Source of the DNA: a virus
Lineage: Duplodnaviria; Heunggongvirae; Uroviricota; Caudoviricetes
Strand: one strand, 5' to 3'
DNA length: 64,000 nucleotides
Virus record (IMG/VR): IMGVR_UViG_3300042561_002062
Coordinates: 85,525-149,524 of that record
Shown: one piece after another, positions 1 through 64,000 of the stretch
Numbering within the stretch: the stretch's first letter is position 1
How the letters are laid out: the number at the start of each line of letters is the position of its first letter
The notes under the pieces: model-generated
Told to the model about the DNA's origin: nothing
Databases searched by the model: none
Seen by the model: only the letters and a program-made list of their open reading frames with translations
Program-made: the position numbers and the translations under genes

Positions 1-479
1 TCGGTCGTAAGGTAGCTGATCTCTATTGGAAATCTTTGGAGATTATATCAAATGGTGGTTATGATTTCTTAAAACTCAACTTTAGTGAGTTTTTTGGTGA
101 TAACTCTACTCAATGGTCTTGGTATAATGTTCCACAAGATTATAGAAATTCAAGGTGGCCTCTAAATCCAAGACTTCCAAAAATGGGACTCGATCCAAAT
201 GCACCAAAAACTGAATTCAAAAACATCCGTTCTCATAAAGGTCTTGCCTGGGCAGATGGTGAGATTTATTACTCGAACTGGCCACAAATCGTATCAAAAG
301 AGGGAAATCGTAAGATGTTCCTAGAAACAAAATGGGCACATCCTTTTGAGCAGACCTGGATGAGTTATATATACCAAGAAACGATGAAAGGATCTATTAA
401 CCCAGCTATATTACTACTAACTCCTACCGAGCACAATAGATTCGATCACTATAGTAAAGATCTAAGAAAAGAAAGCTAA
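1..479 (+). CDS. 3' portion of a gene that starts upstream of the window; hypothetical protein
   Basis: ORF 36..479 is open in-frame back to nt 3 (no stop), so it is a fragment; no recognisable motif. Confidence 0.5.
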   Translation, partial: GRKVADLYWKSLEIISNGGYDFLKLNFSEFFGDNSTQWSWYNVPQDYRNSRWPLNPRLPKMGLDPNAPKTEFKNIRSHKGLAWADGEIYYSNWPQIVSKEGNRKMFLETKWAHPFEQTWMSYIYQETMKGSINPAILLLTPTEHNRFDHYSKDLRKES

Positions 480-485
480 AAAAAT

Positions 486-1466
486 ATGTACGGAAACGCC
501 TATATCGATCCGAAAGACGCTAAGAATATCCAAGAAGAAGATCCTGAAAAGTTGAAAATCTTCGAAGATAGAATATCTCGTGGAGAAAAGATAGAACCAC
601 GTGATTGGATGCCAAAGGAATACAGGCGACAACTTATTCGTATGATCGAGCAGCACGCTCACTCAGAGATTATCGGTGCTCTTCCAGAAGGCACTTGGAT
701 AACAAGAGCTCCTGGTTTTCGTAGAAAATTAGCACTTATAGCTAAAGTTCAAGATGAAGTCGGACACGCGCAGCTTCTTTACTCAGCAGCTGAAACACTC
801 GGTAAAAGCCGTGAAGAAATGATAAACGATTTGATTTCTGGCAAATCAAAATACTCAAATGTGTTCAATTATCCAGCAAAAACCTGGGCGGATGTCGCTA
901 TTATAGGATGGCTTATCGACGCTGCGGCTATTATCAACCAACTAGCAAACTCAAAGGGTTCGTATGGACCTTATTGTAGAGCTCTTGAACGGATTTGCTA
1001 TGAAGAGAGTTTTCATCTAAAACAAGGTCATTCGAATTCAGTGTATCTAGCAACCGGAACTCCTTTACAAAAACAAATGGTTCAAGAAGCTCTCAATCGT
1101 TGGTGGAAACCGGTTATTCATTTTTTTGGACCACCCGATTCAGATTCGGTTCATTCAGAGAAACTCATCAAGTGGAAGGTTAAGATGAAAACGAACGATC
1201 AGATGAGATTTCAGTTTTTTGATATGTATGTCAATAAAATTCGTGAGATCGATCTTGAAATACCCGATCCTGAGCTAGAAAAGTTACCTGATGGAACTTG
1301 GAAATATTCAGACCCTGATTGGAGTGAGTTCAAGCGTGTAATATCGGGTGACGGACCATGTAACGCAGAGAGACTCGCAGTTAGAAAAAGGGCCGAGGAA
1401 AACGGTGCCTGGGTAAGAAGAGCACTTAAAAGAGCTGATAGTTTCTACACCACACCTTTAGCGTAA
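486..1466 (+). CDS. paaA: 1,2-phenylacetyl-CoA epoxidase subunit A-like ferritin-fold di-iron oxygenase (PaaA family)
   Basis: Near-colinear match from memory to E. coli PaaA: [64 protein letters not shown]; 326 aa. Confidence 0.8.
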
Positions 1467-1484
1467 AATTTTTATATATAGAGT

Positions 1485-1760
1485 ATGAAAAATTTAATGC
1501 TCTTTGAAGATTTTCCTACCTATAGAGATACCAAAAGTGGCGTAAAGATTGTTTATTTTTCTAGTGAAGAGGTAGATAAATATGAACGTGATTGGAACTC
1601 TTTACCTATGAAATATCATCAGAATGAATTTTTTACTAAGATTTGGAATAAGATGAAAAGATCTAAAAGCCTAGCAAGAGGGCAATGGGATCAACTCAAA
1701 TTTCTCTTCGATAATGGTAAATCGATGTATGAAATGGGAGTTCTACCAAAAAAATATTAA
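1485..1760 (+). CDS. hypothetical small protein
   Basis: 91-aa ORF, no motif. Confidence 0.4.
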   Translation: MKNLMLFEDFPTYRDTKSGVKIVYFSSEEVDKYERDWNSLPMKYHQNEFFTKIWNKMKRSKSLARGQWDQLKFLFDNGKSMYEMGVLPKKY

Positions 1761-1893
1761 TTTTTTAGGAAGAGACAACTTTTTTTGGATATATACTATA
1801 CTTTTCTCTAAGAAACCTCAAAAATAATTTCATAAAAAGTTTGGTAATCCAAAAACTTTGTATTATCTTTGTAGTGTTGATTTAACAAACTAT

Positions 1894-1967
1894 CGCGGAG
1901 TAGTAGAAGATGGTATCTCGCCAGGCTCATAACCTGGAGATCGCTGGTTCGAGTCCAGCCTCCGCTA
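1894..1967 (+). tRNA. tRNA-Met (anticodon CAT), initiator-like (C1 mismatched with nt 72, as in bacterial fMet)
   Basis: Anticodon arm ccagg-CTCATAA-cctgg, T arm gctggTTCGAGTccagc, acceptor cgcggag/ctccgct; D stem weak. Confidence 0.7.
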
Positions 1968-1991
1968 CAAAAAAACTTACTCTGTTATCAA

Positions 1992-2064
1992 GCGGGAGTA
2001 GCTCAGTTGGTAGAGCACGATCTTGCCAAGATTGAGGCCGTGGGTTCAAATCCCATCTCCCGCT
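1992..2064 (+). tRNA. tRNA-Gly (GCC)
   Basis: acceptor gcgggag/ctcccgc, D arm gctcagttggtagagc, anticodon loop TTGCCAA, T loop TTCAAAT. Confidence 0.85.
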
Positions 2065-2107
2065 CAAAAATTTGGTGAGAGTAAGTTTTTTGATTATCTT
2101 TGTTGAT

Positions 2108-2130
2108 AGTTCTTTGACATCTTGGAAATA
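2108..2130 (+). promoter_or_regulatory. repeated promoter-like motif GTTCTTTGACATCTTGGAAA (copy 1) upstream of tRNA-Thr
   Basis: Near-identical about 20-nt motif containing a TTGACA hexamer also at 3018..3040 and 4113..4135, each 15-50 nt upstream of a tRNA. Confidence 0.5.
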
Positions 2131-2135
2131 AAATT

Positions 2136-2208
2136 GCCTCTATAGCTATAACGGTAGAGCATCGCACTTGTAATGCGAGGGTTGGCGGTTCGAATCCGTC
2201 TGGGGGCT
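2136..2208 (+). tRNA. tRNA-Thr (TGT)
   Basis: acceptor gcctcta/tgggggc (G-U pairs), anticodon arm tcgca-CTTGTAA-tgcga, T arm ggcggTTCGAATccgtc. Confidence 0.8.
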
Positions 2209-2362
2209 CACAAAAGAAAAAACTTTTTGGTGAGGTTTTATGGATGCAATACCCAGTCCTAAAACTATTCAATGTTCAACGAAAGTTGACCACTCGGTGC
2301 AATACCCGAGACATCTCAAGAGTGATGGGATTTGAGAGGTGTGGAGTTTTTTCTTTTCTTAT

Positions 2363-2436
2363 GGTTCGTTAGTAGAGTTGGTTACAATATCGCACTGTCA
2401 CTGCGAAGGTCATGGGTTCGATTCCCATACGAACCG
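2363..2436 (+). tRNA. tRNA-Asp (GTC)
   Basis: acceptor ggttcgt/acgaacc, anticodon arm tcgca-CTGTCAC-tgcga, T loop TTCGATT. Confidence 0.85.
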
Positions 2437-2651
2437 CAATGAGTAAGAGATACTCAGCAGTCTCACCAAAGACTCATTTAATCTATGGTCGGTTCTAAAG
2501 AGGACATCGTCAACGCCTCTTTCGTGGGATTAAAGGCAGGTAGCAGAGCCTCCCAGTAGCTTGGATGTTTTAATGAGGGATGCCTCGCAGGTTTTTAAGA
2601 AATAGAAAACCGAAATAACTACTCACCTGGGATCTCAGGGTGGGAAAACAT

Positions 2652-2725
2652 AGGGGAATATATCAATTGGTTAGATTACGTGCTTTGGGAGCACGAGGTT
2701 GTGGGTTCGAGTCCCGCTTCCCCTA
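2652..2725 (+). tRNA. tRNA-Pro (TGG)
   Basis: acceptor aggggaa/ttcccct, anticodon arm cgtgc-TTTGGGA-gcacg, T loop TTCGAGT. Confidence 0.85.
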
Positions 2726-2859
2726 CGAGGGTATGCATCGAAAGATGTTGTGAGTAACTCGGGTGAGTACGAAACGGACAACAATTCTAGAAGTCCCTTT
2801 TGAGCGAAACCCTTAGGTTGTAGAGGCAGTGGGTCGACACCTCATACCTTCTCTAAAAT

Positions 2860-2958
2860 AGTCAGGTGGCGAAATTGGTAGACGCTAGCTGGAAAGAGTG
2901 ATTTAGGAGTAATTACTAAGTTGGTTCACTCATATAGGTTCGAATCCTGTCTTGACTA
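2860..2958 (+). ncRNA. aberrant tRNA-like RNA A: Leu-type D arm plus T arm and acceptor, anticodon arm replaced by a 6-bp stem (gagtga/tcactc) enclosing a 24-nt loop
   Basis: 5' agtcagg-tg-gcgaaattggtagacgc ... ataggTTCGAATcctgt-cttgact-a; no 5-bp stem / 7-nt loop anticodon arm can be drawn. Confidence 0.55.
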
Positions 2959-3072
2959 CAAAAAAAAAAATAAAGAAAGTGGCGAAAGTTCAAAAAAAAC
3001 ACCTATATTTGTATCACGTTCTTTGACATCTTGAAAACAACCCAGAAACATCTGTGAAGATATAAGTTTCAT

Positions 3073-3144
3073 GCTCCGTTCGTCTAGGGGTTAGGACACC
3101 AGATTTTCATTCTGGTAACAGGGGTTCGATTCCCCTACGGAGTA
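3073..3144 (+). tRNA. tRNA-Glu (TTC)
   Basis: Colinear with the E. coli tRNA-Glu layout: gctccgt-tc-gtctaggggttaggac-a-ccaga-TTTTCAT-tctgg-taac-aggggTTCGATTcccct-acggagt. Confidence 0.85.
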
Positions 3145-3337
3145 CGGAGATAGACAAACCGCATCTATCGGGTCATTGCTCTAGACCTTTAACAGAGCAC
3201 GATTTATCGGGTTATCGCGAAACCAGGTCTTGGAATCAGAAAGATGACAATTTCTCCAAGTAGTCGGACTTTTTTTTGAGGATGCTCACTTTGTTTTTTG
3301 AAAAAGTAAAAAACAAAAAACTACTACTCACTATAAG

Positions 3338-3368
3338 GGGTAAGTGAGGGTTCCGGATAAAACCGGAA
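3338..3368 (+). terminator. intrinsic-terminator-like hairpin inside the tRNA array
   Basis: ggttccgg-ataaaa-ccggaacc followed by a TTTTCTTTT run. Confidence 0.45.
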
Positions 3369-3380
3369 CTTTTCTTTTAA

Positions 3381-3454
3381 GGGCCCTTAGCTCAGTAGGT
3401 TAGAGCGTCTGACTCATAATCAGGTGGTCGTAGGTTCGAGCCCTACAGGGCCCA
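3381..3454 (+). tRNA. tRNA-Met/Ile2 (CAT), second copy
   Basis: acceptor gggccct/agggccc, anticodon arm tctga-CTCATAA-tcagg, T arm gtaggTTCGAGCcctac. Confidence 0.85.
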
Positions 3455-3516
3455 CAAAATATATACATTCTTGAGTTGAAAAACTTAAAGCTATTATATA
3501 GTATAATACTAACTTT

Positions 3517-3591
3517 GGTCCCGTAGCTCAGTCTGGATGGAGCGACTGCCTTCTAAGCAGTAGGTCATTGGTTCGAATCCAATCGGGATCA
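3517..3591 (+). tRNA. tRNA-Arg (TCT)
   Basis: acceptor ggtcccg/cgggatc, anticodon arm actgc-CTTCTAA-gcagt, T loop TTCGAAT. Confidence 0.85.
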
Positions 3592-3780
3592 CAATTACTT
3601 ATTTGAAAAAAATAAAAAGGAACAAAACTTTTCTAATATATACAATATACACATTATGAAAAATCAAATACATAACCAAATTAGTCTTTATCTCCAGAAG
3701 TGGAATGCGTGTGTATTTGCCAAAAATAAACCGAGGTTAGAAATGTTTTGATACTATAAACAACATAAACTAAAACTTAA

Positions 3781-3810
3781 CCTCGGGACAAAATCTCGAG
3801 GTTTTTTGTT
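3781..3810 (+). terminator. intrinsic-terminator-like hairpin
   Basis: cctcggg-acaaaat-ctcgagg (7 bp incl. G-U) followed by TTTTTTGTTTT. Confidence 0.5.
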
Positions 3811-3814
3811 TTAT

Positions 3815-3886
3815 ACGGGCCTGATGTCAACGGCAGACCGTCTGACTTGCAATCAGAACGATTGGGTTCGATTCCCACAGTGTCCA
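3815..3886 (+). tRNA. tRNA-Cys (GCA)-like, possibly degenerate (acceptor stem does not pair well)
   Basis: Good anticodon arm tctga-CTTGCAA-tcaga and T arm tgggTTCGATTccca, but no convincing 7-bp acceptor; a canonical Cys(GCA) exists at 5636..5706. Confidence 0.35.
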
Positions 3887-3892
3887 CAACAA

Positions 3893-3966
3893 GGGGTAAA
3901 AGCACATAAGGATGTGCAACCGCCAAACGGCGGGTGGCTTGGGTTCGAATCCCAGATACTCCACCA
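3893..3966 (+). ncRNA. tRNA-like element with genomically encoded 3' CCA and no canonical anticodon arm
   Basis: 5' ggggtaa ... hairpin gcac-ataaggat-gtgc, hairpin ccgcc-aaac-ggcgg, T arm ttgggTTCGAATcccag, then atactcc-a-CCA. Confidence 0.4.
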
Positions 3967-3970
3967 TTAT

Positions 3971-4041
3971 TGTCCCCTCGTCTAACGGCAGGACAGCAGA
4001 CTTTGATTCTGCTTATCGAGGTTCGAATCCTTGGGGGACAA
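3971..4041 (+). tRNA. tRNA-Gln (TTG)
   Basis: acceptor tgtcccc/ggggaca, D arm gtctaacggcaggac, anticodon arm gcaga-CTTTGAT-tctgc, T arm cgaggTTCGAATccttg. Confidence 0.8.
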
Positions 4042-4136
4042 CGAAAAAAAAAAAGAAAAAATGCTTGGATCGAGAAAGATATCGCACTATCTTTGTAATC
4101 AAATAGAAGGTAGTTCTTTGACATCTTGGAAAATAT

Positions 4137-4208
4137 GCTCTCGTGGCGCAACGGTGGCGCAGGATACTTATATTATCAAGGTTACAGGTTCGAATCCTGT
4201 CGAGAGTA
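4137..4208 (+). tRNA. tRNA-Ile (TAT) (putative AUA decoder)
   Basis: acceptor gctctcg/cgagagt, D arm gcgc-aacggtg-gcgc, anticodon loop CTTATAT with a 4-bp + mismatch stem, T arm acaggTTCGAATcctgt; preceded by the TTGACATCTTGGAAA motif. Confidence 0.65.
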
Positions 4209-4408
4209 CACGTTCCGAAACAAGACAACGGATAGTGTGCCCTACACGATGAGAAACGGAGTGATGTCCGTATGGGAACGTACATTGGTGTATAGGGATA
4301 ACACCAGGGCAAGTCAGCCCGACCTCGTGAGGACGAATGACTATTCCTAACTCAGTGATGAGGACAGCCGTGACACCGGTAAGTTGGATAGAAGAGGGTG
4401 TCAAACAT

Positions 4409-4555
4409 AGTCAGGTGGCGAAATTGGTAGACGCAGCTGTGATGATTTTGCTGGAAGGTGTAACTCCTTAACAAGTAACTCGCGATTACTGTTTAAATAT
4501 TAGCAGGGTTAATCAGTTCCCAATCATCGTGAAGGTTCGAATCCTTCTTTGACTA
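4409..4555 (+). ncRNA. aberrant tRNA-like RNA B (about 147 nt): same acceptor/D arm as A, with about 105 nt of structured insert closed by a 7-bp stem gatgatt/aatcatc
   Basis: agtcagg-tg-gcgaaattggtagacgc-[insert]-gaaggTTCGAATccttc-tttgact-a; insert has nested stems (tgctg/cagca, ggg..ccc). Confidence 0.5.
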
Positions 4556-4639
4556 CTTGAAAATGGTGAAAAATTCTACCAAGAATTTAACATCTCTTAC
4601 CTATTAAGATTTAGGTGACAGTCGGAATAGACGACAAAT

Positions 4640-4713
4640 TCCTCGGTAGCTCAGATGGTTAGAGCACTTGACTGTTAATCAGGGGGTCGTTGGTTCGAGT
4701 CCAACCCGGGGAG
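4640..4713 (+). tRNA. tRNA-Asn (GTT)
   Basis: anticodon arm cttga-CTGTTAA-tcagg, D arm gctcagatggttagagc, T arm gttggTTCGAGTccaac. Confidence 0.8.
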
Positions 4714-4717
4714 CGAA

Positions 4718-4790
4718 GACTTCGTAGCTTAATTGGTAAAGCACCTGGCTTTTAACCAGGGGAGTAGCGGTTCGACCCCGCTCGGGGTCA
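4718..4790 (+). tRNA. tRNA-Lys (TTT)
   Basis: acceptor gacttcg/cggggtc (G-U pairs), anticodon arm cctgg-CTTTTAA-ccagg, T arm agcggTTCGACCccgct. Confidence 0.8.
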
Positions 4791-4796
4791 CATCAT

Positions 4797-4878
4797 ACCG
4801 ATGTGGCGAAATAGGTAGCCGCGCTAGTCTTAGGAACTAGTGTCTTACGACGTGAAGGTTCGAGTCCTTTCATCGGTA
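4797..4878 (+). tRNA. tRNA-Leu (TAG), type II
   Basis: acceptor accgatg/catcggt, D arm gcgaaataggtagc, anticodon arm ctagt-CTTAGGA-actag, long variable arm, T loop TTCGAGT. Confidence 0.85.
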
Positions 4879-4887
4879 CGAAAATTT

Positions 4888-4962
4888 GCACCTTTAGCTC
4901 AGCAGGTTCAGAGCATTTGCCTTACAAGCAAAGGGTCGCTAGTTCGAATCTAGCAAGGTGCA
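4888..4962 (+). tRNA. tRNA-Val (TAC)
   Basis: acceptor gcacctt/aaggtgc, anticodon arm tttgc-CTTACAA-gcaaa, T arm gctagTTCGAATctagc. Confidence 0.85.
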
Positions 4963-4963
4963 C

Positions 4964-5067
4964 CCACTCTTAGTGTTATGTGGTAAAACACACTGACCTT
5001 TGTGTCGCCTGGTACTGCAGTATCCGAACACAGAGCGAGTAAGTTGGTTCGAATCCAACAGAGTGGA
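4964..5067 (+). ncRNA. aberrant tRNA-like RNA D (about 104 nt): acceptor ccactct/agagtgg, D arm and T arm present, anticodon arm replaced by stem tgtgt/acaca enclosing a 22-nt loop
   Basis: ccactct-ta-gtgt-tatgtggtaaa-acac ... tgtgt[cgcctggtactgcagtatccga]acaca ... gttggTTCGAATccaac-agagtgg-a. Confidence 0.45.
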
Positions 5068-5073
5068 CAATAT

Positions 5074-5165
5074 AGTCAGGTGGCGGAATGGTATCCGTTA
5101 CTAATGTGGGAAGACCCCTGCAATGTTCTTAAACCACACTACAGGTTCGAATCCTGTCCTGACTA
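5074..5165 (+). ncRNA. aberrant tRNA-like RNA C (about 92 nt): same acceptor as A/B, internal stem tgtgg/ccaca enclosing a 24-nt loop
   Basis: agtcagg-tg-gcggaatggtatccg ... tgtgg[24 nt]ccaca ... acaggTTCGAATcctgt-cctgact-a. Confidence 0.5.
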
Positions 5166-5308
5166 CAAAACGCAATGAACAGAAGTATGGAACAAAGACC
5201 AGCGCAGGTCTCCATATGGAGTTAGCACCCTCAGCCTGGGCCCAGAGAAAACTCTGATGAAGCTGTTAAGATTGGAGCGAGATGGGTACTCCAACATTGT
5301 GTTTATCT

Positions 5309-5381
5309 GGTGATGTAGCTCAGTTGGTAGAGCAAGGGACTGAAAATCCCTGTGTCGGTGGTTCGATTCCGTCCATCACCA
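5309..5381 (+). tRNA. tRNA-Phe (GAA)
   Basis: acceptor ggtgatg/catcacc, anticodon arm aggga-CTGAAAA-tccct, T loop TTCGATT. Confidence 0.85.
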
Positions 5382-5390
5382 CACAAATAC

Positions 5391-5472
5391 GCCTGTATCG
5401 CATAGCGGCAATTGCAACTGACTGTAAATCAGTCCTCATTCGAGTCCGGAGGTTCGAGTCCTTCTGCAGGCA
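5391..5472 (+). tRNA. tRNA-Tyr (GTA), type II
   Basis: acceptor gcctgta/tgcaggc, anticodon arm actga-CTGTAAA-tcagt, long variable arm, T arm ggaggTTCGAGTccttc. Confidence 0.8.
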
Positions 5473-5477
5473 CACAT

Positions 5478-5551
5478 TGGAATATAGCTCAGTTGGTTAG
5501 AGCATTTGACTGATATTCAAAAGGTCGCTGGTTCGAATCCAGCTATTCCAA
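5478..5551 (+). tRNA. tRNA-Ile (GAT)
   Basis: acceptor tggaata/tattcca, anticodon arm tttga-CTGATAT-tcaaa, T arm gctggTTCGAATccagc. Confidence 0.85.
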
Positions 5552-5556
5552 CATAA

Positions 5557-5628
5557 GGCCCCTTAGGCTAATGGATAAACTGCTTCGCTACGGACGAAGT
5601 GTTGAACGTTCGAATCGTTTAGGGGCTA
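5557..5628 (+). tRNA. tRNA-Arg (ACG)
   Basis: acceptor ggcccct/aggggct, anticodon arm cttcg-CTACGGA-cgaag, T arm gaacgTTCGAATcgttt. Confidence 0.8.
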
Positions 5629-5635
5629 CAATTCG

Positions 5636-5706
5636 GTACTGTGTCCGACTGGCAAGGTGGGGCTCTGCAAAAGCTCTTATATTGGTTCAAATCCAATCAG
5701 TACCTC
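5636..5706 (+). tRNA. tRNA-Cys (GCA)
   Basis: acceptor ggtactg/cagtacc, anticodon arm gggct-CTGCAAA-agctc, T arm attggTTCAAATccaat. Confidence 0.8.
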
Positions 5707-5714
5707 AAAAATTA

Positions 5715-5786
5715 CGGGTGTGGCTCAATTGGTAGAGCAATGGTCTCCAAAATCATAGGCTGGGAGTTCGAGTCTCTCCACCCGTG
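5715..5786 (+). tRNA. tRNA-Trp (CCA)
   Basis: acceptor acgggtg/cacccgt, D arm gctcaattggtagagc, anticodon arm atggt-CTCCAAA-atcat, T loop TTCGAGT. Confidence 0.85.
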
Positions 5787-5793
5787 CTTGAAT

Positions 5794-5867
5794 AGCGAAG
5801 TAGCTCAGTTGGTTAGAGCACAGGATTCATATCCCTGAGGTCAGCAGTTCAATTCTGCTCTTCGCTA
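5794..5867 (+). tRNA. tRNA-Met/Ile2 (CAT), third CAT species
   Basis: acceptor agcgaag/cttcgct, D arm gctcagttggttagagc, anticodon loop TTCATAT, T arm agcagTTCAATTctgct. Confidence 0.8.
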
Positions 5868-5876
5868 CCCATTTAT

Positions 5877-5951
5877 GGTGGTCGTAGCTCAGATGGTTAG
5901 AGTGCCTGATTGTGGTTCAGGAGGTCGTGGGTTCGATTCCCATCGGTCACC
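5877..5951 (+). tRNA. tRNA-His (GTG) with encoded G-1 and C73
   Basis: g-gtggtcg acceptor, anticodon arm cctga-TTGTGGT-tcagg, T arm gtgggTTCGATTcccat, discriminator C. Confidence 0.85.
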
Positions 5952-5956
5952 CCAAA

Positions 5957-6043
5957 GGAAGATTGGCTGAGAGGTCTATAGCGGCACCCTGCTAAGGTGT
6001 TAGTCGGGAAACTGGCTCATTGGTTCGAATCCAATATCTTCCG
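5957..6043 (+). tRNA. tRNA-Ser (GCT), type II
   Basis: acceptor ggaagat/atcttcc, anticodon arm gcacc-CTGCTAA-ggtgt, long variable arm, T arm attggTTCGAATccaat. Confidence 0.85.
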
Positions 6044-6113
6044 CAAAAAAAAAAACCTGGTTTGTTTTCAAGATTGTCTAGAAACAATTACCTATCTAAA
6101 TTATATACCCAAT

Positions 6114-6563
6114 ATGAAAAGATTCAGAACCGTAGAAGGTCAATATGTTGATGTTGTTGAACATACACTTTCTATTATGAAAAAACATCCGAATATGAAA
6201 GTTCATATCGGAACAGATTCACAAAACCTAGGTATAGAAACCTCGTTTGTGACTGCTATTGCCTACAGGTTTGGAATCCGTGGTGTGCATTACATCTTTA
6301 CAAAAGAAAAAATACCTCTAGTTAGAGATACTTTTTCTAGACTATTTGATGAATGTGCAAGAACTATTGAAATTGCTCAATGGTTTTCTGATAAAATTAA
6401 TGTTGTAGTAGAAATAGATATGGATTACAACCAAGACGAGTTTTCAGTAAGTCATAAACTTATTGGTGCTACTCGTGGTTGGGCACTATCACTTGGATAC
6501 AAAGTAAATGTAAAACCTGATATTCAGATAGCTACAAAAGCTGCGGATTATCATTGTAGATAA
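6114..6563 (+). CDS. hypothetical protein (start moved to the first ATG downstream of tRNA-Ser)
   Basis: Track ORF 5997..6563 begins inside tRNA-Ser; internal ATG at 6114 (MKRFRTVEG...) is the plausible start. Confidence 0.5.
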   Translation: MKRFRTVEGQYVDVVEHTLSIMKKHPNMKVHIGTDSQNLGIETSFVTAIAYRFGIRGVHYIFTKEKIPLVRDTFSRLFDECARTIEIAQWFSDKINVVVEIDMDYNQDEFSVSHKLIGATRGWALSLGYKVNVKPDIQIATKAADYHCR

Positions 6564-6580
6564 AAATATAATTATTATTT

Positions 6581-7333
6581 ATGCATAAAAATTTTTGGAC
6601 AAGATCGAAATCTGGATCATTAGAGACAAGGAACCTAGATAGAGAAAGTAGATGTTTCAATTTTCCAGATTTTTGGGAAGGAAAATATGATATCTACAAC
6701 TATCTTTGGTGGGAAATGTTTGGTTGTTTCGAGTTCGATTCAAACGGATGTGATTATGAAAGAGGGAATTGCACAATTAGAGAAGGCGACATCGTTTTAG
6801 ATCTTGGAGCTAACATAGGTGCTTTTGCACATAGAGCTGAATTTAGAGGGGCATCTAAGGTGTATTCTTTCGAACCAATTATTGAAACTTTCGAGTGTCT
6901 CAAATTGAATAGAGGACCTAAAACTAAAATATTTAACCTGGGTGTTTCTGGTCATAGTGGTTTCGAAAGATTTATTCTAGAGGGCGATTTTAATAGTATG
7001 GGTTCAGGGAGGATGGAAAAAAATATAAATTCAAGTAGTAATACTATCTATGACGAATATTCTTATATTGTAGGTATAAATGAAGTGTTGGCTCTGGATG
7101 ATTTCAGTTTTATAAAAGTGGATATCGAAGGTTGTGAGTACTCTCTTTTAGACAATATTACAGATGAAAATCTATCAAAATTAAGATGTATTGCTGTTGA
7201 GTTTCATGATTCGGAACTTGATAAGACTTATTTACCAAAATTCAATTCACGAACTTCAAATTTAGGATATGAATCATTTACTCTCTATAGAGATCACGGC
7301 CTGACTACAGTCACCTATTCAAAAAGAAATTAA
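6581..7333 (+). CDS. FkbM-family SAM-dependent methyltransferase
   Basis: VLDLGANIGAF..(SAM motif I), YSFEP, IKVDIEGCEYSLL typical of FkbM MTases. Confidence 0.7.
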   Translation: MHKNFWTRSKSGSLETRNLDRESRCFNFPDFWEGKYDIYNYLWWEMFGCFEFDSNGCDYERGNCTIREGDIVLDLGANIGAFAHRAEFRGASKVYSFEPIIETFECLKLNRGPKTKIFNLGVSGHSGFERFILEGDFNSMGSGRMEKNINSSSNTIYDEYSYIVGINEVLALDDFSFIKVDIEGCEYSLLDNITDENLSKLRCIAVEFHDSELDKTYLPKFNSRTSNLGYESFTLYRDHGLTTVTYSKRN

Positions 7334-7424
7334 AAGATCTTTTGTAAAAAATGAATAATAAAAATAATAAAAGACACAATTACTATAAATATTAAAAAAT
7401 AGTTTTTAGCTTTTTCTAATCTAG

Positions 7425-7754
7425 TCAATGACAATTGTTAGATTTTATATCAACTTGTGGTCTTTTAAGTTCTACTTCAATTTCCCAAGTTGATTGTTTT
7501 TCTCGCATATATTTGATTATATTAATAGCAAGGTGATCAAACTTTTCATCTTGAACGATGAATGTTGCTTCTCTGACTATTTTTCCACCATCATAAGCTA
7601 TCTCAATAGCTGACATTTTAGCACAGAGCTCTCCTTGATAATACACATCAGTTCCCTTGTGTGAAAACCCATCAGTTGAAACACCAGAAAGTTTGTTGGT
7701 AGAAGAGCAAGAGAAAAGGAATAATAAAAACAGAGATATAAATATTTTCTTCAT
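7425..7754 (-). CDS. small secreted lipoprotein
   Basis: MKKIFISLFLLFLFSCSS signal peptide with lipobox (LFSC); the upstream ATG of the track ORF is less likely. Confidence 0.5.
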   Translation of the reverse strand: MKKIFISLFLLFLFSCSSTNKLSGVSTDGFSHKGTDVYYQGELCAKMSAIEIAYDGGKIVREATFIVQDEKFDHLAINIIKYMREKQSTWEIEVELKRPQVDIKSNNCH

Positions 7755-7850
7755 AACATAAAAATATATGAAAAAAAATATTATTTGTTTAGAAAAATTA
7801 CTCAAACTTCTTTGTAAAAATATACTAAAAATACAAAAATATAAAACTAA

Positions 7851-9047
7851 ATGTTTAAAATAGCTGATAGAGTATTAAACTTAGAAGAGTCTCAGACCTT
7901 AAATATGGCCGCTAAAGCTAAAAAACTTAAAGATGCAGGAGTAGATGTAATCGATCTAAGTCTAGGTGAACCTGATTTTTTTACACCGGATGTTATAAAA
8001 CTAGCAGCAAAGCAGGCAATCGATGATAATTATTCATCTTACTCACCTGTTCCAGGTTACCTAGACTTAAGAGATGTGATTTGTCAAAAACTCAAAAGAG
8101 ACAACGGTCTAGATTATAAACCTAATCAAATCGTAGTATCTACCGGAGCCAAGCACAGCCTTATGAATCTTTTTCAAGCCTTGTTAGACCCGGGAGACGA
8201 AGTTATTATTCCTACACCTTACTGGGTAAGTTACCTTACAATGGTTCAATTTTCCGAGGGAACACCAGTTACCATTCGTTCAACTTTAGAGAACGATTAT
8301 AAAATAACACCAGATCAGCTTGAAAGGGCTATTACAGAAAAAACAAAAATATTCATCTTTTCTTCACCTTGTAATCCAACCGGTAGTGTTTATTCTCGAG
8401 ATGAACTAGAAGCTCTTTGTCAAGTCTTTAGAAAATATCCGAATATTTTAGTTATTTCAGATGAAATCTATGAGTATATCAATTTTTCTGGTGATCAAAC
8501 TTCGATAGCTTCTCTTGATGGTATGTTAGATAGATGTGTTGTAGTTAATGGTTTATCAAAAGGTTATGCGATGACTGGCTGGAGACTTGGATATTTAGCA
8601 GCACCTATCGAAATAGCATCGGCTGTATCAAAACTTCAGAGTCAATTCACGTCTGGTGCTACTTCCATCACGCAGAGAGCAGCTATTTGTGCTCTTTATA
8701 CTAGACCAGAAGTCATTTCAGACACTATGAGAACTGAGTTTGAAAATAGAAGAAATGTCATTTATGAAAAACTATCAGAAATAAAAGGCCTGAAGCCAAA
8801 TAATCCAGATGGTGCTTTTTATTTCTTTCCGGATGTTTCTAGTTTTTTTGGAAGAAAATACGGAGAGGTAGTCATTGAAAATTCGGATATTCTTTCAGAA
8901 CTAATACTTGAGAAAGCACACATTTCGACTGTTTCTGGATCTGCCTTTGGAGAACCAAATTGTATAAGGCTAAGTTATGCTACTTCTTTAGATAAATTGA
9001 AAATAGCAATAGATAGATTGGATAGTTTTCTTTCTGAACTTGTATGA
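7851..9047 (+). CDS. class I/II pyridoxal-phosphate aminotransferase (aspartate aminotransferase-like)
   Basis: 398 aa; LSLGEPDF, SYSPVPGY, STGAKHSL, PYWVSY, NGLSKGYAMTGWRLGY (PLP-lysine region). Confidence 0.8.
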   Translation: MFKIADRVLNLEESQTLNMAAKAKKLKDAGVDVIDLSLGEPDFFTPDVIKLAAKQAIDDNYSSYSPVPGYLDLRDVICQKLKRDNGLDYKPNQIVVSTGAKHSLMNLFQALLDPGDEVIIPTPYWVSYLTMVQFSEGTPVTIRSTLENDYKITPDQLERAITEKTKIFIFSSPCNPTGSVYSRDELEALCQVFRKYPNILVISDEIYEYINFSGDQTSIASLDGMLDRCVVVNGLSKGYAMTGWRLGYLAAPIEIASAVSKLQSQFTSGATSITQRAAICALYTRPEVISDTMRTEFENRRNVIYEKLSEIKGLKPNNPDGAFYFFPDVSSFFGRKYGEVVIENSDILSELILEKAHISTVSGSAFGEPNCIRLSYATSLDKLKIAIDRLDSFLSELV

Positions 9048-9064
9048 AAAAAAAAAAATAAAAT

Positions 9065-9871
9065 TTGAATATGTATAGAGAAAAAAAAATAAGCCTAAGT
9101 GTAACATCTTGTAAAAGATATGGTCTTTTAGAAAGAGTCCTTAAGGCTTTCAAAGTATTTTGTAAAGATATAGATGTTATAGATAAAGTTCTTTTCTATG
9201 ATGATTCTTCGTCTGAGGAAGATAAAATTAATATGAATAATCTTCTAGAGCAACTCTTTCCAGATAAAGAAAGAATTATTACTCATTTTTATCCTGATTC
9301 TTTCGATCATCGTTTCAGACACGCAGCCATACTCAACGATATGAGGAGTAAATTAACTACTCATGAAATTGACTATATGTTTTTATTAGAAGATGATTTT
9401 TTGTTTATAAATCATTTCTCAATCTCGGAAATGGTAGACCTACTAATAAATCATCAAGAATACGGTCAAGTAAATTTGAGTTTCAGTTGGAAAAATTTTC
9501 CCGAATGGTGTAAACCTAGAGAAATTGGAGATTACTGGGAACTGGTTTATTTCGAAGATAAACCATTATTGGAAAACTTATTTTTAGATGAAGTGGCTGC
9601 TATACAAACACTTAACGGGGTTTGGTATTGGCAAACTTATATAAATTGGCCACACTTCAGTTTACGACCTGGTTTAACATGTGTTAAAAAATTTCTATCT
9701 ATAGAAGATTTTTCTACATCTCATGACACAACTACCACTGGATTCGAATTAGAATTTGCTAAATTATGGTCCAAAAAATATAAATCACTCTGTAGTAAAA
9801 ATGTACATATCATAAATTTAGATCAAAATGGAAGTCAATCTGCCTATCTTTCTAATAACTCTTTGAGATAA
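9065..9871 (+). CDS. hypothetical protein in glycan-modification cluster
   Basis: 268-aa ORF, no confident motif. Confidence 0.4.
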   Translation: MNMYREKKISLSVTSCKRYGLLERVLKAFKVFCKDIDVIDKVLFYDDSSSEEDKINMNNLLEQLFPDKERIITHFYPDSFDHRFRHAAILNDMRSKLTTHEIDYMFLLEDDFLFINHFSISEMVDLLINHQEYGQVNLSFSWKNFPEWCKPREIGDYWELVYFEDKPLLENLFLDEVAAIQTLNGVWYWQTYINWPHFSLRPGLTCVKKFLSIEDFSTSHDTTTTGFELEFAKLWSKKYKSLCSKNVHIINLDQNGSQSAYLSNNSLR

Positions 9872-10003
9872 AAAACTCAAACCACGAGAAAATGAAACTA
9901 TTATTTATAGTGATACTATAATAATAAAGAAAAAAAGATATGAGTAAATATTCTAAATTGAAAAGATTCATACGAAGTAACTAAAATTATTAAATTTTCA
10001 ATA

Positions 10004-11155
10004 ATGGATAAAAAAAACATACCGCTATTTAAAGTATTTATGTCAAAAGATGCGACAAGAAAAGTTGTCGAAGTTCTCGAGAGTGGATATATCGGGCAAG
10101 GTTCTGAAGTAGATAAATTTGAAGATAAATTGAAATCATTTTTCTTACAAGATTATGTAGTTACAACGAATTCAGCCACTTCTGCTATACATTTAGCACT
10201 TCATCTTATAAAAAAAGAAAATAAAAATAGATGGCCTGGTATACGAGTGGATGAGGAAGTTCTTTGTACACCACTAACTTGTACTGCTACAAATTGGCCA
10301 GTTTTGGCTAACGGTTTCAAAATAAAATGGGTTGATATAGATCCCAAAACTTTGAATATAGATCTTGATGATTTAGAGAGGAAAATAACATCATCAACCA
10401 AAGCAATCATGTTAGTTCATTGGGGAGGTTATCCCAATAATTTAGATAGAATAAAAGAAATTCAACAAAAATGTGAAAATCTCTACGGATTTAAACCCTA
10501 TGTTATTGAAGATTGTGCTCACTCTATGGGAAGTAAATTCAGAGGTAAATATTTAGGTAATCATGGTAATATTTCGACCTATAGTCTACAAGCCATAAAA
10601 CACATTACTTCAATAGACGGGGGTTTTATGATTTGTCCAAATAATGAATTATATAAAAGAGCTAAACTATTAAGATGGTATGGTATAGATAGAGAAGGAG
10701 ATAGAAAAGATTTCAGATGTGAAGCAGATGTAGAAGAATGGGGTTTCAAATTCCATATGAATGATGTATCAGCATCTGTCGGAATGTCAAATTTTGATCA
10801 TTTACATGAAATAGTTAGTAAACACAAATCGAACGCACACCACTATGATAATAAATTGAATGATATTCCTGGTTTGACACTTTTAGACAGGCAAGAAGGA
10901 TATGAATCCGCATTTTGGATTTACAGCTTACTTGTTGAGAATCGAGATGATTTCGCAAGATGGATGAAGGAATGTGGTATAGCTACTAGCCAAGTTCATG
11001 AAAGAAATGATAAACACACATGTGTGAAAGACTACAGAACATTTCTGCCTTCATTAGATAAAACAATAAATAAAGTCACTTCTCTACCAGTTGGGTGGTG
11101 GGTAACAAATGAGGATCGTGAATATATCGTAGAATGTATTAAAAAAGGATGGTAA
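10004..11155 (+). CDS. DegT/DnrJ/EryC1/StrS-family sugar aminotransferase (PLP-dependent)
   Basis: 383 aa; DCAHSMGS, STYSLQAIKHITSIDGGFM (PLP-Lys region), overall layout of nucleotide-sugar aminotransferases. Confidence 0.8.
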   Translation: MDKKNIPLFKVFMSKDATRKVVEVLESGYIGQGSEVDKFEDKLKSFFLQDYVVTTNSATSAIHLALHLIKKENKNRWPGIRVDEEVLCTPLTCTATNWPVLANGFKIKWVDIDPKTLNIDLDDLERKITSSTKAIMLVHWGGYPNNLDRIKEIQQKCENLYGFKPYVIEDCAHSMGSKFRGKYLGNHGNISTYSLQAIKHITSIDGGFMICPNNELYKRAKLLRWYGIDREGDRKDFRCEADVEEWGFKFHMNDVSASVGMSNFDHLHEIVSKHKSNAHHYDNKLNDIPGLTLLDRQEGYESAFWIYSLLVENRDDFARWMKECGIATSQVHERNDKHTCVKDYRTFLPSLDKTINKVTSLPVGWWVTNEDREYIVECIKKGW

Positions 11156-11640
11156 AGATAGAAATACTTCCCCTGACAAATCAAGATTTGAAATTTTTTT
11201 CAGAAGTTCGAAACTCTTGTGCCCCAGAATTTCTTCATGATTCTAGACAATTTACTCTAGAAGAGACTATTTTTTGGTTTGAAAAAACAAAACCGGAATT
11301 CTACCTCGCCAAAGTGGATGGTGAAAATGTTGGATATTTTAGAACTTCTAATTTAGATTTGCAAAAAAGCACGATTTACATAGGTTGTGATATAAAAAGT
11401 TCTTATAGAGGAAAAGGATATGGATATATCTTATATAAAAATTTCATCCCCTTCATAAAAGAAAGATACAAACTAAAAATGATATATCTAGAAGTTTTAT
11501 CTAGTAATAAAAGAGCTATAGGATTATATCAAAAATTGGGATTCCAGACAGATACAGAATATACAAATAAAATATATAAAAACGGTATTTTGGTGGATTC
11601 TATAAAAATGTCACTGGTTACTGATGAAAGTATTTTATGA
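11149..11640 (+). CDS. GNAT-family N-acetyltransferase
   Basis: RGKGYGYILYKNFIPF...SSNKRAIGLYQKLGF (acetyl-CoA binding motifs A/B); overlaps the aminotransferase stop. Confidence 0.7.
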   Translation: MVKIEILPLTNQDLKFFSEVRNSCAPEFLHDSRQFTLEETIFWFEKTKPEFYLAKVDGENVGYFRTSNLDLQKSTIYIGCDIKSSYRGKGYGYILYKNFIPFIKERYKLKMIYLEVLSSNKRAIGLYQKLGFQTDTEYTNKIYKNGILVDSIKMSLVTDESIL

Positions 11641-12764
11641 AAAATAATTTTTTAGTTCTTTTGTGTGGTCATGTTGATTCCGAAAAAAAGAAAAATCTTG
11701 TTCTAGAAACATTAGAGGGATTGAAGAAAGAAGGTATAGATGTTTGCTATTGTACTCACACTTCTAACTATTTGGATGAAATATCCAATAAAGTTAAATT
11801 CACTATATTTGATAGTAATAATCATTTTGTTAGTAAATCTGATTATATAGAAAATGTTGATTTATTGGTAGATCTAGAAAAATATCCCGCTTCGGTAAAT
11901 ATCAAATATGAATCCTTTGGAACAATATATGATTTTAGACCGCTTTCACCACATTCTAGATCGGCTTTAAGTTTATTAAAAAACGGGACCATAGTCTCAC
12001 AATCGAATTTGTATGAGTGGTCTGTTTATTTAGAATATGATATACCAACACCAAAATATGGTTATAAGAAATTAATAGAATCAAAAATTTCTATTCTAGA
12101 AAATAAAAATATGGATTGTTTTTATTATAAAAACGACTCAAATGATTATCAATTCCTTTGGGGTGGATTATTCATATTCAGAACCAAACATCTACATAAT
12201 AACCATAAATTTATAGGTCATGACTGGTATGGTTCCTCCCGTAATTGGATTTTGAATTGGCAGCTTGGTTTTTTTGAATCAATATGTCAAAATATATTTG
12301 AATATTCATTTTCTAGTGGTAAAATTCTGGCTGAATCGATAATAAATGATTCTCTAGAACAATGGTCACAAGTTGATTATCATTCCATACAAAAACATTA
12401 CTTCGATGAAAGTTACCAAATAATTGAAAAAATTCTAGAAAAGGGACTTATCCTAGGTCTTTATCCATCAAAATCAGGTAATCAGTATAGCATCAATCTA
12501 TACATAAATTATATTATGCCAGAACAACTTTTGATTTCTAATATTGCTGTTAAAAATGAAAACGAAGTACTCTTTCAAATAGATGAATTATATCCTACCC
12601 CAGGATACTGGTATTTGTGGCCAATAGAATATAATAATTGTAAAAAAGTTGTCTTAGAATATACTATTTCAAGTGGAATTTATACCGAAAATTTATCTTT
12701 GACTCATAATCTAGAATATACAGAAATTATGTATAATAATCTATGTAGAATAGAATTCAATTAA
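11637..12764 (+). CDS. hypothetical protein
   Basis: 375-aa ORF, start overlaps upstream stop (ATGA). Confidence 0.45.
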   Translation: MKNNFLVLLCGHVDSEKKKNLVLETLEGLKKEGIDVCYCTHTSNYLDEISNKVKFTIFDSNNHFVSKSDYIENVDLLVDLEKYPASVNIKYESFGTIYDFRPLSPHSRSALSLLKNGTIVSQSNLYEWSVYLEYDIPTPKYGYKKLIESKISILENKNMDCFYYKNDSNDYQFLWGGLFIFRTKHLHNNHKFIGHDWYGSSRNWILNWQLGFFESICQNIFEYSFSSGKILAESIINDSLEQWSQVDYHSIQKHYFDESYQIIEKILEKGLILGLYPSKSGNQYSINLYINYIMPEQLLISNIAVKNENEVLFQIDELYPTPGYWYLWPIEYNNCKKVVLEYTISSGIYTENLSLTHNLEYTEIMYNNLCRIEFN

Positions 12765-12958
12765 AAAAAAATCAAAATACGCACTATATAGAAATAATAA
12801 AACAAATAATACAAAGAAAAATCTTCCACTGAATATCTATAAATCGCAGTCCTTTACACACATGGTTTTTAGATCTAGTCAATCCTCAAGAAAAAGATAA
12901 GGTTGATTCAGTATCTGATAATTTTAATATAATTACTTTCAATAAAAAACTCAACACG

Positions 12959-13720
12959 ATGAAAAAACTTACGGTTATTGTAATTAGCTATAACTTCGAA
13001 AATTGGATAGAAAAATGCCTATGCTCTATTGTAGAGCAACAAACAAATTTTGATTTTGATATTTTCATAAGAGATGACAATTCAACTGATTCTACCAGAG
13101 AGGTAATCCAAAACTTTGTAGAAAAACAACCAGATATATCAAGATTCAGATTGTTTTTTGAAAATGAAAATTTAGGTGTTAATAAAAATATTGAATTATT
13201 AATAAGTAATTGTCAAAGTCAATATATTTCACATATTGATGGTGACGACTATTTCACTAATCCACACAAATTACAATCTCAAGTAGATTTTTTAGAACAG
13301 AATCCAGAATTTGTAATGCATTCTACCTCTTATTTCCACCACCTGAGTGATGATACTATTCATCCATCTGGTTGGTGGTATGGTCCAGTAAAAAACGTTT
13401 GTGATATTCAAGATATTATAGGCGCAAATTATGTGGGATTCGGTAGGACTTTCAGAAATCTTTTTGACGAGTTCAAAAAATTATGGTCGAATCCAAATTG
13501 GCCAATATTCTATCACGATGATTGGTTTTTGAATTTTTTTATTATGAAGTGGGGGAAATCTTATTTTCCAGATGACTATCCTTCTGGTAATTATAGGATT
13601 ACTACAACGGGTAAATTCGCTCATCTTCCGAATGAGAAAAAAAGCCAGATAGAAGAGGAATGTAAGGTAATTCTAATGAGTGAATACCATAAATTTTTAG
13701 AAGAAAGTAATAGAATTTAA
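12959..13720 (+). CDS. family-2 glycosyltransferase
   Basis: LTVIVISYNFENWIEKCLCSI...IRDDNSTDST...DGDD: canonical GT2 N-terminal motifs (DxD). Confidence 0.8.
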   Translation: MKKLTVIVISYNFENWIEKCLCSIVEQQTNFDFDIFIRDDNSTDSTREVIQNFVEKQPDISRFRLFFENENLGVNKNIELLISNCQSQYISHIDGDDYFTNPHKLQSQVDFLEQNPEFVMHSTSYFHHLSDDTIHPSGWWYGPVKNVCDIQDIIGANYVGFGRTFRNLFDEFKKLWSNPNWPIFYHDDWFLNFFIMKWGKSYFPDDYPSGNYRITTTGKFAHLPNEKKSQIEEECKVILMSEYHKFLEESNRI

Positions 13721-13722
13721 AA

Positions 13723-14748
13723 TTATTTAGCAGAAGATATTTTATCTGAAATATTAATAGCTCGTTGGCCCACCTGCTTGGACCAAGAAGAGTTCATCAG
13801 TTCTTTACTAGCTCGTTTGTAATTTTTTTTGTGTATAAAACTGATGAAGTTTTCAAATTTACTAAATCCAGTAACTCCGATATTGAAAACAATCTCAGTG
13901 ATAGCCGAACGAACATCAAGAGGATGTTCATTGAAGTTTTTTACAACTCTTTTAGCACCTTGAAGAGCATTGTAAATATCATCTGTGGCTAATTTGAAAG
14001 CTTGTTCTTTTGTAAGTTTTGACTTGCCTTTTCTAATCAATACCGGATTCAATCCGAGTTCTTTCAATTTTTTATCTGCATCTTTTCTAGCTAGATTAAA
14101 ACCAATTCCGATTGTTGGGACTTTCCAACCACGAATAGGATCTGGATAAACCTCAAGTTTCACATCTTCGTGTTTTACTACACTATCAAGAGTTGTCTTA
14201 ACTATCGTATTGTCGTTAATTGGTGGTAGTTTAGTAGATTTGATAAGATCTGAAGCTCCTATCTTTGATAAATGTTTTTCTATTCTATCCCTTACATCTG
14301 TATCGAAAATACCCAGTTCCTGCGAAAAGTAATCACCAATATTTTGATAAGTGTATCCATCTGGACTTTTAGAAATTAAGTTGTTTATCGACACCACTAC
14401 ATCTCTAGATGGGATTTCAAGAATTGCTCTTTCTAAATTTTCCTCGTCAGTTCCAAGACCAGATACTGCTTTCTCGAGTCTGTTTAATATATCTTGGATA
14501 TTCACCTCTTTCTTTGGAAACATCACTTGCCAAGTTTCTCTACCAAACATTCCCGTTGGTTCTAAACCTCTCTTCTTTTGGTAAGCTATAAGAAGTTTTT
14601 TGGTATTTTCACCGAAATCTCCGTCAGGATCTTTTATACCTAAACCTCTCTGTAAAGCTTTGACATCATCACCATAATCACCTTGTTTTAATACGCGATT
14701 AAAACCATTAGACTCAAGAATGAATTGTAGAAAAGTTTGTATTATCAT
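13723..14748 (-). CDS. endolysin: peptidoglycan-binding domain + T4-type lysozyme (GH24)
   Basis: N-terminal PG_binding_1 (GDYGDDVKALQRGLG..DGDFGENT); C-terminal TIGIGFNL..LTKEQAFKL..LDVRSAITEIVFNIG colinear with T4 lysozyme. Confidence 0.85.
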   Translation of the reverse strand: MIIQTFLQFILESNGFNRVLKQGDYGDDVKALQRGLGIKDPDGDFGENTKKLLIAYQKKRGLEPTGMFGRETWQVMFPKKEVNIQDILNRLEKAVSGLGTDEENLERAILEIPSRDVVVSINNLISKSPDGYTYQNIGDYFSQELGIFDTDVRDRIEKHLSKIGASDLIKSTKLPPINDNTIVKTTLDSVVKHEDVKLEVYPDPIRGWKVPTIGIGFNLARKDADKKLKELGLNPVLIRKGKSKLTKEQAFKLATDDIYNALQGAKRVVKNFNEHPLDVRSAITEIVFNIGVTGFSKFENFISFIHKKNYKRASKELMNSSWSKQVGQRAINISDKISSAK

Positions 14749-14751
14749 ATC

Positions 14752-15603
14752 TTATCTATTTTCTAAATGTTGTAAGAAATTTTCTATCAACTTATCTGAT
14801 CTTTTAAAGAAAGTTTCATTTTCCCAGAAATCTAAATTTGCCTCGTAGTAAGGAACACCTTTGTTCGTATAAAAAGCTTCTATAAGATTGTCAGGAACTT
14901 CGATACCCGAATATTTGCATTGAAGAACTTGTGGCATAATCGTTGCTTTCGGATCTGAATACCAACTATTTTCTTCACTCTTTGAGAAAGTATCTGGAAG
15001 TTTTCCTCGACCGTAATCATTAGCACCGGCGTCTCCGTGTATATAAAATCCGGCGAATTTGCCTGATAAATGGTTTTTGAGAAGATGATCAGATTTACCC
15101 TCAAGGGAAAGTTTCCCGGTCACCTCGGCATTTTTAATATTTCCTTCACCTAAAACTTTTTTGGCATCTTCTCTTGAGAGTGTCATATTAGCACAGACTA
15201 ATCTATCAAAGAGAGCTTTTACTTGTGAAGAAGGCGCATGCCAGTGAATAGGTGTGAATACAAGAAACCCATCAGATTTTTCTAGTTTGGTATAAACATC
15301 TTCATCATGAAGAAGATCAGGTTTTTTTGGATTCTTTTTTGAGTAGCAATCACAAGCCCAGTGACAATGATAACTTGAAGTTGAAACACATCCTTTGCAA
15401 GGTTGAACCACACTTCCTTTTTTGAAATTAACTGATAAATCGACAAGTTCGAAATCTATAGCAAAAGACCACTTGTCTAAAACATAATTGACGACTTTTC
15501 TTGTTTTGGAAATTTGACCTGGGCAACTATCTTCATCTCTGGAAGAACCTTGAAAGATTACAATATTTGGTTTGGTATCACCGATCTTTCTAATCTTTGC
15601 CAC
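14752..15603 (-). CDS. flavodoxin-fold NAD(P)H-dependent FMN reductase / iron-sulfur flavoprotein-like
   Basis: N-terminal IVIFQGSSR.. flavodoxin-like motif and Cys cluster CKGC..C..C.C. Confidence 0.5.
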   Translation of the reverse strand: MAKIRKIGDTKPNIVIFQGSSRDEDSCPGQISKTRKVVNYVLDKWSFAIDFELVDLSVNFKKGSVVQPCKGCVSTSSYHCHWACDCYSKKNPKKPDLLHDEDVYTKLEKSDGFLVFTPIHWHAPSSQVKALFDRLVCANMTLSREDAKKVLGEGNIKNAEVTGKLSLEGKSDHLLKNHLSGKFAGFYIHGDAGANDYGRGKLPDTFSKSEENSWYSDPKATIMPQVLQCKYSGIEVPDNLIEAFYTNKGVPYYEANLDFWENETFFKRSDKLIENFLQHLENR

Positions 15604-15607
15604 GGCG

Positions 15608-16201
15608 TTATTTACAATTTTTTACGAGAAACTTCTTGAAATCATTTGTTTTAGGATCTGTGTTTGGAAAATAATAACACTCAAATGGTTTTCCACCTAC
15701 GTAGATAGTTTTTGTGAATCCTTTGGGAACACAACCACCGGTTGGTAGTTTATCAAAACTAGAGAAGTCAACATTAATCACTACACTTATATCTTTTTGT
15801 GTTTTTGAGAGATCTCTTTCGTAGGCTTCGAGTAATCTCCAAGCACCTCTATTGAGAACTTCATGCTGTAATACACAATTTAGATATGAAAATGTAGTTT
15901 TGAGAGTTGCTAACTCACAATTAAAGTGAGCAGCTGGAGCTAGATGGCCCTTGTCCCATACGTTTCCTTCATAATCCCGATTATCGGATGTTTTTATAGA
16001 ATCGTTTGTGTAAAAATCAAGACCTTTTCTAGGTGTTTTTCCATCAATGCAAGTTATCTTATAAGAAACACTCAGAGGCTGCTCATAAACTTCAGAATAA
16101 ACTACTTGATATATTTTACAATCTACTTTTACTTCTTTCCTTTGTGCTGAGGCTCCGATACTTACCAGCATCAAAAGACCCAATAATAAGCTCCTAATCA
16201 T
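15608..16201 (-). CDS. secreted DNA/RNA non-specific endonuclease (Serratia NucA family)
   Basis: Signal peptide MIRSLLLGLLMLVSIGASA; active-site motif DKGHLAPAA (RGH/DRGH-N family). Confidence 0.75.
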   Translation of the reverse strand: MIRSLLLGLLMLVSIGASAQRKEVKVDCKIYQVVYSEVYEQPLSVSYKITCIDGKTPRKGLDFYTNDSIKTSDNRDYEGNVWDKGHLAPAAHFNCELATLKTTFSYLNCVLQHEVLNRGAWRLLEAYERDLSKTQKDISVVINVDFSSFDKLPTGGCVPKGFTKTIYVGGKPFECYYFPNTDPKTNDFKKFLVKNCK

Positions 16202-16703
16202 TTTCTTTTTCTCCTAAATTTCTGTTTCTACTACGAATTTTATACCAAAACATATCTAAGATGGTAGAAATAGATTCTCTGTCTAGGTTATCTTCAACAT
16301 TGTATCCAAGATAGTATCCATTTTCTGGATCATACTGAATTATAAGTGGTTCTACATCAAATTCACCCTCTATTGGATCAAATTCATCCTCTACTGGCTC
16401 AAATACTAGCTCGTAGTTTGTAAATGCTGTTTTGAATTTAAGTCCAGCGAAAGTATAGACTTTATCTCCGTTTGTAATCTCTGTGCCGATTGGAAATTCC
16501 GAATAAAATTCTTCTTCAAATCTTTCTCTAGCAAGTTGATTTACACGGGATAATTTTTCTGTTTCTTCACTTGCCACATCACCAGACATTCTCCATTCAT
16601 AATCTTGTGTGCGATCCATGATATCAGAATATGTTTCACTCCTGAGTTCGTTTATTTTTTTATTGAAACCGTTCCAAGAATCAATCTTCGTAGTTTTTTT
16701 CAT
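16194..16703 (-). CDS. hypothetical acidic protein
   Basis: 169-aa ORF. Confidence 0.4.
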   Translation of the reverse strand: MKKTTKIDSWNGFNKKINELRSETYSDIMDRTQDYEWRMSGDVASEETEKLSRVNQLARERFEEEFYSEFPIGTEITNGDKVYTFAGLKFKTAFTNYELVFEPVEDEFDPIEGEFDVEPLIIQYDPENGYYLGYNVEDNLDRESISTILDMFWYKIRSRNRNLGEKEND

Positions 16704-16816
16704 AAAATTTTATCTTTTTTTCTATATATAAAAAAATTCTTCTATTTTTTCTAAATAGACACTTTTTTCTACATATAAAAAAATCCAACTTTTTTAGGGT
16801 TGGATTTTCTTTTGAT

Positions 16817-26631: not shown

Positions 26632-27003
26632 TTAAAAATACACAATTCTAAAACCTTCATGTGTAACAGGACCAGCTGTTACTTTTCCAAATGTGGTATT
26701 TTCAGAAAGAATACCTACTATTTTTCTCTGTAGTAGTTCATTCTCTCGAGTATCTTCTACTGGTGGAGTAATAATACTGAAAGAATTAAGATCATGAAGA
26801 TAGATAAGAATCCAGTCTACAAACTCTTCGCCTAGAGAAGCTTTTAATATTTCTCTGAGTGTTGCCTCTATTTTTACTCTTTTAGACTCAAAATCAGCCC
26901 ATTTGTTGAAGGTGCCTGTGTATTTTCTAGGCCTAGATGATATTTGAAAATCATTATCTACATCGGGATATGAAAAATTCTCGAATTTGGTAATTTTGTT
27001 CAT
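26632..27003 (-). CDS. hypothetical protein
   Basis: 123-aa ORF. Confidence 0.4.
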   Translation of the reverse strand: MNKITKFENFSYPDVDNDFQISSRPRKYTGTFNKWADFESKRVKIEATLREILKASLGEEFVDWILIYLHDLNSFSIITPPVEDTRENELLQRKIVGILSENTTFGKVTAGPVTHEGFRIVYF

Positions 27004-27104
27004 AATAGTATATATAAAAAAAATGGATCTAGTTGCTCTAAAAATATTCTAAATTATTAAACTATTTAGAATCCGAAAATATACTTACTATTAAAAAAAA
27101 CATT

Positions 27105-27518
27105 ATGTCTAACCATCAACCCCTATCAGAAAATTCCAATAAATTTCAGAAAAAATATTTTGATTTTTCTGGTCGCATCACAGGAACAACTTACTTTCTA
27201 AGAGCATTTTTAGCGAATATTCTATCTTTTGTAGCTGGATATTTATGTGGGTATGGATGGGTTCTTAGTTTCACGACCTTGATTTTTGGCGCCATTATGC
27301 TCTTTTTATCTCTTTGGTATAGTCTCGCTACTGTTTATAAAAGAGCAAACGCTATTGATCCGAAAAATGTTCAGTTATGGACCGGAGCAGTAGCGATTAT
27401 AAGTGGTATACTTCTTTTTGATGACGGTGATGGATTTTTTCGAGCTATGAATGTTCTTGGAATCGTAATTCATATTTACTTCATCTTCCAAAACGCAAAA
27501 TCCGAAGTAGAAGCATAA
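27105..27518 (+). CDS. membrane protein
   Basis: 3-4 predicted TM helices. Confidence 0.45.
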   Translation: MSNHQPLSENSNKFQKKYFDFSGRITGTTYFLRAFLANILSFVAGYLCGYGWVLSFTTLIFGAIMLFLSLWYSLATVYKRANAIDPKNVQLWTGAVAIISGILLFDDGDGFFRAMNVLGIVIHIYFIFQNAKSEVEA

Positions 27519-27541
27519 AAAAAAAAGTTAAAAAAAAAACT

Positions 27542-27817
27542 ATGGATAAAATTATTTTAGTATTTTACATATACGTTGGTGATCTTTCTGGAACACAGGT
27601 TGAAGAATTGCTAGATGAGTTGAAGTCACATTATTTTGGTGAGTGGGAAAATGAGAACACATTAGCCTACTGGATACCAATAAATGAAGGTGATACTCGA
27701 GTTGAATGTATCAACCCAAAACTAGTTGGTCCAGAAGAGTATGAGAAGGTGAGCCAAGAGATCGAAAGAGCAAAGGTTTCGTTAGATAAATTCATACAGA
27801 GTAGTAAAAAGTTGTAA
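27542..27817 (+). CDS. small protein, paralog of 39088..39441
   Basis: Shared block TRVECINPKL(V/I)..EEYE. Confidence 0.45.
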   Translation: MDKIILVFYIYVGDLSGTQVEELLDELKSHYFGEWENENTLAYWIPINEGDTRVECINPKLVGPEEYEKVSQEIERAKVSLDKFIQSSKKL

Positions 27818-27847
27818 ACAAAACAAAAAGTTTTCTACGTTTAAGTT

Positions 27848-28981
27848 CTAAACACCAAATCTACTTCTTGTTGCATTGAAATTTCTTAAAATTTCACTAC
27901 CAGACAAAGCTCTAGAATAAATTCTTACTATAGCAATTCTGCCACTCCAAAAAGATACCGGATTTCCACCTGCGTAATGAGCACCAATTCTTAAAGTTTC
28001 AGAGATATAACTAGCACTAACAGACGTTTTTTGATTCACTTGAACACCATCTATATACAGTGTCATCGTATTTGTAGAATCGTTGAAAGTAAGTGCAACA
28101 TGTCTCCATCTATTTGTTTGAAAACTAGCACTACTTACTTCCGTATATTGACCACCTACACCACCATAAAGTGTTCCACTAGATATCCAAAAAACATTAT
28201 TTTCAGAACTTATAATATTTCTGGAATTATCAGTAGCTGAAGCATATACCCAGGCTTCTTTTGTATAATTAGTTCCACTTGAAAGTGGATTTCCAATATC
28301 TACAAAAGTGCTTGTTCCGTTGAAGCCTACACTTTTTATTCCATTTTCTGTGTTATATGAACCGTTTGAAATTTGATGTGTCGTGGAGTCTGTTAAATTC
28401 AACCAACGAGTACTCGTAGAACTCGTGAGCGAAAATGGAATTCCAGCATCGAAGTGTCTTACCAAACCATTGGTTAGAATTGTGTTTGCATTCAAAAAAT
28501 CTTTAAATACTTGAGAAAAATTACCCTTTATAGCTTCAGCACATGTGTTTGGATTTCTCTCAGCGTAACCTTCAGCTGTAGCATCATAAGTTGATAAGTT
28601 AGAGGCCATCAAAGCTCCCCAGTTCAAATAATTTCTTATTTCAGGTGTTGATTGCCATGTATTTTCAGCAGTTTGATGAGCCAAGTTCATTTCTTCAAGA
28701 GTGCTGTTGTCAGGATTTGCAAGATAATTCTGCGCAGCTATGAGCGCATCTTGCATTTTAAGGTTTAATCCCTCGGTTGTCTCTAGACAATCAACTTTCA
28801 TCTGAAGAATTTGATCGTTACTGAAGGTTCCAGATTTTCTTGCGAGCCAGATGAAATAACGACCTCTTTGGTTATTATCAACTGAATATTCTGATGACTG
28901 AGTAGCTACAAAATCAAGAGCATCCGAACAAGCGCCTAGATTGAGTAGATAAGAATATAGAATTGAGTTCGTAGCCGACAT
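27848..28981 (-). CDS. LamG/concanavalin-A-like lectin domain virion (fibre-like) protein
   Basis: C-terminal WRHVALTFNDSTNTMTLYIDGVQV..GRIAIVRIYSRALSGSEI typical Laminin_G_3. Confidence 0.65.
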   Translation of the reverse strand: MSATNSILYSYLLNLGACSDALDFVATQSSEYSVDNNQRGRYFIWLARKSGTFSNDQILQMKVDCLETTEGLNLKMQDALIAAQNYLANPDNSTLEEMNLAHQTAENTWQSTPEIRNYLNWGALMASNLSTYDATAEGYAERNPNTCAEAIKGNFSQVFKDFLNANTILTNGLVRHFDAGIPFSLTSSTSTRWLNLTDSTTHQISNGSYNTENGIKSVGFNGTSTFVDIGNPLSSGTNYTKEAWVYASATDNSRNIISSENNVFWISSGTLYGGVGGQYTEVSSASFQTNRWRHVALTFNDSTNTMTLYIDGVQVNQKTSVSASYISETLRIGAHYAGGNPVSFWSGRIAIVRIYSRALSGSEILRNFNATRSRFGV

Positions 28982-29004
28982 ATAGACTATATATAAATAG
29001 TTCT

Positions 29005-29856
29005 CTATTGTATATTTGCTTCTGTTTTTATTCTTGTTTCTAAAATTTCAATACAAGTTTTATTGATATCAAAAACTATCGAGTTTCTGCCAACTTCTCT
29101 ACTTGCTATAGCAGTTGTTCCACTACCAGAAAAATAATCTACAACTAAATCATCTGGATTACTTGAGGCTAGAATACATCTTTTCACAAGAGCTTTTGGT
29201 TTTTGTGTGTTGTGTTTTTGTAGTGTATTATAGGGTGTTTTTTTGGTCTTAGCGTAACTCTTGACTTCATGCATCGACCAATATGGCACACAAAAATCAT
29301 CCCAAAGATTACCAGGATAAGTTAGTCTTACCTTTTCGCCAGACTCATCTATCCACCAATCTTTATTTTCACCATCTTGATTCTTATAAGGCGCTAGAAC
29401 CTTTTTTTTCAATTTGACCTGGTCAATGTTGAAAGTGTAGTTTGATGGATGTTTAGTGCAGAAGAATATATCTTCGTGCATAGATTTCCAGTTTTTTTGA
29501 CTGCCTCTTCCCTTATCTCGTTTCCAAGTTATTCTATTTTGTATAAAAAATCCACACTTTTCGAGTAGTAAATGAATGTGTGGTGAGTTTTGCCAAGAAA
29601 TACACAGATAAAGAGATCCGGTTGGTTTGAGCTGATTATAGGCTAAATCCAGATATTTTTTTGTCCATAAAAGATAATCTTCAAGAGAGGACCACTGCCT
29701 ATCCCAATCATCACGAGAACCAGACTCCAGATCAGGATTTATTTTTTTCATACCAGAAATAAAGTAGGGTGGATCTAACCAAAATAAATCTACTGACTCA
29801 TCTGGTATATACTCGGGTGATTTTTCAAAAGATAGATTGTAATAAGAAATAGACAC
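29005..29856 (-). CDS. N6-adenine/N4-cytosine DNA methyltransferase (beta class)
   Basis: DPPY catalytic motif (FWLDPPY) preceding SAM motif DYFSGSGTT. Confidence 0.8.
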   Translation of the reverse strand: MSISYYNLSFEKSPEYIPDESVDLFWLDPPYFISGMKKINPDLESGSRDDWDRQWSSLEDYLLWTKKYLDLAYNQLKPTGSLYLCISWQNSPHIHLLLEKCGFFIQNRITWKRDKGRGSQKNWKSMHEDIFFCTKHPSNYTFNIDQVKLKKKVLAPYKNQDGENKDWWIDESGEKVRLTYPGNLWDDFCVPYWSMHEVKSYAKTKKTPYNTLQKHNTQKPKALVKRCILASSNPDDLVVDYFSGSGTTAIASREVGRNSIVFDINKTCIEILETRIKTEANIQ

Positions 29857-29915
29857 TCTACTTATAATCGGGGTAACTTCTTTAGTTTTTTATATATAGA
29901 GAAAAAAAAAGAATT

Positions 29916-30599
29916 ATGAAAAGAATGAAACTTTTTGAAGAGTTCAATCAACTACAAGGTGACAACTTTCAGGAAAATACAAATCGCGAAATTTATATCC
30001 TAATAGGACCTCCAGCAGTTGGAAAATCTACTTGGATCGAAAATAATCTGATGGATAAAAATCCACATATTATCAATAGAGATTTAATAGTAGAACAGGT
30101 AGCCGAAGAAATGGGTCTTACCTACGATGATATGTTTTCAGTTCCAGGTGCGGATAAAAAAGAAGGAGATGTTGATGATAAATTCGGAACAGTAATTAAA
30201 TCACCTAGTTGGATGACTTGGCAAAAACTTTCTTATGATAAAATATCCCAAGCCAACGAAGAAATACAAAGAAGACTTGATAGAAGAATATCAGAAAGTT
30301 CCGGAAAATCTTGTGTTGTAGTTGATATGACTAACATGACTAAAAAATCCAGAAAAGGAATGCTCGATAAAGTTCTAGCAGCTACTGGTAGTGGTTATAA
30401 AAAGATTGCGGTAGATTTTGAGTTTAAAGGATTTGAAGATGTTATATATTCAGCTTCAGAGAAAAGATCACGCGAGTATAAACAAAGAGGTAAGAGTAAA
30501 ACTATTTCGAAGGAAGTATTGAACAGAATGTTTTCACATTACGAAGCTGTTGATGATAGCGAAGGTTTTGACGAGATTATCGTAGTTCCTCATTACTAA
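29916..30599 (+). CDS. P-loop polynucleotide 5'-kinase (T4 Pnk kinase-domain-like)
   Basis: ILIGPPAVGKSTW...NPHIINRD parallels T4 Pnk GCPGSGKSTW..NP..NINRDD. Confidence 0.6.
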   Translation: MKRMKLFEEFNQLQGDNFQENTNREIYILIGPPAVGKSTWIENNLMDKNPHIINRDLIVEQVAEEMGLTYDDMFSVPGADKKEGDVDDKFGTVIKSPSWMTWQKLSYDKISQANEEIQRRLDRRISESSGKSCVVVDMTNMTKKSRKGMLDKVLAATGSGYKKIAVDFEFKGFEDVIYSASEKRSREYKQRGKSKTISKEVLNRMFSHYEAVDDSEGFDEIIVVPHY

Positions 30600-30767
30600 G
30601 TTTTCTTAGTTTTGCTATAATTATTTTCAGTTTTATTTCTCTGATTCTAAGATCCACCACGTGATGCCAATTCTTTACGAATGCTTTATTTTCTTCTTTT
30701 GTGTTCCACATACCCACAAATATAAAAAGAATACCTGAAAATAATATATAAATAAAAAAATATTTCT

Positions 30768-32246
30768 GTGAAATACCTAAAAGTTTATAATAAATTTCAA
30801 AAAGATAGAAGATTATTCGAAGAAGTAGATAATCCAAAAAAAGCAGATCTAGTTGAAAAAGACGTAGAAGATTTTTTTAAAACACTAGAGGAAGCTGCTA
30901 AATCCACAGAAGGAATAAAACAACAATCCTATGGTAATATGACTTACCAAAAATCAGTAGAGTCAATACAAATAGGGCTTCTTCTTCTTGGATACGAACT
31001 ACCTAAGTTTGGTGTTGATGGTCTTTTTGGACCTGAAACAGCAAATGCTATCGAAAAATTTAAAAAAGATCACAAGTATGAAGCCGATAAAAAAAATAAA
31101 GATTTTGGAATTTCAGAAAGTTTAAGAGGTGTAAAATCTTATATACTTGAAGATCTTGAATTGATAGAGTTAGAAGAAACAGATTATACAAATCTAAAAC
31201 ATGACGAAGATGGGACAAAACATGATCTTGTGAGTAAAGTTCTTCTCGATGACATTCAACTAGCAGCCAAAAACGCTGGTGTCGTAGCAAAAATTCACTT
31301 TGCACAACATGGTCACCCATCGATGGGAAACACATCAAGTAAGAGTAGGCACAAAAAAAATATTGCTGTTGATATTTCTTCTATTGATGGACTTGTTTAC
31401 GGACAAAATGGATTCAAAGAAAAAGGTGATAAACTTAAAGACGAACTAGTAAAACTAGGATATAACTTGAACTCAGAATCAGGACATAACAAAGCAGTTC
31501 TATGGCAAACCAATGTGGGTGGTAATCACTTCAACCATCTTCATGTCTCAAATAATACAGGCGCCGAATCACACACAGGCTCTTCGGGTGATTACTCATC
31601 ACCGGTAACTATTATCGAACCTATCTATATATCACTAATGATCGATAAACTTAAAGAGAGAGGTGTCAAATCAACTGATTTACAAAGATATATTGATATA
31701 AAATCAGTTGCATCTGATGAATTTTTCACTCAATTAGACTTGTCTAACGAAAACGATATAAATATTTACGCGCAAATTTGCCAGAAATTTATTGATATGA
31801 ATCCGCCAAATTTATTGAACATCACTGGTGAAATGATGGCTAGTTCAGCTAAAAAATCATTCGATAAATTTGGTTCATATATACCACCTGAATTAGCACT
31901 GGCTCAACTTCTACAAGAAGGTGGAATTGCAAACTCTAGAAGGAGAAGTAGACCTATTAGAACTAAAAATCCATTCAATGTAGGTAATACAGATAGTGGT
32001 GAAAACGAATATCAAGATACTATAGAGGCTGGTATAGATAGATACTACGATCTAGTTGCTAAAAGTTACCTACGAAAAGGTAAAACAGCAGATGATCTCA
32101 TTAGAAATTTTGTAAATAATTCCGGTCTTAGATATGCGTCTAACCAAGGATACGAAGAAGCTCTGGTGAAAATAGTCCCTAGAGTTAAAAATATCTCTGA
32201 TCGAATTTTGAGCTCAACCGAAGTCGAAGCCCAAAAACAGACCTAA
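30768..32246 (+). CDS. multidomain cell-wall hydrolase: PG-binding domain + M15-like peptidase region + glucosaminidase-like C-terminus
   Basis: IQIGLLLLGYELPKFGVDGLFGPETANAI (PG_binding_1); HGHPSMG..H..VD / HFNHLHVS (zinc-peptidase-like His/Asp); LALAQLLQEGG (glucosaminidase motif). Confidence 0.55.
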   Translation: MKYLKVYNKFQKDRRLFEEVDNPKKADLVEKDVEDFFKTLEEAAKSTEGIKQQSYGNMTYQKSVESIQIGLLLLGYELPKFGVDGLFGPETANAIEKFKKDHKYEADKKNKDFGISESLRGVKSYILEDLELIELEETDYTNLKHDEDGTKHDLVSKVLLDDIQLAAKNAGVVAKIHFAQHGHPSMGNTSSKSRHKKNIAVDISSIDGLVYGQNGFKEKGDKLKDELVKLGYNLNSESGHNKAVLWQTNVGGNHFNHLHVSNNTGAESHTGSSGDYSSPVTIIEPIYISLMIDKLKERGVKSTDLQRYIDIKSVASDEFFTQLDLSNENDINIYAQICQKFIDMNPPNLLNITGEMMASSAKKSFDKFGSYIPPELALAQLLQEGGIANSRRRSRPIRTKNPFNVGNTDSGENEYQDTIEAGIDRYYDLVAKSYLRKGKTADDLIRNFVNNSGLRYASNQGYEEALVKIVPRVKNISDRILSSTEVEAQKQT

Positions 32247-32337
32247 TCTTCTTCTTTTCTATTTTTTGACAAAAGAACTATGAAAACTGTCAAAAAGCAG
32301 TAAAGTATGTTTGTAAGTAAGATATGATCTAATCTCA

Positions 32338-32577
32338 TTATTCTGAAAACTCTAAGACTTGATTTATTCTATTTTCTCTAAGTTCTTCGAGAGTAATGAA
32401 TAGACTCATATCACATACCAGATTTTTTCTAGAACCAAAATCTACCGTTCCATATGATCTTTTTGCCCCTTCTAAATACATCCACCCCCTGAAAATAACC
32501 CTGTCTCCAAGTTTGAAAGTATTATGAGGCTTAGTGCTATTGAAAATAAGTATATCTCCACTTTTAATTTTTCTCAT
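32338..32577 (-). CDS. hypothetical small protein
   Basis: 79-aa ORF. Confidence 0.35.
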   Translation of the reverse strand: MRKIKSGDILIFNSTKPHNTFKLGDRVIFRGWMYLEGAKRSYGTVDFGSRKNLVCDMSLFITLEELRENRINQVLEFSE

Positions 32578-32809
32578 AGCTCAAAATACTATCTATTTTT
32601 GCGTCTCTTAGGTATATTTTATAAAGATTGTAGTAATGTTCTGACATCGAAAAATGTGCTCCGCCACTTTCACGCATAAAATAGGTTTCACCTATTTTTT
32701 TATTTTCTGTGATTTTCCACTTTTTGAGAGAATCCATGGGTATATCACACATCTCTCCGTATATACTAATCAAAATCTTCATCTTTGTAGATAGATAATA
32801 ATTCAACAA
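32564..32809 (-). CDS. hypothetical small protein
   Basis: 81-aa ORF. Confidence 0.35.
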   Translation of the reverse strand: MLNYYLSTKMKILISIYGEMCDIPMDSLKKWKITENKKIGETYFMRESGGAHFSMSEHYYNLYKIYLRDAKIDSILSYEKN

Positions 32810-32847
32810 AAGTTTAATATTTCATAAAATAAAAAAAAACATAACCG

Positions 32848-33423
32848 ATGAAAAATATATTTGTAATCTTTTTACTACTTATTCTACCACTACTGGCAAA
32901 ATCTCAAGTTGAGTTTAATGGAATTAGAGTAGGTGAAAGTTTAGAAATCACTAAGAAAAACTTAGTAGAAAAAGGATTCACTCAAAAATTAAGTCAAGGA
33001 AATCTCATTAGTTGGGAAGGCCAAATCAACGCTAGACCTTGTAAAATATACATCGTATCAACACCAAAATCAAAACTTGTTTGGAAACTTTTAGTGATAC
33101 CAGAAACACATACAAGTTGGTCTTCTACCAAAGCTGCAGTAAATAAATATGTTGAAATACTTTCCAAAAAATACGGTGCACCTTCAAATCAATATTTCTA
33201 CTTTAAGACGCCTTATGAAGAGGGTGATGGACACGAAATGCTGGCCCTGAAAACCGATAACTTAGTTTGTATGTATAGTTGGGATATACCAGGTGGTTCT
33301 ATTCTACTTGATATCTCATCGGTTGTGTATCAAGAAGCACAAATACATATCAGTTACGAAGACGCAGAGGTTACTAAAATCAACTTAGAAGAAAAGTCTA
33401 AAATAGATCAAAATACTTTTTAG
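32848..33423 (+). CDS. secreted protein
   Basis: Signal peptide MKNIFVIFLLLILPLLAKSQ. Confidence 0.5.
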   Translation: MKNIFVIFLLLILPLLAKSQVEFNGIRVGESLEITKKNLVEKGFTQKLSQGNLISWEGQINARPCKIYIVSTPKSKLVWKLLVIPETHTSWSSTKAAVNKYVEILSKKYGAPSNQYFYFKTPYEEGDGHEMLALKTDNLVCMYSWDIPGGSILLDISSVVYQEAQIHISYEDAEVTKINLEEKSKIDQNTF

Positions 33424-33473
33424 AAAAATATTTATTTTCTAAAAAAATATATACCTCAAAAAGGATATATTTT

Positions 33474-33743
33474 ATGGAAAAAAATGTTGAATCTCCCCAA
33501 AAGAAACCGGATAGTTTCATCTCTAGAATGTTCAAGGATGAAAATGATATCAACGAAAAATCTATCGTTGGATTTCTAGCTTTTTGTATGATGGTTATTT
33601 GTTTAGCTGTTGATATTTGGACCGGTTTTCACGGTAAAGAGATGCCTATCAATGAATTTGTTTTTGATGGTTTCATGGTTATCACACTGGGTAGTTTTGG
33701 AATTGCCTCAGTTGATAAATACATCACCTCGAAAAAGAATTAA
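33474..33743 (+). CDS. small membrane protein
   Basis: two TM segments. Confidence 0.4.
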   Translation: MEKNVESPQKKPDSFISRMFKDENDINEKSIVGFLAFCMMVICLAVDIWTGFHGKEMPINEFVFDGFMVITLGSFGIASVDKYITSKKN

Positions 33744-34435
33744 TACAGATCTCTGAAAGATTTTAGGTATTTCAGGCCATGTGATTCACCTACTTGAAAT
33801 TTTTTCATTAGAACAAATTTATCGAGTAGCTGTTTAGGTGCTGATTCGTCAAGCAATCTATCAATAATAGCTGAGAGTTGTTTTTTATGAAACTTTTGTA
33901 AATATTCACCGGGTATCGCCTTTAGTTTTAACCATTCACCCGAAGACAAGCTCATAATTTCTTCTGGTGAAAGTGAGGCCAGTTTATCTACTTGTGTTTT
34001 TTCAATATTCTTAACCCAGTCGCTTACGGTATTATCAATATTTTGTATATCTTCCCATTTAACATTTGGATTCCAGATATACCTACAAGTATTCATTGCT
34101 TCTTTAGCGGCTAGATAATTTGGATCTTTTCTAAGTTTTTCTTCATTCCAAGTAAAACGATTATCACCACGTTCAGAGCTCCTTGGATCATCCGCGCCAT
34201 ATCGGTATTTCAATCTTAACTTGAAAGGTTCAAATCTACAAGTCTCAAAAATAGTTACTAAGTCTTTTTCTTCTTGGGTGTTACCACCTTCCTTAAAAAC
34301 ATAAGTTGCTCTAGTCATCATTTGTTGTATTTCGTCGAGTCTTAGAAGTGCGGTGAATAGATCTTTGTAAACAATAAATATTTCATTGTTCCAACCTGAA
34401 GGATCTTTAGCTTCTATTTTTTTTGAGTCTGTCAT
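33740..34435 (-). CDS. hypothetical protein
   Basis: 231-aa ORF. Confidence 0.4.
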   Translation of the reverse strand: MTDSKKIEAKDPSGWNNEIFIVYKDLFTALLRLDEIQQMMTRATYVFKEGGNTQEEKDLVTIFETCRFEPFKLRLKYRYGADDPRSSERGDNRFTWNEEKLRKDPNYLAAKEAMNTCRYIWNPNVKWEDIQNIDNTVSDWVKNIEKTQVDKLASLSPEEIMSLSSGEWLKLKAIPGEYLQKFHKKQLSAIIDRLLDESAPKQLLDKFVLMKKFQVGESHGLKYLKSFRDLY

Positions 34436-34491
34436 ATAGTCTATATATATTTTTTATTGATAGGTGACGTTTTTATCAAAGTGGATGACTT

Positions 34492-35268
34492 TCACAAAAT
34501 AGCTTTTCTTCTAGCATCTTTTACTTTTAAATAAGTATCTTTGAACATAAATACCAGATCATCAATATCTTTATCATAATCACCAAGTATAGATCCATAT
34601 AAAATATTATTTTTTCTTTTTTCAGCTAGTTCTTCAGTAATTTTATCGTAATCTGGCAGTTCGTAAATCTTTTGTGAAACCAACACAGTGATGACCACAT
34701 AAGCAACTTTTCCTAAAAAATTAGTATTGATTTGATTCTTGAGAGTTTCCATTCTTTGAATAGCTTGTTTTACCAAATTTGGCATTCTTGTCATGATAAT
34801 ATTTCCTTGCCTTGGTAACCATAAAAATATCAATGATAATAGAGCAATCGCAAAATATTCCACTTTATCTTCTTCTTTTTTTTCATTTTTATATCTGTAG
34901 CAGTAAGATAAAAAGTGCAAAAAGTCTATGACGAAAGAAGCTACTTGTGTATAACCACCTGGCATAGTATCCAGTGAGGCAGAAAGAAGTTCGATTGCGA
35001 TATCCAGTTGATCTTCACTGAGTTCATCTGGATATTTCATCCCCGCCTTCAATCTTATCCTTCGACCTATAGGCCCTTTATCCCAGAAAAGTTTTTTTTC
35101 TTCGGATGTCAACTCATTCCAATTTGGTAGGAGTTGTCCTGTTTTTTTATCTGCTGTGATATCAATAGTAGGAAGGCTAACACTTAAAGTAGTTGTTGAT
35201 TTTGGTTCTTTTGATTCTGCGACAAAGTTATAAAATTTCTTGACTCTCATCGGTAACTTTTTTTTCAA
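34492..35268 (-). CDS. hypothetical protein with C-terminal TM segments
   Basis: 258-aa ORF. Confidence 0.4.
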   Translation of the reverse strand: MKKKLPMRVKKFYNFVAESKEPKSTTTLSVSLPTIDITADKKTGQLLPNWNELTSEEKKLFWDKGPIGRRIRLKAGMKYPDELSEDQLDIAIELLSASLDTMPGGYTQVASFVIDFLHFLSYCYRYKNEKKEEDKVEYFAIALLSLIFLWLPRQGNIIMTRMPNLVKQAIQRMETLKNQINTNFLGKVAYVVITVLVSQKIYELPDYDKITEELAEKRKNNILYGSILGDYDKDIDDLVFMFKDTYLKVKDARRKAIL

Positions 35269-35382
35269 TAGTATATATAAACTACTCGAAACTTAAATCT
35301 CTATGAAAAGTCTACAAGTGATAATTTTTGTAAAATCCTTACTATCTTTGTAAAAAAAAAATATAAAATTTTACTACAAGAA

Positions 35383-36264
35383 ATGAAAACATTCAACCTG
35401 GCCCATCCCGAAAAATCCGAGGTCAAATTCAAAATAAATCGATTTCCTGACGGACAGCAATCTGTTACTATTGAGGACGCTCCTGCGTTTCTTCAAGGAC
35501 ATGATATCAGAATCAAAAGCCGAATGAATAACTTCAAAGATTTGGAATTGATTATTTGTGCAAACCAAGCGCTACGTAACCTTTTTGTATCATCAGTTAG
35601 TCTTTACCTTCCATACTTCATGGGAGCTCGTTCTGACCGCCGATTCACCGAAGGTGATGTTCACTACCTTAAACAAGTCATTTGTCCTATCATCAATTCT
35701 CAGAACTTCAATAGCATCACTGTATTGGATCCTCACTCTGATGTATTAGAAGCCTGCTTGGATAACTACCAAAAGATCGACAATAGCAGAATTGTAGAGC
35801 AAGCTCTTACTGATATTGACAACAGTGATGGTGCTCAGAACAGAATTGTATTGGTCTCTCCTGATGCTGGGGCTTACAAAAAAATATTTGATGTAGCACA
35901 AAAGTTTGGTATCAATAGGATCATCACCGCCACAAAAGTTCGCGATATTAAGACTGGTAAAATTCTTCACACAGAAATCCCTACTCTAGACCAAGCCGAA
36001 GATCTGAAGTACGTAATTGTTGATGACATCTGTGACGGTGGCCGAACCTTCATTGAACTTGCTAAAGCTATTCACGGTAGCCGTCCTACTGCTAAGGTAT
36101 ACCTGGTAGTTACACATGGTATCTTTAGTAATGGATTTCTAGAACTTAGTAGAGAACTAGAAAAGATCTACTCCTCCAATAGCTATTCTGATCGTAATGA
36201 TATTGAACACGATAGTCAATACACAGTTGCCAAAGAATTCCTCAAACAATTTAACGTATTCTAA
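35383..36264 (+). CDS. divergent PRPP-synthetase homolog (candidate ADP-ribose pyrophosphokinase, Adps-like)
   Basis: PYFMGARSDRRF (Prs PYFGYARQDR-like), VIVDDICDGGRTF PRPP loop, VVTHGIFS; much more divergent than the canonical prs at 22912. Confidence 0.55.
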   Translation: MKTFNLAHPEKSEVKFKINRFPDGQQSVTIEDAPAFLQGHDIRIKSRMNNFKDLELIICANQALRNLFVSSVSLYLPYFMGARSDRRFTEGDVHYLKQVICPIINSQNFNSITVLDPHSDVLEACLDNYQKIDNSRIVEQALTDIDNSDGAQNRIVLVSPDAGAYKKIFDVAQKFGINRIITATKVRDIKTGKILHTEIPTLDQAEDLKYVIVDDICDGGRTFIELAKAIHGSRPTAKVYLVVTHGIFSNGFLELSRELEKIYSSNSYSDRNDIEHDSQYTVAKEFLKQFNVF

Positions 36265-36266
36265 TC

Positions 36267-36674
36267 ATGAAAATTGAAAATTTTGACATAGACCGCATCA
36301 TTGGTATAACCATCTATGATGAAAGAAGGACATCTCACAAGTGGTTGCCTCGCAAAGAAAAGAAATGGTTCTTTGGACTATTCTCAAGAGGATGGCATTC
36401 CGAAGGCTTTTACTCAAACGGATGCTATCGAGAATGCTATGAAAGTGGTTGTTGGGATGCTACACCAAGCAACCAGGAGTGGCTCATCCAGAATGGTTAC
36501 CTTGTAAAATCTGATAACACAGTATGGTCCAGACCTTATGTAACGGTGTATATGGAATCTAAATATGAGGTTAGTAAATCTTTCGATACTCTCGAACAGG
36601 CGATTGAATGGACAGAAGACTTAAAAATGACCACTAACAAAACATTTGAAATTGTAAAACATACGAAATCTTAA
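36267..36674 (+). CDS. hypothetical protein
   Basis: 135-aa ORF. Confidence 0.4.
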   Translation: MKIENFDIDRIIGITIYDERRTSHKWLPRKEKKWFFGLFSRGWHSEGFYSNGCYRECYESGCWDATPSNQEWLIQNGYLVKSDNTVWSRPYVTVYMESKYEVSKSFDTLEQAIEWTEDLKMTTNKTFEIVKHTKS

Positions 36675-36738
36675 TCCACTACACAAACAACCAATTACCA
36701 AATCAATTCAACTAACTAAAACCCAAAAAAAAAAAACC

Positions 36739-37146
36739 ATGTTCATCATTCCATTTCTTGTTATTTGTGTTCATTATGTAGCTGATTTTATTTTTCAAGC
36801 AGAAAAATGGGCAACTACCAAAAGTAAAAGTAACTTATCTCTATTATCACATGTGAGTGTATATTCTACTCTGTGGATATTGCCATCTTATGCTATTCTA
36901 TCAAACCTAAGACCCGGTGAAAGTAGAGAGTGGTATCTGTATAGTACTATTTTATTTTTTATCCTAACTTTCCTTTCCCATTTCATAACGGATTATATCA
37001 CTAGTAGAATTGTTTCAGAGAAGTTTTCTAGCGGAAAATACGGCAGTCCGATTCCAAATTTTGGAGCATTCTCAATAATTGGTCTAGATCAAGTTCTACA
37101 CTACGCACAACTTTTTACTACTCTTTATCTACTAACTGATAAATAA
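36739..37146 (+). CDS. membrane protein
   Basis: 4 TM segments. Confidence 0.45.
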   Translation: MFIIPFLVICVHYVADFIFQAEKWATTKSKSNLSLLSHVSVYSTLWILPSYAILSNLRPGESREWYLYSTILFFILTFLSHFITDYITSRIVSEKFSSGKYGSPIPNFGAFSIIGLDQVLHYAQLFTTLYLLTDK

Positions 37147-37174
37147 TCTTTGATCAATCTATATAATTGAAAAT

Positions 37175-37522
37175 ATGAAAAATCTAATTTTTATTTCTTC
37201 ACCATATACACACGAGGATCCTGTGGTAGTAGAAAAAAACTTTGTCCAAGTAGCAAAATTATCTGCACATTTAACTTCAAAGGGGTACGTCACCTTCTCT
37301 CCGATCGTCTATGGTCATACGCTATTGAGCTTAAGAAAGATGGATGCTGACTGGGAAACTTGGAAATCTTTCTGCTTGACTTTTCTCAAAAAATCTGAGG
37401 AGATCTGGGTCTACAAAATGGATGGGTGGAACCGATCAAGAGGTGTGGCCGAAGAAATAGAATTTGCTATCAAAAATAACATCACAATTAAATACTTAGA
37501 CAATGAACAATTTGATTTCTAA
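37175..37522 (+). CDS. nucleoside 2-deoxyribosyltransferase-fold protein (DUF4406/DUF1937-like)
   Basis: LIFISSPYTHEDP...YVTFSPIVYGH pattern of this Rossmann-like family. Confidence 0.45.
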   Translation: MKNLIFISSPYTHEDPVVVEKNFVQVAKLSAHLTSKGYVTFSPIVYGHTLLSLRKMDADWETWKSFCLTFLKKSEEIWVYKMDGWNRSRGVAEEIEFAIKNNITIKYLDNEQFDF

Positions 37523-38039
37523 AAAATTATCTTACATAGATGGCGACTTAATCAAACTTGCTAAAGAAGGCTTGTTCGATGTGATTGTTCATGGATGTAA
37601 CTGTCACTCAGTAATGGGTGCTGGAATTGCTCCACAAATGGCACAGGCGTTCGGATGTGATCGTTTTGGGATGGAAATGTGGGGGTCCGACATTAATAAA
37701 TTAGGAAACATTGACTACCAAACAGTAGTTCTAGGTGAGCACAGAATTTGGTCACTTAACGATCTAAAGAATAATCGTAACGAACCAGAGCTAACTGTGG
37801 TCAACGCATACACACAATTTAACTATGGTAGAAATCACCCAGACGGAGATGCTCATCCACTTAGCTATGAGGCACTTACTCTATGTATGAAAAAGATTAA
37901 CATGGTGTTCTGTGAAAAGCACATAGGTATGCCCAAGATTGGTTCTGGTCTTGCTGGTGGTGATTGGGATCGTATAGAACATATTATTAGCGTAGAACTT
38001 AGAGATTGTCAAGTCACTATCGTAAATTATAGACCATGA
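37503..38039 (+). CDS. macro domain protein (ADP-ribose binding/processing)
   Basis: DVIVHGCNCHSVMGAGIAPQM ... IGMPKIGSGLAGGDW aligns with macro motifs (VVNAAN..GGGV ... FPAISTGVYG). Confidence 0.6.
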   Translation: MNNLISKKLSYIDGDLIKLAKEGLFDVIVHGCNCHSVMGAGIAPQMAQAFGCDRFGMEMWGSDINKLGNIDYQTVVLGEHRIWSLNDLKNNRNEPELTVVNAYTQFNYGRNHPDGDAHPLSYEALTLCMKKINMVFCEKHIGMPKIGSGLAGGDWDRIEHIISVELRDCQVTIVNYRP

Positions 38040-38887
38040 AAAGATTCAAGATAGGTGGTGTCCCAGAACACTTTAATCTTCCCTGGAGAATGGCCATCGA
38101 AAGAGGTGAGTTCGACCAGATGAGAACAAACATTCATTGGTCAGATATGCCGGGAGGAACTGGACAAATGATCAAAGGTCTTAGGGCGGGATCAATTGAC
38201 ATCGCGGTTTTACTTACCGAAGGAATCACCAAAGCTATCTTGGAAGGTTTACCAGCAGAGATTGTTTCGGTATACGTTCAAAGCCCTCTTACTTGGGGAA
38301 TACATTCACCAGTTGGTTCGGTAAAAGAACTACGGGACTTAGAAGATTCTACATTCGCCATATCCCGAGAAGGATCGGGTTCTCATTTGATGTCGTATGT
38401 ATTAGCTGATAGAGAAGGATGGAAAGCACCGACTGATTTTGAGGTGGTTGGAGATGTTTACGGAGGTCTTTGGGCTTTAGAAAACAACAGGGCAAAAGCG
38501 TTTCTCTGGGAGCGATTTACCACCCAACCTTTCGTGGACTTGGGAAAATGTCAAAGAGTAGGTGAGATCAAAACGCCTTGGCCTAGTTTTGTGGTAGCAG
38601 CTAGATCAGAAGTACTGGAAAGAGAAGCAGATACCGTAAAAATAGTAGTTAGAAAAGTTCTAGAAACAGCACAGAAAGTAAAGAAATGGAGTATTTCTAC
38701 AAATTCACATCCTTCGTGGTCAGCTCAAGAAATCTCTTGGAGATACGGTCTGAAGATAGATCAAGCACAAATGTGGTTAGACCAAACTTTTTGGGCGGAT
38801 AAAGTAGAAGGCTTATCAGAGACTCAGTTGGTTGCCGTTAATGAAACATTAAAAAAACTAAATCTTGTTAATCATGTCACTATCTGA
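38036..38887 (+). CDS. NMT1/THI5-like periplasmic-binding-protein-fold protein (cytoplasmic; MqnA/THI5-type)
   Basis: MKRFKIGGVPEHFNLPW..., no signal peptide. Confidence 0.45.
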   Translation: MKRFKIGGVPEHFNLPWRMAIERGEFDQMRTNIHWSDMPGGTGQMIKGLRAGSIDIAVLLTEGITKAILEGLPAEIVSVYVQSPLTWGIHSPVGSVKELRDLEDSTFAISREGSGSHLMSYVLADREGWKAPTDFEVVGDVYGGLWALENNRAKAFLWERFTTQPFVDLGKCQRVGEIKTPWPSFVVAARSEVLEREADTVKIVVRKVLETAQKVKKWSISTNSHPSWSAQEISWRYGLKIDQAQMWLDQTFWADKVEGLSETQLVAVNETLKKLNLVNHVTI

Positions 38888-39083
38888 TTGTACTGAATGC
38901 TGGCAAACTCCTTGTGAGTGCGGACATGAATTCAAAAACAAAAGTCGAGACTACAAAGAACTGATGACCAAATCTATTAATGGTTTCACAATCAAAGATG
39001 TATTTTTATGGCTTGGAAAAAATGATTATCTTTCAGATGATCCCGAAACTTTGTTTGAAGAATTTATAAAAAGTCAAAAATGA
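38865..39083 (+). CDS. small Cys-containing protein
   Basis: 72-aa ORF (CTECWQTPCECGHEF). Confidence 0.35.
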   Translation: MLIMSLSDCTECWQTPCECGHEFKNKSRDYKELMTKSINGFTIKDVFLWLGKNDYLSDDPETLFEEFIKSQK

Positions 39084-39087
39084 AAAA

Positions 39088-39441
39088 ATGATCACAGAAA
39101 AATTAATAATAGTCTATTATCTCAATATGAGTAGTATGCCAAGGCAAAGGGGACAAGAAATGTTAGCTGAGTTAAGTGCAAATCTCTATCGTTCAATTGA
39201 AGAAGCACACCATATAGTTCTTCCTATAAAGGACGGGGACGGGATCACTCGAGTTGAGTGTATCAATCCCAAACTTATTACTCAAGAAGAGTATGAATCA
39301 GTCGAAGTTTTTTTGAAAAAAGCAGAAGATGCTCTTTCCAATTTTCTAGAAAAAACCAAACCTAATTTGAAAAAAGTAGAAAAAACCAAACCTACCTTCT
39401 TTGAAAAATTAACCGGAGCATTTAAAAATAGAAAATCTTAA
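39088..39441 (+). CDS. small protein, paralog of 27542..27817
   Basis: ITRVECINPKLITQEEYE block. Confidence 0.45.
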   Translation: MITEKLIIVYYLNMSSMPRQRGQEMLAELSANLYRSIEEAHHIVLPIKDGDGITRVECINPKLITQEEYESVEVFLKKAEDALSNFLEKTKPNLKKVEKTKPTFFEKLTGAFKNRKS

Positions 39442-39446
39442 AAAAA

Positions 39447-39923
39447 ATGAAAATAACTAATAAGTACGTATTTTTCTGGGATGGAATTTATTCACAATGG
39501 CACAAAGCCTTAATGGAAATTGATGGAAGCATCTATAACTCCTGTGAACAATACATGATGTATCAAAAAGCGCTTGTTTTTGGTGATGTTGAAATTGCAG
39601 ATAAAATTATGGAAGAAAGCAACCCACGAGAACAAAAGAAGTTTGGTCGTATGATTAAAAACTTTGACAAAGCTATCTGGGATTCTTGTTGTCTGGGTAT
39701 AGTATACCGCGGGAACCTAGCTAAATTCACACAAAATTCCGAACTAGGAGAGCAACTTTTAGAGACCGGCGATCGAATCTTAGTAGAAGCTTCCCCTTTG
39801 GATAAGATTTGGGGAATAGGAATGGGAGAAGAAGATCCAGGTATAGAAGATCCTTCAAATTGGAAAGGTCTAAACCTTCTAGGACAAGCTATTACTTTAG
39901 TAAAGCAGCAAATCAAAACGTAA
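39447..39923 (+). CDS. NADAR-domain protein (YbiA-like; DUF1768)
   Basis: FFWDGIYSQWH...CEQYMMYQKALVFGD...REQKKFGRMIKNFD..W...KFTQN..L...LLETGDRILVEASP.DKIWGIG: full-length NADAR signature. Confidence 0.8.
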   Translation: MKITNKYVFFWDGIYSQWHKALMEIDGSIYNSCEQYMMYQKALVFGDVEIADKIMEESNPREQKKFGRMIKNFDKAIWDSCCLGIVYRGNLAKFTQNSELGEQLLETGDRILVEASPLDKIWGIGMGEEDPGIEDPSNWKGLNLLGQAITLVKQQIKT

Positions 39924-39926
39924 AAA

Positions 39927-40418
39927 ATGAAAATCATCAAACCAACAACTCCAGACCAAGAGATCGAAAAAAATTCAATCACTGTATTTTTGGCCGGATC
40001 AATCGAAATGGGAGCTGCCGAAGACTGGCAGACAGAAATTCCAAAAGTTTTTGAAAATCAACCGGTAACATTTTTCAATCCACGAAGGGATGAATGGGAT
40101 TCTTCTTGGAAACAAGAACAGTCAAATCCACAGTTCAATCATCAAGTCAATTGGGAGATGAATAAGTTAGAGGAATGCGACCTAATATTCATGTATTTTT
40201 CACCAGAGACGAAAAGTCCAATCTCTCTATTGGAACTTGGAATTCACGCCAAAGATTACAAAACGATCGTGTGCTGTCCTGATGGTTTCTGGAGAAAAGG
40301 TAACGTAGAGATTACCTGCACTCGTCACCACATACCTATGTTCAATACGATGAAAGAAGCCGTCGGCGCTTTAAGAACGGCGATATCGGCGAAAAAAAGA
40401 ATTACCCATTTTTTCTAA
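39927..40418 (+). CDS. nucleoside 2-deoxyribosyltransferase-like protein
   Basis: VFLAGSIEMG...DLIFMYFSPE..SLLELG pattern (PF05014-like). Confidence 0.5.
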   Translation: MKIIKPTTPDQEIEKNSITVFLAGSIEMGAAEDWQTEIPKVFENQPVTFFNPRRDEWDSSWKQEQSNPQFNHQVNWEMNKLEECDLIFMYFSPETKSPISLLELGIHAKDYKTIVCCPDGFWRKGNVEITCTRHHIPMFNTMKEAVGALRTAISAKKRITHFF

Positions 40419-40471
40419 AACTATTTTTATCTGGATATTTTTTCTTAATTTTACAAAAAACAAAAACTAAA

Positions 40472-41950
40472 ATGAACCCACTACTTCTTACCGATGGATA
40501 TAAGACAGGCCATCACCAACAATACCCAAGGGGCACAACACTTGTCTATTCTAACTTTACCCCACGATCGAACAAATACGGCCCGAAAGGTTGTGACAAG
40601 GTCGTTTCATTTGGTCAACAAATGGTCATGCAACAACTACACGAAGTTTTTCAAAGAGATTTCTTCTCTAGACCAAAAGATCAAGTATGTGGTGAGATGA
40701 AACAAGAACTCTCGATGTATCTAGGTATAGACTACGATGTTAGCCACTTTGAAGCACTGCACGATCTAGGCTATTTGCCTATCGCAGTTCAGGCGCTCTC
40801 TGAAGGAACGCTGGTTCCTATCAAGGTTCCAGTGTTGACGATCTACAACACTCACCCAGATTTCTACTGGCTGACCAACTACCTGGAGACTATTTTGTCT
40901 AATTTGATGTGGAAACCTATGACAAGCGCAACCATCGCCCACCAGTACAGAAAAGTTCTGACCAAGTGGATGGAAAAGACCGACAAGGAAAACGCCTGGT
41001 TTATTGATTGGCAAGGGCACGACTTCTCTATGAGAGGTATGGACTCTGCCGAAGCGGTAATCTCTTCTGGCTTGGGTCACCTTACATCTTTCTCTGGAAC
41101 CGACTCGCTGCCTGCTATTCACGGAGCCCGCAAGTATTACGGTGCTGAAGGTTTCGTCGCCGGTTCGGTGCCTGCAACCGAGCACTCGGTAATGTGTGCT
41201 GGAGGCAAGGAAGATGAAGAATCCACCTTCCGCCGCTTGCTAGAGACTTACCCCAAAGGAATTCTTTCGGTTGTATCTGATACTTGGGATCTCTGGAGAG
41301 TATGTACTCAACACGTGGTGGCTCTGAAAGAAGAGATCTTAGCCCGTGATGGTAAGTTGGTTATCCGTCCTGACTCAGGCGACCCAGCTGATATTCTTTG
41401 TGGATTAAATACTCGCTCTAAATTGGTAAGTTTGGTAGATGAAGATCATCCCTCATATAAAGGAGTTATTGAATTACTTTGGGATGTATTCGGAGGAACT
41501 GTAAACGAACAAGGTTACAAAGTTCTTGACCCACATATCGGAGCAATCTATGGTGATTCTATCACAATCGAAAGAGCCGACGAAATCTGCAAACGTTTGG
41601 AAGCCAAAGGATTCGCATCAACCAACGTGGTACTAGGTATCGGTTCATTCACTTACCAGTTCAATACTCGTGATACATTTGGTTTCGCTATGAAGGCAAC
41701 CTACTGCGAGATTAACGGTCAAGGCCAAGAGATATTCAAAGATCCTATCACGGACGATGGTACCAAAAAATCTGCAACCGGCTTGCTCTGCGTGACCAGA
41801 GACGAGTACAGCGGAGAGTACATGCTGACGGACCGAGTTGATTGGACAACCGCTCAATCAGGTGATCTCAAAACAATTTACCGTGACGGATCGTTTGAGA
41901 ACACAACTACTCTATCCCAAATACGGGAAAACTTAAAGAAAGACCTATAA
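40472..41950 (+). CDS. nadV: nicotinamide phosphoribosyltransferase family protein (NAMPT/NadV, or the homologous Namat)
   Basis: 492 aa; MNPLLLTDGYKTGHHQQYP, GHDFSMRG, GTDS, RPDSGDP: NAMPT family hallmarks. Confidence 0.8.
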   Translation: MNPLLLTDGYKTGHHQQYPRGTTLVYSNFTPRSNKYGPKGCDKVVSFGQQMVMQQLHEVFQRDFFSRPKDQVCGEMKQELSMYLGIDYDVSHFEALHDLGYLPIAVQALSEGTLVPIKVPVLTIYNTHPDFYWLTNYLETILSNLMWKPMTSATIAHQYRKVLTKWMEKTDKENAWFIDWQGHDFSMRGMDSAEAVISSGLGHLTSFSGTDSLPAIHGARKYYGAEGFVAGSVPATEHSVMCAGGKEDEESTFRRLLETYPKGILSVVSDTWDLWRVCTQHVVALKEEILARDGKLVIRPDSGDPADILCGLNTRSKLVSLVDEDHPSYKGVIELLWDVFGGTVNEQGYKVLDPHIGAIYGDSITIERADEICKRLEAKGFASTNVVLGIGSFTYQFNTRDTFGFAMKATYCEINGQGQEIFKDPITDDGTKKSATGLLCVTRDEYSGEYMLTDRVDWTTAQSGDLKTIYRDGSFENTTTLSQIRENLKKDL

Positions 41951-42852
41951 TGCCAAAGGAACCAATATCAATCAAAGGAGGGCTGCTAGAAACAGTAACC
42001 CACCGTCAAGTGACTAGACCAGATGTAAGGTTAAATTATTTCGAAAACAAAAAAATACCTACAATATCGGAAAATCCATCTCTATTTGATAGAATATCTT
42101 TTGATATCAAGGAGATGAGTTTTTCGGTTGAAAATCACTTAGTGACTACCAATATTCCCAAAAAAACAATAACTGATGTTATTCCGTCTGATTATTTAGC
42201 AAAAGCTACTATTTCGGCCCTATATCAAAAGATGTTAATTGGAACAGAAAAAAGATTGTTTGAAAAATATTCTAAAGTTGCATGGGATAATTATCAAAAG
42301 GGAGTTTCTAAGTGGCAGAAATTCATTCTGTCTCTACTGAAAATGAAAAAATATACCTATGTTGGCAACTCACCCTCTTCACTTCGAGAAAGGATCTACA
42401 TATTATCGAATAAAATATTTGCCTCGACCAACACATCACCGGGTAATTTTGTTATACTGCCACATGGGTTACTTACACTACTAGAAGAAAATCCAAGTCT
42501 TGAATACATAAATCCACAATCAGCAGGTCGTATTCTTGATTTACCAAACTCCAGGTTTGTAAAAAGGGGACGAGTAGGTAATATTTCTGTATACCACGAC
42601 ACTTACGCTAAATGGGATTCACATGATGTGATAGTCGGAAAAACTAGTGAAGGTCACGGCCACCCCGGTATTTATTTTTGTGAGTATTCAAATGAATATC
42701 AAAGTACAGAAGATCACTTATCTCTTGGAATGAAAGTTGGATTAATATCTAAAAACGTATTAGCGGATGTTGGTGACTTGTCAGGTATGTATATAGCAGA
42801 CAAAATTTCAACTAAAGTTAAACCTTGGTGGATGAAAATTCTAGGAATCTAA
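41950..42852 (+). CDS. hypothetical protein
   Basis: 300-aa ORF; ATG overlaps the upstream stop. Confidence 0.4.
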   Translation: MPKEPISIKGGLLETVTHRQVTRPDVRLNYFENKKIPTISENPSLFDRISFDIKEMSFSVENHLVTTNIPKKTITDVIPSDYLAKATISALYQKMLIGTEKRLFEKYSKVAWDNYQKGVSKWQKFILSLLKMKKYTYVGNSPSSLRERIYILSNKIFASTNTSPGNFVILPHGLLTLLEENPSLEYINPQSAGRILDLPNSRFVKRGRVGNISVYHDTYAKWDSHDVIVGKTSEGHGHPGIYFCEYSNEYQSTEDHLSLGMKVGLISKNVLADVGDLSGMYIADKISTKVKPWWMKILGI

Positions 42853-43142
42853 ACAAAACATATATGTCAAAATACAAACCAATAGAAATCACCCCGAAAG
42901 AAAAAGCCGAACAGCTTATAACTTCGGTCATGTTCAGTAAAAGGCAATCTATAGATTACTATGATGGTATTCTAAAACCTTTGCCAACTAATCTCTACTA
43001 CAAAGAATGTGCTCTAGCAATCGTAAGTGAAATATTTCAGTTTATGAAAGATGATGATGAAGAATCTGAAACTTGTTACTGGGCAAATCACCCCAAAACA
43101 TCATTTTGGGTTCAGGTAGAAAGAGAAATTAAAAATATGTAA
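42825..43142 (+). CDS. hypothetical protein
   Basis: 105-aa ORF. Confidence 0.35.
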   Translation: MVDENSRNLNKTYMSKYKPIEITPKEKAEQLITSVMFSKRQSIDYYDGILKPLPTNLYYKECALAIVSEIFQFMKDDDEESETCYWANHPKTSFWVQVEREIKNM

Positions 43143-43146
43143 AACT

Positions 43147-43452
43147 ATGAACAAAGTAATTAGAGATGGTAAAGTAGCAGTTCTTATTTCACGTGGATGG
43201 GGAGCTGGATTTTATACTTGGGGTGCTCCTCTTGAAGCAATATTTGACCCAAAGTTAGTAGAGTTGGTTGAATCAGAAGATTTTGATGGTGCGGTAAAGT
43301 ATGTTGAAACCACTTATTCGGATGTCTATACCGGTGGAGTTGGAAATTTACAAATAGCATGGATAGATGAAGGTGAAGAATTCACAATTGAAGAATATGA
43401 TGGAAATGAAAGTATTCAATTTAAAAGCGAAACATCATGGATCACCGCCTAA
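43147..43452 (+). CDS. hypothetical protein
   Basis: 101-aa ORF. Confidence 0.35.
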   Translation: MNKVIRDGKVAVLISRGWGAGFYTWGAPLEAIFDPKLVELVESEDFDGAVKYVETTYSDVYTGGVGNLQIAWIDEGEEFTIEEYDGNESIQFKSETSWITA

Positions 43453-43525
43453 AAAAATATATAAAATTGAAAGAACAATTAGCCTTCATTGGAACTTATT
43501 TACGATATAAAATCTGGAAACCTCT

Positions 43526-44107
43526 TTGACTATGAAACCAGATCCAAAATTAATTGACTCCATGGCCATGCGATATAGACATGATTTCGGTCTTTTAGAT
43601 CGAAACGAACAAGATTCTATTCGAACAACGATGACACAACTCTGGGAAGAAGTTGCCGGTATCGGGTTTTACAAAATTAATAAAACAAATAATATGAACA
43701 AGATTGAAAGAGCAATTAGTGATATCAAATCACACATCAAATCACTTGATAGTGATATTTTGGCACTAGAAACCGAAAGAAAATCATTCAAAAAACAATT
43801 GGATGCTCTGGAAAGAATTCGAGATGATAATTCTATTCCACACGATGAAAATACTCAAAGTTGGGAAAAAAATTATCCAGGTGGATTCAGTATAAGTTCA
43901 GAACCTGATGAAGTTCCTTATGCGGTCATATGTCCTTGTAACCCAGCAAATGGTGGAAGTGGTATTTGTGGTTGTACTATGGGTAATCAAATGGTTTCTA
44001 ATATAAAAAAATACGTACAGCCAATAACCATAGTCAAAACCACTACAGATACTCACATTGGCATGCCGAATGGAAATGTAACTCCCACTAATTCAAAAAA
44101 AAACTAA
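43526..44107 (+). CDS. hypothetical protein with coiled-coil and Cys-rich tail
   Basis: 193-aa ORF. Confidence 0.4.
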   Translation: MTMKPDPKLIDSMAMRYRHDFGLLDRNEQDSIRTTMTQLWEEVAGIGFYKINKTNNMNKIERAISDIKSHIKSLDSDILALETERKSFKKQLDALERIRDDNSIPHDENTQSWEKNYPGGFSISSEPDEVPYAVICPCNPANGGSGICGCTMGNQMVSNIKKYVQPITIVKTTTDTHIGMPNGNVTPTNSKKN

Positions 44108-44160
44108 ATATTTAAAAAAATATCCGTAACTTTGTTCCAATAATCAAATATATAATCTAT

Positions 44161-44781
44161 ATGTCAGGAATGAAGGTATTATTTTTAGATCATGATGGTG
44201 TAATTTGTCTATATAAAAACTGGGCAAGTCGAACCAAAAAAAGAGCTCAGTGGAGAAGACTCTTTCCTACAGCCTATGCTAATGACGAAAGAGTTCCTGT
44301 CAAGTGGAGATTTGATGATTTTGATTCCGGTGCAATTAAAGTTCTAAATCAGATAATAGAAGAAACCGGATGCGAGATTGTTGTAAGTAGTGATTGGAGA
44401 AGAAATTCTAGTCTTGAAGAGATGGGAGAATACTACCAGTTACATGGCATATTAAAAAGACCCATAGATTTTACTCCAGTTTTTGACCCGAATTGGAGAA
44501 GAGATGGTTTTTTGCCAGGATCGAAAGAATTTCCATGGTCAAGAACTTATGAACTAGAACAAGAAAGATATTTCGAGATCTTGAAATGGTTATCTCTTCA
44601 TCCAGAGGTTAGTAACTATTGTGTAGTAGATGATCTTGATATGGGAAATACTTGGAAAGATTACTCTGGTGAAGGTAAGCGCGATTGGGGATTTCAAAAC
44701 TACGTAAGAACCCCTCTTTCAACCGAGGGAATAAAACAGCTAGGAATAGCACAAAAAATAATAAACATTCTAAATAATTAA
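44161..44781 (+). CDS. HAD-like phosphatase (candidate polynucleotide 3'-phosphatase)
   Basis: VLFLDHDGVI (DxDxV motif I); directly upstream of an RNA ligase. Confidence 0.5.
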   Translation: MSGMKVLFLDHDGVICLYKNWASRTKKRAQWRRLFPTAYANDERVPVKWRFDDFDSGAIKVLNQIIEETGCEIVVSSDWRRNSSLEEMGEYYQLHGILKRPIDFTPVFDPNWRRDGFLPGSKEFPWSRTYELEQERYFEILKWLSLHPEVSNYCVVDDLDMGNTWKDYSGEGKRDWGFQNYVRTPLSTEGIKQLGIAQKIINILNN

Positions 44782-44784
44782 ATT

Positions 44785-45807
44785 ATGGAAAGAAAACTAG
44801 CAACTTTAAGAAGAATAAAAAAACTGATGCCTATTGAAGGAGCAGATGCCATAGAACTAGCTCTTGTGGATGGATGGCAAGTTGTAGTAGCAAAAAATGT
44901 TGGATATCGTCAGGGAGATCTAGTTATCTACTGCGAGATAGATTCTTTTTTACCGATTAGAGAAGAGTTTGAATTTTTACGTAGAACATCTTATAAAAAA
45001 ATGGCAGATAGGGAAGGATTTCTTCTTAAAACTATTCGGCTACGCGGTCAAATTTCTCAAGGTTTGATACTTCCTATTACCGTTCTAGGTGATGATACAT
45101 CTGGATTATACGAAGGTATGGATGTTACTGAAAAATTAGGTATCGTTAAATACGAAGCACCAATACCTGCATCTTTACAAGGAAAGGTTAAGGGTAATTT
45201 TCCATCATTTATTCCTAAAACAGACGAAGAAAGAGTTCAGAATCTAGAAAAAGAATACAATGAACTAAAATTCAGTTCTAAACATCAACTTTACGTAACT
45301 GAAAAATTAGATGGTTCTTCTTATACGGTCTATCTTAATCGTGGTGAATTTGGTGTTTGCTCACGAAATCTTGAACTATTAGAAACAGAGGATAACACCT
45401 ATTGGAAAGTAACCAGAGATCTTAAAATAGAAGAAAAGTTAAGATCACTTGGTAGAAATATATCTCTACAAGGTGAGCTTATTGGTGAAGGTATCCAAGG
45501 AAATCCATACAAACTTCGTGGGCAGACAGTAAAGTTTTTCACCGGATATGATATAGATAGAGGGCAGCGTATTGGTATTCGTGATTTTTTAAATTTACTT
45601 AAAAATCTTGGGCTTGAAAGTGTTCCGGTTCTTCAAATGGGTGATTTTACCCTACCGGAAACTGTATCAGATATGCTAAAATGGGCAGAAGGTCCGTCGG
45701 TTCTTAATCCGAACTTTCCAAGAGAAGGTGTAGTAGTCCGTAGTCTTGATGGAACTGTCTCTTTCAAAGCTATATCAAATCAATTTCTTCTAAAAACAGG
45801 TGGTTAA
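44785..45807 (+). CDS. ATP-dependent RNA ligase (KxDG)
   Basis: VTEKLDGSSY motif I, 340 aa. Confidence 0.65.
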   Translation: MERKLATLRRIKKLMPIEGADAIELALVDGWQVVVAKNVGYRQGDLVIYCEIDSFLPIREEFEFLRRTSYKKMADREGFLLKTIRLRGQISQGLILPITVLGDDTSGLYEGMDVTEKLGIVKYEAPIPASLQGKVKGNFPSFIPKTDEERVQNLEKEYNELKFSSKHQLYVTEKLDGSSYTVYLNRGEFGVCSRNLELLETEDNTYWKVTRDLKIEEKLRSLGRNISLQGELIGEGIQGNPYKLRGQTVKFFTGYDIDRGQRIGIRDFLNLLKNLGLESVPVLQMGDFTLPETVSDMLKWAEGPSVLNPNFPREGVVVRSLDGTVSFKAISNQFLLKTGG

Positions 45808-45819
45808 ACAAAAAAAAAT

Positions 45820-46464
45820 ATGAAAAACATTTATCTGGATGATCAGAGAACACCCCATAATCATCACATGGATTGGGTTGTTGTTAGAAATTACGAACAA
45901 TTCATCGCAGCGGTCGATGCGATCGGACTAGAAAACATTGGACTGATGTCTCTTGATCACGATCTAGGACCATCAGCTATTAGGGAATGGGATCGTAACG
46001 TTCTTAAAAATTATCGTATAGACTACGAAAATATTACCGAAAAAACAGGACTTGATGTAGCAAAATGGATAGTCGATCAGTGGAAATCAGGAAGTCCTGT
46101 GTGTAGAGTTATGATACACTCTTCGAACTGCATTGGTTCAGCAAATATGATGGGTATAATTAATAATTATAAGCACCTTAATAGATTACCACAAGATTGT
46201 AAAAGGTGGGTAGTACCTTTCACACACGAAGATTATCCTGGAGCCACCCCACCTCAAATTTTAGCTGAGCAGCTCCTTAGAAAACTCACGATGTACAAGG
46301 ACTACCCGATAGATTATCTAACTGGACAAGTAGCTAAAACATCTACTTTAAATAATAGTACAGAAGTTATTTTGATGCTGGAAAGTTTCATAGATCTTTT
46401 GGGTGACTACAGCAAAGATGACCTAAAAAAAGTAGTAGATCATATTAAAACTTTGGATATTTGA
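45820..46464 (+). CDS. CPPR-like domain protein (paralog of 19688..20137)
   Basis: IYLDDQRTP..WVVVRNYEQF..SLDHDLGP shared with paralog. Confidence 0.55.
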   Translation: MKNIYLDDQRTPHNHHMDWVVVRNYEQFIAAVDAIGLENIGLMSLDHDLGPSAIREWDRNVLKNYRIDYENITEKTGLDVAKWIVDQWKSGSPVCRVMIHSSNCIGSANMMGIINNYKHLNRLPQDCKRWVVPFTHEDYPGATPPQILAEQLLRKLTMYKDYPIDYLTGQVAKTSTLNNSTEVILMLESFIDLLGDYSKDDLKKVVDHIKTLDI

Positions 46465-46640
46465 TAACTATAAGTTCAATGTCCATAGCTATCTTAATTC
46501 TTCTTTTTGCTACTACTATTTTATCTTATTTTTGGATTAGAGGTATTGATTTTATGAAAGAAAACCATCCGGATTATCGTGGAGAAGACCTTTTTGATGA
46601 AGAAGATGATATAAATGTTCGTTAAACAAAAATTAAAATT

Positions 46641-46934
46641 ATGAGTAAAATTATTTGGGTTAAAAGTCCTACTTTTCAGTTAAATCTTGATGATCCATCA
46701 TGGGTATATTATAATGAAGAATGTTCCGGTAATTGTAAATCTTTCATTGTTCAAACTTATCCGGATGGTGTTCCCGATCCAAACACTGATCAAATTGTTT
46801 ATAAGTATCAACATAATAGAGGAGTTATTCTTGACCTAACAAAATCATCTGAAGCTGAGAAGAGTTCACGTAGTCTTTTCATTATTATATTGATTATTTT
46901 GGTAGTTATTTCTATGTTGATGTTTGTTCTTTAA
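46641..46934 (+). CDS. small protein with C-terminal TM anchor
   Basis: 97 aa. Confidence 0.35.
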   Translation: MSKIIWVKSPTFQLNLDDPSWVYYNEECSGNCKSFIVQTYPDGVPDPNTDQIVYKYQHNRGVILDLTKSSEAEKSSRSLFIIILIILVVISMLMFVL

Positions 46935-46960
46935 TTTACAAAAATGTAAAAATTAAAACT

Positions 46961-47332
46961 ATGATAACTGATAATGAAATTGAAAAAGATGGTAAACGAA
47001 TTAAGAAATTAAGTTTAATCCACGTTGATGGGGATGAAAAACTATGCGATGGGTGTGATGAACGAAAAGTATGTGCATCTTTGAGCTCTATCTCAGGAGA
47101 TGTTTCTATCGTATGTAGAGATTGTTTGAATGAGATTTTAAAACACTTTGAAAATAACAGTAACAGGCCCCAAACATACTTAGGAATGGTTTTGGATGAG
47201 AGAGATGACTATTTTAGGGTAGGATATAGAGAAACAACCGAAATAGAAAAATTGAGAAAATGGAGAAAGGAAATGTTAGAATGTTCTAATGTTATAGAGT
47301 GTAAGATTATTAAAATAGAAGGTTATGAATAA
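46961..47332 (+). CDS. Cys-rich small protein
   Basis: CDGCDERKVC...CRDC. Confidence 0.4.
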   Translation: MITDNEIEKDGKRIKKLSLIHVDGDEKLCDGCDERKVCASLSSISGDVSIVCRDCLNEILKHFENNSNRPQTYLGMVLDERDDYFRVGYRETTEIEKLRKWRKEMLECSNVIECKIIKIEGYE

Positions 47333-47347
47333 CGAAAAAATGAATCA
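47312..47347 (+). repeat. gene-junction direct repeat AAAATAGAA(G/A)GTTATGAATAACGAAAAAATGAATCA (second copy 47961..47996)
   Basis: 36 nt with 1 mismatch; spans stop of one small gene and the overlapping start of the next. Confidence 0.8.
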
Positions 47348-47669
47348 AATTCCACCCGCTATTGAGATAGCAGTCGAGTTTATGAAAAGATCTTTCGGGG
47401 GAACTGAAGTGGAAATCGTCATCGAGGCTTACCGTCAAAATCCTTCCGAATACGCTCCTGCTGGAGCTCTAGGATGTGATGTTCACATAAGCATTCCTAA
47501 TCACGAGATGAAGCCCGTTAAACTTTTTCTCGCTAATTCAATAGCCGAAGATATAGCATTTAATAATATGGGAGGAGCACCCGATCTTGCACAGATGATA
47601 GCAGATGAGATAGTTTTTATGTCCATTAAACCAGAGTATGAAAAACTTAAAAATAAAATAAGGTTATGA
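47325..47669 (+). CDS. small protein (MNNEKMNQ family)
   Basis: start embedded in a repeated 26-nt junction element. Confidence 0.45.
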   Translation: MNNEKMNQIPPAIEIAVEFMKRSFGGTEVEIVIEAYRQNPSEYAPAGALGCDVHISIPNHEMKPVKLFLANSIAEDIAFNNMGGAPDLAQMIADEIVFMSIKPEYEKLKNKIRL

Positions 47670-47977
47670 ACTACACAAGACCGTATGATGAAGAATACAA
47701 AGATGATCCTCAGGATTGGTTAAACGGAGCTTTGATATTTGGGCGGGCGTTGTCCCTCCTTATTGAAGAAGACACTGGAATCGTAGTTGATCTAAAAGGA
47801 GATGCTCAGCTTTCATCGCAGCCCGATGCTAAAAAGGTTGTTGTGTATAGATCACAAGGAATGATATCCATCGACAGCATGAACCGCGATTTACCAGAAG
47901 GATCATTTGTCAAGATACAATCAGAGGATGAACAAAATGACCCAAACATACAACAACGAAAAAATAGAAAGTTATGA
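47666..47977 (+). CDS. small protein
   Basis: translationally coupled (ATGA). Confidence 0.4.
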   Translation: MNYTRPYDEEYKDDPQDWLNGALIFGRALSLLIEEDTGIVVDLKGDAQLSSQPDAKKVVVYRSQGMISIDSMNRDLPEGSFVKIQSEDEQNDPNIQQRKNRKL

Positions 47978-48300
47978 ATAACGAAAAAATGAATCAGATG
48001 ATTGAATCTGCTTGGAAAAAATATGCTGATAGCCATTTCACTCCAGGCAATCCAAATGGGAAACTTCTATCTGAGCAGTTAATGAGTGTGAGACCGATGA
48101 TGCACAACAGGGAAACATTTAGAGCCGAAATACTAAAAAATCCCGATTTTGCCAGTCAGTGGGGATTGAAGATTGAGGAAAGAGAAGTATTAGAGCAAGT
48201 GGACCAAACAAACCCTATCTTAAAGGGAAGTACTGCACTTTATCCTCGTAAACTAATCACAATGACATACAACAACGAAACAATAGAAAGTTATGAGTAA
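47974..48300 (+). CDS. small protein (MNNEKMNQ family)
   Basis: identical first 8 codons as 47325. Confidence 0.45.
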   Translation: MNNEKMNQMIESAWKKYADSHFTPGNPNGKLLSEQLMSVRPMMHNRETFRAEILKNPDFASQWGLKIEEREVLEQVDQTNPILKGSTALYPRKLITMTYNNETIESYE

Positions 48301-48479
48301 AGAAGAAATACAACACTGGATTAATCGTTGGTCAACAATAAAAGGGCCAAGAGCTGAAGCAGTAGTAAACATTTGGAAAAAACACTTAATATATAGAAGA
48401 TATGAATAAAATAGAATTATTTTGGATGAATATGTCTTGTTCAGTCAAAATTGAGATATTTATAAATAAGCACACCTAA

Positions 48480-49265
48480 ATGAAAACAGGAATTTATAAA
48501 ATAATATGTAAAAAAAATAATAAAATTTATATTGGTTCTTCAAATAATATAGAAAGAAGATGGAACACACATATGAATACCTTAGACAAAAAAACACACA
48601 GAAATCCTCATTTACAAAATGCATGGGAATTATATGGAAAAGATGAATTTGTTTTTGAAATAATTGAAATTTGTGAAAGTTATCAGTTAAAAGACAGAGA
48701 ACAATTTTGGATGGATATGACAGGATGTTATAATAGAGAAATAGGTTTTAATAACTCACACAATTCTAATTCTTCTTTTGGGTATAAACATACAGAAGAC
48801 GCAAAAAACAGAATGAGTGAATTAAAAAAAGGATCCAAACAAACAAAAGAAGTTATCGAAAAAAGAATAGAAAAAATGAAAGGTAAAAAGCATACTGAAG
48901 AAACGATTGAAAAAATAAGAACTGGTAAAATTGGCGAAAAGAACCCTATGTTTGGAAAAAAAGAAGATGAAGGACATAAGAAAAAAAGAATGATAAATCT
49001 TTTAAATACAAAAAAATGGAATAGTGGTTTAACTAAAAAAGATGACCCCAGAATAGAAAAATTGGGGTATTGGAAAGGAAAAACAACAAAAAACGCAAAA
49101 AAATGTAAACTTATTGATTTGTTAACAAATGAAATTTGGGAGGAGGATTCAATAAATAAATTATCAAATATTTCTCCACTTAGTAATTCTTCGCTAAGAA
49201 GGTTAATTAAAAACAAAGCCAGTGAAATAATTTCTAAAAAATATAAAATTATAGTAAATGAGTAA
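48480..49265 (+). CDS. GIY-YIG homing endonuclease with NUMOD3-like repeats (I-TevI-like)
   Basis: GIYKIICKKNNKIYIGSS..R..H (GIY-YIG), repeated G..HTEE.K.K motifs. Confidence 0.8.
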   Translation: MKTGIYKIICKKNNKIYIGSSNNIERRWNTHMNTLDKKTHRNPHLQNAWELYGKDEFVFEIIEICESYQLKDREQFWMDMTGCYNREIGFNNSHNSNSSFGYKHTEDAKNRMSELKKGSKQTKEVIEKRIEKMKGKKHTEETIEKIRTGKIGEKNPMFGKKEDEGHKKKRMINLLNTKKWNSGLTKKDDPRIEKLGYWKGKTTKNAKKCKLIDLLTNEIWEEDSINKLSNISPLSNSSLRRLIKNKASEIISKKYKIIVNE

Positions 49266-49905
49266 TAAAGTAGAACTACTATCACATTTCGGAAATGATT
49301 TAATGATAGTTAATGTTGCAAGAGTTAGTTATGGTAAAGAGGTATCAACACTTGAAGAAAAAGATGGTAAATTAATAAATTATCTTGTTAAACACAAACA
49401 CACATCTCCATTCAGACATCCTCAACTTCAGTTCAGGATAACTTGTCCTATTTATGTTGAAAGACAATTATTCAAACACCAAGTCGGATTAAGCGCCAAT
49501 TCAATCAGTGGTAGATATGTTGATTTTAGTGACACTTATTCAACAATACATGAATGGAGGAAACAATCAAAATCATCAAAACAAGGTAGTGAAGGGGTAA
49601 TCGAGGATCAATTTACAGCATCGGAAATTGAAACCAGTATCATAGACTATTGTAAAACTGCGTACCAAAGATTAATCGAACTTGGTGTGTCCAAAGAACA
49701 AGCAAGAACAATTTTACCACTTAATTTAAATACAAGTTTCATTTGGACTGGTAGTTTATTAGCTTTTATCCATCTTTTTAATTTAAGAATCAAACCTGAC
49801 GCTCAACAAGAAACAAGACAAGTAGCTCAAATGATGTTAGATGAAGTAAAAAAGTTGGAAGGTAATCCATTTCAATTAACTATTGAAGCATTTGAATTAT
49901 CTTGA
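49258..49905 (+). CDS. thyX: flavin-dependent thymidylate synthase ThyX
   Basis: RHPQLQFR, ERQLFKHQ, SANSISGRY (ThyX RHR..S....SxR motif). Confidence 0.8.
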   Translation: MSNKVELLSHFGNDLMIVNVARVSYGKEVSTLEEKDGKLINYLVKHKHTSPFRHPQLQFRITCPIYVERQLFKHQVGLSANSISGRYVDFSDTYSTIHEWRKQSKSSKQGSEGVIEDQFTASEIETSIIDYCKTAYQRLIELGVSKEQARTILPLNLNTSFIWTGSLLAFIHLFNLRIKPDAQQETRQVAQMMLDEVKKLEGNPFQLTIEAFELS

Positions 49906-49936
49906 AACACACCCAACAATTAAAAAAATATAAACT

Positions 49937-50272
49937 GTGATTAAAAGTATAAAAACTAAGTGGTTTAATATGACATTTGTGTTGAGACACAGGTGGGAGA
50001 AGAACAGGGACATAGATAATTACACCGTATGGAAACTCAGAAAGGAATATGAACTGGGTATCTGGGTTAAACCATATCTTGCCGTTGGAAAACCAAATGG
50101 TCAATGGGTGGGTAAAAAGATATTCAATAAAGATAATCACGTGAGGGGTTACATGATTGGATTGGATCTGATTGTATGCAAAATGTGGGTTGATATTTCT
50201 GGTGCCAGAGTTCTTGAGATTCCAGTGGATAAAAAAATAATAACCAATGTTAAACTACGAATTATCAAATAA
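49937..50272 (+). CDS. hypothetical protein
   Basis: 111 aa. Confidence 0.35.
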   Translation: MIKSIKTKWFNMTFVLRHRWEKNRDIDNYTVWKLRKEYELGIWVKPYLAVGKPNGQWVGKKIFNKDNHVRGYMIGLDLIVCKMWVDISGARVLEIPVDKKIITNVKLRIIK

Positions 50273-50465
50273 TAACTATAAAATTACCACCACACACGGT
50301 GGAAAATTGATAGGTTACTTTATACCTGATATTGATGGGTTTTATTATTTTAGACCCGAAGAGGGTGACGGATATTGGAACGAACACGGTCTTTTGGAGC
50401 TAGGTAACAAACTCAAAGAGTTGAATGAAAATATGTATGGAACTTTAGAGAAATCAGAAAATTAA
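50247..50465 (+). CDS. hypothetical protein
   Basis: 72 aa. Confidence 0.3.
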   Translation: MLNYELSNNNYKITTTHGGKLIGYFIPDIDGFYYFRPEEGDGYWNEHGLLELGNKLKELNENMYGTLEKSEN

Positions 50466-50467
50466 TC

Positions 50468-51049
50468 TTGAAAAAAAATATGAGCACAACATCACACGCA
50501 AAATTTGAATTAGAATTAGCAGGTTTCTTTGACGAGGACTCTGATTATGGAGGAGCAATCGGAGGAGCAGTTATGGAACTAATGGAAGTATTTGAAAAAC
50601 AAGGACACTCAGGTGGTTCAGCCCCGATTGTAGCATCGCTATTCCATAAATTGGCTAACTACGAACCACTGGGGCCTATTACAGGTAAAGATGAAGAGTG
50701 GGGAGATATTAGAAATATATCAGATGATCCTTGGTATCAAAACAAAAGAGAAACGGGATTGTTCAAACATAAAGATGGTAGGGTTACATATAATAGCGCT
50801 ATTATCAAAAGATGTCCTAGTGGAACAACTTGGTCTGGACCTATTTATATGACCCGAGAAGATGCTATCAACAATTCAAACCGATTTCATAGTTCTTTGG
50901 AAATTAAAGGATTTCCATTTACACCTAAAACATTTTACATTGATTTTTTAGAGGAGGAAATTAAAAAAGATGATTGGATTATGTGGGTGAAAGACTCAAA
51001 ACAATTAGATGAGGTGTGGGAGTATTACAAAAAACCTGATTTTTTATGA
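50468..51049 (+). CDS. hypothetical protein
   Basis: 193 aa. Confidence 0.4.
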   Translation: MKKNMSTTSHAKFELELAGFFDEDSDYGGAIGGAVMELMEVFEKQGHSGGSAPIVASLFHKLANYEPLGPITGKDEEWGDIRNISDDPWYQNKRETGLFKHKDGRVTYNSAIIKRCPSGTTWSGPIYMTREDAINNSNRFHSSLEIKGFPFTPKTFYIDFLEEEIKKDDWIMWVKDSKQLDEVWEYYKKPDFL

Positions 51050-51303
51050 ACAATTACAGAATATTTAGAAGTGTATATGTAGATGAATATGGTAGAGAAA
51101 GAATACCATATTTTTGGATTAAAAAAAGGAAAACCTTTTTAGGAATACTTTATTGGAAGTCCATAAGACATTATGATGGTGGGGAATATACCTACCTTAC
51201 TACATTTGATAATTATGATGATGCTCTTAATTTTATTAAAAATGTGTTAGAAAAGGGGATAAAAACCGATGATACAAATACTAAACTTGCTGGAGTAATC
51301 TAA
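51046..51303 (+). CDS. hypothetical protein
   Basis: 85 aa. Confidence 0.35.
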   Translation: MNNYRIFRSVYVDEYGRERIPYFWIKKRKTFLGILYWKSIRHYDGGEYTYLTTFDNYDDALNFIKNVLEKGIKTDDTNTKLAGVI

Positions 51304-51316
51304 CTGAAATATCCGG

Positions 51317-51550
51317 ATGAAAACAAAAATCCACGTCAATCAACATCACATCCGTTCGAATATAAGTCGTGGAACGGATCTTCCGGTCATAACGGTAAAG
51401 AGGGGTAAGGAAAATATCTACTGTAATGAAGTTGAGATTTTGGGACCAAGTAAAATAGTTTATTGTGGGGCAGGAAAGATAAAGCCACTCTTAAGTTGTG
51501 GAGCAAGAGTGGTAATCGAAACTGAATCTGAAGTCAATATTATTAAATGA
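51317..51550 (+). CDS. hypothetical protein
   Basis: 77 aa. Confidence 0.35.
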   Translation: MKTKIHVNQHHIRSNISRGTDLPVITVKRGKENIYCNEVEILGPSKIVYCGAGKIKPLLSCGARVVIETESEVNIIK

Positions 51551-51755
51551 GATCTTTCGCTTCGTTGAAATCATCTTTCGATAATTTCCAACCATCAACG
51601 TGATCTGCGATGTGACTTCCAGCTTCTTTGAAAGTAGCGTCTGGATTCTTTTTCAAGAAACTTACTAGTTTTTTTCTTATAGCTGGGTGTATACCCTTTC
51701 CTTCGTGAATAGAATCAGTGTTGGAGAAACTTTCAAAACTTTTGATATTTTTCAT
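51543..51755 (-). CDS. hypothetical small protein
   Basis: 70 aa. Confidence 0.35.
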   Translation of the reverse strand: MKNIKSFESFSNTDSIHEGKGIHPAIRKKLVSFLKKNPDATFKEAGSHIADHVDGWKLSKDDFNEAKDLI

Positions 51756-51851
51756 AGTGTTTTTATTTTTTTACATTTTTATATATTAAAAAATAATTGT
51801 CTTTTTTTTCATCTATCAACAAACTTTAAATTACCACAAAATATAAATAAT

Positions 51852-52115
51852 ATGTATGATACTTTAGAGCATGTAGGAGATGGAAATCTCGTAGCTCACA
51901 CACCAGAAGGAACAAAAGAAGTCGGTAAGAATCTAAATGGAATGGTTAGATATACCTACTTTGAGGACTTTACTCTACCACCAATTGGATGGACTTGCTC
52001 ACGTGAAGATTTGTTGAAAGATTACCATAGAAAAGTTTCCGATCAAATTATCCAAGATAGACTTAAAATTTATGATGAAGATCCGGGTAAAAATGATTGG
52101 ATTGAAAAGATCTAA
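51852..52115 (+). CDS. hypothetical protein (start moved to the internal ATG)
   Basis: upstream part of the track ORF overlaps a minus-strand ORF and is hydrophobic junk; MYDTLEHVGDG start. Confidence 0.35.
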   Translation: MYDTLEHVGDGNLVAHTPEGTKEVGKNLNGMVRYTYFEDFTLPPIGWTCSREDLLKDYHRKVSDQIIQDRLKIYDEDPGKNDWIEKI

Positions 52116-52132
52116 AAAGATATATATTTTAA

Positions 52133-53014
52133 GTGAAATCTTTCAACCTTCTTAAACCAACACCACTTGTTAAACTAAATTTTAGTAGAAAAACTATCTG
52201 GGGAAAAGCAGAATATCTCAATCCTTCTGGTTCGGTAAAAGATAGACCAATTAAAAATATCTTAGACAGAGCTCAAGAGGCAGGATTACTCAGAGTGGGT
52301 GATACCATTATTGAAGCTACCAGCGGAAACGCTGGTATTTCTTTTGCTATGATGGCCGCAGAAAGAGGAATGCGTTGTGTGATTGTGATGCCAAGTAACA
52401 TGAGCGAAGAAAGAAAAAAAATGCTCCGAGCTTACGGAGCAGAGCTTATCGAGGTCGATCCGGGAGATTTTGACGGAGCTATCGCCTTACGTGATAAACT
52501 TTCTAGAGAAAACGGATGGTTTAATGGAAATCAATTTCACTCCTCTTGGAATATAGAAGCTCATCAGATAGGAACAGGACCAGAGATAATCTACCAATCT
52601 CGTATGAATTGTTTTATACCTTCATGTTTTGTTTCTGGAACAGGAACAGGCGGAACTATAATGGGCGCTGGAGTTCTACTCAAAGAATACTACACCGGTA
52701 TGAAACTCGTAGCGGTTGAACCAAAAGAAAGTGCAGTAATGAGTGGTGGCACGCCTGGTCTTCACGGTATTCAAGGTATAGGTGATGGGTCTAAATTTTT
52801 AGTTGATCTTCAGGTTTTGGATAGTATAATAACTATCTCAACTGATGAAGCTAAAGAATTTACTCTTGAACTTTCAAGAAAGTTTGGTGTTTTTGTAGGT
52901 TTTTCAGCGGCGGCTAATGTTTTAGCTACATTAAGATTTTTAGAAGAAAATGATCTAGATAACGGAGTTACAATACTCTGTGATAGAGGAGATAGGTATT
53001 TAAGTATGCTCTAA
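52133..53014 (+). CDS. cysK: cysteine synthase / PLP-dependent beta-substitution enzyme (CysK/CysM family)
   Basis: NPSGSVKDR, TSGNAGIS (PLP-binding), GTGGT motifs. Confidence 0.8.
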   Translation: MKSFNLLKPTPLVKLNFSRKTIWGKAEYLNPSGSVKDRPIKNILDRAQEAGLLRVGDTIIEATSGNAGISFAMMAAERGMRCVIVMPSNMSEERKKMLRAYGAELIEVDPGDFDGAIALRDKLSRENGWFNGNQFHSSWNIEAHQIGTGPEIIYQSRMNCFIPSCFVSGTGTGGTIMGAGVLLKEYYTGMKLVAVEPKESAVMSGGTPGLHGIQGIGDGSKFLVDLQVLDSIITISTDEAKEFTLELSRKFGVFVGFSAAANVLATLRFLEENDLDNGVTILCDRGDRYLSML

Positions 53015-53035
53015 CCATATTCACAAAACTATATA

Positions 53036-53982
53036 TTAAAGACTCAGTAACATATCCACCATTTCCTTTGAAGGATAGAGATCATTTTTATCAGTTCTAA
53101 CATTTGTGTGTAACCACATTCCTTTAGTTCTCTCGCAAAGTTCTCTATCCATTAAGTTAAAAGCATCAAATGCGCCTCTTTTTACAATCTCTTGAACAAT
53201 ACCACGTTTAGGATCAATATCGTCTCTTTTGGAAATCTCTAAAATGAGTTGTCTAGTAGATTCAATTTGCCGAGTAGAGTATTTATGCCAAGCTATATGA
53301 CCACGGAAAGGTTTATCTAGAAATTCTATCTGCTCTGAATTGGGTATAACACCGGTGTAGGTATAGTAAGTTTTTTCTTTGCCCCTTTTCCAAACTGTTC
53401 TTCTTGGATTTTCAAGAGTAACGTAATATCCTTCATAAAATAATCCACCAAAGCTACATATTTCTATACCAACACTTTCCATATGCATAGTATTTCTACC
53501 GGTTCCTAAGTGCCATCCCCATCCACCAGTAGGAAATGCCTGAACGATTTGACCGTCATAATCATCGTACAAATCTCTAATGTTTTGACCACCTACTACC
53601 CACTCGGTTGCTACTTCACCTCTCGGGTCTCCCGCCCACCCATCTATGGTATTGAAGGGATTTTCCAACCAGCTGTATGGTGAAGAAATATCCACCATTT
53701 TTTTGTGGGGCCTTGAAAATATTCATCTTTTGGTAGGTATTTTTTTTTGTAAGTAAAAACATTTTGACCAACATCATATCTTTCATAAGAATCGGTTGTA
53801 GCAAGACCCATTGCTCTCCAAGTTTGAGGTCCAACAACACCATCGGCAATTAACCCATTTTCTTCTTGCCATTTCTTTACAGCTCTCTGGGTTGCTCCAC
53901 CAAAAACTCCATCTGCCGGGATATTTAAAAATTCTTGTAGTCTTTTGACTAGTTCAGATATGGATCCAACTTGTAGTATCAT
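53036..53982 (-). pseudogene. frameshift-disrupted endolysin: PG-binding domain + N-acetylmuramoyl-L-alanine amidase (Amidase_2/PGRP)
   Basis: ORF 53644..53982 has PG_binding_1 and ends WIFLHHTAGW (start of the amidase domain); ORF 53036..53698 continues the amidase domain (NTMHMESVGIEICSFGG) in the -1 frame; the shift lies in the overlap around GGAAAATCCC. Confidence 0.65.
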
Positions 53983-54033
53983 ATTAGTTTTTTTTTATTA
54001 TATAGAAAAAAGCTGATACTCGATAAAAATAAT

Positions 54034-54828
54034 TTAATTACCACTCCAATCTCTTAAGTGAGTAAGTAATTCATCTCTAGAGAGTATTTTCATTTTTAAT
54101 CCCATATATTTTACAAATTGAGAAATTCTATCCGGTGAAACGCCCATTGATTCGTAGTCATCGGTGGTGAGTTTCTTATTTGTTGGATCTACTTTTGGTT
54201 TGTCTATTGTGGGTTCTTTATATTTGCTGAATAAAACTTTACCTTCTGTCCATCCAAAAAGTTTATATCTACTCCATAGAGGGGAACTTTTTAGATCATC
54301 TATTGTTCCTTGTCCTATTAGACACTCAGATACTAAAAATTCATAAATTGTCTCTAAAACTTCTTTTTCATTTTCTTCTAATTCATCATAACTTTTGTAA
54401 CTAAACACAAAACGGCAATTTAGGTGTCCAATATTTTCTAACTTTTGATAAGTGATAGAATCCTTTGTTAAATTCAAATATTTTTTCAACATATCGAATT
54501 TGTAAAAAATATCACTTATTCCTAATTCGTAGGACCACCCTAAGTGATAGTTGTCATCAATTTTTATGTTGTATTTGTTTTGGCCATATACGTTTTTAAA
54601 AACGTCTTTATATTCACTAAATGCTACAGCATCCATAAAATTTACACTCTTTCTTTGATTTGGGTAACCTTTTTTTGTAAGAAATTCACTAACAATACTA
54701 CTTCCCCAAAAGTGTTCTTTATAACTTTGAGTAATTTCAAATTCCTCGGCACCATCCCCCTCGGGTCGTTGTGTCATCCTATAGAAAACTTCACTGTTCC
54801 AATTTTCAAATAATTTAATATATTTCAT
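54034..54828 (-). CDS. hypothetical protein
   Basis: 264 aa. Confidence 0.4.
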   Translation of the reverse strand: MKYIKLFENWNSEVFYRMTQRPEGDGAEEFEITQSYKEHFWGSSIVSEFLTKKGYPNQRKSVNFMDAVAFSEYKDVFKNVYGQNKYNIKIDDNYHLGWSYELGISDIFYKFDMLKKYLNLTKDSITYQKLENIGHLNCRFVFSYKSYDELEENEKEVLETIYEFLVSECLIGQGTIDDLKSSPLWSRYKLFGWTEGKVLFSKYKEPTIDKPKVDPTNKKLTTDDYESMGVSPDRISQFVKYMGLKMKILSRDELLTHLRDWSGN

Positions 54829-55039
54829 ATTATAGATTATATATAATTTTTACGGAACAAATAAAGATTGGATCTTTGTATTAAGATTAAATCATCATTT
54901 ATCAATAAAAATTTATAGTTTCTGATTCATTTTCCTTCCAGACTCGAGGAGTTTCTTCTTACTATTAAGTAGGTCAATCAAAAAAAAAGAGGGATTGATT
55001 ACTTTCAATCCCTCTTTAATCAAGTAGAATTTAGCTTAT

Positions 55040-56890
55040 TTATACCTTAGCTACTTCTTCTTGACGCTTTTCAGAAAGTTGCTTTAAGAGCTCCATACCT
55101 AAAAGACCGTTGATTGGACTTGAGTCTCCGTTACCAGAGATAAGAACCTCAGGAATGATTTTGATACCATTCACACCAATCATTTCAGTAACTTTAAGCT
55201 TACCGAAGTTATCTTGACCCATCGCCATAACTTGTTTTTCATAAGCCTCGGCGGTTGATTTACCGATAGCTGCGATTCTATCGGCTTCGGCATCCCCGGT
55301 AAGTCTGATTTCTGTAGCTTGCGCGTCAGCGTTTAGTTTTTTCGCTTCGGCTTGAGCGGCGGCTTCTAGTTTAAGAGCCTGTGAAGCGCCTTCAGCATCT
55401 TTGATCTTAGCTTCAGCTCTACGTTGAGAGATTTCAACAGATTGTTGTGCGGTTACCATTTGATCCTGCATGTTTGCTAGAGCTTTTGCTGATTCAAGAG
55501 TTTTACGCTTATCTTGAGCTCTTCGTTGAGTATCAAAAGTAATCTCTTCTTCAGAGGCAATCTTTCGATCCGTAAGAGTTTTCATAAGTTCACTAGGTGG
55601 TACAATATCACCAATAAGTGTATCTACCGCGTGAACGTTGTATTCTTCTAGAACTTGACTGATTTTTTCTTTCGCCGCGTTTTGACGTTGCTGACGTGTT
55701 GAGAGAAATGAGATCACATCTGAATCTTGAGCTGAGTTTCTAAAGTAGTTACCGATAGTTGGCTCAAGAACTTGGGATACAAGATTAGACATTGATCCAA
55801 ACCTAGCGATTACTTTGGGCGCCTCAGTAGATGGAACGTGAATAATCTGTGAAACATCTAGATTGAATGGGAAACCATCTTGAGAGCGGACAGTAATTGT
55901 ACTCAAGTTTTTATCTAGATTGTGTGATTCGTTACGAGCAGTAGCCCAGTTAAGAACAAGATTTGTAGTAGGAACGATTTCAATTTTCTGTGTGTAGGGA
56001 TTGATTGCGTATTTCCCTGGATCCAAGACCGAAGCCCAAACACCTTTCTGGCCACGTTTTACGATATTACCGTGCTTAAAACCATCACCAGTAGTATCTT
56101 CACCTTCTTCACCAACGTAAGAGATTACCACACCAACGTGACCAATCGGAATAGAAGTCATCGCTGCTTTTTCAATCTCAACTGCCCAGGGGTTCAGTGA
56201 ATAGAGACCTGCTTGGATAACTTGGATTTGAAGACCTCTTTGACCACCCTTGGATAGGAACTTATCAAAATCTTGGAAGTTATTGTGAGATTCAACAATG
56301 GAACCCGCGATAGAACCTACTTCGAGGGGCACCCCGTCAAGCGCAGTTACTACACCTACCATACCATCTTCAATAGATGTAATATCGGTGAGAAAAATCT
56401 CAAAAAGATGTGTGTTTACACGATATACACCATTGTTAAGATATCCAACTTGCTTTCCTCGCTGGCCACCTTTTGTAAGAAAAGCTCTAGCATCTTGATA
56501 ATCATCACAATCCACGTGCCTAGCTAAGATAGCTCCTTTTGGTAGTTGAACACCGTCTTTAGCCGAGATAAGACCCATTTTTCCCTTTGGGATTACTACT
56601 AAAGGTGCTTGATTGATTTCATACTGCCAAATCCAGTAACCCCAGTAAAGACCAGGAGCTAGTGTATCGGCTTGAAATCCTGGTTCATTGTTCAGGGCGA
56701 TAATCTTACCATCAGGTAGAGATTTATTTGCGCCCCAGAGTACAAATTTTTTGGTGACTAGACCAATTTTGTCTTCAGGTATAATAACCATACCGAAAAA
56801 GACCCGTAGTATAAACTTGTAGAATACTACCATGAGGATTGGAATAGTCACCCAGGACCATTCCAAAATGAGTTGAAGAATTTCTGTCAT
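55040..56890 (-). CDS. SPFH/band-7 flotillin-like membrane protein
   Basis: N-terminal TM, SPFH core, long C-terminal Ala/Glu-rich coiled coil (EAKIKDAEGASQALKLEAAAQAEAKKLNADAQA) as in YqiK/flotillin. Confidence 0.7.
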   Translation of the reverse strand: MTEILQLILEWSWVTIPILMVVFYKFILRVFFGMVIIPEDKIGLVTKKFVLWGANKSLPDGKIIALNNEPGFQADTLAPGLYWGYWIWQYEINQAPLVVIPKGKMGLISAKDGVQLPKGAILARHVDCDDYQDARAFLTKGGQRGKQVGYLNNGVYRVNTHLFEIFLTDITSIEDGMVGVVTALDGVPLEVGSIAGSIVESHNNFQDFDKFLSKGGQRGLQIQVIQAGLYSLNPWAVEIEKAAMTSIPIGHVGVVISYVGEEGEDTTGDGFKHGNIVKRGQKGVWASVLDPGKYAINPYTQKIEIVPTTNLVLNWATARNESHNLDKNLSTITVRSQDGFPFNLDVSQIIHVPSTEAPKVIARFGSMSNLVSQVLEPTIGNYFRNSAQDSDVISFLSTRQQRQNAAKEKISQVLEEYNVHAVDTLIGDIVPPSELMKTLTDRKIASEEEITFDTQRRAQDKRKTLESAKALANMQDQMVTAQQSVEISQRRAEAKIKDAEGASQALKLEAAAQAEAKKLNADAQATEIRLTGDAEADRIAAIGKSTAEAYEKQVMAMGQDNFGKLKVTEMIGVNGIKIIPEVLISGNGDSSPINGLLGMELLKQLSEKRQEEVAKV

Positions 56891-56993
56891 ATTTGTTTTT
56901 GTTTAGAATACAAATATATAAATATTTCCAGAAAAGTTCCAAATTAATTGGGAAATATTTTTAGAACTAGATAATTGATATGTGAAATTTCTT

Positions 56994-57752
56994 TCAAATT
57001 TTTGTAACCGTATTCTCCCAAACGTTAACACCTCTTAGTTGATATCGGAGTATCCACCTTTCTAATGCGAGACCGCACCTTTCTATATGATGTTTGTGTA
57101 TTATTTCTGGTGTAGGTGAAATATTTTCAGCCAATCGATAGTAATGCATTTTTTCATATAGATCATAATATTTAGACATTGTTGAAGAATCACCATAAAC
57201 AAAAAGATCACCCACACCACCACACCAATCAAAACCGTGTGGTATTTTTATTATTCCCTCGTTTATTTTTTGAATGTTTGGATTCTCGAGAAACTGAAGA
57301 TCGAATCTACTACCTATAACTACATCATACCTGAAACTATTTTTTGTCTCCCATTCTTCTCTTAGTTTATTGGCTGAGAATTTTTTATACCACATAGAAA
57401 AAATATTCAAGGTTTTAGTTTGTGAATCTTGGTCTATTCTCGAGTCGAGTAATCCCACCTCTCTTTCAAGAAATTGCTTAGAAAATTCGGTGAAGCAGTC
57501 CGCTTGAAAACTTATGGGTGCATACATCTCTAATATCTCATCAATATTTGAATCATCCTGTGGTGTTACTCCAAACCAAGAAGATGGAACTATGTTTTTC
57601 GAATCAGTCCATGAACTTATAAAAACATCAGGATTTAGTGTATTCAATAGAAACTCCTTTATAGAAGGATAGCACAATTTTGCATCTCTGAACTGACCAG
57701 ATAGAAGAAGTGCTACCTTCATACTAATTTTTTCACAAAAGAAATACCCCAA
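56994..57752 (-). CDS. hypothetical protein, paralog family LSGQFR...PDVFISSW
   Basis: MKVALLLSGQFRDAKLCYPSIKEF..PDVFISSWTD shared with two other genes. Confidence 0.45.
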   Translation of the reverse strand: MGYFFCEKISMKVALLLSGQFRDAKLCYPSIKEFLLNTLNPDVFISSWTDSKNIVPSSWFGVTPQDDSNIDEILEMYAPISFQADCFTEFSKQFLEREVGLLDSRIDQDSQTKTLNIFSMWYKKFSANKLREEWETKNSFRYDVVIGSRFDLQFLENPNIQKINEGIIKIPHGFDWCGGVGDLFVYGDSSTMSKYYDLYEKMHYYRLAENISPTPEIIHKHHIERCGLALERWILRYQLRGVNVWENTVTKI

Positions 57753-58375
57753 TCAAGAGGACTTTCACAACATTTTTCCACCGAGAACATATCTGGTCTA
57801 AAAAGATCAACTATTTTAGATGGTCCTGGATGTACATTGGTGTCGTGATACACAATATATCCTCCAGGTTTTACCATTTCAACCCATAGTAACTCATCTA
57901 TAACTTGATTTATCGAATGCCAACCGTCAATAAAAAGAAAATCAATTTCAGTGATCTCTAGCTCTCTAAATTTTTCTAGAACTCTTTGATAATATTCACT
58001 TTTTGAAATCAATGTATGTGTATTTGGAAATTTATGATCTAGGAAACTTTTATCGTCTATATCAATTCCAAGATATATTGTCTCTGGTGTTTTATACTTT
58101 GTTAGAATATATGTTGAGGTATTCTCGAAATTATTTCTAGATACACCTATTTCTACAATAACACCCGACTTTATATTTAATGAGAGAAATCTTTCGAGTA
58201 ATTTGAGTTGGTTACAATGTGAAAATTCTTGGTATGTTTGATACCCTGTTTGATTAGATATCAAACCATTATAATATATGGCAGACCAAATTTCAGGTGC
58301 GTCTTTGTTATCCATGTCATCGTTGAATGTTCTTGGATCTTCGACCAAGAATTTATTTATTAGTTGTTTTCTCAT
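57719..58375 (-). CDS. class I SAM-dependent O-methyltransferase (TylF/MycF/CmcI-like)
   Basis: VVEIGVSRN, IDFLFIDGWHS...GGYIVYHD. Confidence 0.6.
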   Translation of the reverse strand: MRKQLINKFLVEDPRTFNDDMDNKDAPEIWSAIYYNGLISNQTGYQTYQEFSHCNQLKLLERFLSLNIKSGVIVEIGVSRNNFENTSTYILTKYKTPETIYLGIDIDDKSFLDHKFPNTHTLISKSEYYQRVLEKFRELEITEIDFLFIDGWHSINQVIDELLWVEMVKPGGYIVYHDTNVHPGPSKIVDLFRPDMFSVEKCCESPLDWGISFVKKLV

Positions 58376-58383
58376 ATTTTTTT

Positions 58384-59628
58384 TTAAAAATATCTATAGG
58401 CCAGATCGGGATTGAAATCCCTGTTCCCCCATTTTTGAATAGCTTGTAAATACTCATTTTCTTGATAGTGACCGTTTATTGATTGAATCATAGCAAGACC
58501 TCCTGCTTTTGTACCACTCGGGTGACCATGCATAGCCCCACCTACGTTAGCCATCCAATCAAAACTACCTAGAGATTGATTGATAAATCTAACAAGACCA
58601 GGATGCATACCACAACTCAAGGCCGGAACAATATTATAGTTCCATAAAACACTCAACGAAGTTTTCAGTTCTTCTTCGTCTTGATTCATGTATCCACCTA
58701 TCATACCAGCATGTATAGAATCTACACCAGACCAACCTGCTATTTTACAAATGACTGGCCAATATATATGAAAAGGCGCTCGTCTATCGGTGAAAAACTT
58801 ATCACCACTTTTTTGAAAATGTATCCACATCTTTGGATTTTGTTTTCTGATAGCTCTGTAAACACCAAGACCACTCCAAACATTGATGTGAATACCGTTA
58901 CCTCCACCATCTTCAACAAGTTGAGCTCTTTGTAGAGCATATGGACTATCACCATTAATACAAAAACAATAAATCACATTTGGTGCATTTTTTTCTAACC
59001 ACCTTGATATTAATGGAACTCTTATATGCAAAGGGCAGTGGTCGGGATTTCCAAGAAGTTCATCTTCTTTGATGAAATTGACTCCTCCTTCAACCATTTC
59101 GATAACAGCTCTGAGTAAAACTTCAGGAGACATACCTACTTTAGGTTTTATTATTCCTCCAAAAAATGGTTTTTTGTGAACTCCGTTGAATTTTCTAAAT
59201 CCATCTATACCATAAGCTGGTTTAAGCCTAAACATAGATTCAATATTTTCTGGAAGAGTAATATCTAAAAGATGACAACTTTCGATTTCTAGAATATCTA
59301 CTTGACCACCTGCTGTATGACATAGGATTTGAGAGATGCCATCTTCTTCTAAATCTAGGTTCGCTAGTGGAAAAGCTATCTCTACAATAGACTCATTCAC
59401 GAGTCTAAGTTCAGATTCTTCTGCTAAAATTCTACAAGAGTGGTTTTCAAACATCTCGTCTGTTTCCCATACACTTCTATTTTTGGGATTTCCGATACTT
59501 TGACCTATAGCAAGATTAAGCGAAGCTTCGGCCACAGAAGTTTTTCCTCTTAGAAAATATTTAGCTATAAAATATTTTTCTAGATCAAGATCTTTTCGAT
59601 TACAAAATAAATTTATCATACTATTCAT
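58384..59628 (-). CDS. RuBisCO large-subunit-like protein (likely form IV RLP)
   Basis: GGIIKPKVGMSPEVLLRAVIEMVEGGVNFIKEDE aligns with RuBisCO GTIKPKLGLS..GGLDFTKDDE (K175, K177, K201, D203, E204 conserved; T173 replaced by I); DSIHAGMIGG = HIHAGTVVG; VGGAMHGHP = GGGTLGHP. Confidence 0.65.
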   Translation of the reverse strand: MNSMINLFCNRKDLDLEKYFIAKYFLRGKTSVAEASLNLAIGQSIGNPKNRSVWETDEMFENHSCRILAEESELRLVNESIVEIAFPLANLDLEEDGISQILCHTAGGQVDILEIESCHLLDITLPENIESMFRLKPAYGIDGFRKFNGVHKKPFFGGIIKPKVGMSPEVLLRAVIEMVEGGVNFIKEDELLGNPDHCPLHIRVPLISRWLEKNAPNVIYCFCINGDSPYALQRAQLVEDGGGNGIHINVWSGLGVYRAIRKQNPKMWIHFQKSGDKFFTDRRAPFHIYWPVICKIAGWSGVDSIHAGMIGGYMNQDEEELKTSLSVLWNYNIVPALSCGMHPGLVRFINQSLGSFDWMANVGGAMHGHPSGTKAGGLAMIQSINGHYQENEYLQAIQKWGNRDFNPDLAYRYF

Positions 59629-59969
59629 TATATCTCATACTTATCACTAGTTGATGATGGAGTTTTTATAATCACTAATTTACAATCTTCAAGAAAAACT
59701 GGATTTGCAATTTCCCAAGGCTCTAGTATAAAAATATCTCCAGAATTGAGTTCTCTATCTTGTATAATCATTCTTCCCTCAATAAGAAGATTTATCTCGG
59801 TTGATATTTTGTGATAATGTGTAGCCCAAATCTCACCTTTAGTATGAGTTTTATAACATACCTCGAAATCTTTTGTTCTAAAAGCGGATGGTGTGAAATC
59901 TCCAACAAACCAACCACCTATCATGTCGTTAAATTTTTCTATTTTCATAAAATGTTTTTGATATACCAT
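59628..59969 (-). CDS. cupin-fold protein (sugar isomerase/epimerase-like)
   Basis: 113 aa, two beta-barrel His motifs (HYH..E). Confidence 0.45.
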   Translation of the reverse strand: MVYQKHFMKIEKFNDMIGGWFVGDFTPSAFRTKDFEVCYKTHTKGEIWATHYHKISTEINLLIEGRMIIQDRELNSGDIFILEPWEIANPVFLEDCKLVIIKTPSSTSDKYEI

Positions 59970-60673
59970 TCTAAATCCTCGGGTGTACCGATAGGCCAGT
60001 GAAGATTATAGAAAAATGGTAATATTTTTTTATCCTCCTCTATAAGATAATTATAGGTTGGTGCGATGTAAAATTCGCCGTTACATCGTACATCATCACG
60101 AATAGTTTTATCTGCAGATCTCAGGAAATCATGACCATCTTTCCAGAAATGTAAACCATTGGTGGCAATGTTACTTATTCTTTCCTTTTCTCTTACGAGT
60201 GTTATCCATCCTCTTTCATCTAACTTTACATATGAATTTTTATGGGAGTTTGATATAAATGTTCCTAATAGACCATCCAAGTTATTATGGTTTATAAAAT
60301 TAAAAATATTGTCTAAATTGAAATCCTGAATGATTTGATCACAGTTGATGATCATAAGAGGTGACCTAGAAATGTACTCTCTAGCTAAAAGTGTTGTTGA
60401 AAGCGGACCTTCAGTTAATCTATCTAGAGAAATAATTCTTGGTGATTGGCAAATCTGGTTCAAGAGATTCGTTAAAAATCCATCTTCCAAAATTTCACCT
60501 TGGACTAAGAACGTCAAATTTTTAGTAATTCCTAAATTTTCTACTACTCTTTCTATCATAGGTTTTCCATTTATAGGTATAAGTGGTTTAGATAGTGTAT
60601 ATCCACTATCTAAAAATCTTTTACCAAGACCTGCCATCGGTATAATCACTTGTAAATCTTCTTTATAGATCAT
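59945..60673 (-). CDS. sugar-phosphate nucleotidyltransferase (GT-A-fold NTP-transferase)
   Basis: VIIPMAGLGKRF..LSKPLIPINGKPMI N-terminal nucleotide-binding signature. Confidence 0.7.
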   Translation of the reverse strand: MIYKEDLQVIIPMAGLGKRFLDSGYTLSKPLIPINGKPMIERVVENLGITKNLTFLVQGEILEDGFLTNLLNQICQSPRIISLDRLTEGPLSTTLLAREYISRSPLMIINCDQIIQDFNLDNIFNFINHNNLDGLLGTFISNSHKNSYVKLDERGWITLVREKERISNIATNGLHFWKDGHDFLRSADKTIRDDVRCNGEFYIAPTYNYLIEEDKKILPFFYNLHWPIGTPEDLEWYIKNIL

Positions 60674-62051
60674 ATTCTTTTATTTTTTTAAGGTAGTTGA
60701 ATAATCTCAAACTACCACTTTCTAAATTATAAAAATGGTTTTTCATCCAGAATTCTAAGTTCAAAGAATAACATCCTTGTTCATTATTTGATTCAAATAC
60801 AATAGTTTCTATCTTTTCTAATATTGGTGTAGGTATTGTTCTTATTATATTTAGAGCATCAATTCTTGAAGAAATCCTGAAGAAATCAACTTTATCTATT
60901 TCTAAATAATCGAATAATTTTATCCAATCTATATCTGGTGAAATTTTCAAAGGCACAACATTATCTCTATCTAGAACATTGTTTGCCAAACATGAAAAGA
61001 GGTGAGAATCCTCCTCTAAACTAAAAACTCGACTTGCTTTTTTTGCAACCCTATATGAAAAAAAACCATAACCGGCTCCTAAATCAATCACTACATCCTG
61101 ATCATTTACCTGGCATCCAAATCCTTCCCAAAGAGTTCCATTTCCAAAATAAGAATAAAAACTATCTTCATAAAATTCTCGCTCTATAGGATTAAAATTA
61201 TCAATATATTCAGTATGGGACAAAGTAGTATCATATAAATATCCCGAATCTTTATCAAAAACTCTCCACCTTTTTTCTAGCTCAACATTTAACATAAAGG
61301 AATATCTTAATTTTATTTTACTATCAAATCTTTCCAATACTATATTATTATGAGATAAATGGTAGCTTAGTATTATATGATTATTATGCTTCAATGTTTT
61401 TCCTACTTTATGATGTGGTTTGTTATAATTTAATCGGTAGTGATGTATGTGACGGAAAAGTTGACACACTTTATCAACAACAGATGAAGAACCCCAAAAA
61501 AATAGATCACCCAAACCACCATCATAATCATATCCACTCGCAAATTTTATTGTTTTAGGATTTATTGTGTTTACTAAAATAGGTTCGAAAAATTGAAGGT
61601 CAAATCTACAAACTATTACAACATCGTACAAAAACCCACACTTTCTTTCCCAGTCTTGTTTTAGTTTATTACATCTCATTATTTTATACCATTTACCCAA
61701 AAGTCTCATACAACCATCTCTTTCTTCATCACTTTGAGGGTCTGTAGATTCTATTATTTTAGAAAAATGTCCTCCAGGTTTAGGATCATAGGTTTCTAGT
61801 TCGAAAGAAATAGGATTATATAGTTCAACTACTTGAGTATGTGTAATATCATTTTCTGAAAATTGAGTATCGTACATAGCGTGTTGAACATCCAATGGGT
61901 TTTTCCAAGAACTTATAAAAATATCTGGTTTGTGAATATCAATAATATTTTTTTTGATACTTGGATAGCATTCCAAAGCATTTCTGTATTTCCCAGATAG
62001 ACACAAAGCTACTCTCACGGTATAATATCTTTTTTTGGTATAGCTATCCAA
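60663..62051 (-). CDS. two-domain protein: N-terminal LSGKYR...PDIFISSW paralog domain + C-terminal FkbM-family methyltransferase
   Basis: VRVALCLSGKYRNALECYPSIKK..PDIFISSW; C-terminal VVIDLGAGYGFF.. VFSLEED.. Confidence 0.6.
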   Translation of the reverse strand: MDSYTKKRYYTVRVALCLSGKYRNALECYPSIKKNIIDIHKPDIFISSWKNPLDVQHAMYDTQFSENDITHTQVVELYNPISFELETYDPKPGGHFSKIIESTDPQSDEERDGCMRLLGKWYKIMRCNKLKQDWERKCGFLYDVVIVCRFDLQFFEPILVNTINPKTIKFASGYDYDGGLGDLFFWGSSSVVDKVCQLFRHIHHYRLNYNKPHHKVGKTLKHNNHIILSYHLSHNNIVLERFDSKIKLRYSFMLNVELEKRWRVFDKDSGYLYDTTLSHTEYIDNFNPIEREFYEDSFYSYFGNGTLWEGFGCQVNDQDVVIDLGAGYGFFSYRVAKKASRVFSLEEDSHLFSCLANNVLDRDNVVPLKISPDIDWIKLFDYLEIDKVDFFRISSRIDALNIIRTIPTPILEKIETIVFESNNEQGCYSLNLEFWMKNHFYNLESGSLRLFNYLKKIKEYDL

Positions 62052-62209
62052 AGTACTAAATAAAATAAAACAGCGGGAAAGTTAGTGAAAAAAAGAAGTG
62101 ATAAAAATATAACTCTCCAGATCACCGGATCGGTATCAGTGTAACTTGCAAGTCCTTGGCAAACACCACTCAAATTGTCAGCATTTGGCTCTCTGTATAA
62201 TTTTTTCAT
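62015..62209 (-). CDS. PspC-domain small membrane protein
   Basis: LYREPNADNLSGVCQGLASYTDTDPVIWRVIFLSLLFF...WIAIPK is the PspC signature. Confidence 0.65.
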   Translation of the reverse strand: MKKLYREPNADNLSGVCQGLASYTDTDPVIWRVIFLSLLFFTNFPAVLFYLVLWIAIPKKDIIP

Positions 62210-62328
62210 AAGTTGATATATTTATATTTAGTAAAATGATAAATATCCTTAACTTAAAAAAAATCAATATTACAAAGTCTACCTAAATTATATTACCCTC
62301 TATAGGTATGAAAATAACTACTGGGCGA

Positions 62329-63162
62329 TCAAAGAGTTTGTTTATCTAATTTTTTTATTGCCAAAAACCCGTCGAAAGTTTCTACAACCCTTGCTGAATC
62401 CCTTCTGTTCCACATTTTATCAAGAGATAATAGCTTGTTTTTATCGATACCACAATTTCTGTTGGATATTTTCCCTTCATTGAAAAGTGCGATCATTTCT
62501 TCCATACTTAACGTAGGGTGATGTTTATCGAATTTTGGATCTGGGTGTGACCATCCGAATTTAAGTAGCCAGTTGATAAGTGCTTTTTTATTGGTGTCTT
62601 TGTAATCTTCGACCGTTCCGTTACCACTTCTCTTGGATAGTTTTTTTCCACCCTCAAAAAGAAGTCCCGCGTGAATAACCTCTGGAAAAGGTTTATCACC
62701 TTCAACTCTACAGATTTCTTCCCAGATTTTTTGCTGTTTCGGAAGATTGTTGATATGATCAACACCACGAATAATGTGCGTGATATCATAGTCGTAATCA
62801 TCTAGAATAGAACAAAAGTTATAGGTAGGAAATCCATTATTTCGAAGAATGACCATTTTATAATCACCCATATCAAGTTCTATACCGTTTTCACCGGGTG
62901 TTCCGATTTTTTCAGCAACTTCTTTATACCTATCCAACCTTTCAGATTGTCTAAAAGTAAGATCATAATCTAAACCAAAATTTTCCATTTGTTCGTAGAT
63001 ATAATCTATCCATTCGGGTCTGTTTCTTTCTTGGTCAGTATCATCGATACGAAGTATGAACTCACCTCCGTTAGCTCTAGCCATTAGATAGTTTAAAAGC
63101 GCTGTTCTTAAAGTTCCCAGGTGAAACTGACCGGTTGGACTTGGAGCTACTCTTGTTTTCAT
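62329..63162 (-). CDS. gluQ: glutamyl-Q tRNA(Asp) synthetase-like truncated class I GluRS (GluQ-RS/YadB-like)
   Basis: RVAPSPTGQFHLGTLRTALLNYLMARANGGEFILRIDDTDQER (HIGH-region GluRS core), 277 aa with no anticodon-binding domain. Confidence 0.7.
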   Translation of the reverse strand: MKTRVAPSPTGQFHLGTLRTALLNYLMARANGGEFILRIDDTDQERNRPEWIDYIYEQMENFGLDYDLTFRQSERLDRYKEVAEKIGTPGENGIELDMGDYKMVILRNNGFPTYNFCSILDDYDYDITHIIRGVDHINNLPKQQKIWEEICRVEGDKPFPEVIHAGLLFEGGKKLSKRSGNGTVEDYKDTNKKALINWLLKFGWSHPDPKFDKHHPTLSMEEMIALFNEGKISNRNCGIDKNKLLSLDKMWNRRDSARVVETFDGFLAIKKLDKQTL

Positions 63163-63388
63163 AAGTGATATTTTTTTAGATTATATATAAAACAAAAATA
63201 CTCAAAAAAAATCTTTCATCCAAAACTTTCATGAATTATCTGGAAAGATTATTTTTTGACATAAACATTTCTTGTCTATTCGCAACTAACCTAGGTTTAT
63301 CCGTATTTTATTGATAGTTTTTACTGGGAAATGAAATTATCGAGAAATGAAAAAATATATATAACTTCATAAATTATAATAGTTAAAA

Positions 63389-64000
63389 ATGGCAGATTTA
63401 CCAATTTCAGGACTCTCTTTTAGTAATACTTTAACCGGAGCTGAAGAAATAGCAGTCGTTCAGGACGGCATTACCAAAAAAACATCGGTCACTTCTCTTT
63501 TATATACACCCGGTAATACTTTCGGACTTTTCGCCCAGACCTATAATAGTGCCACAGTGAGTGGAACTACTTCAGAATCATCCTTGATAGGAGCTGGTGT
63601 GGGTTCTCTATCTATCCCTGCGAACGGATTCAAAATAGGTGATAGCTACCGAGCAGACTTCGGGGGTCTTCTTTCATCACAAAACAATGATACAATACAG
63701 ATCAGAGTAAAAGCAGGTTCGACTATTTTAGCGGATAGTGGTCTACAAACAATGTCAACAGCTACGAATGATGTCTGGCAGTTTTCTATCAATTTCACGG
63801 TTCGTTCGCTCGGAGTAGCTGGAACTGCATCGATTGTATCTCTAGGAGTATTTCATACTACAAAACAATCCAACGGCGCTCCTCAAGGTTTTGCATTTAA
63901 CACAGTCAACAGCACTACTTTTGATACTACAGTGAGCAATACTTTAGATGTTACCGTGCAGTTTAGCTCTACCAGACTTAGCAACTCAATCTATACAGAT
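63389..64000 (+). CDS. 5' portion of a structural (fibre-like) protein gene continuing past the window
   Basis: ATG at 63389, open to the window end; Ser/Thr/Gly-rich beta-type composition. Confidence 0.5.
   Translation, partial: MADLPISGLSFSNTLTGAEEIAVVQDGITKKTSVTSLLYTPGNTFGLFAQTYNSATVSGTTSESSLIGAGVGSLSIPANGFKIGDSYRADFGGLLSSQNNDTIQIRVKAGSTILADSGLQTMSTATNDVWQFSINFTVRSLGVAGTASIVSLGVFHTTKQSNGAPQGFAFNTVNSTTFDTTVSNTLDVTVQFSSTRLSNSIYTD

Follow-up and report, generated by a model that had tools for sequence, protein, structure and literature searches.

Phage pathways that restore NAD+ destroyed by bacterial immune systems have been described in several versions. Canonical NARP1, known from SPbetaL1, Bas63 and ICP1 (Osterman et al. 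2024; PMC12774641; PMC13586617), consists of Adps and Namat, and two genes suffice for the validated systems of SPbetaL1, ICP1, Bas62 and the Staphylococcus and Listeria phages. The association of NARP1 with a macro phosphatase, Adpp, has already been published as NARP1-AP in Vibrio phage Gary (Osterman et al., bioRxiv 10.64898/2026.01.28.702374), and the NARP1 operon of phage DyoEdafos holds RyDEP, an accessory hydrolase that converts an NAD-derived immune molecule to ADP-ribose (ADPR) for Adps and Namat (PMC13232231). Adpp and RyDEP are precedents for inserted 'feeder' enzymes in NARP1. In bacteria the ADPR-sensing repressor NrtR controls prs-nadV operons (Rodionov et al. 2008, PMC2330246), and there, as in bacterial NARP1 (PMC12774641), one transcript carries an Adps-like 'prs' together with a Namat-like 'nadV'. 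Published hallmarks are, for Namat, the clamp motif GSX-phi-X-phi-X-phi-TRD and a Lys-Tyr variant of the SCL (PMC12774641) and, for Adps, a set of catalytic and donor-site residues (PMC13586617).

We report that positions 35383-41950 of the window (the whole stretch of viral DNA analysed, 64,000 nucleotides) probably represent, with a probability of roughly 0.7, an unusually expanded NARP1-AP operon for NAD+ reconstitution that counts NADAR and NDT2 among its functional members and belongs to a large, uncultivated virulent phage. The core (Adps, Adpp-type macro protein and Namat) is NARP1-AP as already published, and the novelty appears to sit in the accessory genes, with NADAR and NDT2 as conserved partners. 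In the literature searched we found no link of NADAR or NDT2 to the NARP1 pathway and, in agreement with the initial annotation of this DNA, no described NARP1 version with deoxyribosyltransferase-fold or THI5-fold parts. We infer every enzyme activity of the island from homology or context.

Gene content of the island

The block comprises 11 closely packed ORFs on the same strand, several of them so close that stop and start codons overlap, and no credible internal terminator was detected across it (Table 1). The seven ORFs named in the initial annotation are all present as annotated and their domains hold; the DUF3307 gene and the 135-, 72- and 117-aa ORFs had been missed. Adps and Namat are separated by 4.2 kb with nine genes inside, compared with less than 1 kb in most relatives. 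Subsets of the gene set recur together in approximately 80 de-replicated viral and 14 bacterial loci, which argues that the co-localisation is not due to chance. The viral samples were a first set of 80 related loci, a de-replicated set of 81 and 151 related loci overall; these loci are mutually related, and the counts given below do not equal independent events.

Table 1. Predicted genes of the island (positions in the window)
Position	Strand	Predicted identity	Basis
35383..36264	+	Adps, ADP-ribose pyrophosphate synthetase, diverged Prs-like; NARP1 step 1	Homology, residues
36267..36674	+	135-aa protein	No Pfam, PHROG or NCBIfam match
36739..37146	+	DUF3307 membrane protein, sporadic passenger	PF11750 8e-11; phrog_2470 'membrane protein'
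37175..37522	+	DUF1937/small NDT-fold protein, sporadic	PF09152 8e-15; phrog_355 1e-19
37503..38039	+	Adpp-type macro protein, Poa1p-like ADPR-1''-phosphate phosphatase	Homology
38036..38887	+	Cytoplasmic PBP2/Ca3427-like protein, lineage-specific insertion	PF22384 (PBP2_Ca3427_like) 1e-16
38865..39083	+	72-aa ORF	No Pfam match
39088..39441	+	117-aa protein	No family match; single homologue, in L059
39447..39923	+	NADAR protein, YbiA subfamily, predicted N-glycosidase, ADP-ribosyl-guanine hydrolase type	Profiles, structures
39927..40418	+	NDT2, PF15891 (Nuc_deoxyri_tr2), predicted nucleotide N-glycosidase/transglycosylase, conserved Namat partner	
40472..41950	+	Namat, nicotinamide ADP-ribose transferase; NARP1 step 2	Homology, motifs, tree

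Adps, Namat and the macro protein

Judged by its sequence, the first gene encodes Adps and not an ordinary Prs. The protein matches Pribosyltran (33.5 bits) and phrog_619 'ribose-phosphate pyrophosphokinase' (1e-69) and falls under every curated NCBIfam Prs cutoff (TIGR01251: 99 bits, 113 needed). It shares 36-39% identity with the Adps of ICP1 and Bas62 and 21% with E. coli Prs, and its C-terminus is shorter. At the published catalytic and donor-site positions it matches ICP1 Adps: K185, R87, H121, D161, D212, D213 and D216 are kept, the Adps-type residues F92, I194, I214, C215 and F221 are present where E. coli Prs differs, and the PP loop, VDDICDGGRTF, is the same as in Bas62.

The last gene likewise reads as Namat, not ordinary NadV. 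Its product matches NAPRTase (2e-41), NAMPT_N and phrog_448 (3e-198), shares 54% identity with SPbetaL1 Namat and scores 548 bits against the crystal structures of that enzyme (9W5X/9W5W) versus approximately 230 against human or Xcc Nampt. The SCH motif, G391-S-F-T-Y-Q-F-N-T-R-D401 (GSFTYQFNTRD), is the diagnostic clamp and fits the published motif exactly, while NadV-type proteins carry GGGLLQ..RDT in its place; the SCL has the Lys-Tyr variant (K35-Y36) and the catalytic residues F185, D211, H238, R299 and D301 are all kept. Phylogeny, which had been proposed as a check, separated Namat from NadV (KVP40-species, Margaery and Bajun) in 100 of 100 bootstraps. The clamp motif, the failed Prs cutoffs and the donor-site residues uphold the original call of an Adps/Namat pair.

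The macro protein barely passes the Pfam Macro cutoff (24 bits vs 22) and matches phrog_335 'phosphatase' (3e-42), the yeast Poa1p structures 6LFQ-6LFU and the validated Adpp of Vibrio phage Gary (31% identity, E 3e-14); Adpp-type macro genes are present in 27 of the 80 related viral loci. Being Poa1p-like and homologous to a validated Adpp, it makes the island core the published NARP1-AP. The macro and NADAR profile assignments were confirmed, and of the proposal that both proteins remove ADP-ribose from protein or DNA adducts, NADAR is predicted to fit while the macro protein, a Poa1p-like Adpp type, probably does not.

NADAR, NDT2 and the intervening genes

The NADAR protein matches PF08719 (6e-49), TIGR02464 (150 bits vs a cutoff of 74) and the structures 8BAU (3e-13) and YbiA 2B3W, with a Glu in the last strand (LVEAS). 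It accompanies NARP1 in 13 of the 81 de-replicated viral loci and, among bacterial loci, in 11 of 14, and occurs in 721 phage records, mostly not adjacent to NARP1.

NDT2 matches Nuc_deoxyri_tr2 at 3e-36; the only close structure, 4MCJ, is itself uncharacterised. Its fold is that of DNPH1/MilB/NDT-type N-glycosidases, with conserved Glu103 as candidate nucleophile. Among fully flanked viral loci found via Namat, 32 of 50 have NDT2 within 3 kb, and in the reverse test 55 of 61 viral loci found via NDT2 (90%) have Namat no more than 3 kb away. The two genes are always on the same strand, with NDT2 upstream in 21 and downstream in 34, across more than 20 gene orders. Moreover, gp225 of a Tunturiibacter jumbo phage combines an NDT2 domain and an ADP-ribosyltransferase (ART-PolyVal) in a fusion protein. 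Four cultured jumbo phages have homologues at 40-50% identity that are not beside NARP1, and of 80 bacterial loci with NDT2, 62 are orphans whose neighbours vary; hence the family is not exclusively tied to NARP1. We regard NDT2 as a testable candidate accessory enzyme.

Chromosomes of Bacteroidota also carry Adps-NADAR-NDT2-Namat operons next to NrtR; their Namat is approximately 51-54% identical to that of the island, the NDT2 and Namat genes overlap by 4-11 nt, and KptA/Tpt1 and a metallophosphoesterase sit between NADAR and NDT2.

We class the DUF3307, DUF1937 and Ca3427-like genes, together with the three small ORFs, as passengers, either sporadic or specific to this lineage. Homologues of the 135-aa protein are confined to three NARP1 loci (L016, L042 and L059), DUF3307 is found in 6 of the 80 related viral loci, and the 72-aa ORF is called as a 69-aa gene in near-identical contigs. 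The expanded module proposed initially stands for macro, NADAR and NDT2, which recur with NARP1, and not for the rest. Of its two deoxyribosyltransferase-fold proteins NDT2 is a conserved partner, and the smaller is sporadic (4 of 80 loci) and is better described by DUF1937 than by DUF4406, as first suggested, which matches weakly (7.5e-5); the protein also matches PDB 1T1J, a hypothetical protein (1e-9). The supposed NMT1/THI5-fold protein scores narrowly under that cutoff (20.3 vs 20.5) and matches Candida Ca3427 (PDB 2X7P, 9e-28) instead; its gene was found in none of 151 related viral loci and none of 50,697 sequenced phage records, is conserved solely in contigs that derive from the same phage and are almost identical, and nothing supports its membership in the module.

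Proposed mechanism, alternatives and comparison with known systems

By analogy, a host NADase (TIR, SIR2 or SEFIR type) would split NAD+ into ADPR and nicotinamide. Going by characterised homologues, Adps with ATP would turn ADPR into ADPR-pyrophosphate (ADPR-PP), which Namat would combine with nicotinamide to NAD+, and the macro protein would return the product of a RES-type NAD+ phosphorylase (aRES) to ADPR, such that the pathway still works. Comparative genomics suggests that NADAR and NDT2 are functional members: NADAR would most likely free ADPR from N-glycosidic ADP-ribosyl adducts, e.g. DarT1-type guanine ADP-ribosylation, and NDT2 would most likely be an N-glycosidase or base-exchange enzyme on an NAD-derived nucleotide, supplying or recovering a substrate for Namat: either nicotinamide, released from NMN, or ADPR, released from one of its N-linked derivatives. 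As an NMN nucleosidase it would create a PRPP-wasting cycle with the side activity of Namat.

Ordinary nicotinamide salvage, with a true Prs and NadV/Nampt making NMN (KVP40- or NARP2-like) and a host or other phage gene completing NAD+, is highly improbable. It agrees with the generic annotations, ribose-phosphate pyrophosphokinase and nicotinate/nicotinamide phosphoribosyltransferase (NF006629, 566 bits), and with the PRPP-dependent NMN synthesis that Namat enzymes partly keep in vitro (PMC12774641). However, the clamp motif, the bootstrap split, the Prs-like protein under every Prs cutoff and its Adps-type donor site oppose it, no NMN adenylyltransferase (NMNAT) was detected within the 64-kb window, and an Adpp partner makes sense for an ADPR-based route only. 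The strongest competitor, though still unlikely, is that Adps, Namat and Adpp alone form the functional unit, while NADAR, NDT2 and the other inserts are auxiliary or moron genes in a permissive early-gene hotspot, adjacent through shared ancestry and not function. The two-gene requirement of validated systems, the lineage-specific Ca3427-like and sporadic DUF1937 and DUF3307 genes, the many NADARs and distant NDT2 homologues unlinked to NARP1 and the common descent of the viral loci speak for it; yet the NDT2-Namat adjacency outlasts many rearrangements, with NDT2 found on either side of Namat, the reverse test and the four-gene NrtR operons with overlapping NDT2/Namat frames also argue against it, and the ART fusion ties the NDT2 family independently to NAD chemistry.

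Somewhat less likely again is a module that mainly serves as a housekeeping recycler of NAD spent in RNA repair: NAD-dependent 2'-phosphate removal would yield ADPR-1'',2''-cyclic phosphate and nicotinamide, from which a cyclic phosphodiesterase, the macro phosphatase, Adps and Namat would restore NAD+. This would accord with the KptA/Tpt1 and metallophosphoesterase genes of the bacterial operons, with a cluster for cyclic-phosphate processing (HAD_SAK_2 - RNA ligase - cREC) located 2.2 kb downstream, whose genes recur close to Namat in 17-24 of the 80 loci, with the native role of Poa1p in tRNA splicing and with the decay of ADPR-PP to ADPR-cyclic phosphate. However, a KptA/Tpt1 homologue was found neither in the window nor in any of the 151 related viral loci, anti-defence phenotypes have been demonstrated for NARP1 and Adpp, and the Thoeris inhibitor Tad3 is encoded 8.5 kb downstream; one role does not exclude the other.

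Our preferred reading, the expanded NARP1-AP operon, can be set beside known systems as follows. NDT2 scores under the PF05014 cutoff (18.3 vs 28.8) and, unlike its DrHyd superfamily relatives DNPH1/RCL, MilB/BcmB and the nucleoside 2-deoxyribosyltransferases, belongs to PF15891, a family without a characterised member, and carries the NPRR, QV(N)WE and F(W)RxGN motifs that are invariant in, and specific to, this family. The Bacteroidota NrtR operons share NADAR and NDT2 with the island, but are chromosomal, lack a Poa1p-type macro protein and add KptA/Tpt1, a 2OG oxygenase and a metallophosphoesterase, and sometimes a Macro, ARH or PARG-like protein (the last called from a sequence motif only). 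With RyDEP the island shares the principle of an accessory hydrolase; RyDEP is, however, a RyR-domain O-glycosidase acting on 2'/3'cADPR, whereas no RyR domain was detected for the island and its candidates, NADAR and the PF15891 protein, have N-glycosidase-type folds. The clamp logic is identical to that of SPbetaL1 Namat; the canonical NARP1 of SPbetaL1, Bas63 and ICP1 is a two-gene operon, and the surrounding 4-7 kb contain no gene for a macro protein, NADAR or NDT2. Finally, NARP1-AP of phage Gary has the same three enzyme families in a co-directional operon, as three adjacent genes, whereas the island has nine genes between Adps and Namat and adds NADAR and the PF15891 protein, conserved partners in its clade, together with lineage-specific genes.

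The NARP1 core and its macro protein

The island lies in a piece of a large virulent phage genome that also encodes virion, lysis and RNA-ligase genes, and comprises 11 closely packed ORFs running in one direction (35383-41950; see table). The terminator scan revealed no internal terminators, and signals from the promoter and terminator scans did not exceed shuffle expectation. Compared by megablast with 50,697 phage records, the island found no counterpart, so it has no close sequenced relative; metagenome contigs carry a Namat identical to that of the window (0.2-1 Mb contigs in 4 of 65 index blocks). Profile searches recovered all domains named in the initial annotation, with three refinements. 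The macro and NADAR assignments survived, the former weak in Pfam and strong against PHROG 335 "phosphatase". The N-deoxyribosyltransferase-fold call for the product of 37175-37522 also stood, with DUF1937 a better label than DUF4406, while the protein taken for NMT1/THI5 is best assigned as PBP2_Ca3427_like (61 bits; also PDB 2X7P); as a THI5/NMT1 HMP-P synthase it was rejected, with a Pfam NMT1 score of 20.3 just under the cutoff of 20.5.

Coordinates of features in the window and in comparison loci, with their recurrence among 80 related viral loci and, for the 50 loci in which Namat is flanked by 3 kb or more on each side, within 3 kb of that gene
Feature	Position	Strand	Present (of 80)	≤3 kb from Namat (of 50)
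Array of 23 tRNA genes (most amino acids, three tRNA-Met, tRNA-Ile anticodon TAT)	1894-6044
Aminotransferase-like protein (phrog_3139, 1e-40)	10004-11155
tRNA-Leu(TAA), separate from array	17448-17532	-
DUF7788 + DUF2828 protein	18114-19577	-
Adps	35383-36264	+	70	41
DUF3307	36739-37146	+	6	4
DUF1937	37175-37522	+	4	3
Macro (Adpp type)	37503-38039	+	27	14
Ca3427-like	38036-38887	+	0	0
NADAR	39447-39923	+	7	5
NDT2 (Nuc_deoxyri_tr2)	39927-40418	+	55	32
Namat	40472-41950	+
300-aa ORF	41950-42852
RNA-repair cluster	44161-46464
HAD_SAK_2 phosphatase	44161-44781
RNA ligase with PHA02142 OB-fold	44785-45807
cREC cyclic-phosphate-processing protein	45820-46464
GIY-YIG/NUMOD3 and ThyX genes	48480-49905
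Tad3 homologue	50468-51049
PLP-dependent PALP-family enzyme (5e-65)	52133-53014
NrtR-linked chromosomal operon, Bacteroidota	L176 47-7960
NrtR-linked chromosomal operon, Bacteroidota	L208 2628-7258
NrtR-linked chromosomal operon, Bacteroidota	L200 1148-9583
Tunturiibacter phage Tunturi_5 gp225	L250 3977-7765
Leptolyngbya phage Lbo-JY46 Adps and Namat-type genes	L002 6817-11026

The Namat protein has NAMPT_N and NAPRTase domains (Pfam) and scores 548 bits against PDB 9W5X/9W5W, which are SPbetaL1 Namat according to the depositors' paper (PMC12774641), versus approximately 230 bits against human, rat and bacterial Nampt. Its residues F185, R188, D211, H238, R299 and D301 do not vary among the aligned proteins and correspond to SPbetaL1 F189, R192, D215, the catalytic His, R306 and D308. 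The hallmark of Namat is a "selectivity clamp" consisting of the SCH motif GSX-phi1-X-phi2-X-phi3-TRD, in which the X residues are aromatic, and an extended SCL loop with Arg, Lys or Tyr at the third position plus a stacking residue (PMC12774641). The window protein carries this SCH motif (G391-S-F-T-Y-Q-F-N-T-R-D401), whereas three NadV outgroups, i.e. the KVP40-species, Margaery and Bajun proteins (the Bajun gene adjoins an NMNAT/Nudix gene), have GGGLLQ..RDT or GGGIAMADMDRDT at that position; in the sequence alignment its SCL residues S33-N34-K35-Y36 line up with SPbetaL1 T-S-R40 and the loop is longer than that of NadV. A neighbour-joining tree separated eight Namat-type proteins, including that of the window, from the three NadVs in 100/100 bootstraps (computed as split support). 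By phylogeny and score the protein thus groups with Namat, and it would be predicted to prefer ADPR-PP to PRPP.

Identity of the Adps protein to the Adps of ICP1 (sequence from GenBank) and Bas62 is 36-39%, compared with 21% to E. coli Prs. A structural study of ICP1 Adps assigned residues to ADPR binding, catalysis (K185) and a remodelled ATP donor site (PMC13586617). Here F21, R83, H118, D161, K185, D214, D215 and D218 correspond to ICP1 F18, R87, H121, D161, K185, D212, D213 and D216 and all are kept; these acceptor and catalytic residues are also kept in Prs and hence do not discriminate. At the donor site (ICP1 F92, I194, I214, C215, F221 and F223 were compared), F88, I194, I216, C217 and F223 are as in ICP1, versus V, S, M, I and L in E. 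coli Prs, and the position of ICP1 F223 is Glu, as it is in Bas62. We took loss of the PRPS C-terminal alpha11-alpha12 regulatory/filament module together with divergence from true Prs as marks of Adps, and both were found: the protein has 293 residues compared with 315, its alignment stops short of the E. coli Prs C-terminal helices, and it falls under every curated NCBIfam Prs threshold (99 bits versus 113 for the broadest model). Among PDB sequences, in a set without the ICP1 Adps structures, it matched Prs chains only. Identity, donor-site residues and sub-threshold Prs scores point to an Adps that would synthesise ADPR-PP from ADPR and ATP and would not make PRPP. Its nearest sequenced relative (44% identity) is encoded by the cyanophage Lbo-JY46, where two hypothetical genes stand between the genes for Adps and a Namat-type protein (GSFTYQYNTRD, annotated PncB), and genes for SNO glutamine amidotransferase and ATP-grasp proteins come next.

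Our data support the proposal that the Prs-like and NAMPT-like proteins form an Adps/Namat pair, i.e. NARP1, rather than a KVP40-style salvage, because of the Namat clamp and tree, the Adps residues and thresholds, and the lack of an NMN adenylyltransferase: tblastn of the 64-kb window with a single query, the Bajun NMNAT/Nudix protein, gave no match. The Namat-type protein together with this single-query result for the 64 kb argues against NARP2 (Nampt plus Nmnat), and NARP3 (PnuC/NadR) is ruled out since neither gene is present in the island. We infer the enzymatic roles of all island proteins.

A Poa1p-like macro protein, Adpp, is present in the operon of 15% of NARP1 phages, an arrangement named NARP1-AP; it converts the ADPR-1''-phosphate that RES-domain NAD+ phosphorylases (aRES) generate to ADPR and thereby keeps NARP1 working (Osterman et al., bioRxiv 10.64898/2026.01.28.702374). 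The macro protein of the island is 31% identical to the validated Adpp of Vibrio phage Gary (E 3e-14), and the two share H-x-C-N-C, M-G-x-G-I-A-P and G-L-A-G-G-D-W-D in the alignment. It also matches yeast Poa1p structures (6LFU, E 5e-6) and phrog_335 (3e-42), and its gene sits between Adps and Namat. It is therefore likely, as judged from these similarities, to act as a phosphatase rather than, as suggested initially, to remove ADP-ribose from proteins or DNA. Given the homology to Gary Adpp and Poa1p, this part of the "expanded module" has already been described. NARP1 and its macro extension are thus known; the initial observation is confirmed and its NARP1 reading supported. No similarity to an aRad1-like aRES inhibitor was detected among the small ORFs.

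Accessory genes in viral and bacterial loci

The 80 related loci were fetched from IMG/VR (Namat 71-90% identical) and searched with all island proteins. After Adps, NDT2 is the most frequent companion of Namat (see table); it is on the same strand and nearly always directly flanks Namat, preceding it in 21 loci and following it in 34. When the search was reversed and started from NDT2 homologues with 54-80% identity, Namat was within 3 kb in 55 of 61 adequately flanked loci (90%). The 81 de-replicated viral loci have more than 20 distinct gene orders; NDT2 is present in 59 (a count inflated because the second locus set was chosen via NDT2), Macro in 28, NADAR in 13 and all five core genes in 10, and the Adps-Namat gap of 4.2 kb in the window is among the largest. 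Hence, of the expanded module put forward in the initial annotation, the already published macro protein, NDT2 and, less consistently, NADAR hold; for the THI5/Ca3427-like, DUF1937 and DUF3307 proteins and the small ORFs there is no evidence of membership. The start of the 300-aa ORF overlaps the stop codon of Namat. Its product weakly matches the Gp23 major capsid family (PF07068, 2.7e-7), and weak homologues (24-29% identity) lie behind Namat in seven related loci.

When the NDT2 alignment was run against prokaryotic genomes, one for each species, 80 bacterial loci were recovered, of which 16 have both Adps and Namat and 14 have NADAR; these are mostly titled Bacteroidota (Chitinophaga, Flavobacterium, Fluviicola, Bacteroidia). 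No recurrent neighbours were found for the remaining, orphan NDT2 genes. The Chitinophaga operon has the order NrtR - Adps - NADAR - KptA/Tpt1 - 2OG-Fe(II) oxygenase - metallophosphoesterase - NDT2 - Namat, with overlapping NDT2 and Namat genes, and the Flavobacterium operon has an extra Macro protein and an ADP-ribosylglycohydrolase. A PARG-like protein in one further locus, L209, was judged by sequence motif only. The bacterial Namat and Adps signatures (GSYTYEYVTRD and VDDICDGGRTF, respectively) are as in phage. NrtR is a repressor released by ADP-ribose that controls "prs-nadV" operons, the logic of which was then unexplained (Rodionov et al. 2008, PMC2330246). In the window and 151 viral loci we found no KptA, 2OG oxygenase, ARH, PARG-like protein or NrtR, and one metallophosphoesterase. 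The phage and bacterial clusters intersect in Adps, Namat, NDT2, NADAR and some kind of macro protein. The Bacteroidota operons look like an ADPR-induced pathway recycling ADPR derivatives to NAD+, and no description of such operons was found in the literature searched.

NDT2 and NADAR

NDT2 is a member of PF15891 (124 bits). A classical nucleoside 2-deoxyribosyltransferase (PF05014) was rejected with a score of 18.3 versus a cutoff of 28.8, although the fold and the E-x-G candidate nucleophile are common to both. The alignment has the hallmark Gly-rich loop behind strand 1 (FLAGS), an invariant Glu103 within SPISLLELG, which we take to be the nucleophile position of the NDT/DNPH1 superfamily, and Arg- and Trp-rich motifs that are invariant and family-specific. 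At least 8,000 homologues are present in metagenomes (the best 120 at 62-96% identity); sequenced phages seldom carry NDT2 (46 of 50,697 records, chiefly those of jumbo phages), and the four cultured jumbo phages inspected (4 of the 46 records) have no adjacent NARP1, which may explain the silence of isolate-based surveys. Among solved structures a single close relative exists, the structural-genomics protein 4MCJ of Parabacteroides, which is uncharacterised, and we found no mention of a PF15891 function in the literature searched. In Tunturiibacter phage Tunturi_5, a 1,262-aa polyvalent protein (gp225), encoded next to the portal gene, starts with the Nuc_deoxyri_tr2 domain followed by an ART-PolyVal ADP-ribosyltransferase domain; its record annotates it as a MutT/NUDIX hydrolase. 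Three independent contexts, the phage loci, the Bacteroidota operons and this fusion, link PF15891 with NAD/ADPR chemistry. From its fold, NDT2 is expected to cleave or exchange at the N-glycosidic bond of a nucleotide, and the coupling to Namat rather than Adps suggests that it would supply or recover a Namat substrate.

NADAR, reportedly defined by de Souza and Aravind in 2012 and named for neighbourhood links to NAD/ADPR genes, is full-length in the island (PF08719, 167 bits; TIGR02464, 150 bits). A Glu instead of Asp or His in the last strand marks the YbiA type, and in vitro each NADAR subtype tested to date hydrolyses ADP-ribosyl-guanine in DNA (PMC11125620); the island protein belongs to this subfamily, with LVEAS aligned to YbiA LVEHT. 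That NADAR can neighbour NadV/NadM in some phages was noted by Iyer et al., who suggested that it acts on soluble N-glycosidic ADPR derivatives; in their survey viral DrHyd-type domains are reported only as ADP-ribosyl cyclases. There is no NADAR near the NARP1 operon in the model NARP1 phages, and in the literature searched NADAR and NARP1 appear together in one paper, in passing. None of the papers searched links a deoxyribosyltransferase-like protein to NARP1, Namat or NAD+ reconstitution; some of these neighbourhoods may already have been mentioned by de Souza & Aravind (2012).

Proposed role and relation to known NARP1 accessories

Downstream of the island, 8.5 kb from Namat, is another NAD-related counter-defence gene, whose product is homologous to Tad3, an inhibitor of type I Thoeris (PF25185, 5e-33, 114 bits versus a cutoff of 27), and an RNA-repair cluster lies 2.2 kb downstream of Namat; in related loci HAD_SAK_2 and RNA ligase are near Namat in 24/80 and 17/80, respectively. 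Both are in keeping with an early-gene region directed against NAD-linked immunity and RNA damage. In a Staphylococcus phage, too, an RNA ligase gene is found some 2 kb away from NARP1, and in Bas62 one adjoins NARP1 on the opposite strand. Elsewhere in the window, the tRNA array accounts for a local GC peak of 0.42-0.47, the 487-aa DUF7788/DUF2828 protein (PHROG 850 "RNA-binding protein", 8e-144) may have another RNA-related function, a homing endonuclease gene directly upstream overlaps the ThyX (Thy1) thymidylate synthase gene, and the PALP-family and aminotransferase-like proteins are of auxiliary metabolic type.

What appears to be new is that Adps/Namat has a conserved companion in a PF15891 protein of N-glycosidase fold, and a less consistent one in a YbiA-type NADAR, both among uncultivated phages and in Bacteroidota NrtR operons. 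One tentative reading, to which we give a probability of roughly one in four, is that NDT2 and NADAR are dedicated feeders of NARP1, making the five-enzyme island a broad-spectrum hub. NDT2 and NADAR would cleave N-glycosidic ADPR or nicotinamide conjugates made from NAD+ by other immune systems; examples might be the signals used by Thoeris variants (histidine-ADPR or N-linked cyclic ADPR), the ADP-ribosyl-guanine that DarT1-type toxins leave, or NMN. The ADPR and nicotinamide released would return to Adps and Namat. Immune signals and lesions might in this way be both destroyed and turned back into NAD+, and in Bacteroidota the same enzyme set might provide NrtR-controlled NAD recycling induced by ADPR.

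NAD+ depletion is among the commonest bacterial anti-phage strategies. The NDT2 substrate, once identified, would add a step to NAD+ reconstitution and could reveal the host defence or metabolite that is answered; it could also give PF15891 and PDB 4MCJ a function, joining phage counter-defence to cellular ADPR recycling. NARP1 accessories dealing with non-canonical NAD+ breakdown products are now emerging, namely Adpp for ADPR-1''P and RyDEP for cADPR isomers, and the island points to a further one, from a Pfam family without a characterised member, whose tight linkage to Namat extends across a large clade of uncultivated phages and to bacterial operons regulated by ADPR.

What the first reader, a model, noticed from the sequence alone, without database searches (positions are those of the whole stretch)
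56994..62051. RuBisCO-like protein embedded in a sugar-nucleotide modification cluster
58384..59628 has the RuBisCO large-subunit core (KPKVGMS; carbamylation/metal site NFIKEDE; HAG and GG..GHP motifs) but T173 is replaced by I, as in form IV RuBisCO-like proteins that catalyse enolase, isomerase or decarboxylase chemistry on sugar phosphates. It is flanked by a cupin, a sugar-phosphate nucleotidyltransferase, a TylF-like O-methyltransferase, a fused domain+FkbM methyltransferase and a paralog-family protein. An RLP in a phage, inside an apparent glycan or nucleotide-sugar pathway, has to my knowledge not been described. It could build an unusual branched or keto sugar for virion or host-surface glycosylation.
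Basis: partly seen in the sequence, partly recalled or inferred. Interest (0 to 1): 0.85.

Follow-up and report, generated by a model that had tools for sequence, protein, structure and literature searches.

The report
Phage RuBisCO-like enzyme in sugar-activation module
A jumbo phage carries a non-carbon-fixing relative of RuBisCO locked into a conserved three-gene unit with a sugar-activating enzyme, which points to an undescribed role for this enzyme family in building surface sugars, although phage RuBisCO-like proteins themselves were already reported in 2018.

Summary
ORF 58384-59628(-) is a genuine RuBisCO large-subunit homolog (Pfam 1.9e-29). It keeps the Mg/carbamate core (K175, K177, K201, D203, E204, H327, S379, G381, G403/404) but has lost E60, T65, W66, N123, H294, H298 and K334, so it is not a carboxylase. 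It lies in a six-gene, overlap-coupled operon: GT-A glycosyltransferase fused to a methyltransferase, nucleotidyltransferase, metal cupin, RLP, methyltransferase, GT-A glycosyltransferase.

T173I is not diagnostic, because form III carboxylases also carry I173. Phage RLPs are not new: Jaffe et al. 2018 reported about 80, and this gene belongs to their "IV-like" clade.

What appears undescribed is the context. The nucleotidyltransferase accompanies the RLP in 80/83 viral/metagenomic and 34/37 cellular-collection loci. Fusions link all three proteins (nucleotidyltransferase-cupin in 16 loci; RLP-nucleotidyltransferase once). The clade also occurs in cellular genomes (Pelagibacter next to the rRNA operon, Verrucomicrobiae, Nonomuraea, CPR, DPANN), usually near glycan genes.

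Best reading (confidence about 0.6): the RLP rearranges a keto-sugar phosphate by enolisation, and the product is nucleotide-activated for glycan synthesis. Substrate, product and glycan target are unknown.

The parts
58384..59628 (-). RuBisCO-like protein (414 aa), non-carboxylating, member of the divergent phage/'IV-like' clade. Protein numbering: K161, K163, K187, D189, E190, H306, S338, G340, G363 and G364 retained; Q272, K273, D276, Y313 and C339 replace spinach H294, R295, H298, K334 and G380.
   Evidence: Pfam PF00016 1.9e-29. Every NCBIfam RuBisCO/RLP equivalog scores far below its cutoff. Active-site map against spinach numbering. Clade monophyly in a distance tree.
59628..59969 (-). 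Small metal-binding cupin (ORF aa; probable true start ATG 59948, 106 aa). Closest folds are sugar-isomerase cupins.
   Evidence: 341 homologs. Invariant H42, H51, H53 and E58 form cupin motif 1. AF2 pLDDT 92.8. Foldseek best hits are Thermococcus phosphomannose isomerases 7zvm/7zvy, the QdtA/FdtD 3,4-ketoisomerases and KdgF. Fused to the nucleotidyltransferase in 16 related loci.
59945..60673 (-). Sugar-phosphate nucleotidyltransferase (242 aa), the near-universal partner of this RLP clade.
   Evidence: PF00483 1.9e-7 and weak RmlA-long/archaeal GlmU-type NCBIfam hits. Best solved relative is 4evw, an NDP-sugar pyrophosphorylase, 2e-12. Present beside the RLP in 80/83 and 34/37 loci. Fused to an RLP in P0259. 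Homologs at 42% identity lie in glycosyltransferase islands of cultured cyanomyoviruses.
60663..62051 (-). Fusion protein: N-terminal GT-A-fold glycosyltransferase-like domain (DUF7796-like paralog) plus C-terminal FkbM-type SAM methyltransferase. Probable true start GTG 62018 (451 aa).
   Evidence: N-terminal domain aligns with the 242-aa paralog at 35% identity. DUF7796 hit 1.1e-3 and weak methyltransferase hits at residues 314-365. C-terminal domain against the window's FkbM methyltransferase, E = 2e-10. Start codon and 4-nt overlap with PspC.
57719..58375 (-). SAM-dependent methyltransferase (218 aa) of the Methyltransf_24 / CmcI / TylF sugar O-methyltransferase type.
   Evidence: PF13578 4.2e-7 and PF04989 1.3e-6. 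Homologous family directly downstream of the RLP in 11 of 75 dereplicated groups.
56994..57752 (-). GT-A-fold glycosyltransferase-like protein (DUF7796-like). Probable true start ATG 57722 (242 aa).
54986..55017 (-). Terminator-like hairpin (13-bp stem plus T-run) that closes the co-directional gene block after the SPFH gene.
   Evidence: It is a consensus match only; promoter-like hits in the region are at chance level.

Best explanation
The gene encodes a catalytically intact but non-carboxylating RuBisCO-like protein. It is one of three enzymes in a mobile module: nucleotidyltransferase, metal cupin, RLP. The module most likely turns a phosphorylated keto-sugar from central metabolism into a nucleotide-activated rare sugar or sugar-phosphate. 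Proposed steps, all inferred: (1) The RLP uses its retained carbamylated lysine (K187), its Mg site (D189, E190) and K161/K163 to remove a proton next to the carbonyl and rearrange the substrate (isomerisation or epimerisation). The phosphate is held by the conserved P1 glycine loops. (2) The cupin performs a further metal-dependent isomerisation or tautomerisation. (3) The nucleotidyltransferase couples the phosphate to an NMP. (4) In this window, the two flanking GT-A glycosyltransferases transfer the product and the two SAM methyltransferases O-methylate the resulting glycan, on either a virion protein or the infected cell's envelope. What is shown directly: homology, active-site retention and loss, operon packing, conserved synteny, gene fusions, the folds of the partner proteins, and the glycan-island context in phages and cells.
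For: Enolisation core retained and carboxylation-specific residues lost, with one fixed signature (GNPGIKKKDEQ[K/R]xHY.SCGGG) across a monophyletic clade down to 29% identity. Nucleotidyltransferase present in 80/83 viral/metagenomic loci and 34/37 loci from the cellular-genome collection; canonical order nucleotidyltransferase > cupin > RLP in 56 loci. Present in 68/75 groups after dereplication at 85%. Rosetta-stone fusions: nucleotidyltransferase-cupin in 16 loci and RLP-NTP_transferase in P0259. Cupin fold closest to sugar-isomerase cupins. Nucleotidyltransferase plus cupin mirrors the domain order of bifunctional PMI-GMP enzymes, and a paralogous nucleotidyltransferase in the same islands is fused to a beta-phosphoglucomutase-like HAD domain. 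In both cases the fused partner supplies the transferase's substrate. Flanking proteins are GT-A glycosyltransferases and methyltransferases. Gene junctions of -4, -11, -4, -1, +8 and -4 nt. Relatives sit in large glycosyltransferase/methyltransferase/epimerase islands. In a complete Pelagibacter chromosome the pair lies about 1.3 kb from the 23S rRNA gene, among GT9, CMP-sugar synthetase and HAD-nucleotidyltransferase genes. In Nonomuraea it lies next to a GT2. The window has a second sugar cluster at 6581-13720.
Against: No substrate or product can be named; nothing here is biochemical. No characterised RLP is biosynthetic or acts in a nucleotide-sugar pathway; all known ones act in salvage or catabolism. 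The minimal module has no kinase or mutase, so how a conventional sugar-1-phosphate would arise is unclear. The cupin is missing from most cellular loci (present in 11 of 37), so it is not obligatory. A truncated GDPD-like phosphodiesterase accompanies the RLP in 50/75 groups but is absent from this window, and its role is unexplained. The RLP-nucleotidyltransferase fusion rests on a single 2.5-kb contig. In the Verrucomicrobiae chromosome the module is not in an obvious glycosyltransferase island.
Confidence: 0.6

Rival explanations
1. The RLP and the cupin act after activation, on an NDP-keto-sugar. The nucleotidyltransferase first makes an NDP-hexose. The cupin then works as a QdtA/FdtA-type 3,4-ketoisomerase or RmlC-type epimerase, and the RLP enolises the NDP-keto-sugar, with its P1 site holding the diphosphate.
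For: QdtA and FdtD 3,4-ketoisomerases are among the best structural matches of the cupin. An SDR epimerase/dehydratase family lies near the RLP in 27/75 groups, and DegT-type sugar aminotransferases occur in several islands and in this window.
Against: The window's operon and the minimal Verrucomicrobiae module contain no 4,6-dehydratase or oxidoreductase to create the keto group. Every characterised RLP acts on a simple sugar phosphate (established knowledge). The fusion logic, in which the partner domain supplies the transferase's substrate, favours action before activation.
Confidence: 0.17
2. The RLP-cupin pair is a salvage route of the Rhodospirillum rubrum type. There an RLP isomerises 5-methylthioribulose-1-P and a cupin then releases methanethiol to give DXP. 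The phage version would process by-products of SAM use (MTA or 5'-deoxyadenosine derived pentulose-1-phosphates) during infection, and the glycan genes would be neighbours only.
For: RLP followed by cupin is a known consecutive pair in the MTA-isoprenoid shunt (PMC6302742). The Nonomuraea island also carries an AdoHcy-hydrolase-like NAD protein, a dNK-like kinase and a radical SAM enzyme. The phage operon holds two SAM methyltransferases.
Against: No MtnA, MtnK, MtnP or MtnB homologs were seen among the neighbours that were annotated, and none is among the most frequent neighbour families. The MtnW equivalog models score 106 and 80 bits against cutoffs of 409 and 514. The active-site signature differs from all other RLPs in the alignment. 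The constant partner is the nucleotidyltransferase, not the cupin, and it is physically fused to the RLP or the cupin in some genomes.
Confidence: 0.1
3. It is a working CO2-fixing RuBisCO, or a form-III-type enzyme of the AMP/nucleotide salvage pathway, carried as an auxiliary metabolic gene.
For: The best NCBIfam and several top PDB matches are form III or II/III carboxylases. The phage also encodes PRPP synthetases and NAMPT.
Against: E60, T65, W66, N123, H294, H298 and the loop-6 K334 are all replaced, invariantly across the clade. The form III model scores 145 bits against a cutoff of 497. No AMP phosphorylase, ribose-1,5-bisphosphate isomerase or phosphoribulokinase is adjacent, whereas true form III fusions with IF-2B isomerase do exist elsewhere in the superfamily.
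Confidence: 0.02
4. The RLP is a catalytically dead scaffold or regulatory subunit of the nucleotidyltransferase, or a decaying gene.
For: Many canonical RuBisCO residues are lost.
Against: The metal/carbamate triad, K175/K177, H327 and the phosphate-binding loops are invariant over a clade that has diverged to 29% identity. There are thousands of intact full-length homologs. Decay would not preserve exactly the catalytic core.
Confidence: 0.05

Closest known systems
Phage 'Form IV-like' RuBisCO-like proteins of Jaffe, Castelle, Dupont and Banfield (Mol Biol Evol 2018/2019, PMC6389311)
   Same: RLPs on large phage contigs, including IMG/VR contigs and ~200 kb genomes, some of them myovirus-like. 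Highly divergent from other RLPs, missing key RuBisCO residues, and grouping with Beckwithbacteria sequences. The window's clade has 130 IMG/VR relatives and a Beckwithbacteria relative at 49% identity.
   Different: That paper left the function unclear and says nothing about neighbours. Added here: the conserved nucleotidyltransferase-cupin-RLP module, the fusions, the glycan-island context, and a much wider cellular distribution (SAR11, Verrucomicrobiae, an actinomycete isolate, Elusimicrobia, many DPANN).
Rhodospirillum rubrum RLP (5-methylthioribulose-1-phosphate 1,3-isomerase) with the cupin MTXu-5-P methylsulfurylase, in the MTA-isoprenoid shunt
   Same: An RLP that enolises and isomerises a ketose phosphate, working with a small cupin encoded nearby.
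   Different: That pathway is salvage and has no nucleotidyltransferase or glycosyltransferases. The phage clade has a different active-site signature (H294Q, K334Y, G380C, loss of E60/T65/W66/N123) and is phylogenetically separate.
MtnW/YkrW 2,3-diketo-5-methylthiopentyl-1-phosphate enolase and OiaX 3-oxo-isoapionate-4-phosphate decarboxylase (characterised form IV RLPs)
   Same: The same superfamily and the same retained K201 carbamate / D203 / E204 metal site used for enolisation of a phosphorylated keto compound.
   Different: Scores are far below the equivalog cutoffs: 106 against 409, 80 against 514, and 108 against 700. There is no methionine-salvage or apiose-catabolic context.
Bifunctional type II phosphomannose isomerase / GDP-mannose pyrophosphorylase (ManC, AlgA, XanB)
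   Same: An NTP_transferase domain followed by a metal cupin isomerase domain, the same order as in the 16 fused homologs and in the adjacent genes of the window.
   Different: The cupin does not match the Pfam MannoseP_isomer model or any other Pfam cupin model at E <= 0.01. It is much smaller, and an RLP is added.
Glycan-synthesis islands of T4-like cyanophages (for example S-CAM9) and of giant viruses
   Same: Phage-encoded nucleotidyltransferase (42% identical, HAD-fused) among a nucleotide-sugar epimerase and several glycosyltransferases.
   Different: The cultured phages in the collection have no RLP; no phage record matched it.

Membership tests
RuBisCO large-subunit superfamily | Significant match to the catalytic TIM-barrel domain (PF00016) and the N-terminal domain (PF02788) | tested here: met
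   PF00016 at 103 bits against a cutoff of 30.1. PF02788 at 21.4 against 20.7. 99 PDB RuBisCO/RLP sequences matched.
RuBisCO large-subunit superfamily | Carbamylatable K201 with metal ligands D203 and E204, plus K175 | tested here: met
   K187, D189, E190 and K161 align to these positions. They are invariant in the clade.
Bona fide carboxylase (forms I, II, III, II/III) | Complete set of catalytic and RuBP-binding residues, including E60, T65, W66, N123, H294, H298 and loop-6 K334 | tested here: not met
   Replaced by G, N, P, G, Q, D and Y respectively. The form III equivalog model scores 145 bits against 497.
Bona fide carboxylase (forms I, II, III, II/III) | Pathway partners nearby (phosphoribulokinase, or AMP phosphorylase plus ribose-1,5-bisphosphate isomerase) | tested here: not met
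   None among the cluster genes or the recurrent neighbour families.
Form IV RLP, MtnW/YkrW enolase | Score above the NCBIfam equivalog cutoff, and methionine-salvage neighbours | tested here: not met
   106 against 409 and 80 against 514. No mtn genes seen among the neighbours annotated.
Form IV RLP, OiaX decarboxylase | Score above the equivalog cutoff, and apiose-catabolic context | tested here: not met
   108 bits against 700.
Form IV RLP, R. rubrum-type MTRu-1-P isomerase | Orthology to Rru_A1998 and a cupin methylsulfurylase partner | tested here: inconclusive
   A cupin partner is present, but no reference sequence or model for Rru_A1998 or Rru_A2000 was available. A profile of the cupin did not retrieve any such solved structure.
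Phage 'IV-like' RLP clade (Jaffe et al. 2018) | Encoded on large phage contigs, clusters with Beckwithbacteria, lacks canonical residues, deep branch relative to other RLPs | tested here: met
   130 IMG/VR contigs. Beckwithbacteria locus at 49% identity. Monophyletic clade that scores lower against every curated RuBisCO/RLP model than its nearest outgroups do. This is indirect: their sequences were not compared one to one.
Type II PMI-GMP (ManC/AlgA) | NTP_transferase followed by a MannoseP_isomer cupin domain | tested here: not met
   The domain order is the same, and the two are fused in 16 loci. However, the cupin has no Pfam match and only fold-level similarity to small archaeal PMIs, TM about 0.64.
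GT-A fold glycosyltransferases (for the two DUF7796-like proteins) | GT-A Rossmann-like fold | tested here: met
GT-A fold glycosyltransferases (for the two DUF7796-like proteins) | DxD-type metal/nucleotide-binding motif and demonstrated transferase activity | tested here: inconclusive
   Invariant D133, R139, D141 and D172 exist, but no canonical DxD was identified. Activity is not testable here.

The most novel reading that the evidence does not exclude
This clade is a new functional class of the RuBisCO superfamily. It would be a biosynthetic enolase/isomerase that, together with a dedicated nucleotidyltransferase, makes a so far unknown nucleotide-activated sugar or sugar-phosphate for surface glycans. 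The module would be traded among jumbo phages, SAR11 (at the rRNA-flanked variable glycan island), Verrucomicrobiae, actinomycetes, CPR bacteria and DPANN archaea. Phages would use it to decorate virions or to rewrite the host surface during infection.
Probability: 0.45. Interest if true: 0.8.

Novelty: new variant of a known kind. Interest (0 to 1): 0.6.

Why it matters
RuBisCO-like proteins are a classic case of an enzyme scaffold re-used for new chemistry, yet only a handful of functions are known, and all are in salvage or catabolism. The phage-associated clade was noted in 2018 and left without a function. The synteny and fusion evidence here gives that clade a concrete, testable assignment: it works with a nucleotidyltransferase, most likely to make an activated sugar for glycans. 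The clade has thousands of sequences and occurs in jumbo phages of lakes and in globally abundant SAR11 bacteria. If the assignment is right, it adds a biosynthetic role to the superfamily, predicts an unknown sugar in environmental surface glycans, and bears on phage-host recognition in the most abundant aquatic bacteria. A cultured carrier, Nonomuraea rosea JCM 17326, makes experiments feasible.

Tried and rejected
- The cluster DNA (blastn) and the RLP protein (tblastn) found no match among 50,697 deposited phage genomes. No cultured relative carries the RLP.
- The first alignment for the genome scan (A3, 18 sequences) was too diverse to give search patterns. A narrower alignment (A4) worked.
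- The context of the RLP-nucleotidyltransferase fusion P0259 could not be examined, because its contig is only 2.5 kb.
- I asked whether the 106-aa ORF upstream of the Pelagibacter nucleotidyltransferase is a diverged cupin. It is not (hhalign probability 0.1%).
- The promoter scan around the operon is at chance level, 33 found against 35 expected, so it was not used.
- The first neighbour clustering merged families through the fusion proteins. It was redone with strict mutual coverage.
- NCBIfam labelling of the ten nearest outgroup sequences gave no equivalog assignment, so the sister group remains uncharacterised.
- The reading that the nucleotidyltransferase is IspD/TarI-like (CDP-alditol type) could not be separated from a sugar-1-phosphate type. 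Hits to both kinds are weak.
- Considered and set aside: true carboxylase, MtnW enolase and OiaX decarboxylase (see the membership tests).

Full report
**1. What is in the sequence**

ORF 58384-59628 (414 aa) carries the motifs IIKPKVGMS, NFIKEDE, IHAG and VGGAMHGHPSG. It matches Pfam RuBisCO_large at E = 1.9e-29 (103 bits, cutoff 30) and the N-terminal domain just above its cutoff. Against NCBIfam it hits the form III, MtnW, OiaX and form II models, all far below their curated cutoffs: 145 against 497, 106 against 409, 108 against 700. The best solved relatives are 3nwr, an uncharacterised RLP, and form III or II/III enzymes at 100-119 bits.

The flanking genes are:
- a nucleotidyltransferase (PF00483)
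- a 113-aa cupin with a perfect motif 1
- a Methyltransf_24/CmcI-type methyltransferase
- two paralogous DUF7796-like proteins, 35% identical, one of them fused to an FkbM-type methyltransferase

Homolog alignments point to shorter true starts: GTG 62018, ATG 59948 and ATG 57722. With these, the junctions from PspC through the last gene are -4, -11, -4, -1, +8 and -4 nt. That is the packing of a translationally coupled operon. A strong terminator-like hairpin follows the next gene (SPFH) at 55017-54986. Promoter-like hits are at chance level.

**2. The genome is phage-like**

The window has 24 tRNA genes, 23 of them in a 4-kb array. PHROG matches include NAMPT, two PRPP synthetases, two RNA ligases (one of the T4 Rnl1 tail-fibre-attachment type), a Ro-like RNA-binding protein, endolysins, a DNA methyltransferase, a virion structural protein and a weak major-head hit. 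A structural protein has distant relatives in T4-like cyanophages.

Relatives of the RLP lie on 130 IMG/VR contigs of up to 518 kb. One related locus has a gp32-like gene three genes away. No deposited phage genome matches the cluster or the RLP.

**3. Active site**

I aligned the window's protein, six close homologs and 99 representatives of the superfamily. The representatives came from an exhaustive search of 1.84 billion cluster representatives, which gave 875 hits at E <= 1e-3 and 50 at <= 1e-30. Spinach RbcL served as the numbering reference. I wrote that sequence from memory and validated it: all 21 reference residues fall at their canonical numbers.

The window's protein and 26 other sequences share one signature:
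- Retained: K175, K177, K201, D203, E204, H327, S379, G381, G403, G404.
- Changed: E60G, T65N, W66P, N123G, T173I, H294Q, R295K/R, H298D/E/I, K334Y, G380C.

These 27 sequences, some only 29-36% identical to the query, form one exclusive clade in a distance tree. So the proton-abstraction and metal machinery and the P1 phosphate loops are kept. The residues needed for CO2 addition and for binding the second phosphate of RuBP are gone. It is an RLP, not a carboxylase.

Sequences in the same alignment with a complete carboxylase residue set (ETWNIKKKDEHRHHKM...) also have I173.

**4. Prior knowledge**

Jaffe et al. (Mol Biol Evol 2018, PMC6389311) already reported about 80 non-redundant RLP-related sequences on phage contigs, plus one curated ~200 kb phage genome. 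They noted that these group with Beckwithbacteria as an outgroup to other RLPs, and called the function unclear. My genome scan recovers a Beckwithbacteria relative at 49% identity, which ties the window's gene to that clade.

Their text does not mention glycosyl, nucleotidyl or any gene neighbourhood for the phage sequences. Searches for RLPs together with jumbo phages, nucleotidyltransferase, glycosyltransferase, nucleotide sugars, capsule or O-antigen, or genome neighbourhood found nothing relevant. The 2007 GOS paper had noted unclassified RuBisCO homolog groups in ocean metagenomes.

**5. The conserved module**

*Viral and metagenomic loci.* Of 83 RLP-bearing loci, 80 carry a homolog of the window's nucleotidyltransferase (71 within 700 nt) and 79 carry the cupin (67 within 150 nt). 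The order nucleotidyltransferase > cupin > RLP on one strand occurs in 56.

*Fusions.* In 16 loci the nucleotidyltransferase and the cupin are one protein of 343-874 aa. One representative, P0259 (667 aa, 52% identical), is an RLP fused to an NTP_transferase domain, although it sits on a single short contig.

*Neighbour families.* After dereplicating the RLPs at 85% into 75 groups, the families found near the RLP are:
- nucleotidyltransferase, 68/75
- a ~148-aa family, 50/75, mostly directly downstream
- stand-alone cupin, 42/75
- an SDR epimerase/dehydratase, 27/75
- the DUF7796-like family, 22/75
- FkbM methyltransferase, 12/75
- Methyltransf_24 methyltransferase, 11/75

The 148-aa family carries the N-terminal HRG...EN...E-D...HD motif of glycerophosphodiester phosphodiesterases. 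It aligns to a bona fide GDPD gene that neighbours the RLP in DPANN loci (hhalign probability 89%). The window has no copy.

**6. The partners**

*Cupin.* The model is confident (pLDDT 92.8). It is closest to the small archaeal phosphomannose isomerases 7zvm and 7zvy, the NDP-sugar 3,4-ketoisomerases QdtA and FdtD, and KdgF. Profile search also finds quercetin dioxygenase and the same PMI.

*Nucleotidyltransferase.* It is most like sugar-1-phosphate nucleotidylyltransferases, though weakly. A paralog in the same islands is fused to a beta-phosphoglucomutase-like HAD domain. That paralog, at 42% identity, is found in glycosyltransferase islands of cultured cyanomyoviruses such as S-CAM9.

**7. 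Not phage-specific**

A scan of one genome per species found 38 loci:
- A complete Candidatus Pelagibacter chromosome. The nucleotidyltransferase-RLP pair lies about 1.3 kb from the 23S rRNA gene, next to GT9, HAD-nucleotidyltransferase, a CMP-sugar synthetase-type cytidylyltransferase and a 2-hydroxyacid dehydrogenase. To my knowledge this is the position of the SAR11 variable surface-glycan region HVR2.
- Many SAR11 single-cell genomes.
- A closed Verrucomicrobiae chromosome, with RLP-nucleotidyltransferase-cupin as a compact unit.
- Nonomuraea rosea JCM 17326, with cupin-RLP-nucleotidyltransferase-GT2 on an integrase-flanked island.
- Elusimicrobia, Saccharibacteria, Beckwithbacteria and many DPANN archaea.

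The nucleotidyltransferase is adjacent in 33 of 37 of these loci, the cupin in only 10. Some entries are probably mis-binned phage contigs. One example is the 'Saprospirales' contig, which is 74% identical and has the same gene order.

**8. Interpretation**

*Shown:* a non-carboxylating RLP with an intact enolisation core; an obligate genomic, and sometimes physical, partnership with a nucleotidyltransferase and usually a sugar-isomerase-like cupin; flanking GT-A transferases and methyltransferases; and glycan-island context in phages and cells.

*Inferred:* the RLP rearranges a keto-sugar phosphate, the cupin adds an isomerisation, the transferase activates the product, and the glycosyltransferases and methyltransferases use it.

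The fusion pattern favours action before activation. In PMI-GMP enzymes and in the HAD-mutase fusion, the fused partner supplies the transferase's substrate.

Because the minimal module has no kinase or mutase, the phosphate that the RLP binds may be the one that is nucleotidylated. That would give a donor linked through a non-anomeric phosphate, as in CDP-ribitol or CDP-fructose. This would fit the frequent GDPD-like neighbour, but it is speculation.

The substrate, the product, the nucleotide and the glycosylation target (virion or host envelope) are unknown.

Rivals are action on NDP-keto-sugars, an R. rubrum-like salvage route (precedent confirmed), true carboxylation and a non-catalytic role. 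They are weighed in the rival section.

**9. Verdict**

The RLP call and the cluster reading are right. The novelty claim as worded is wrong, and one argument (T173I) is invalid. The finding is a member of a clade known since 2018. The conserved nucleotidyltransferase partnership and the glycan context look undescribed, and they give the clade its first testable function.

Noticed in passing
window 1894-6044 (+) and 17448-17532 (-): 24 tRNA genes, 23 of them packed into a 4-kb array covering most amino acids, including three tRNA-Met and a tRNA-Ile(tat).
   Followed up: no
window 6581-13720 (+): A second sugar-modification cluster: FkbM methyltransferase, class I/II aminotransferase, DegT/EryC1-type sugar aminotransferase, GNAT acetyltransferase, an unknown 375-aa protein and a GT2 glycosyltransferase. 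It suggests an N-acetylated amino-sugar pathway.
   Followed up: partly
window 62015-63162 (-): A 277-aa class I Glu/Gln-tRNA-synthetase catalytic domain with no anticodon-binding part (GluQ-RS-like by length, from my own knowledge). It is followed by a 64-aa PspC-domain protein whose stop overlaps the first gene of the glycan operon by 4 nt.
   Followed up: no
window 55040-56890 (-): A 616-aa SPFH/Band 7 membrane-scaffold protein directly downstream of the operon, ending at the only strong terminator-like hairpin of the region.
   Followed up: no
window 22768-23874, 35383-36264, 40472-41950 (+): Two PRPP-synthetase-like genes and a nicotinamide phosphoribosyltransferase: an NAD-salvage set of the kind seen in large myoviruses.
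   Followed up: no
window 18114-19577, 20167-21180 (-), 44785-45807 (+): A Ro/TROVE-like RNA-binding protein and two RNA ligases, one of the T4 Rnl1 tail-fibre-attachment type. This is a possible tRNA/RNA repair set next to the tRNA array.
   Followed up: no
window 52133-53014 (+): A cysteine-synthase-like PLP enzyme (PALP, E = 5e-65) in a phage genome; a possible sulfur-assimilation auxiliary gene.
   Followed up: no
window 53036-53982 (-): Two overlapping ORFs in different frames (112 aa and 220 aa). By eye they look like a peptidoglycan-binding domain and a cell-wall hydrolase domain. This could be a split or frameshifted endolysin; it was not tested with any tool.
   Followed up: no
L001 11236-11676; L013 11240-11698; L121 10703-11467 and others: A truncated (~148 aa) GDPD-like phosphodiesterase family lies directly downstream of the RLP in 50 of 75 dereplicated groups, and a full-length GDPD neighbours it in DPANN loci. 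The window lacks it. Its role in the module is unexplained.
   Followed up: partly
proteins P0331, P0352, P0293, P0300 (distant superfamily members, not in the window): Unusual fusions elsewhere in the RuBisCO superfamily: TIR domain + RLP (P0331), RLP + APH-type kinase in a 1265-aa protein (P0352), and IF-2B-type isomerase + form III RuBisCO (P0293, P0300).
   Followed up: no
L065-L069, L071, L074, L083 (GVMAG bins); L086 ('Saprospirales' MAG); protein P0125 ('Actinobacteria' MAG): Contigs carrying this phage-type module are binned in public data as giant-virus MAGs or as various bacterial MAGs. At least L086 (74% identical RLP, same gene order, same DUF7796-like gene) looks like a mis-binned phage contig.
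   Followed up: partly
L119 (Nonomuraea rosea JCM 17326, NZ_BAABDQ010000069) 795-17039: In a cultured actinomycete, the cupin-RLP-nucleotidyltransferase-GT2 set is followed by an AdoHcy-hydrolase-like NAD protein and a dNK-like kinase. A radical SAM gene lies nearby, and the set is bracketed by integrases and a transposase. This is a mobile island in an experimentally tractable carrier.
   Followed up: partly
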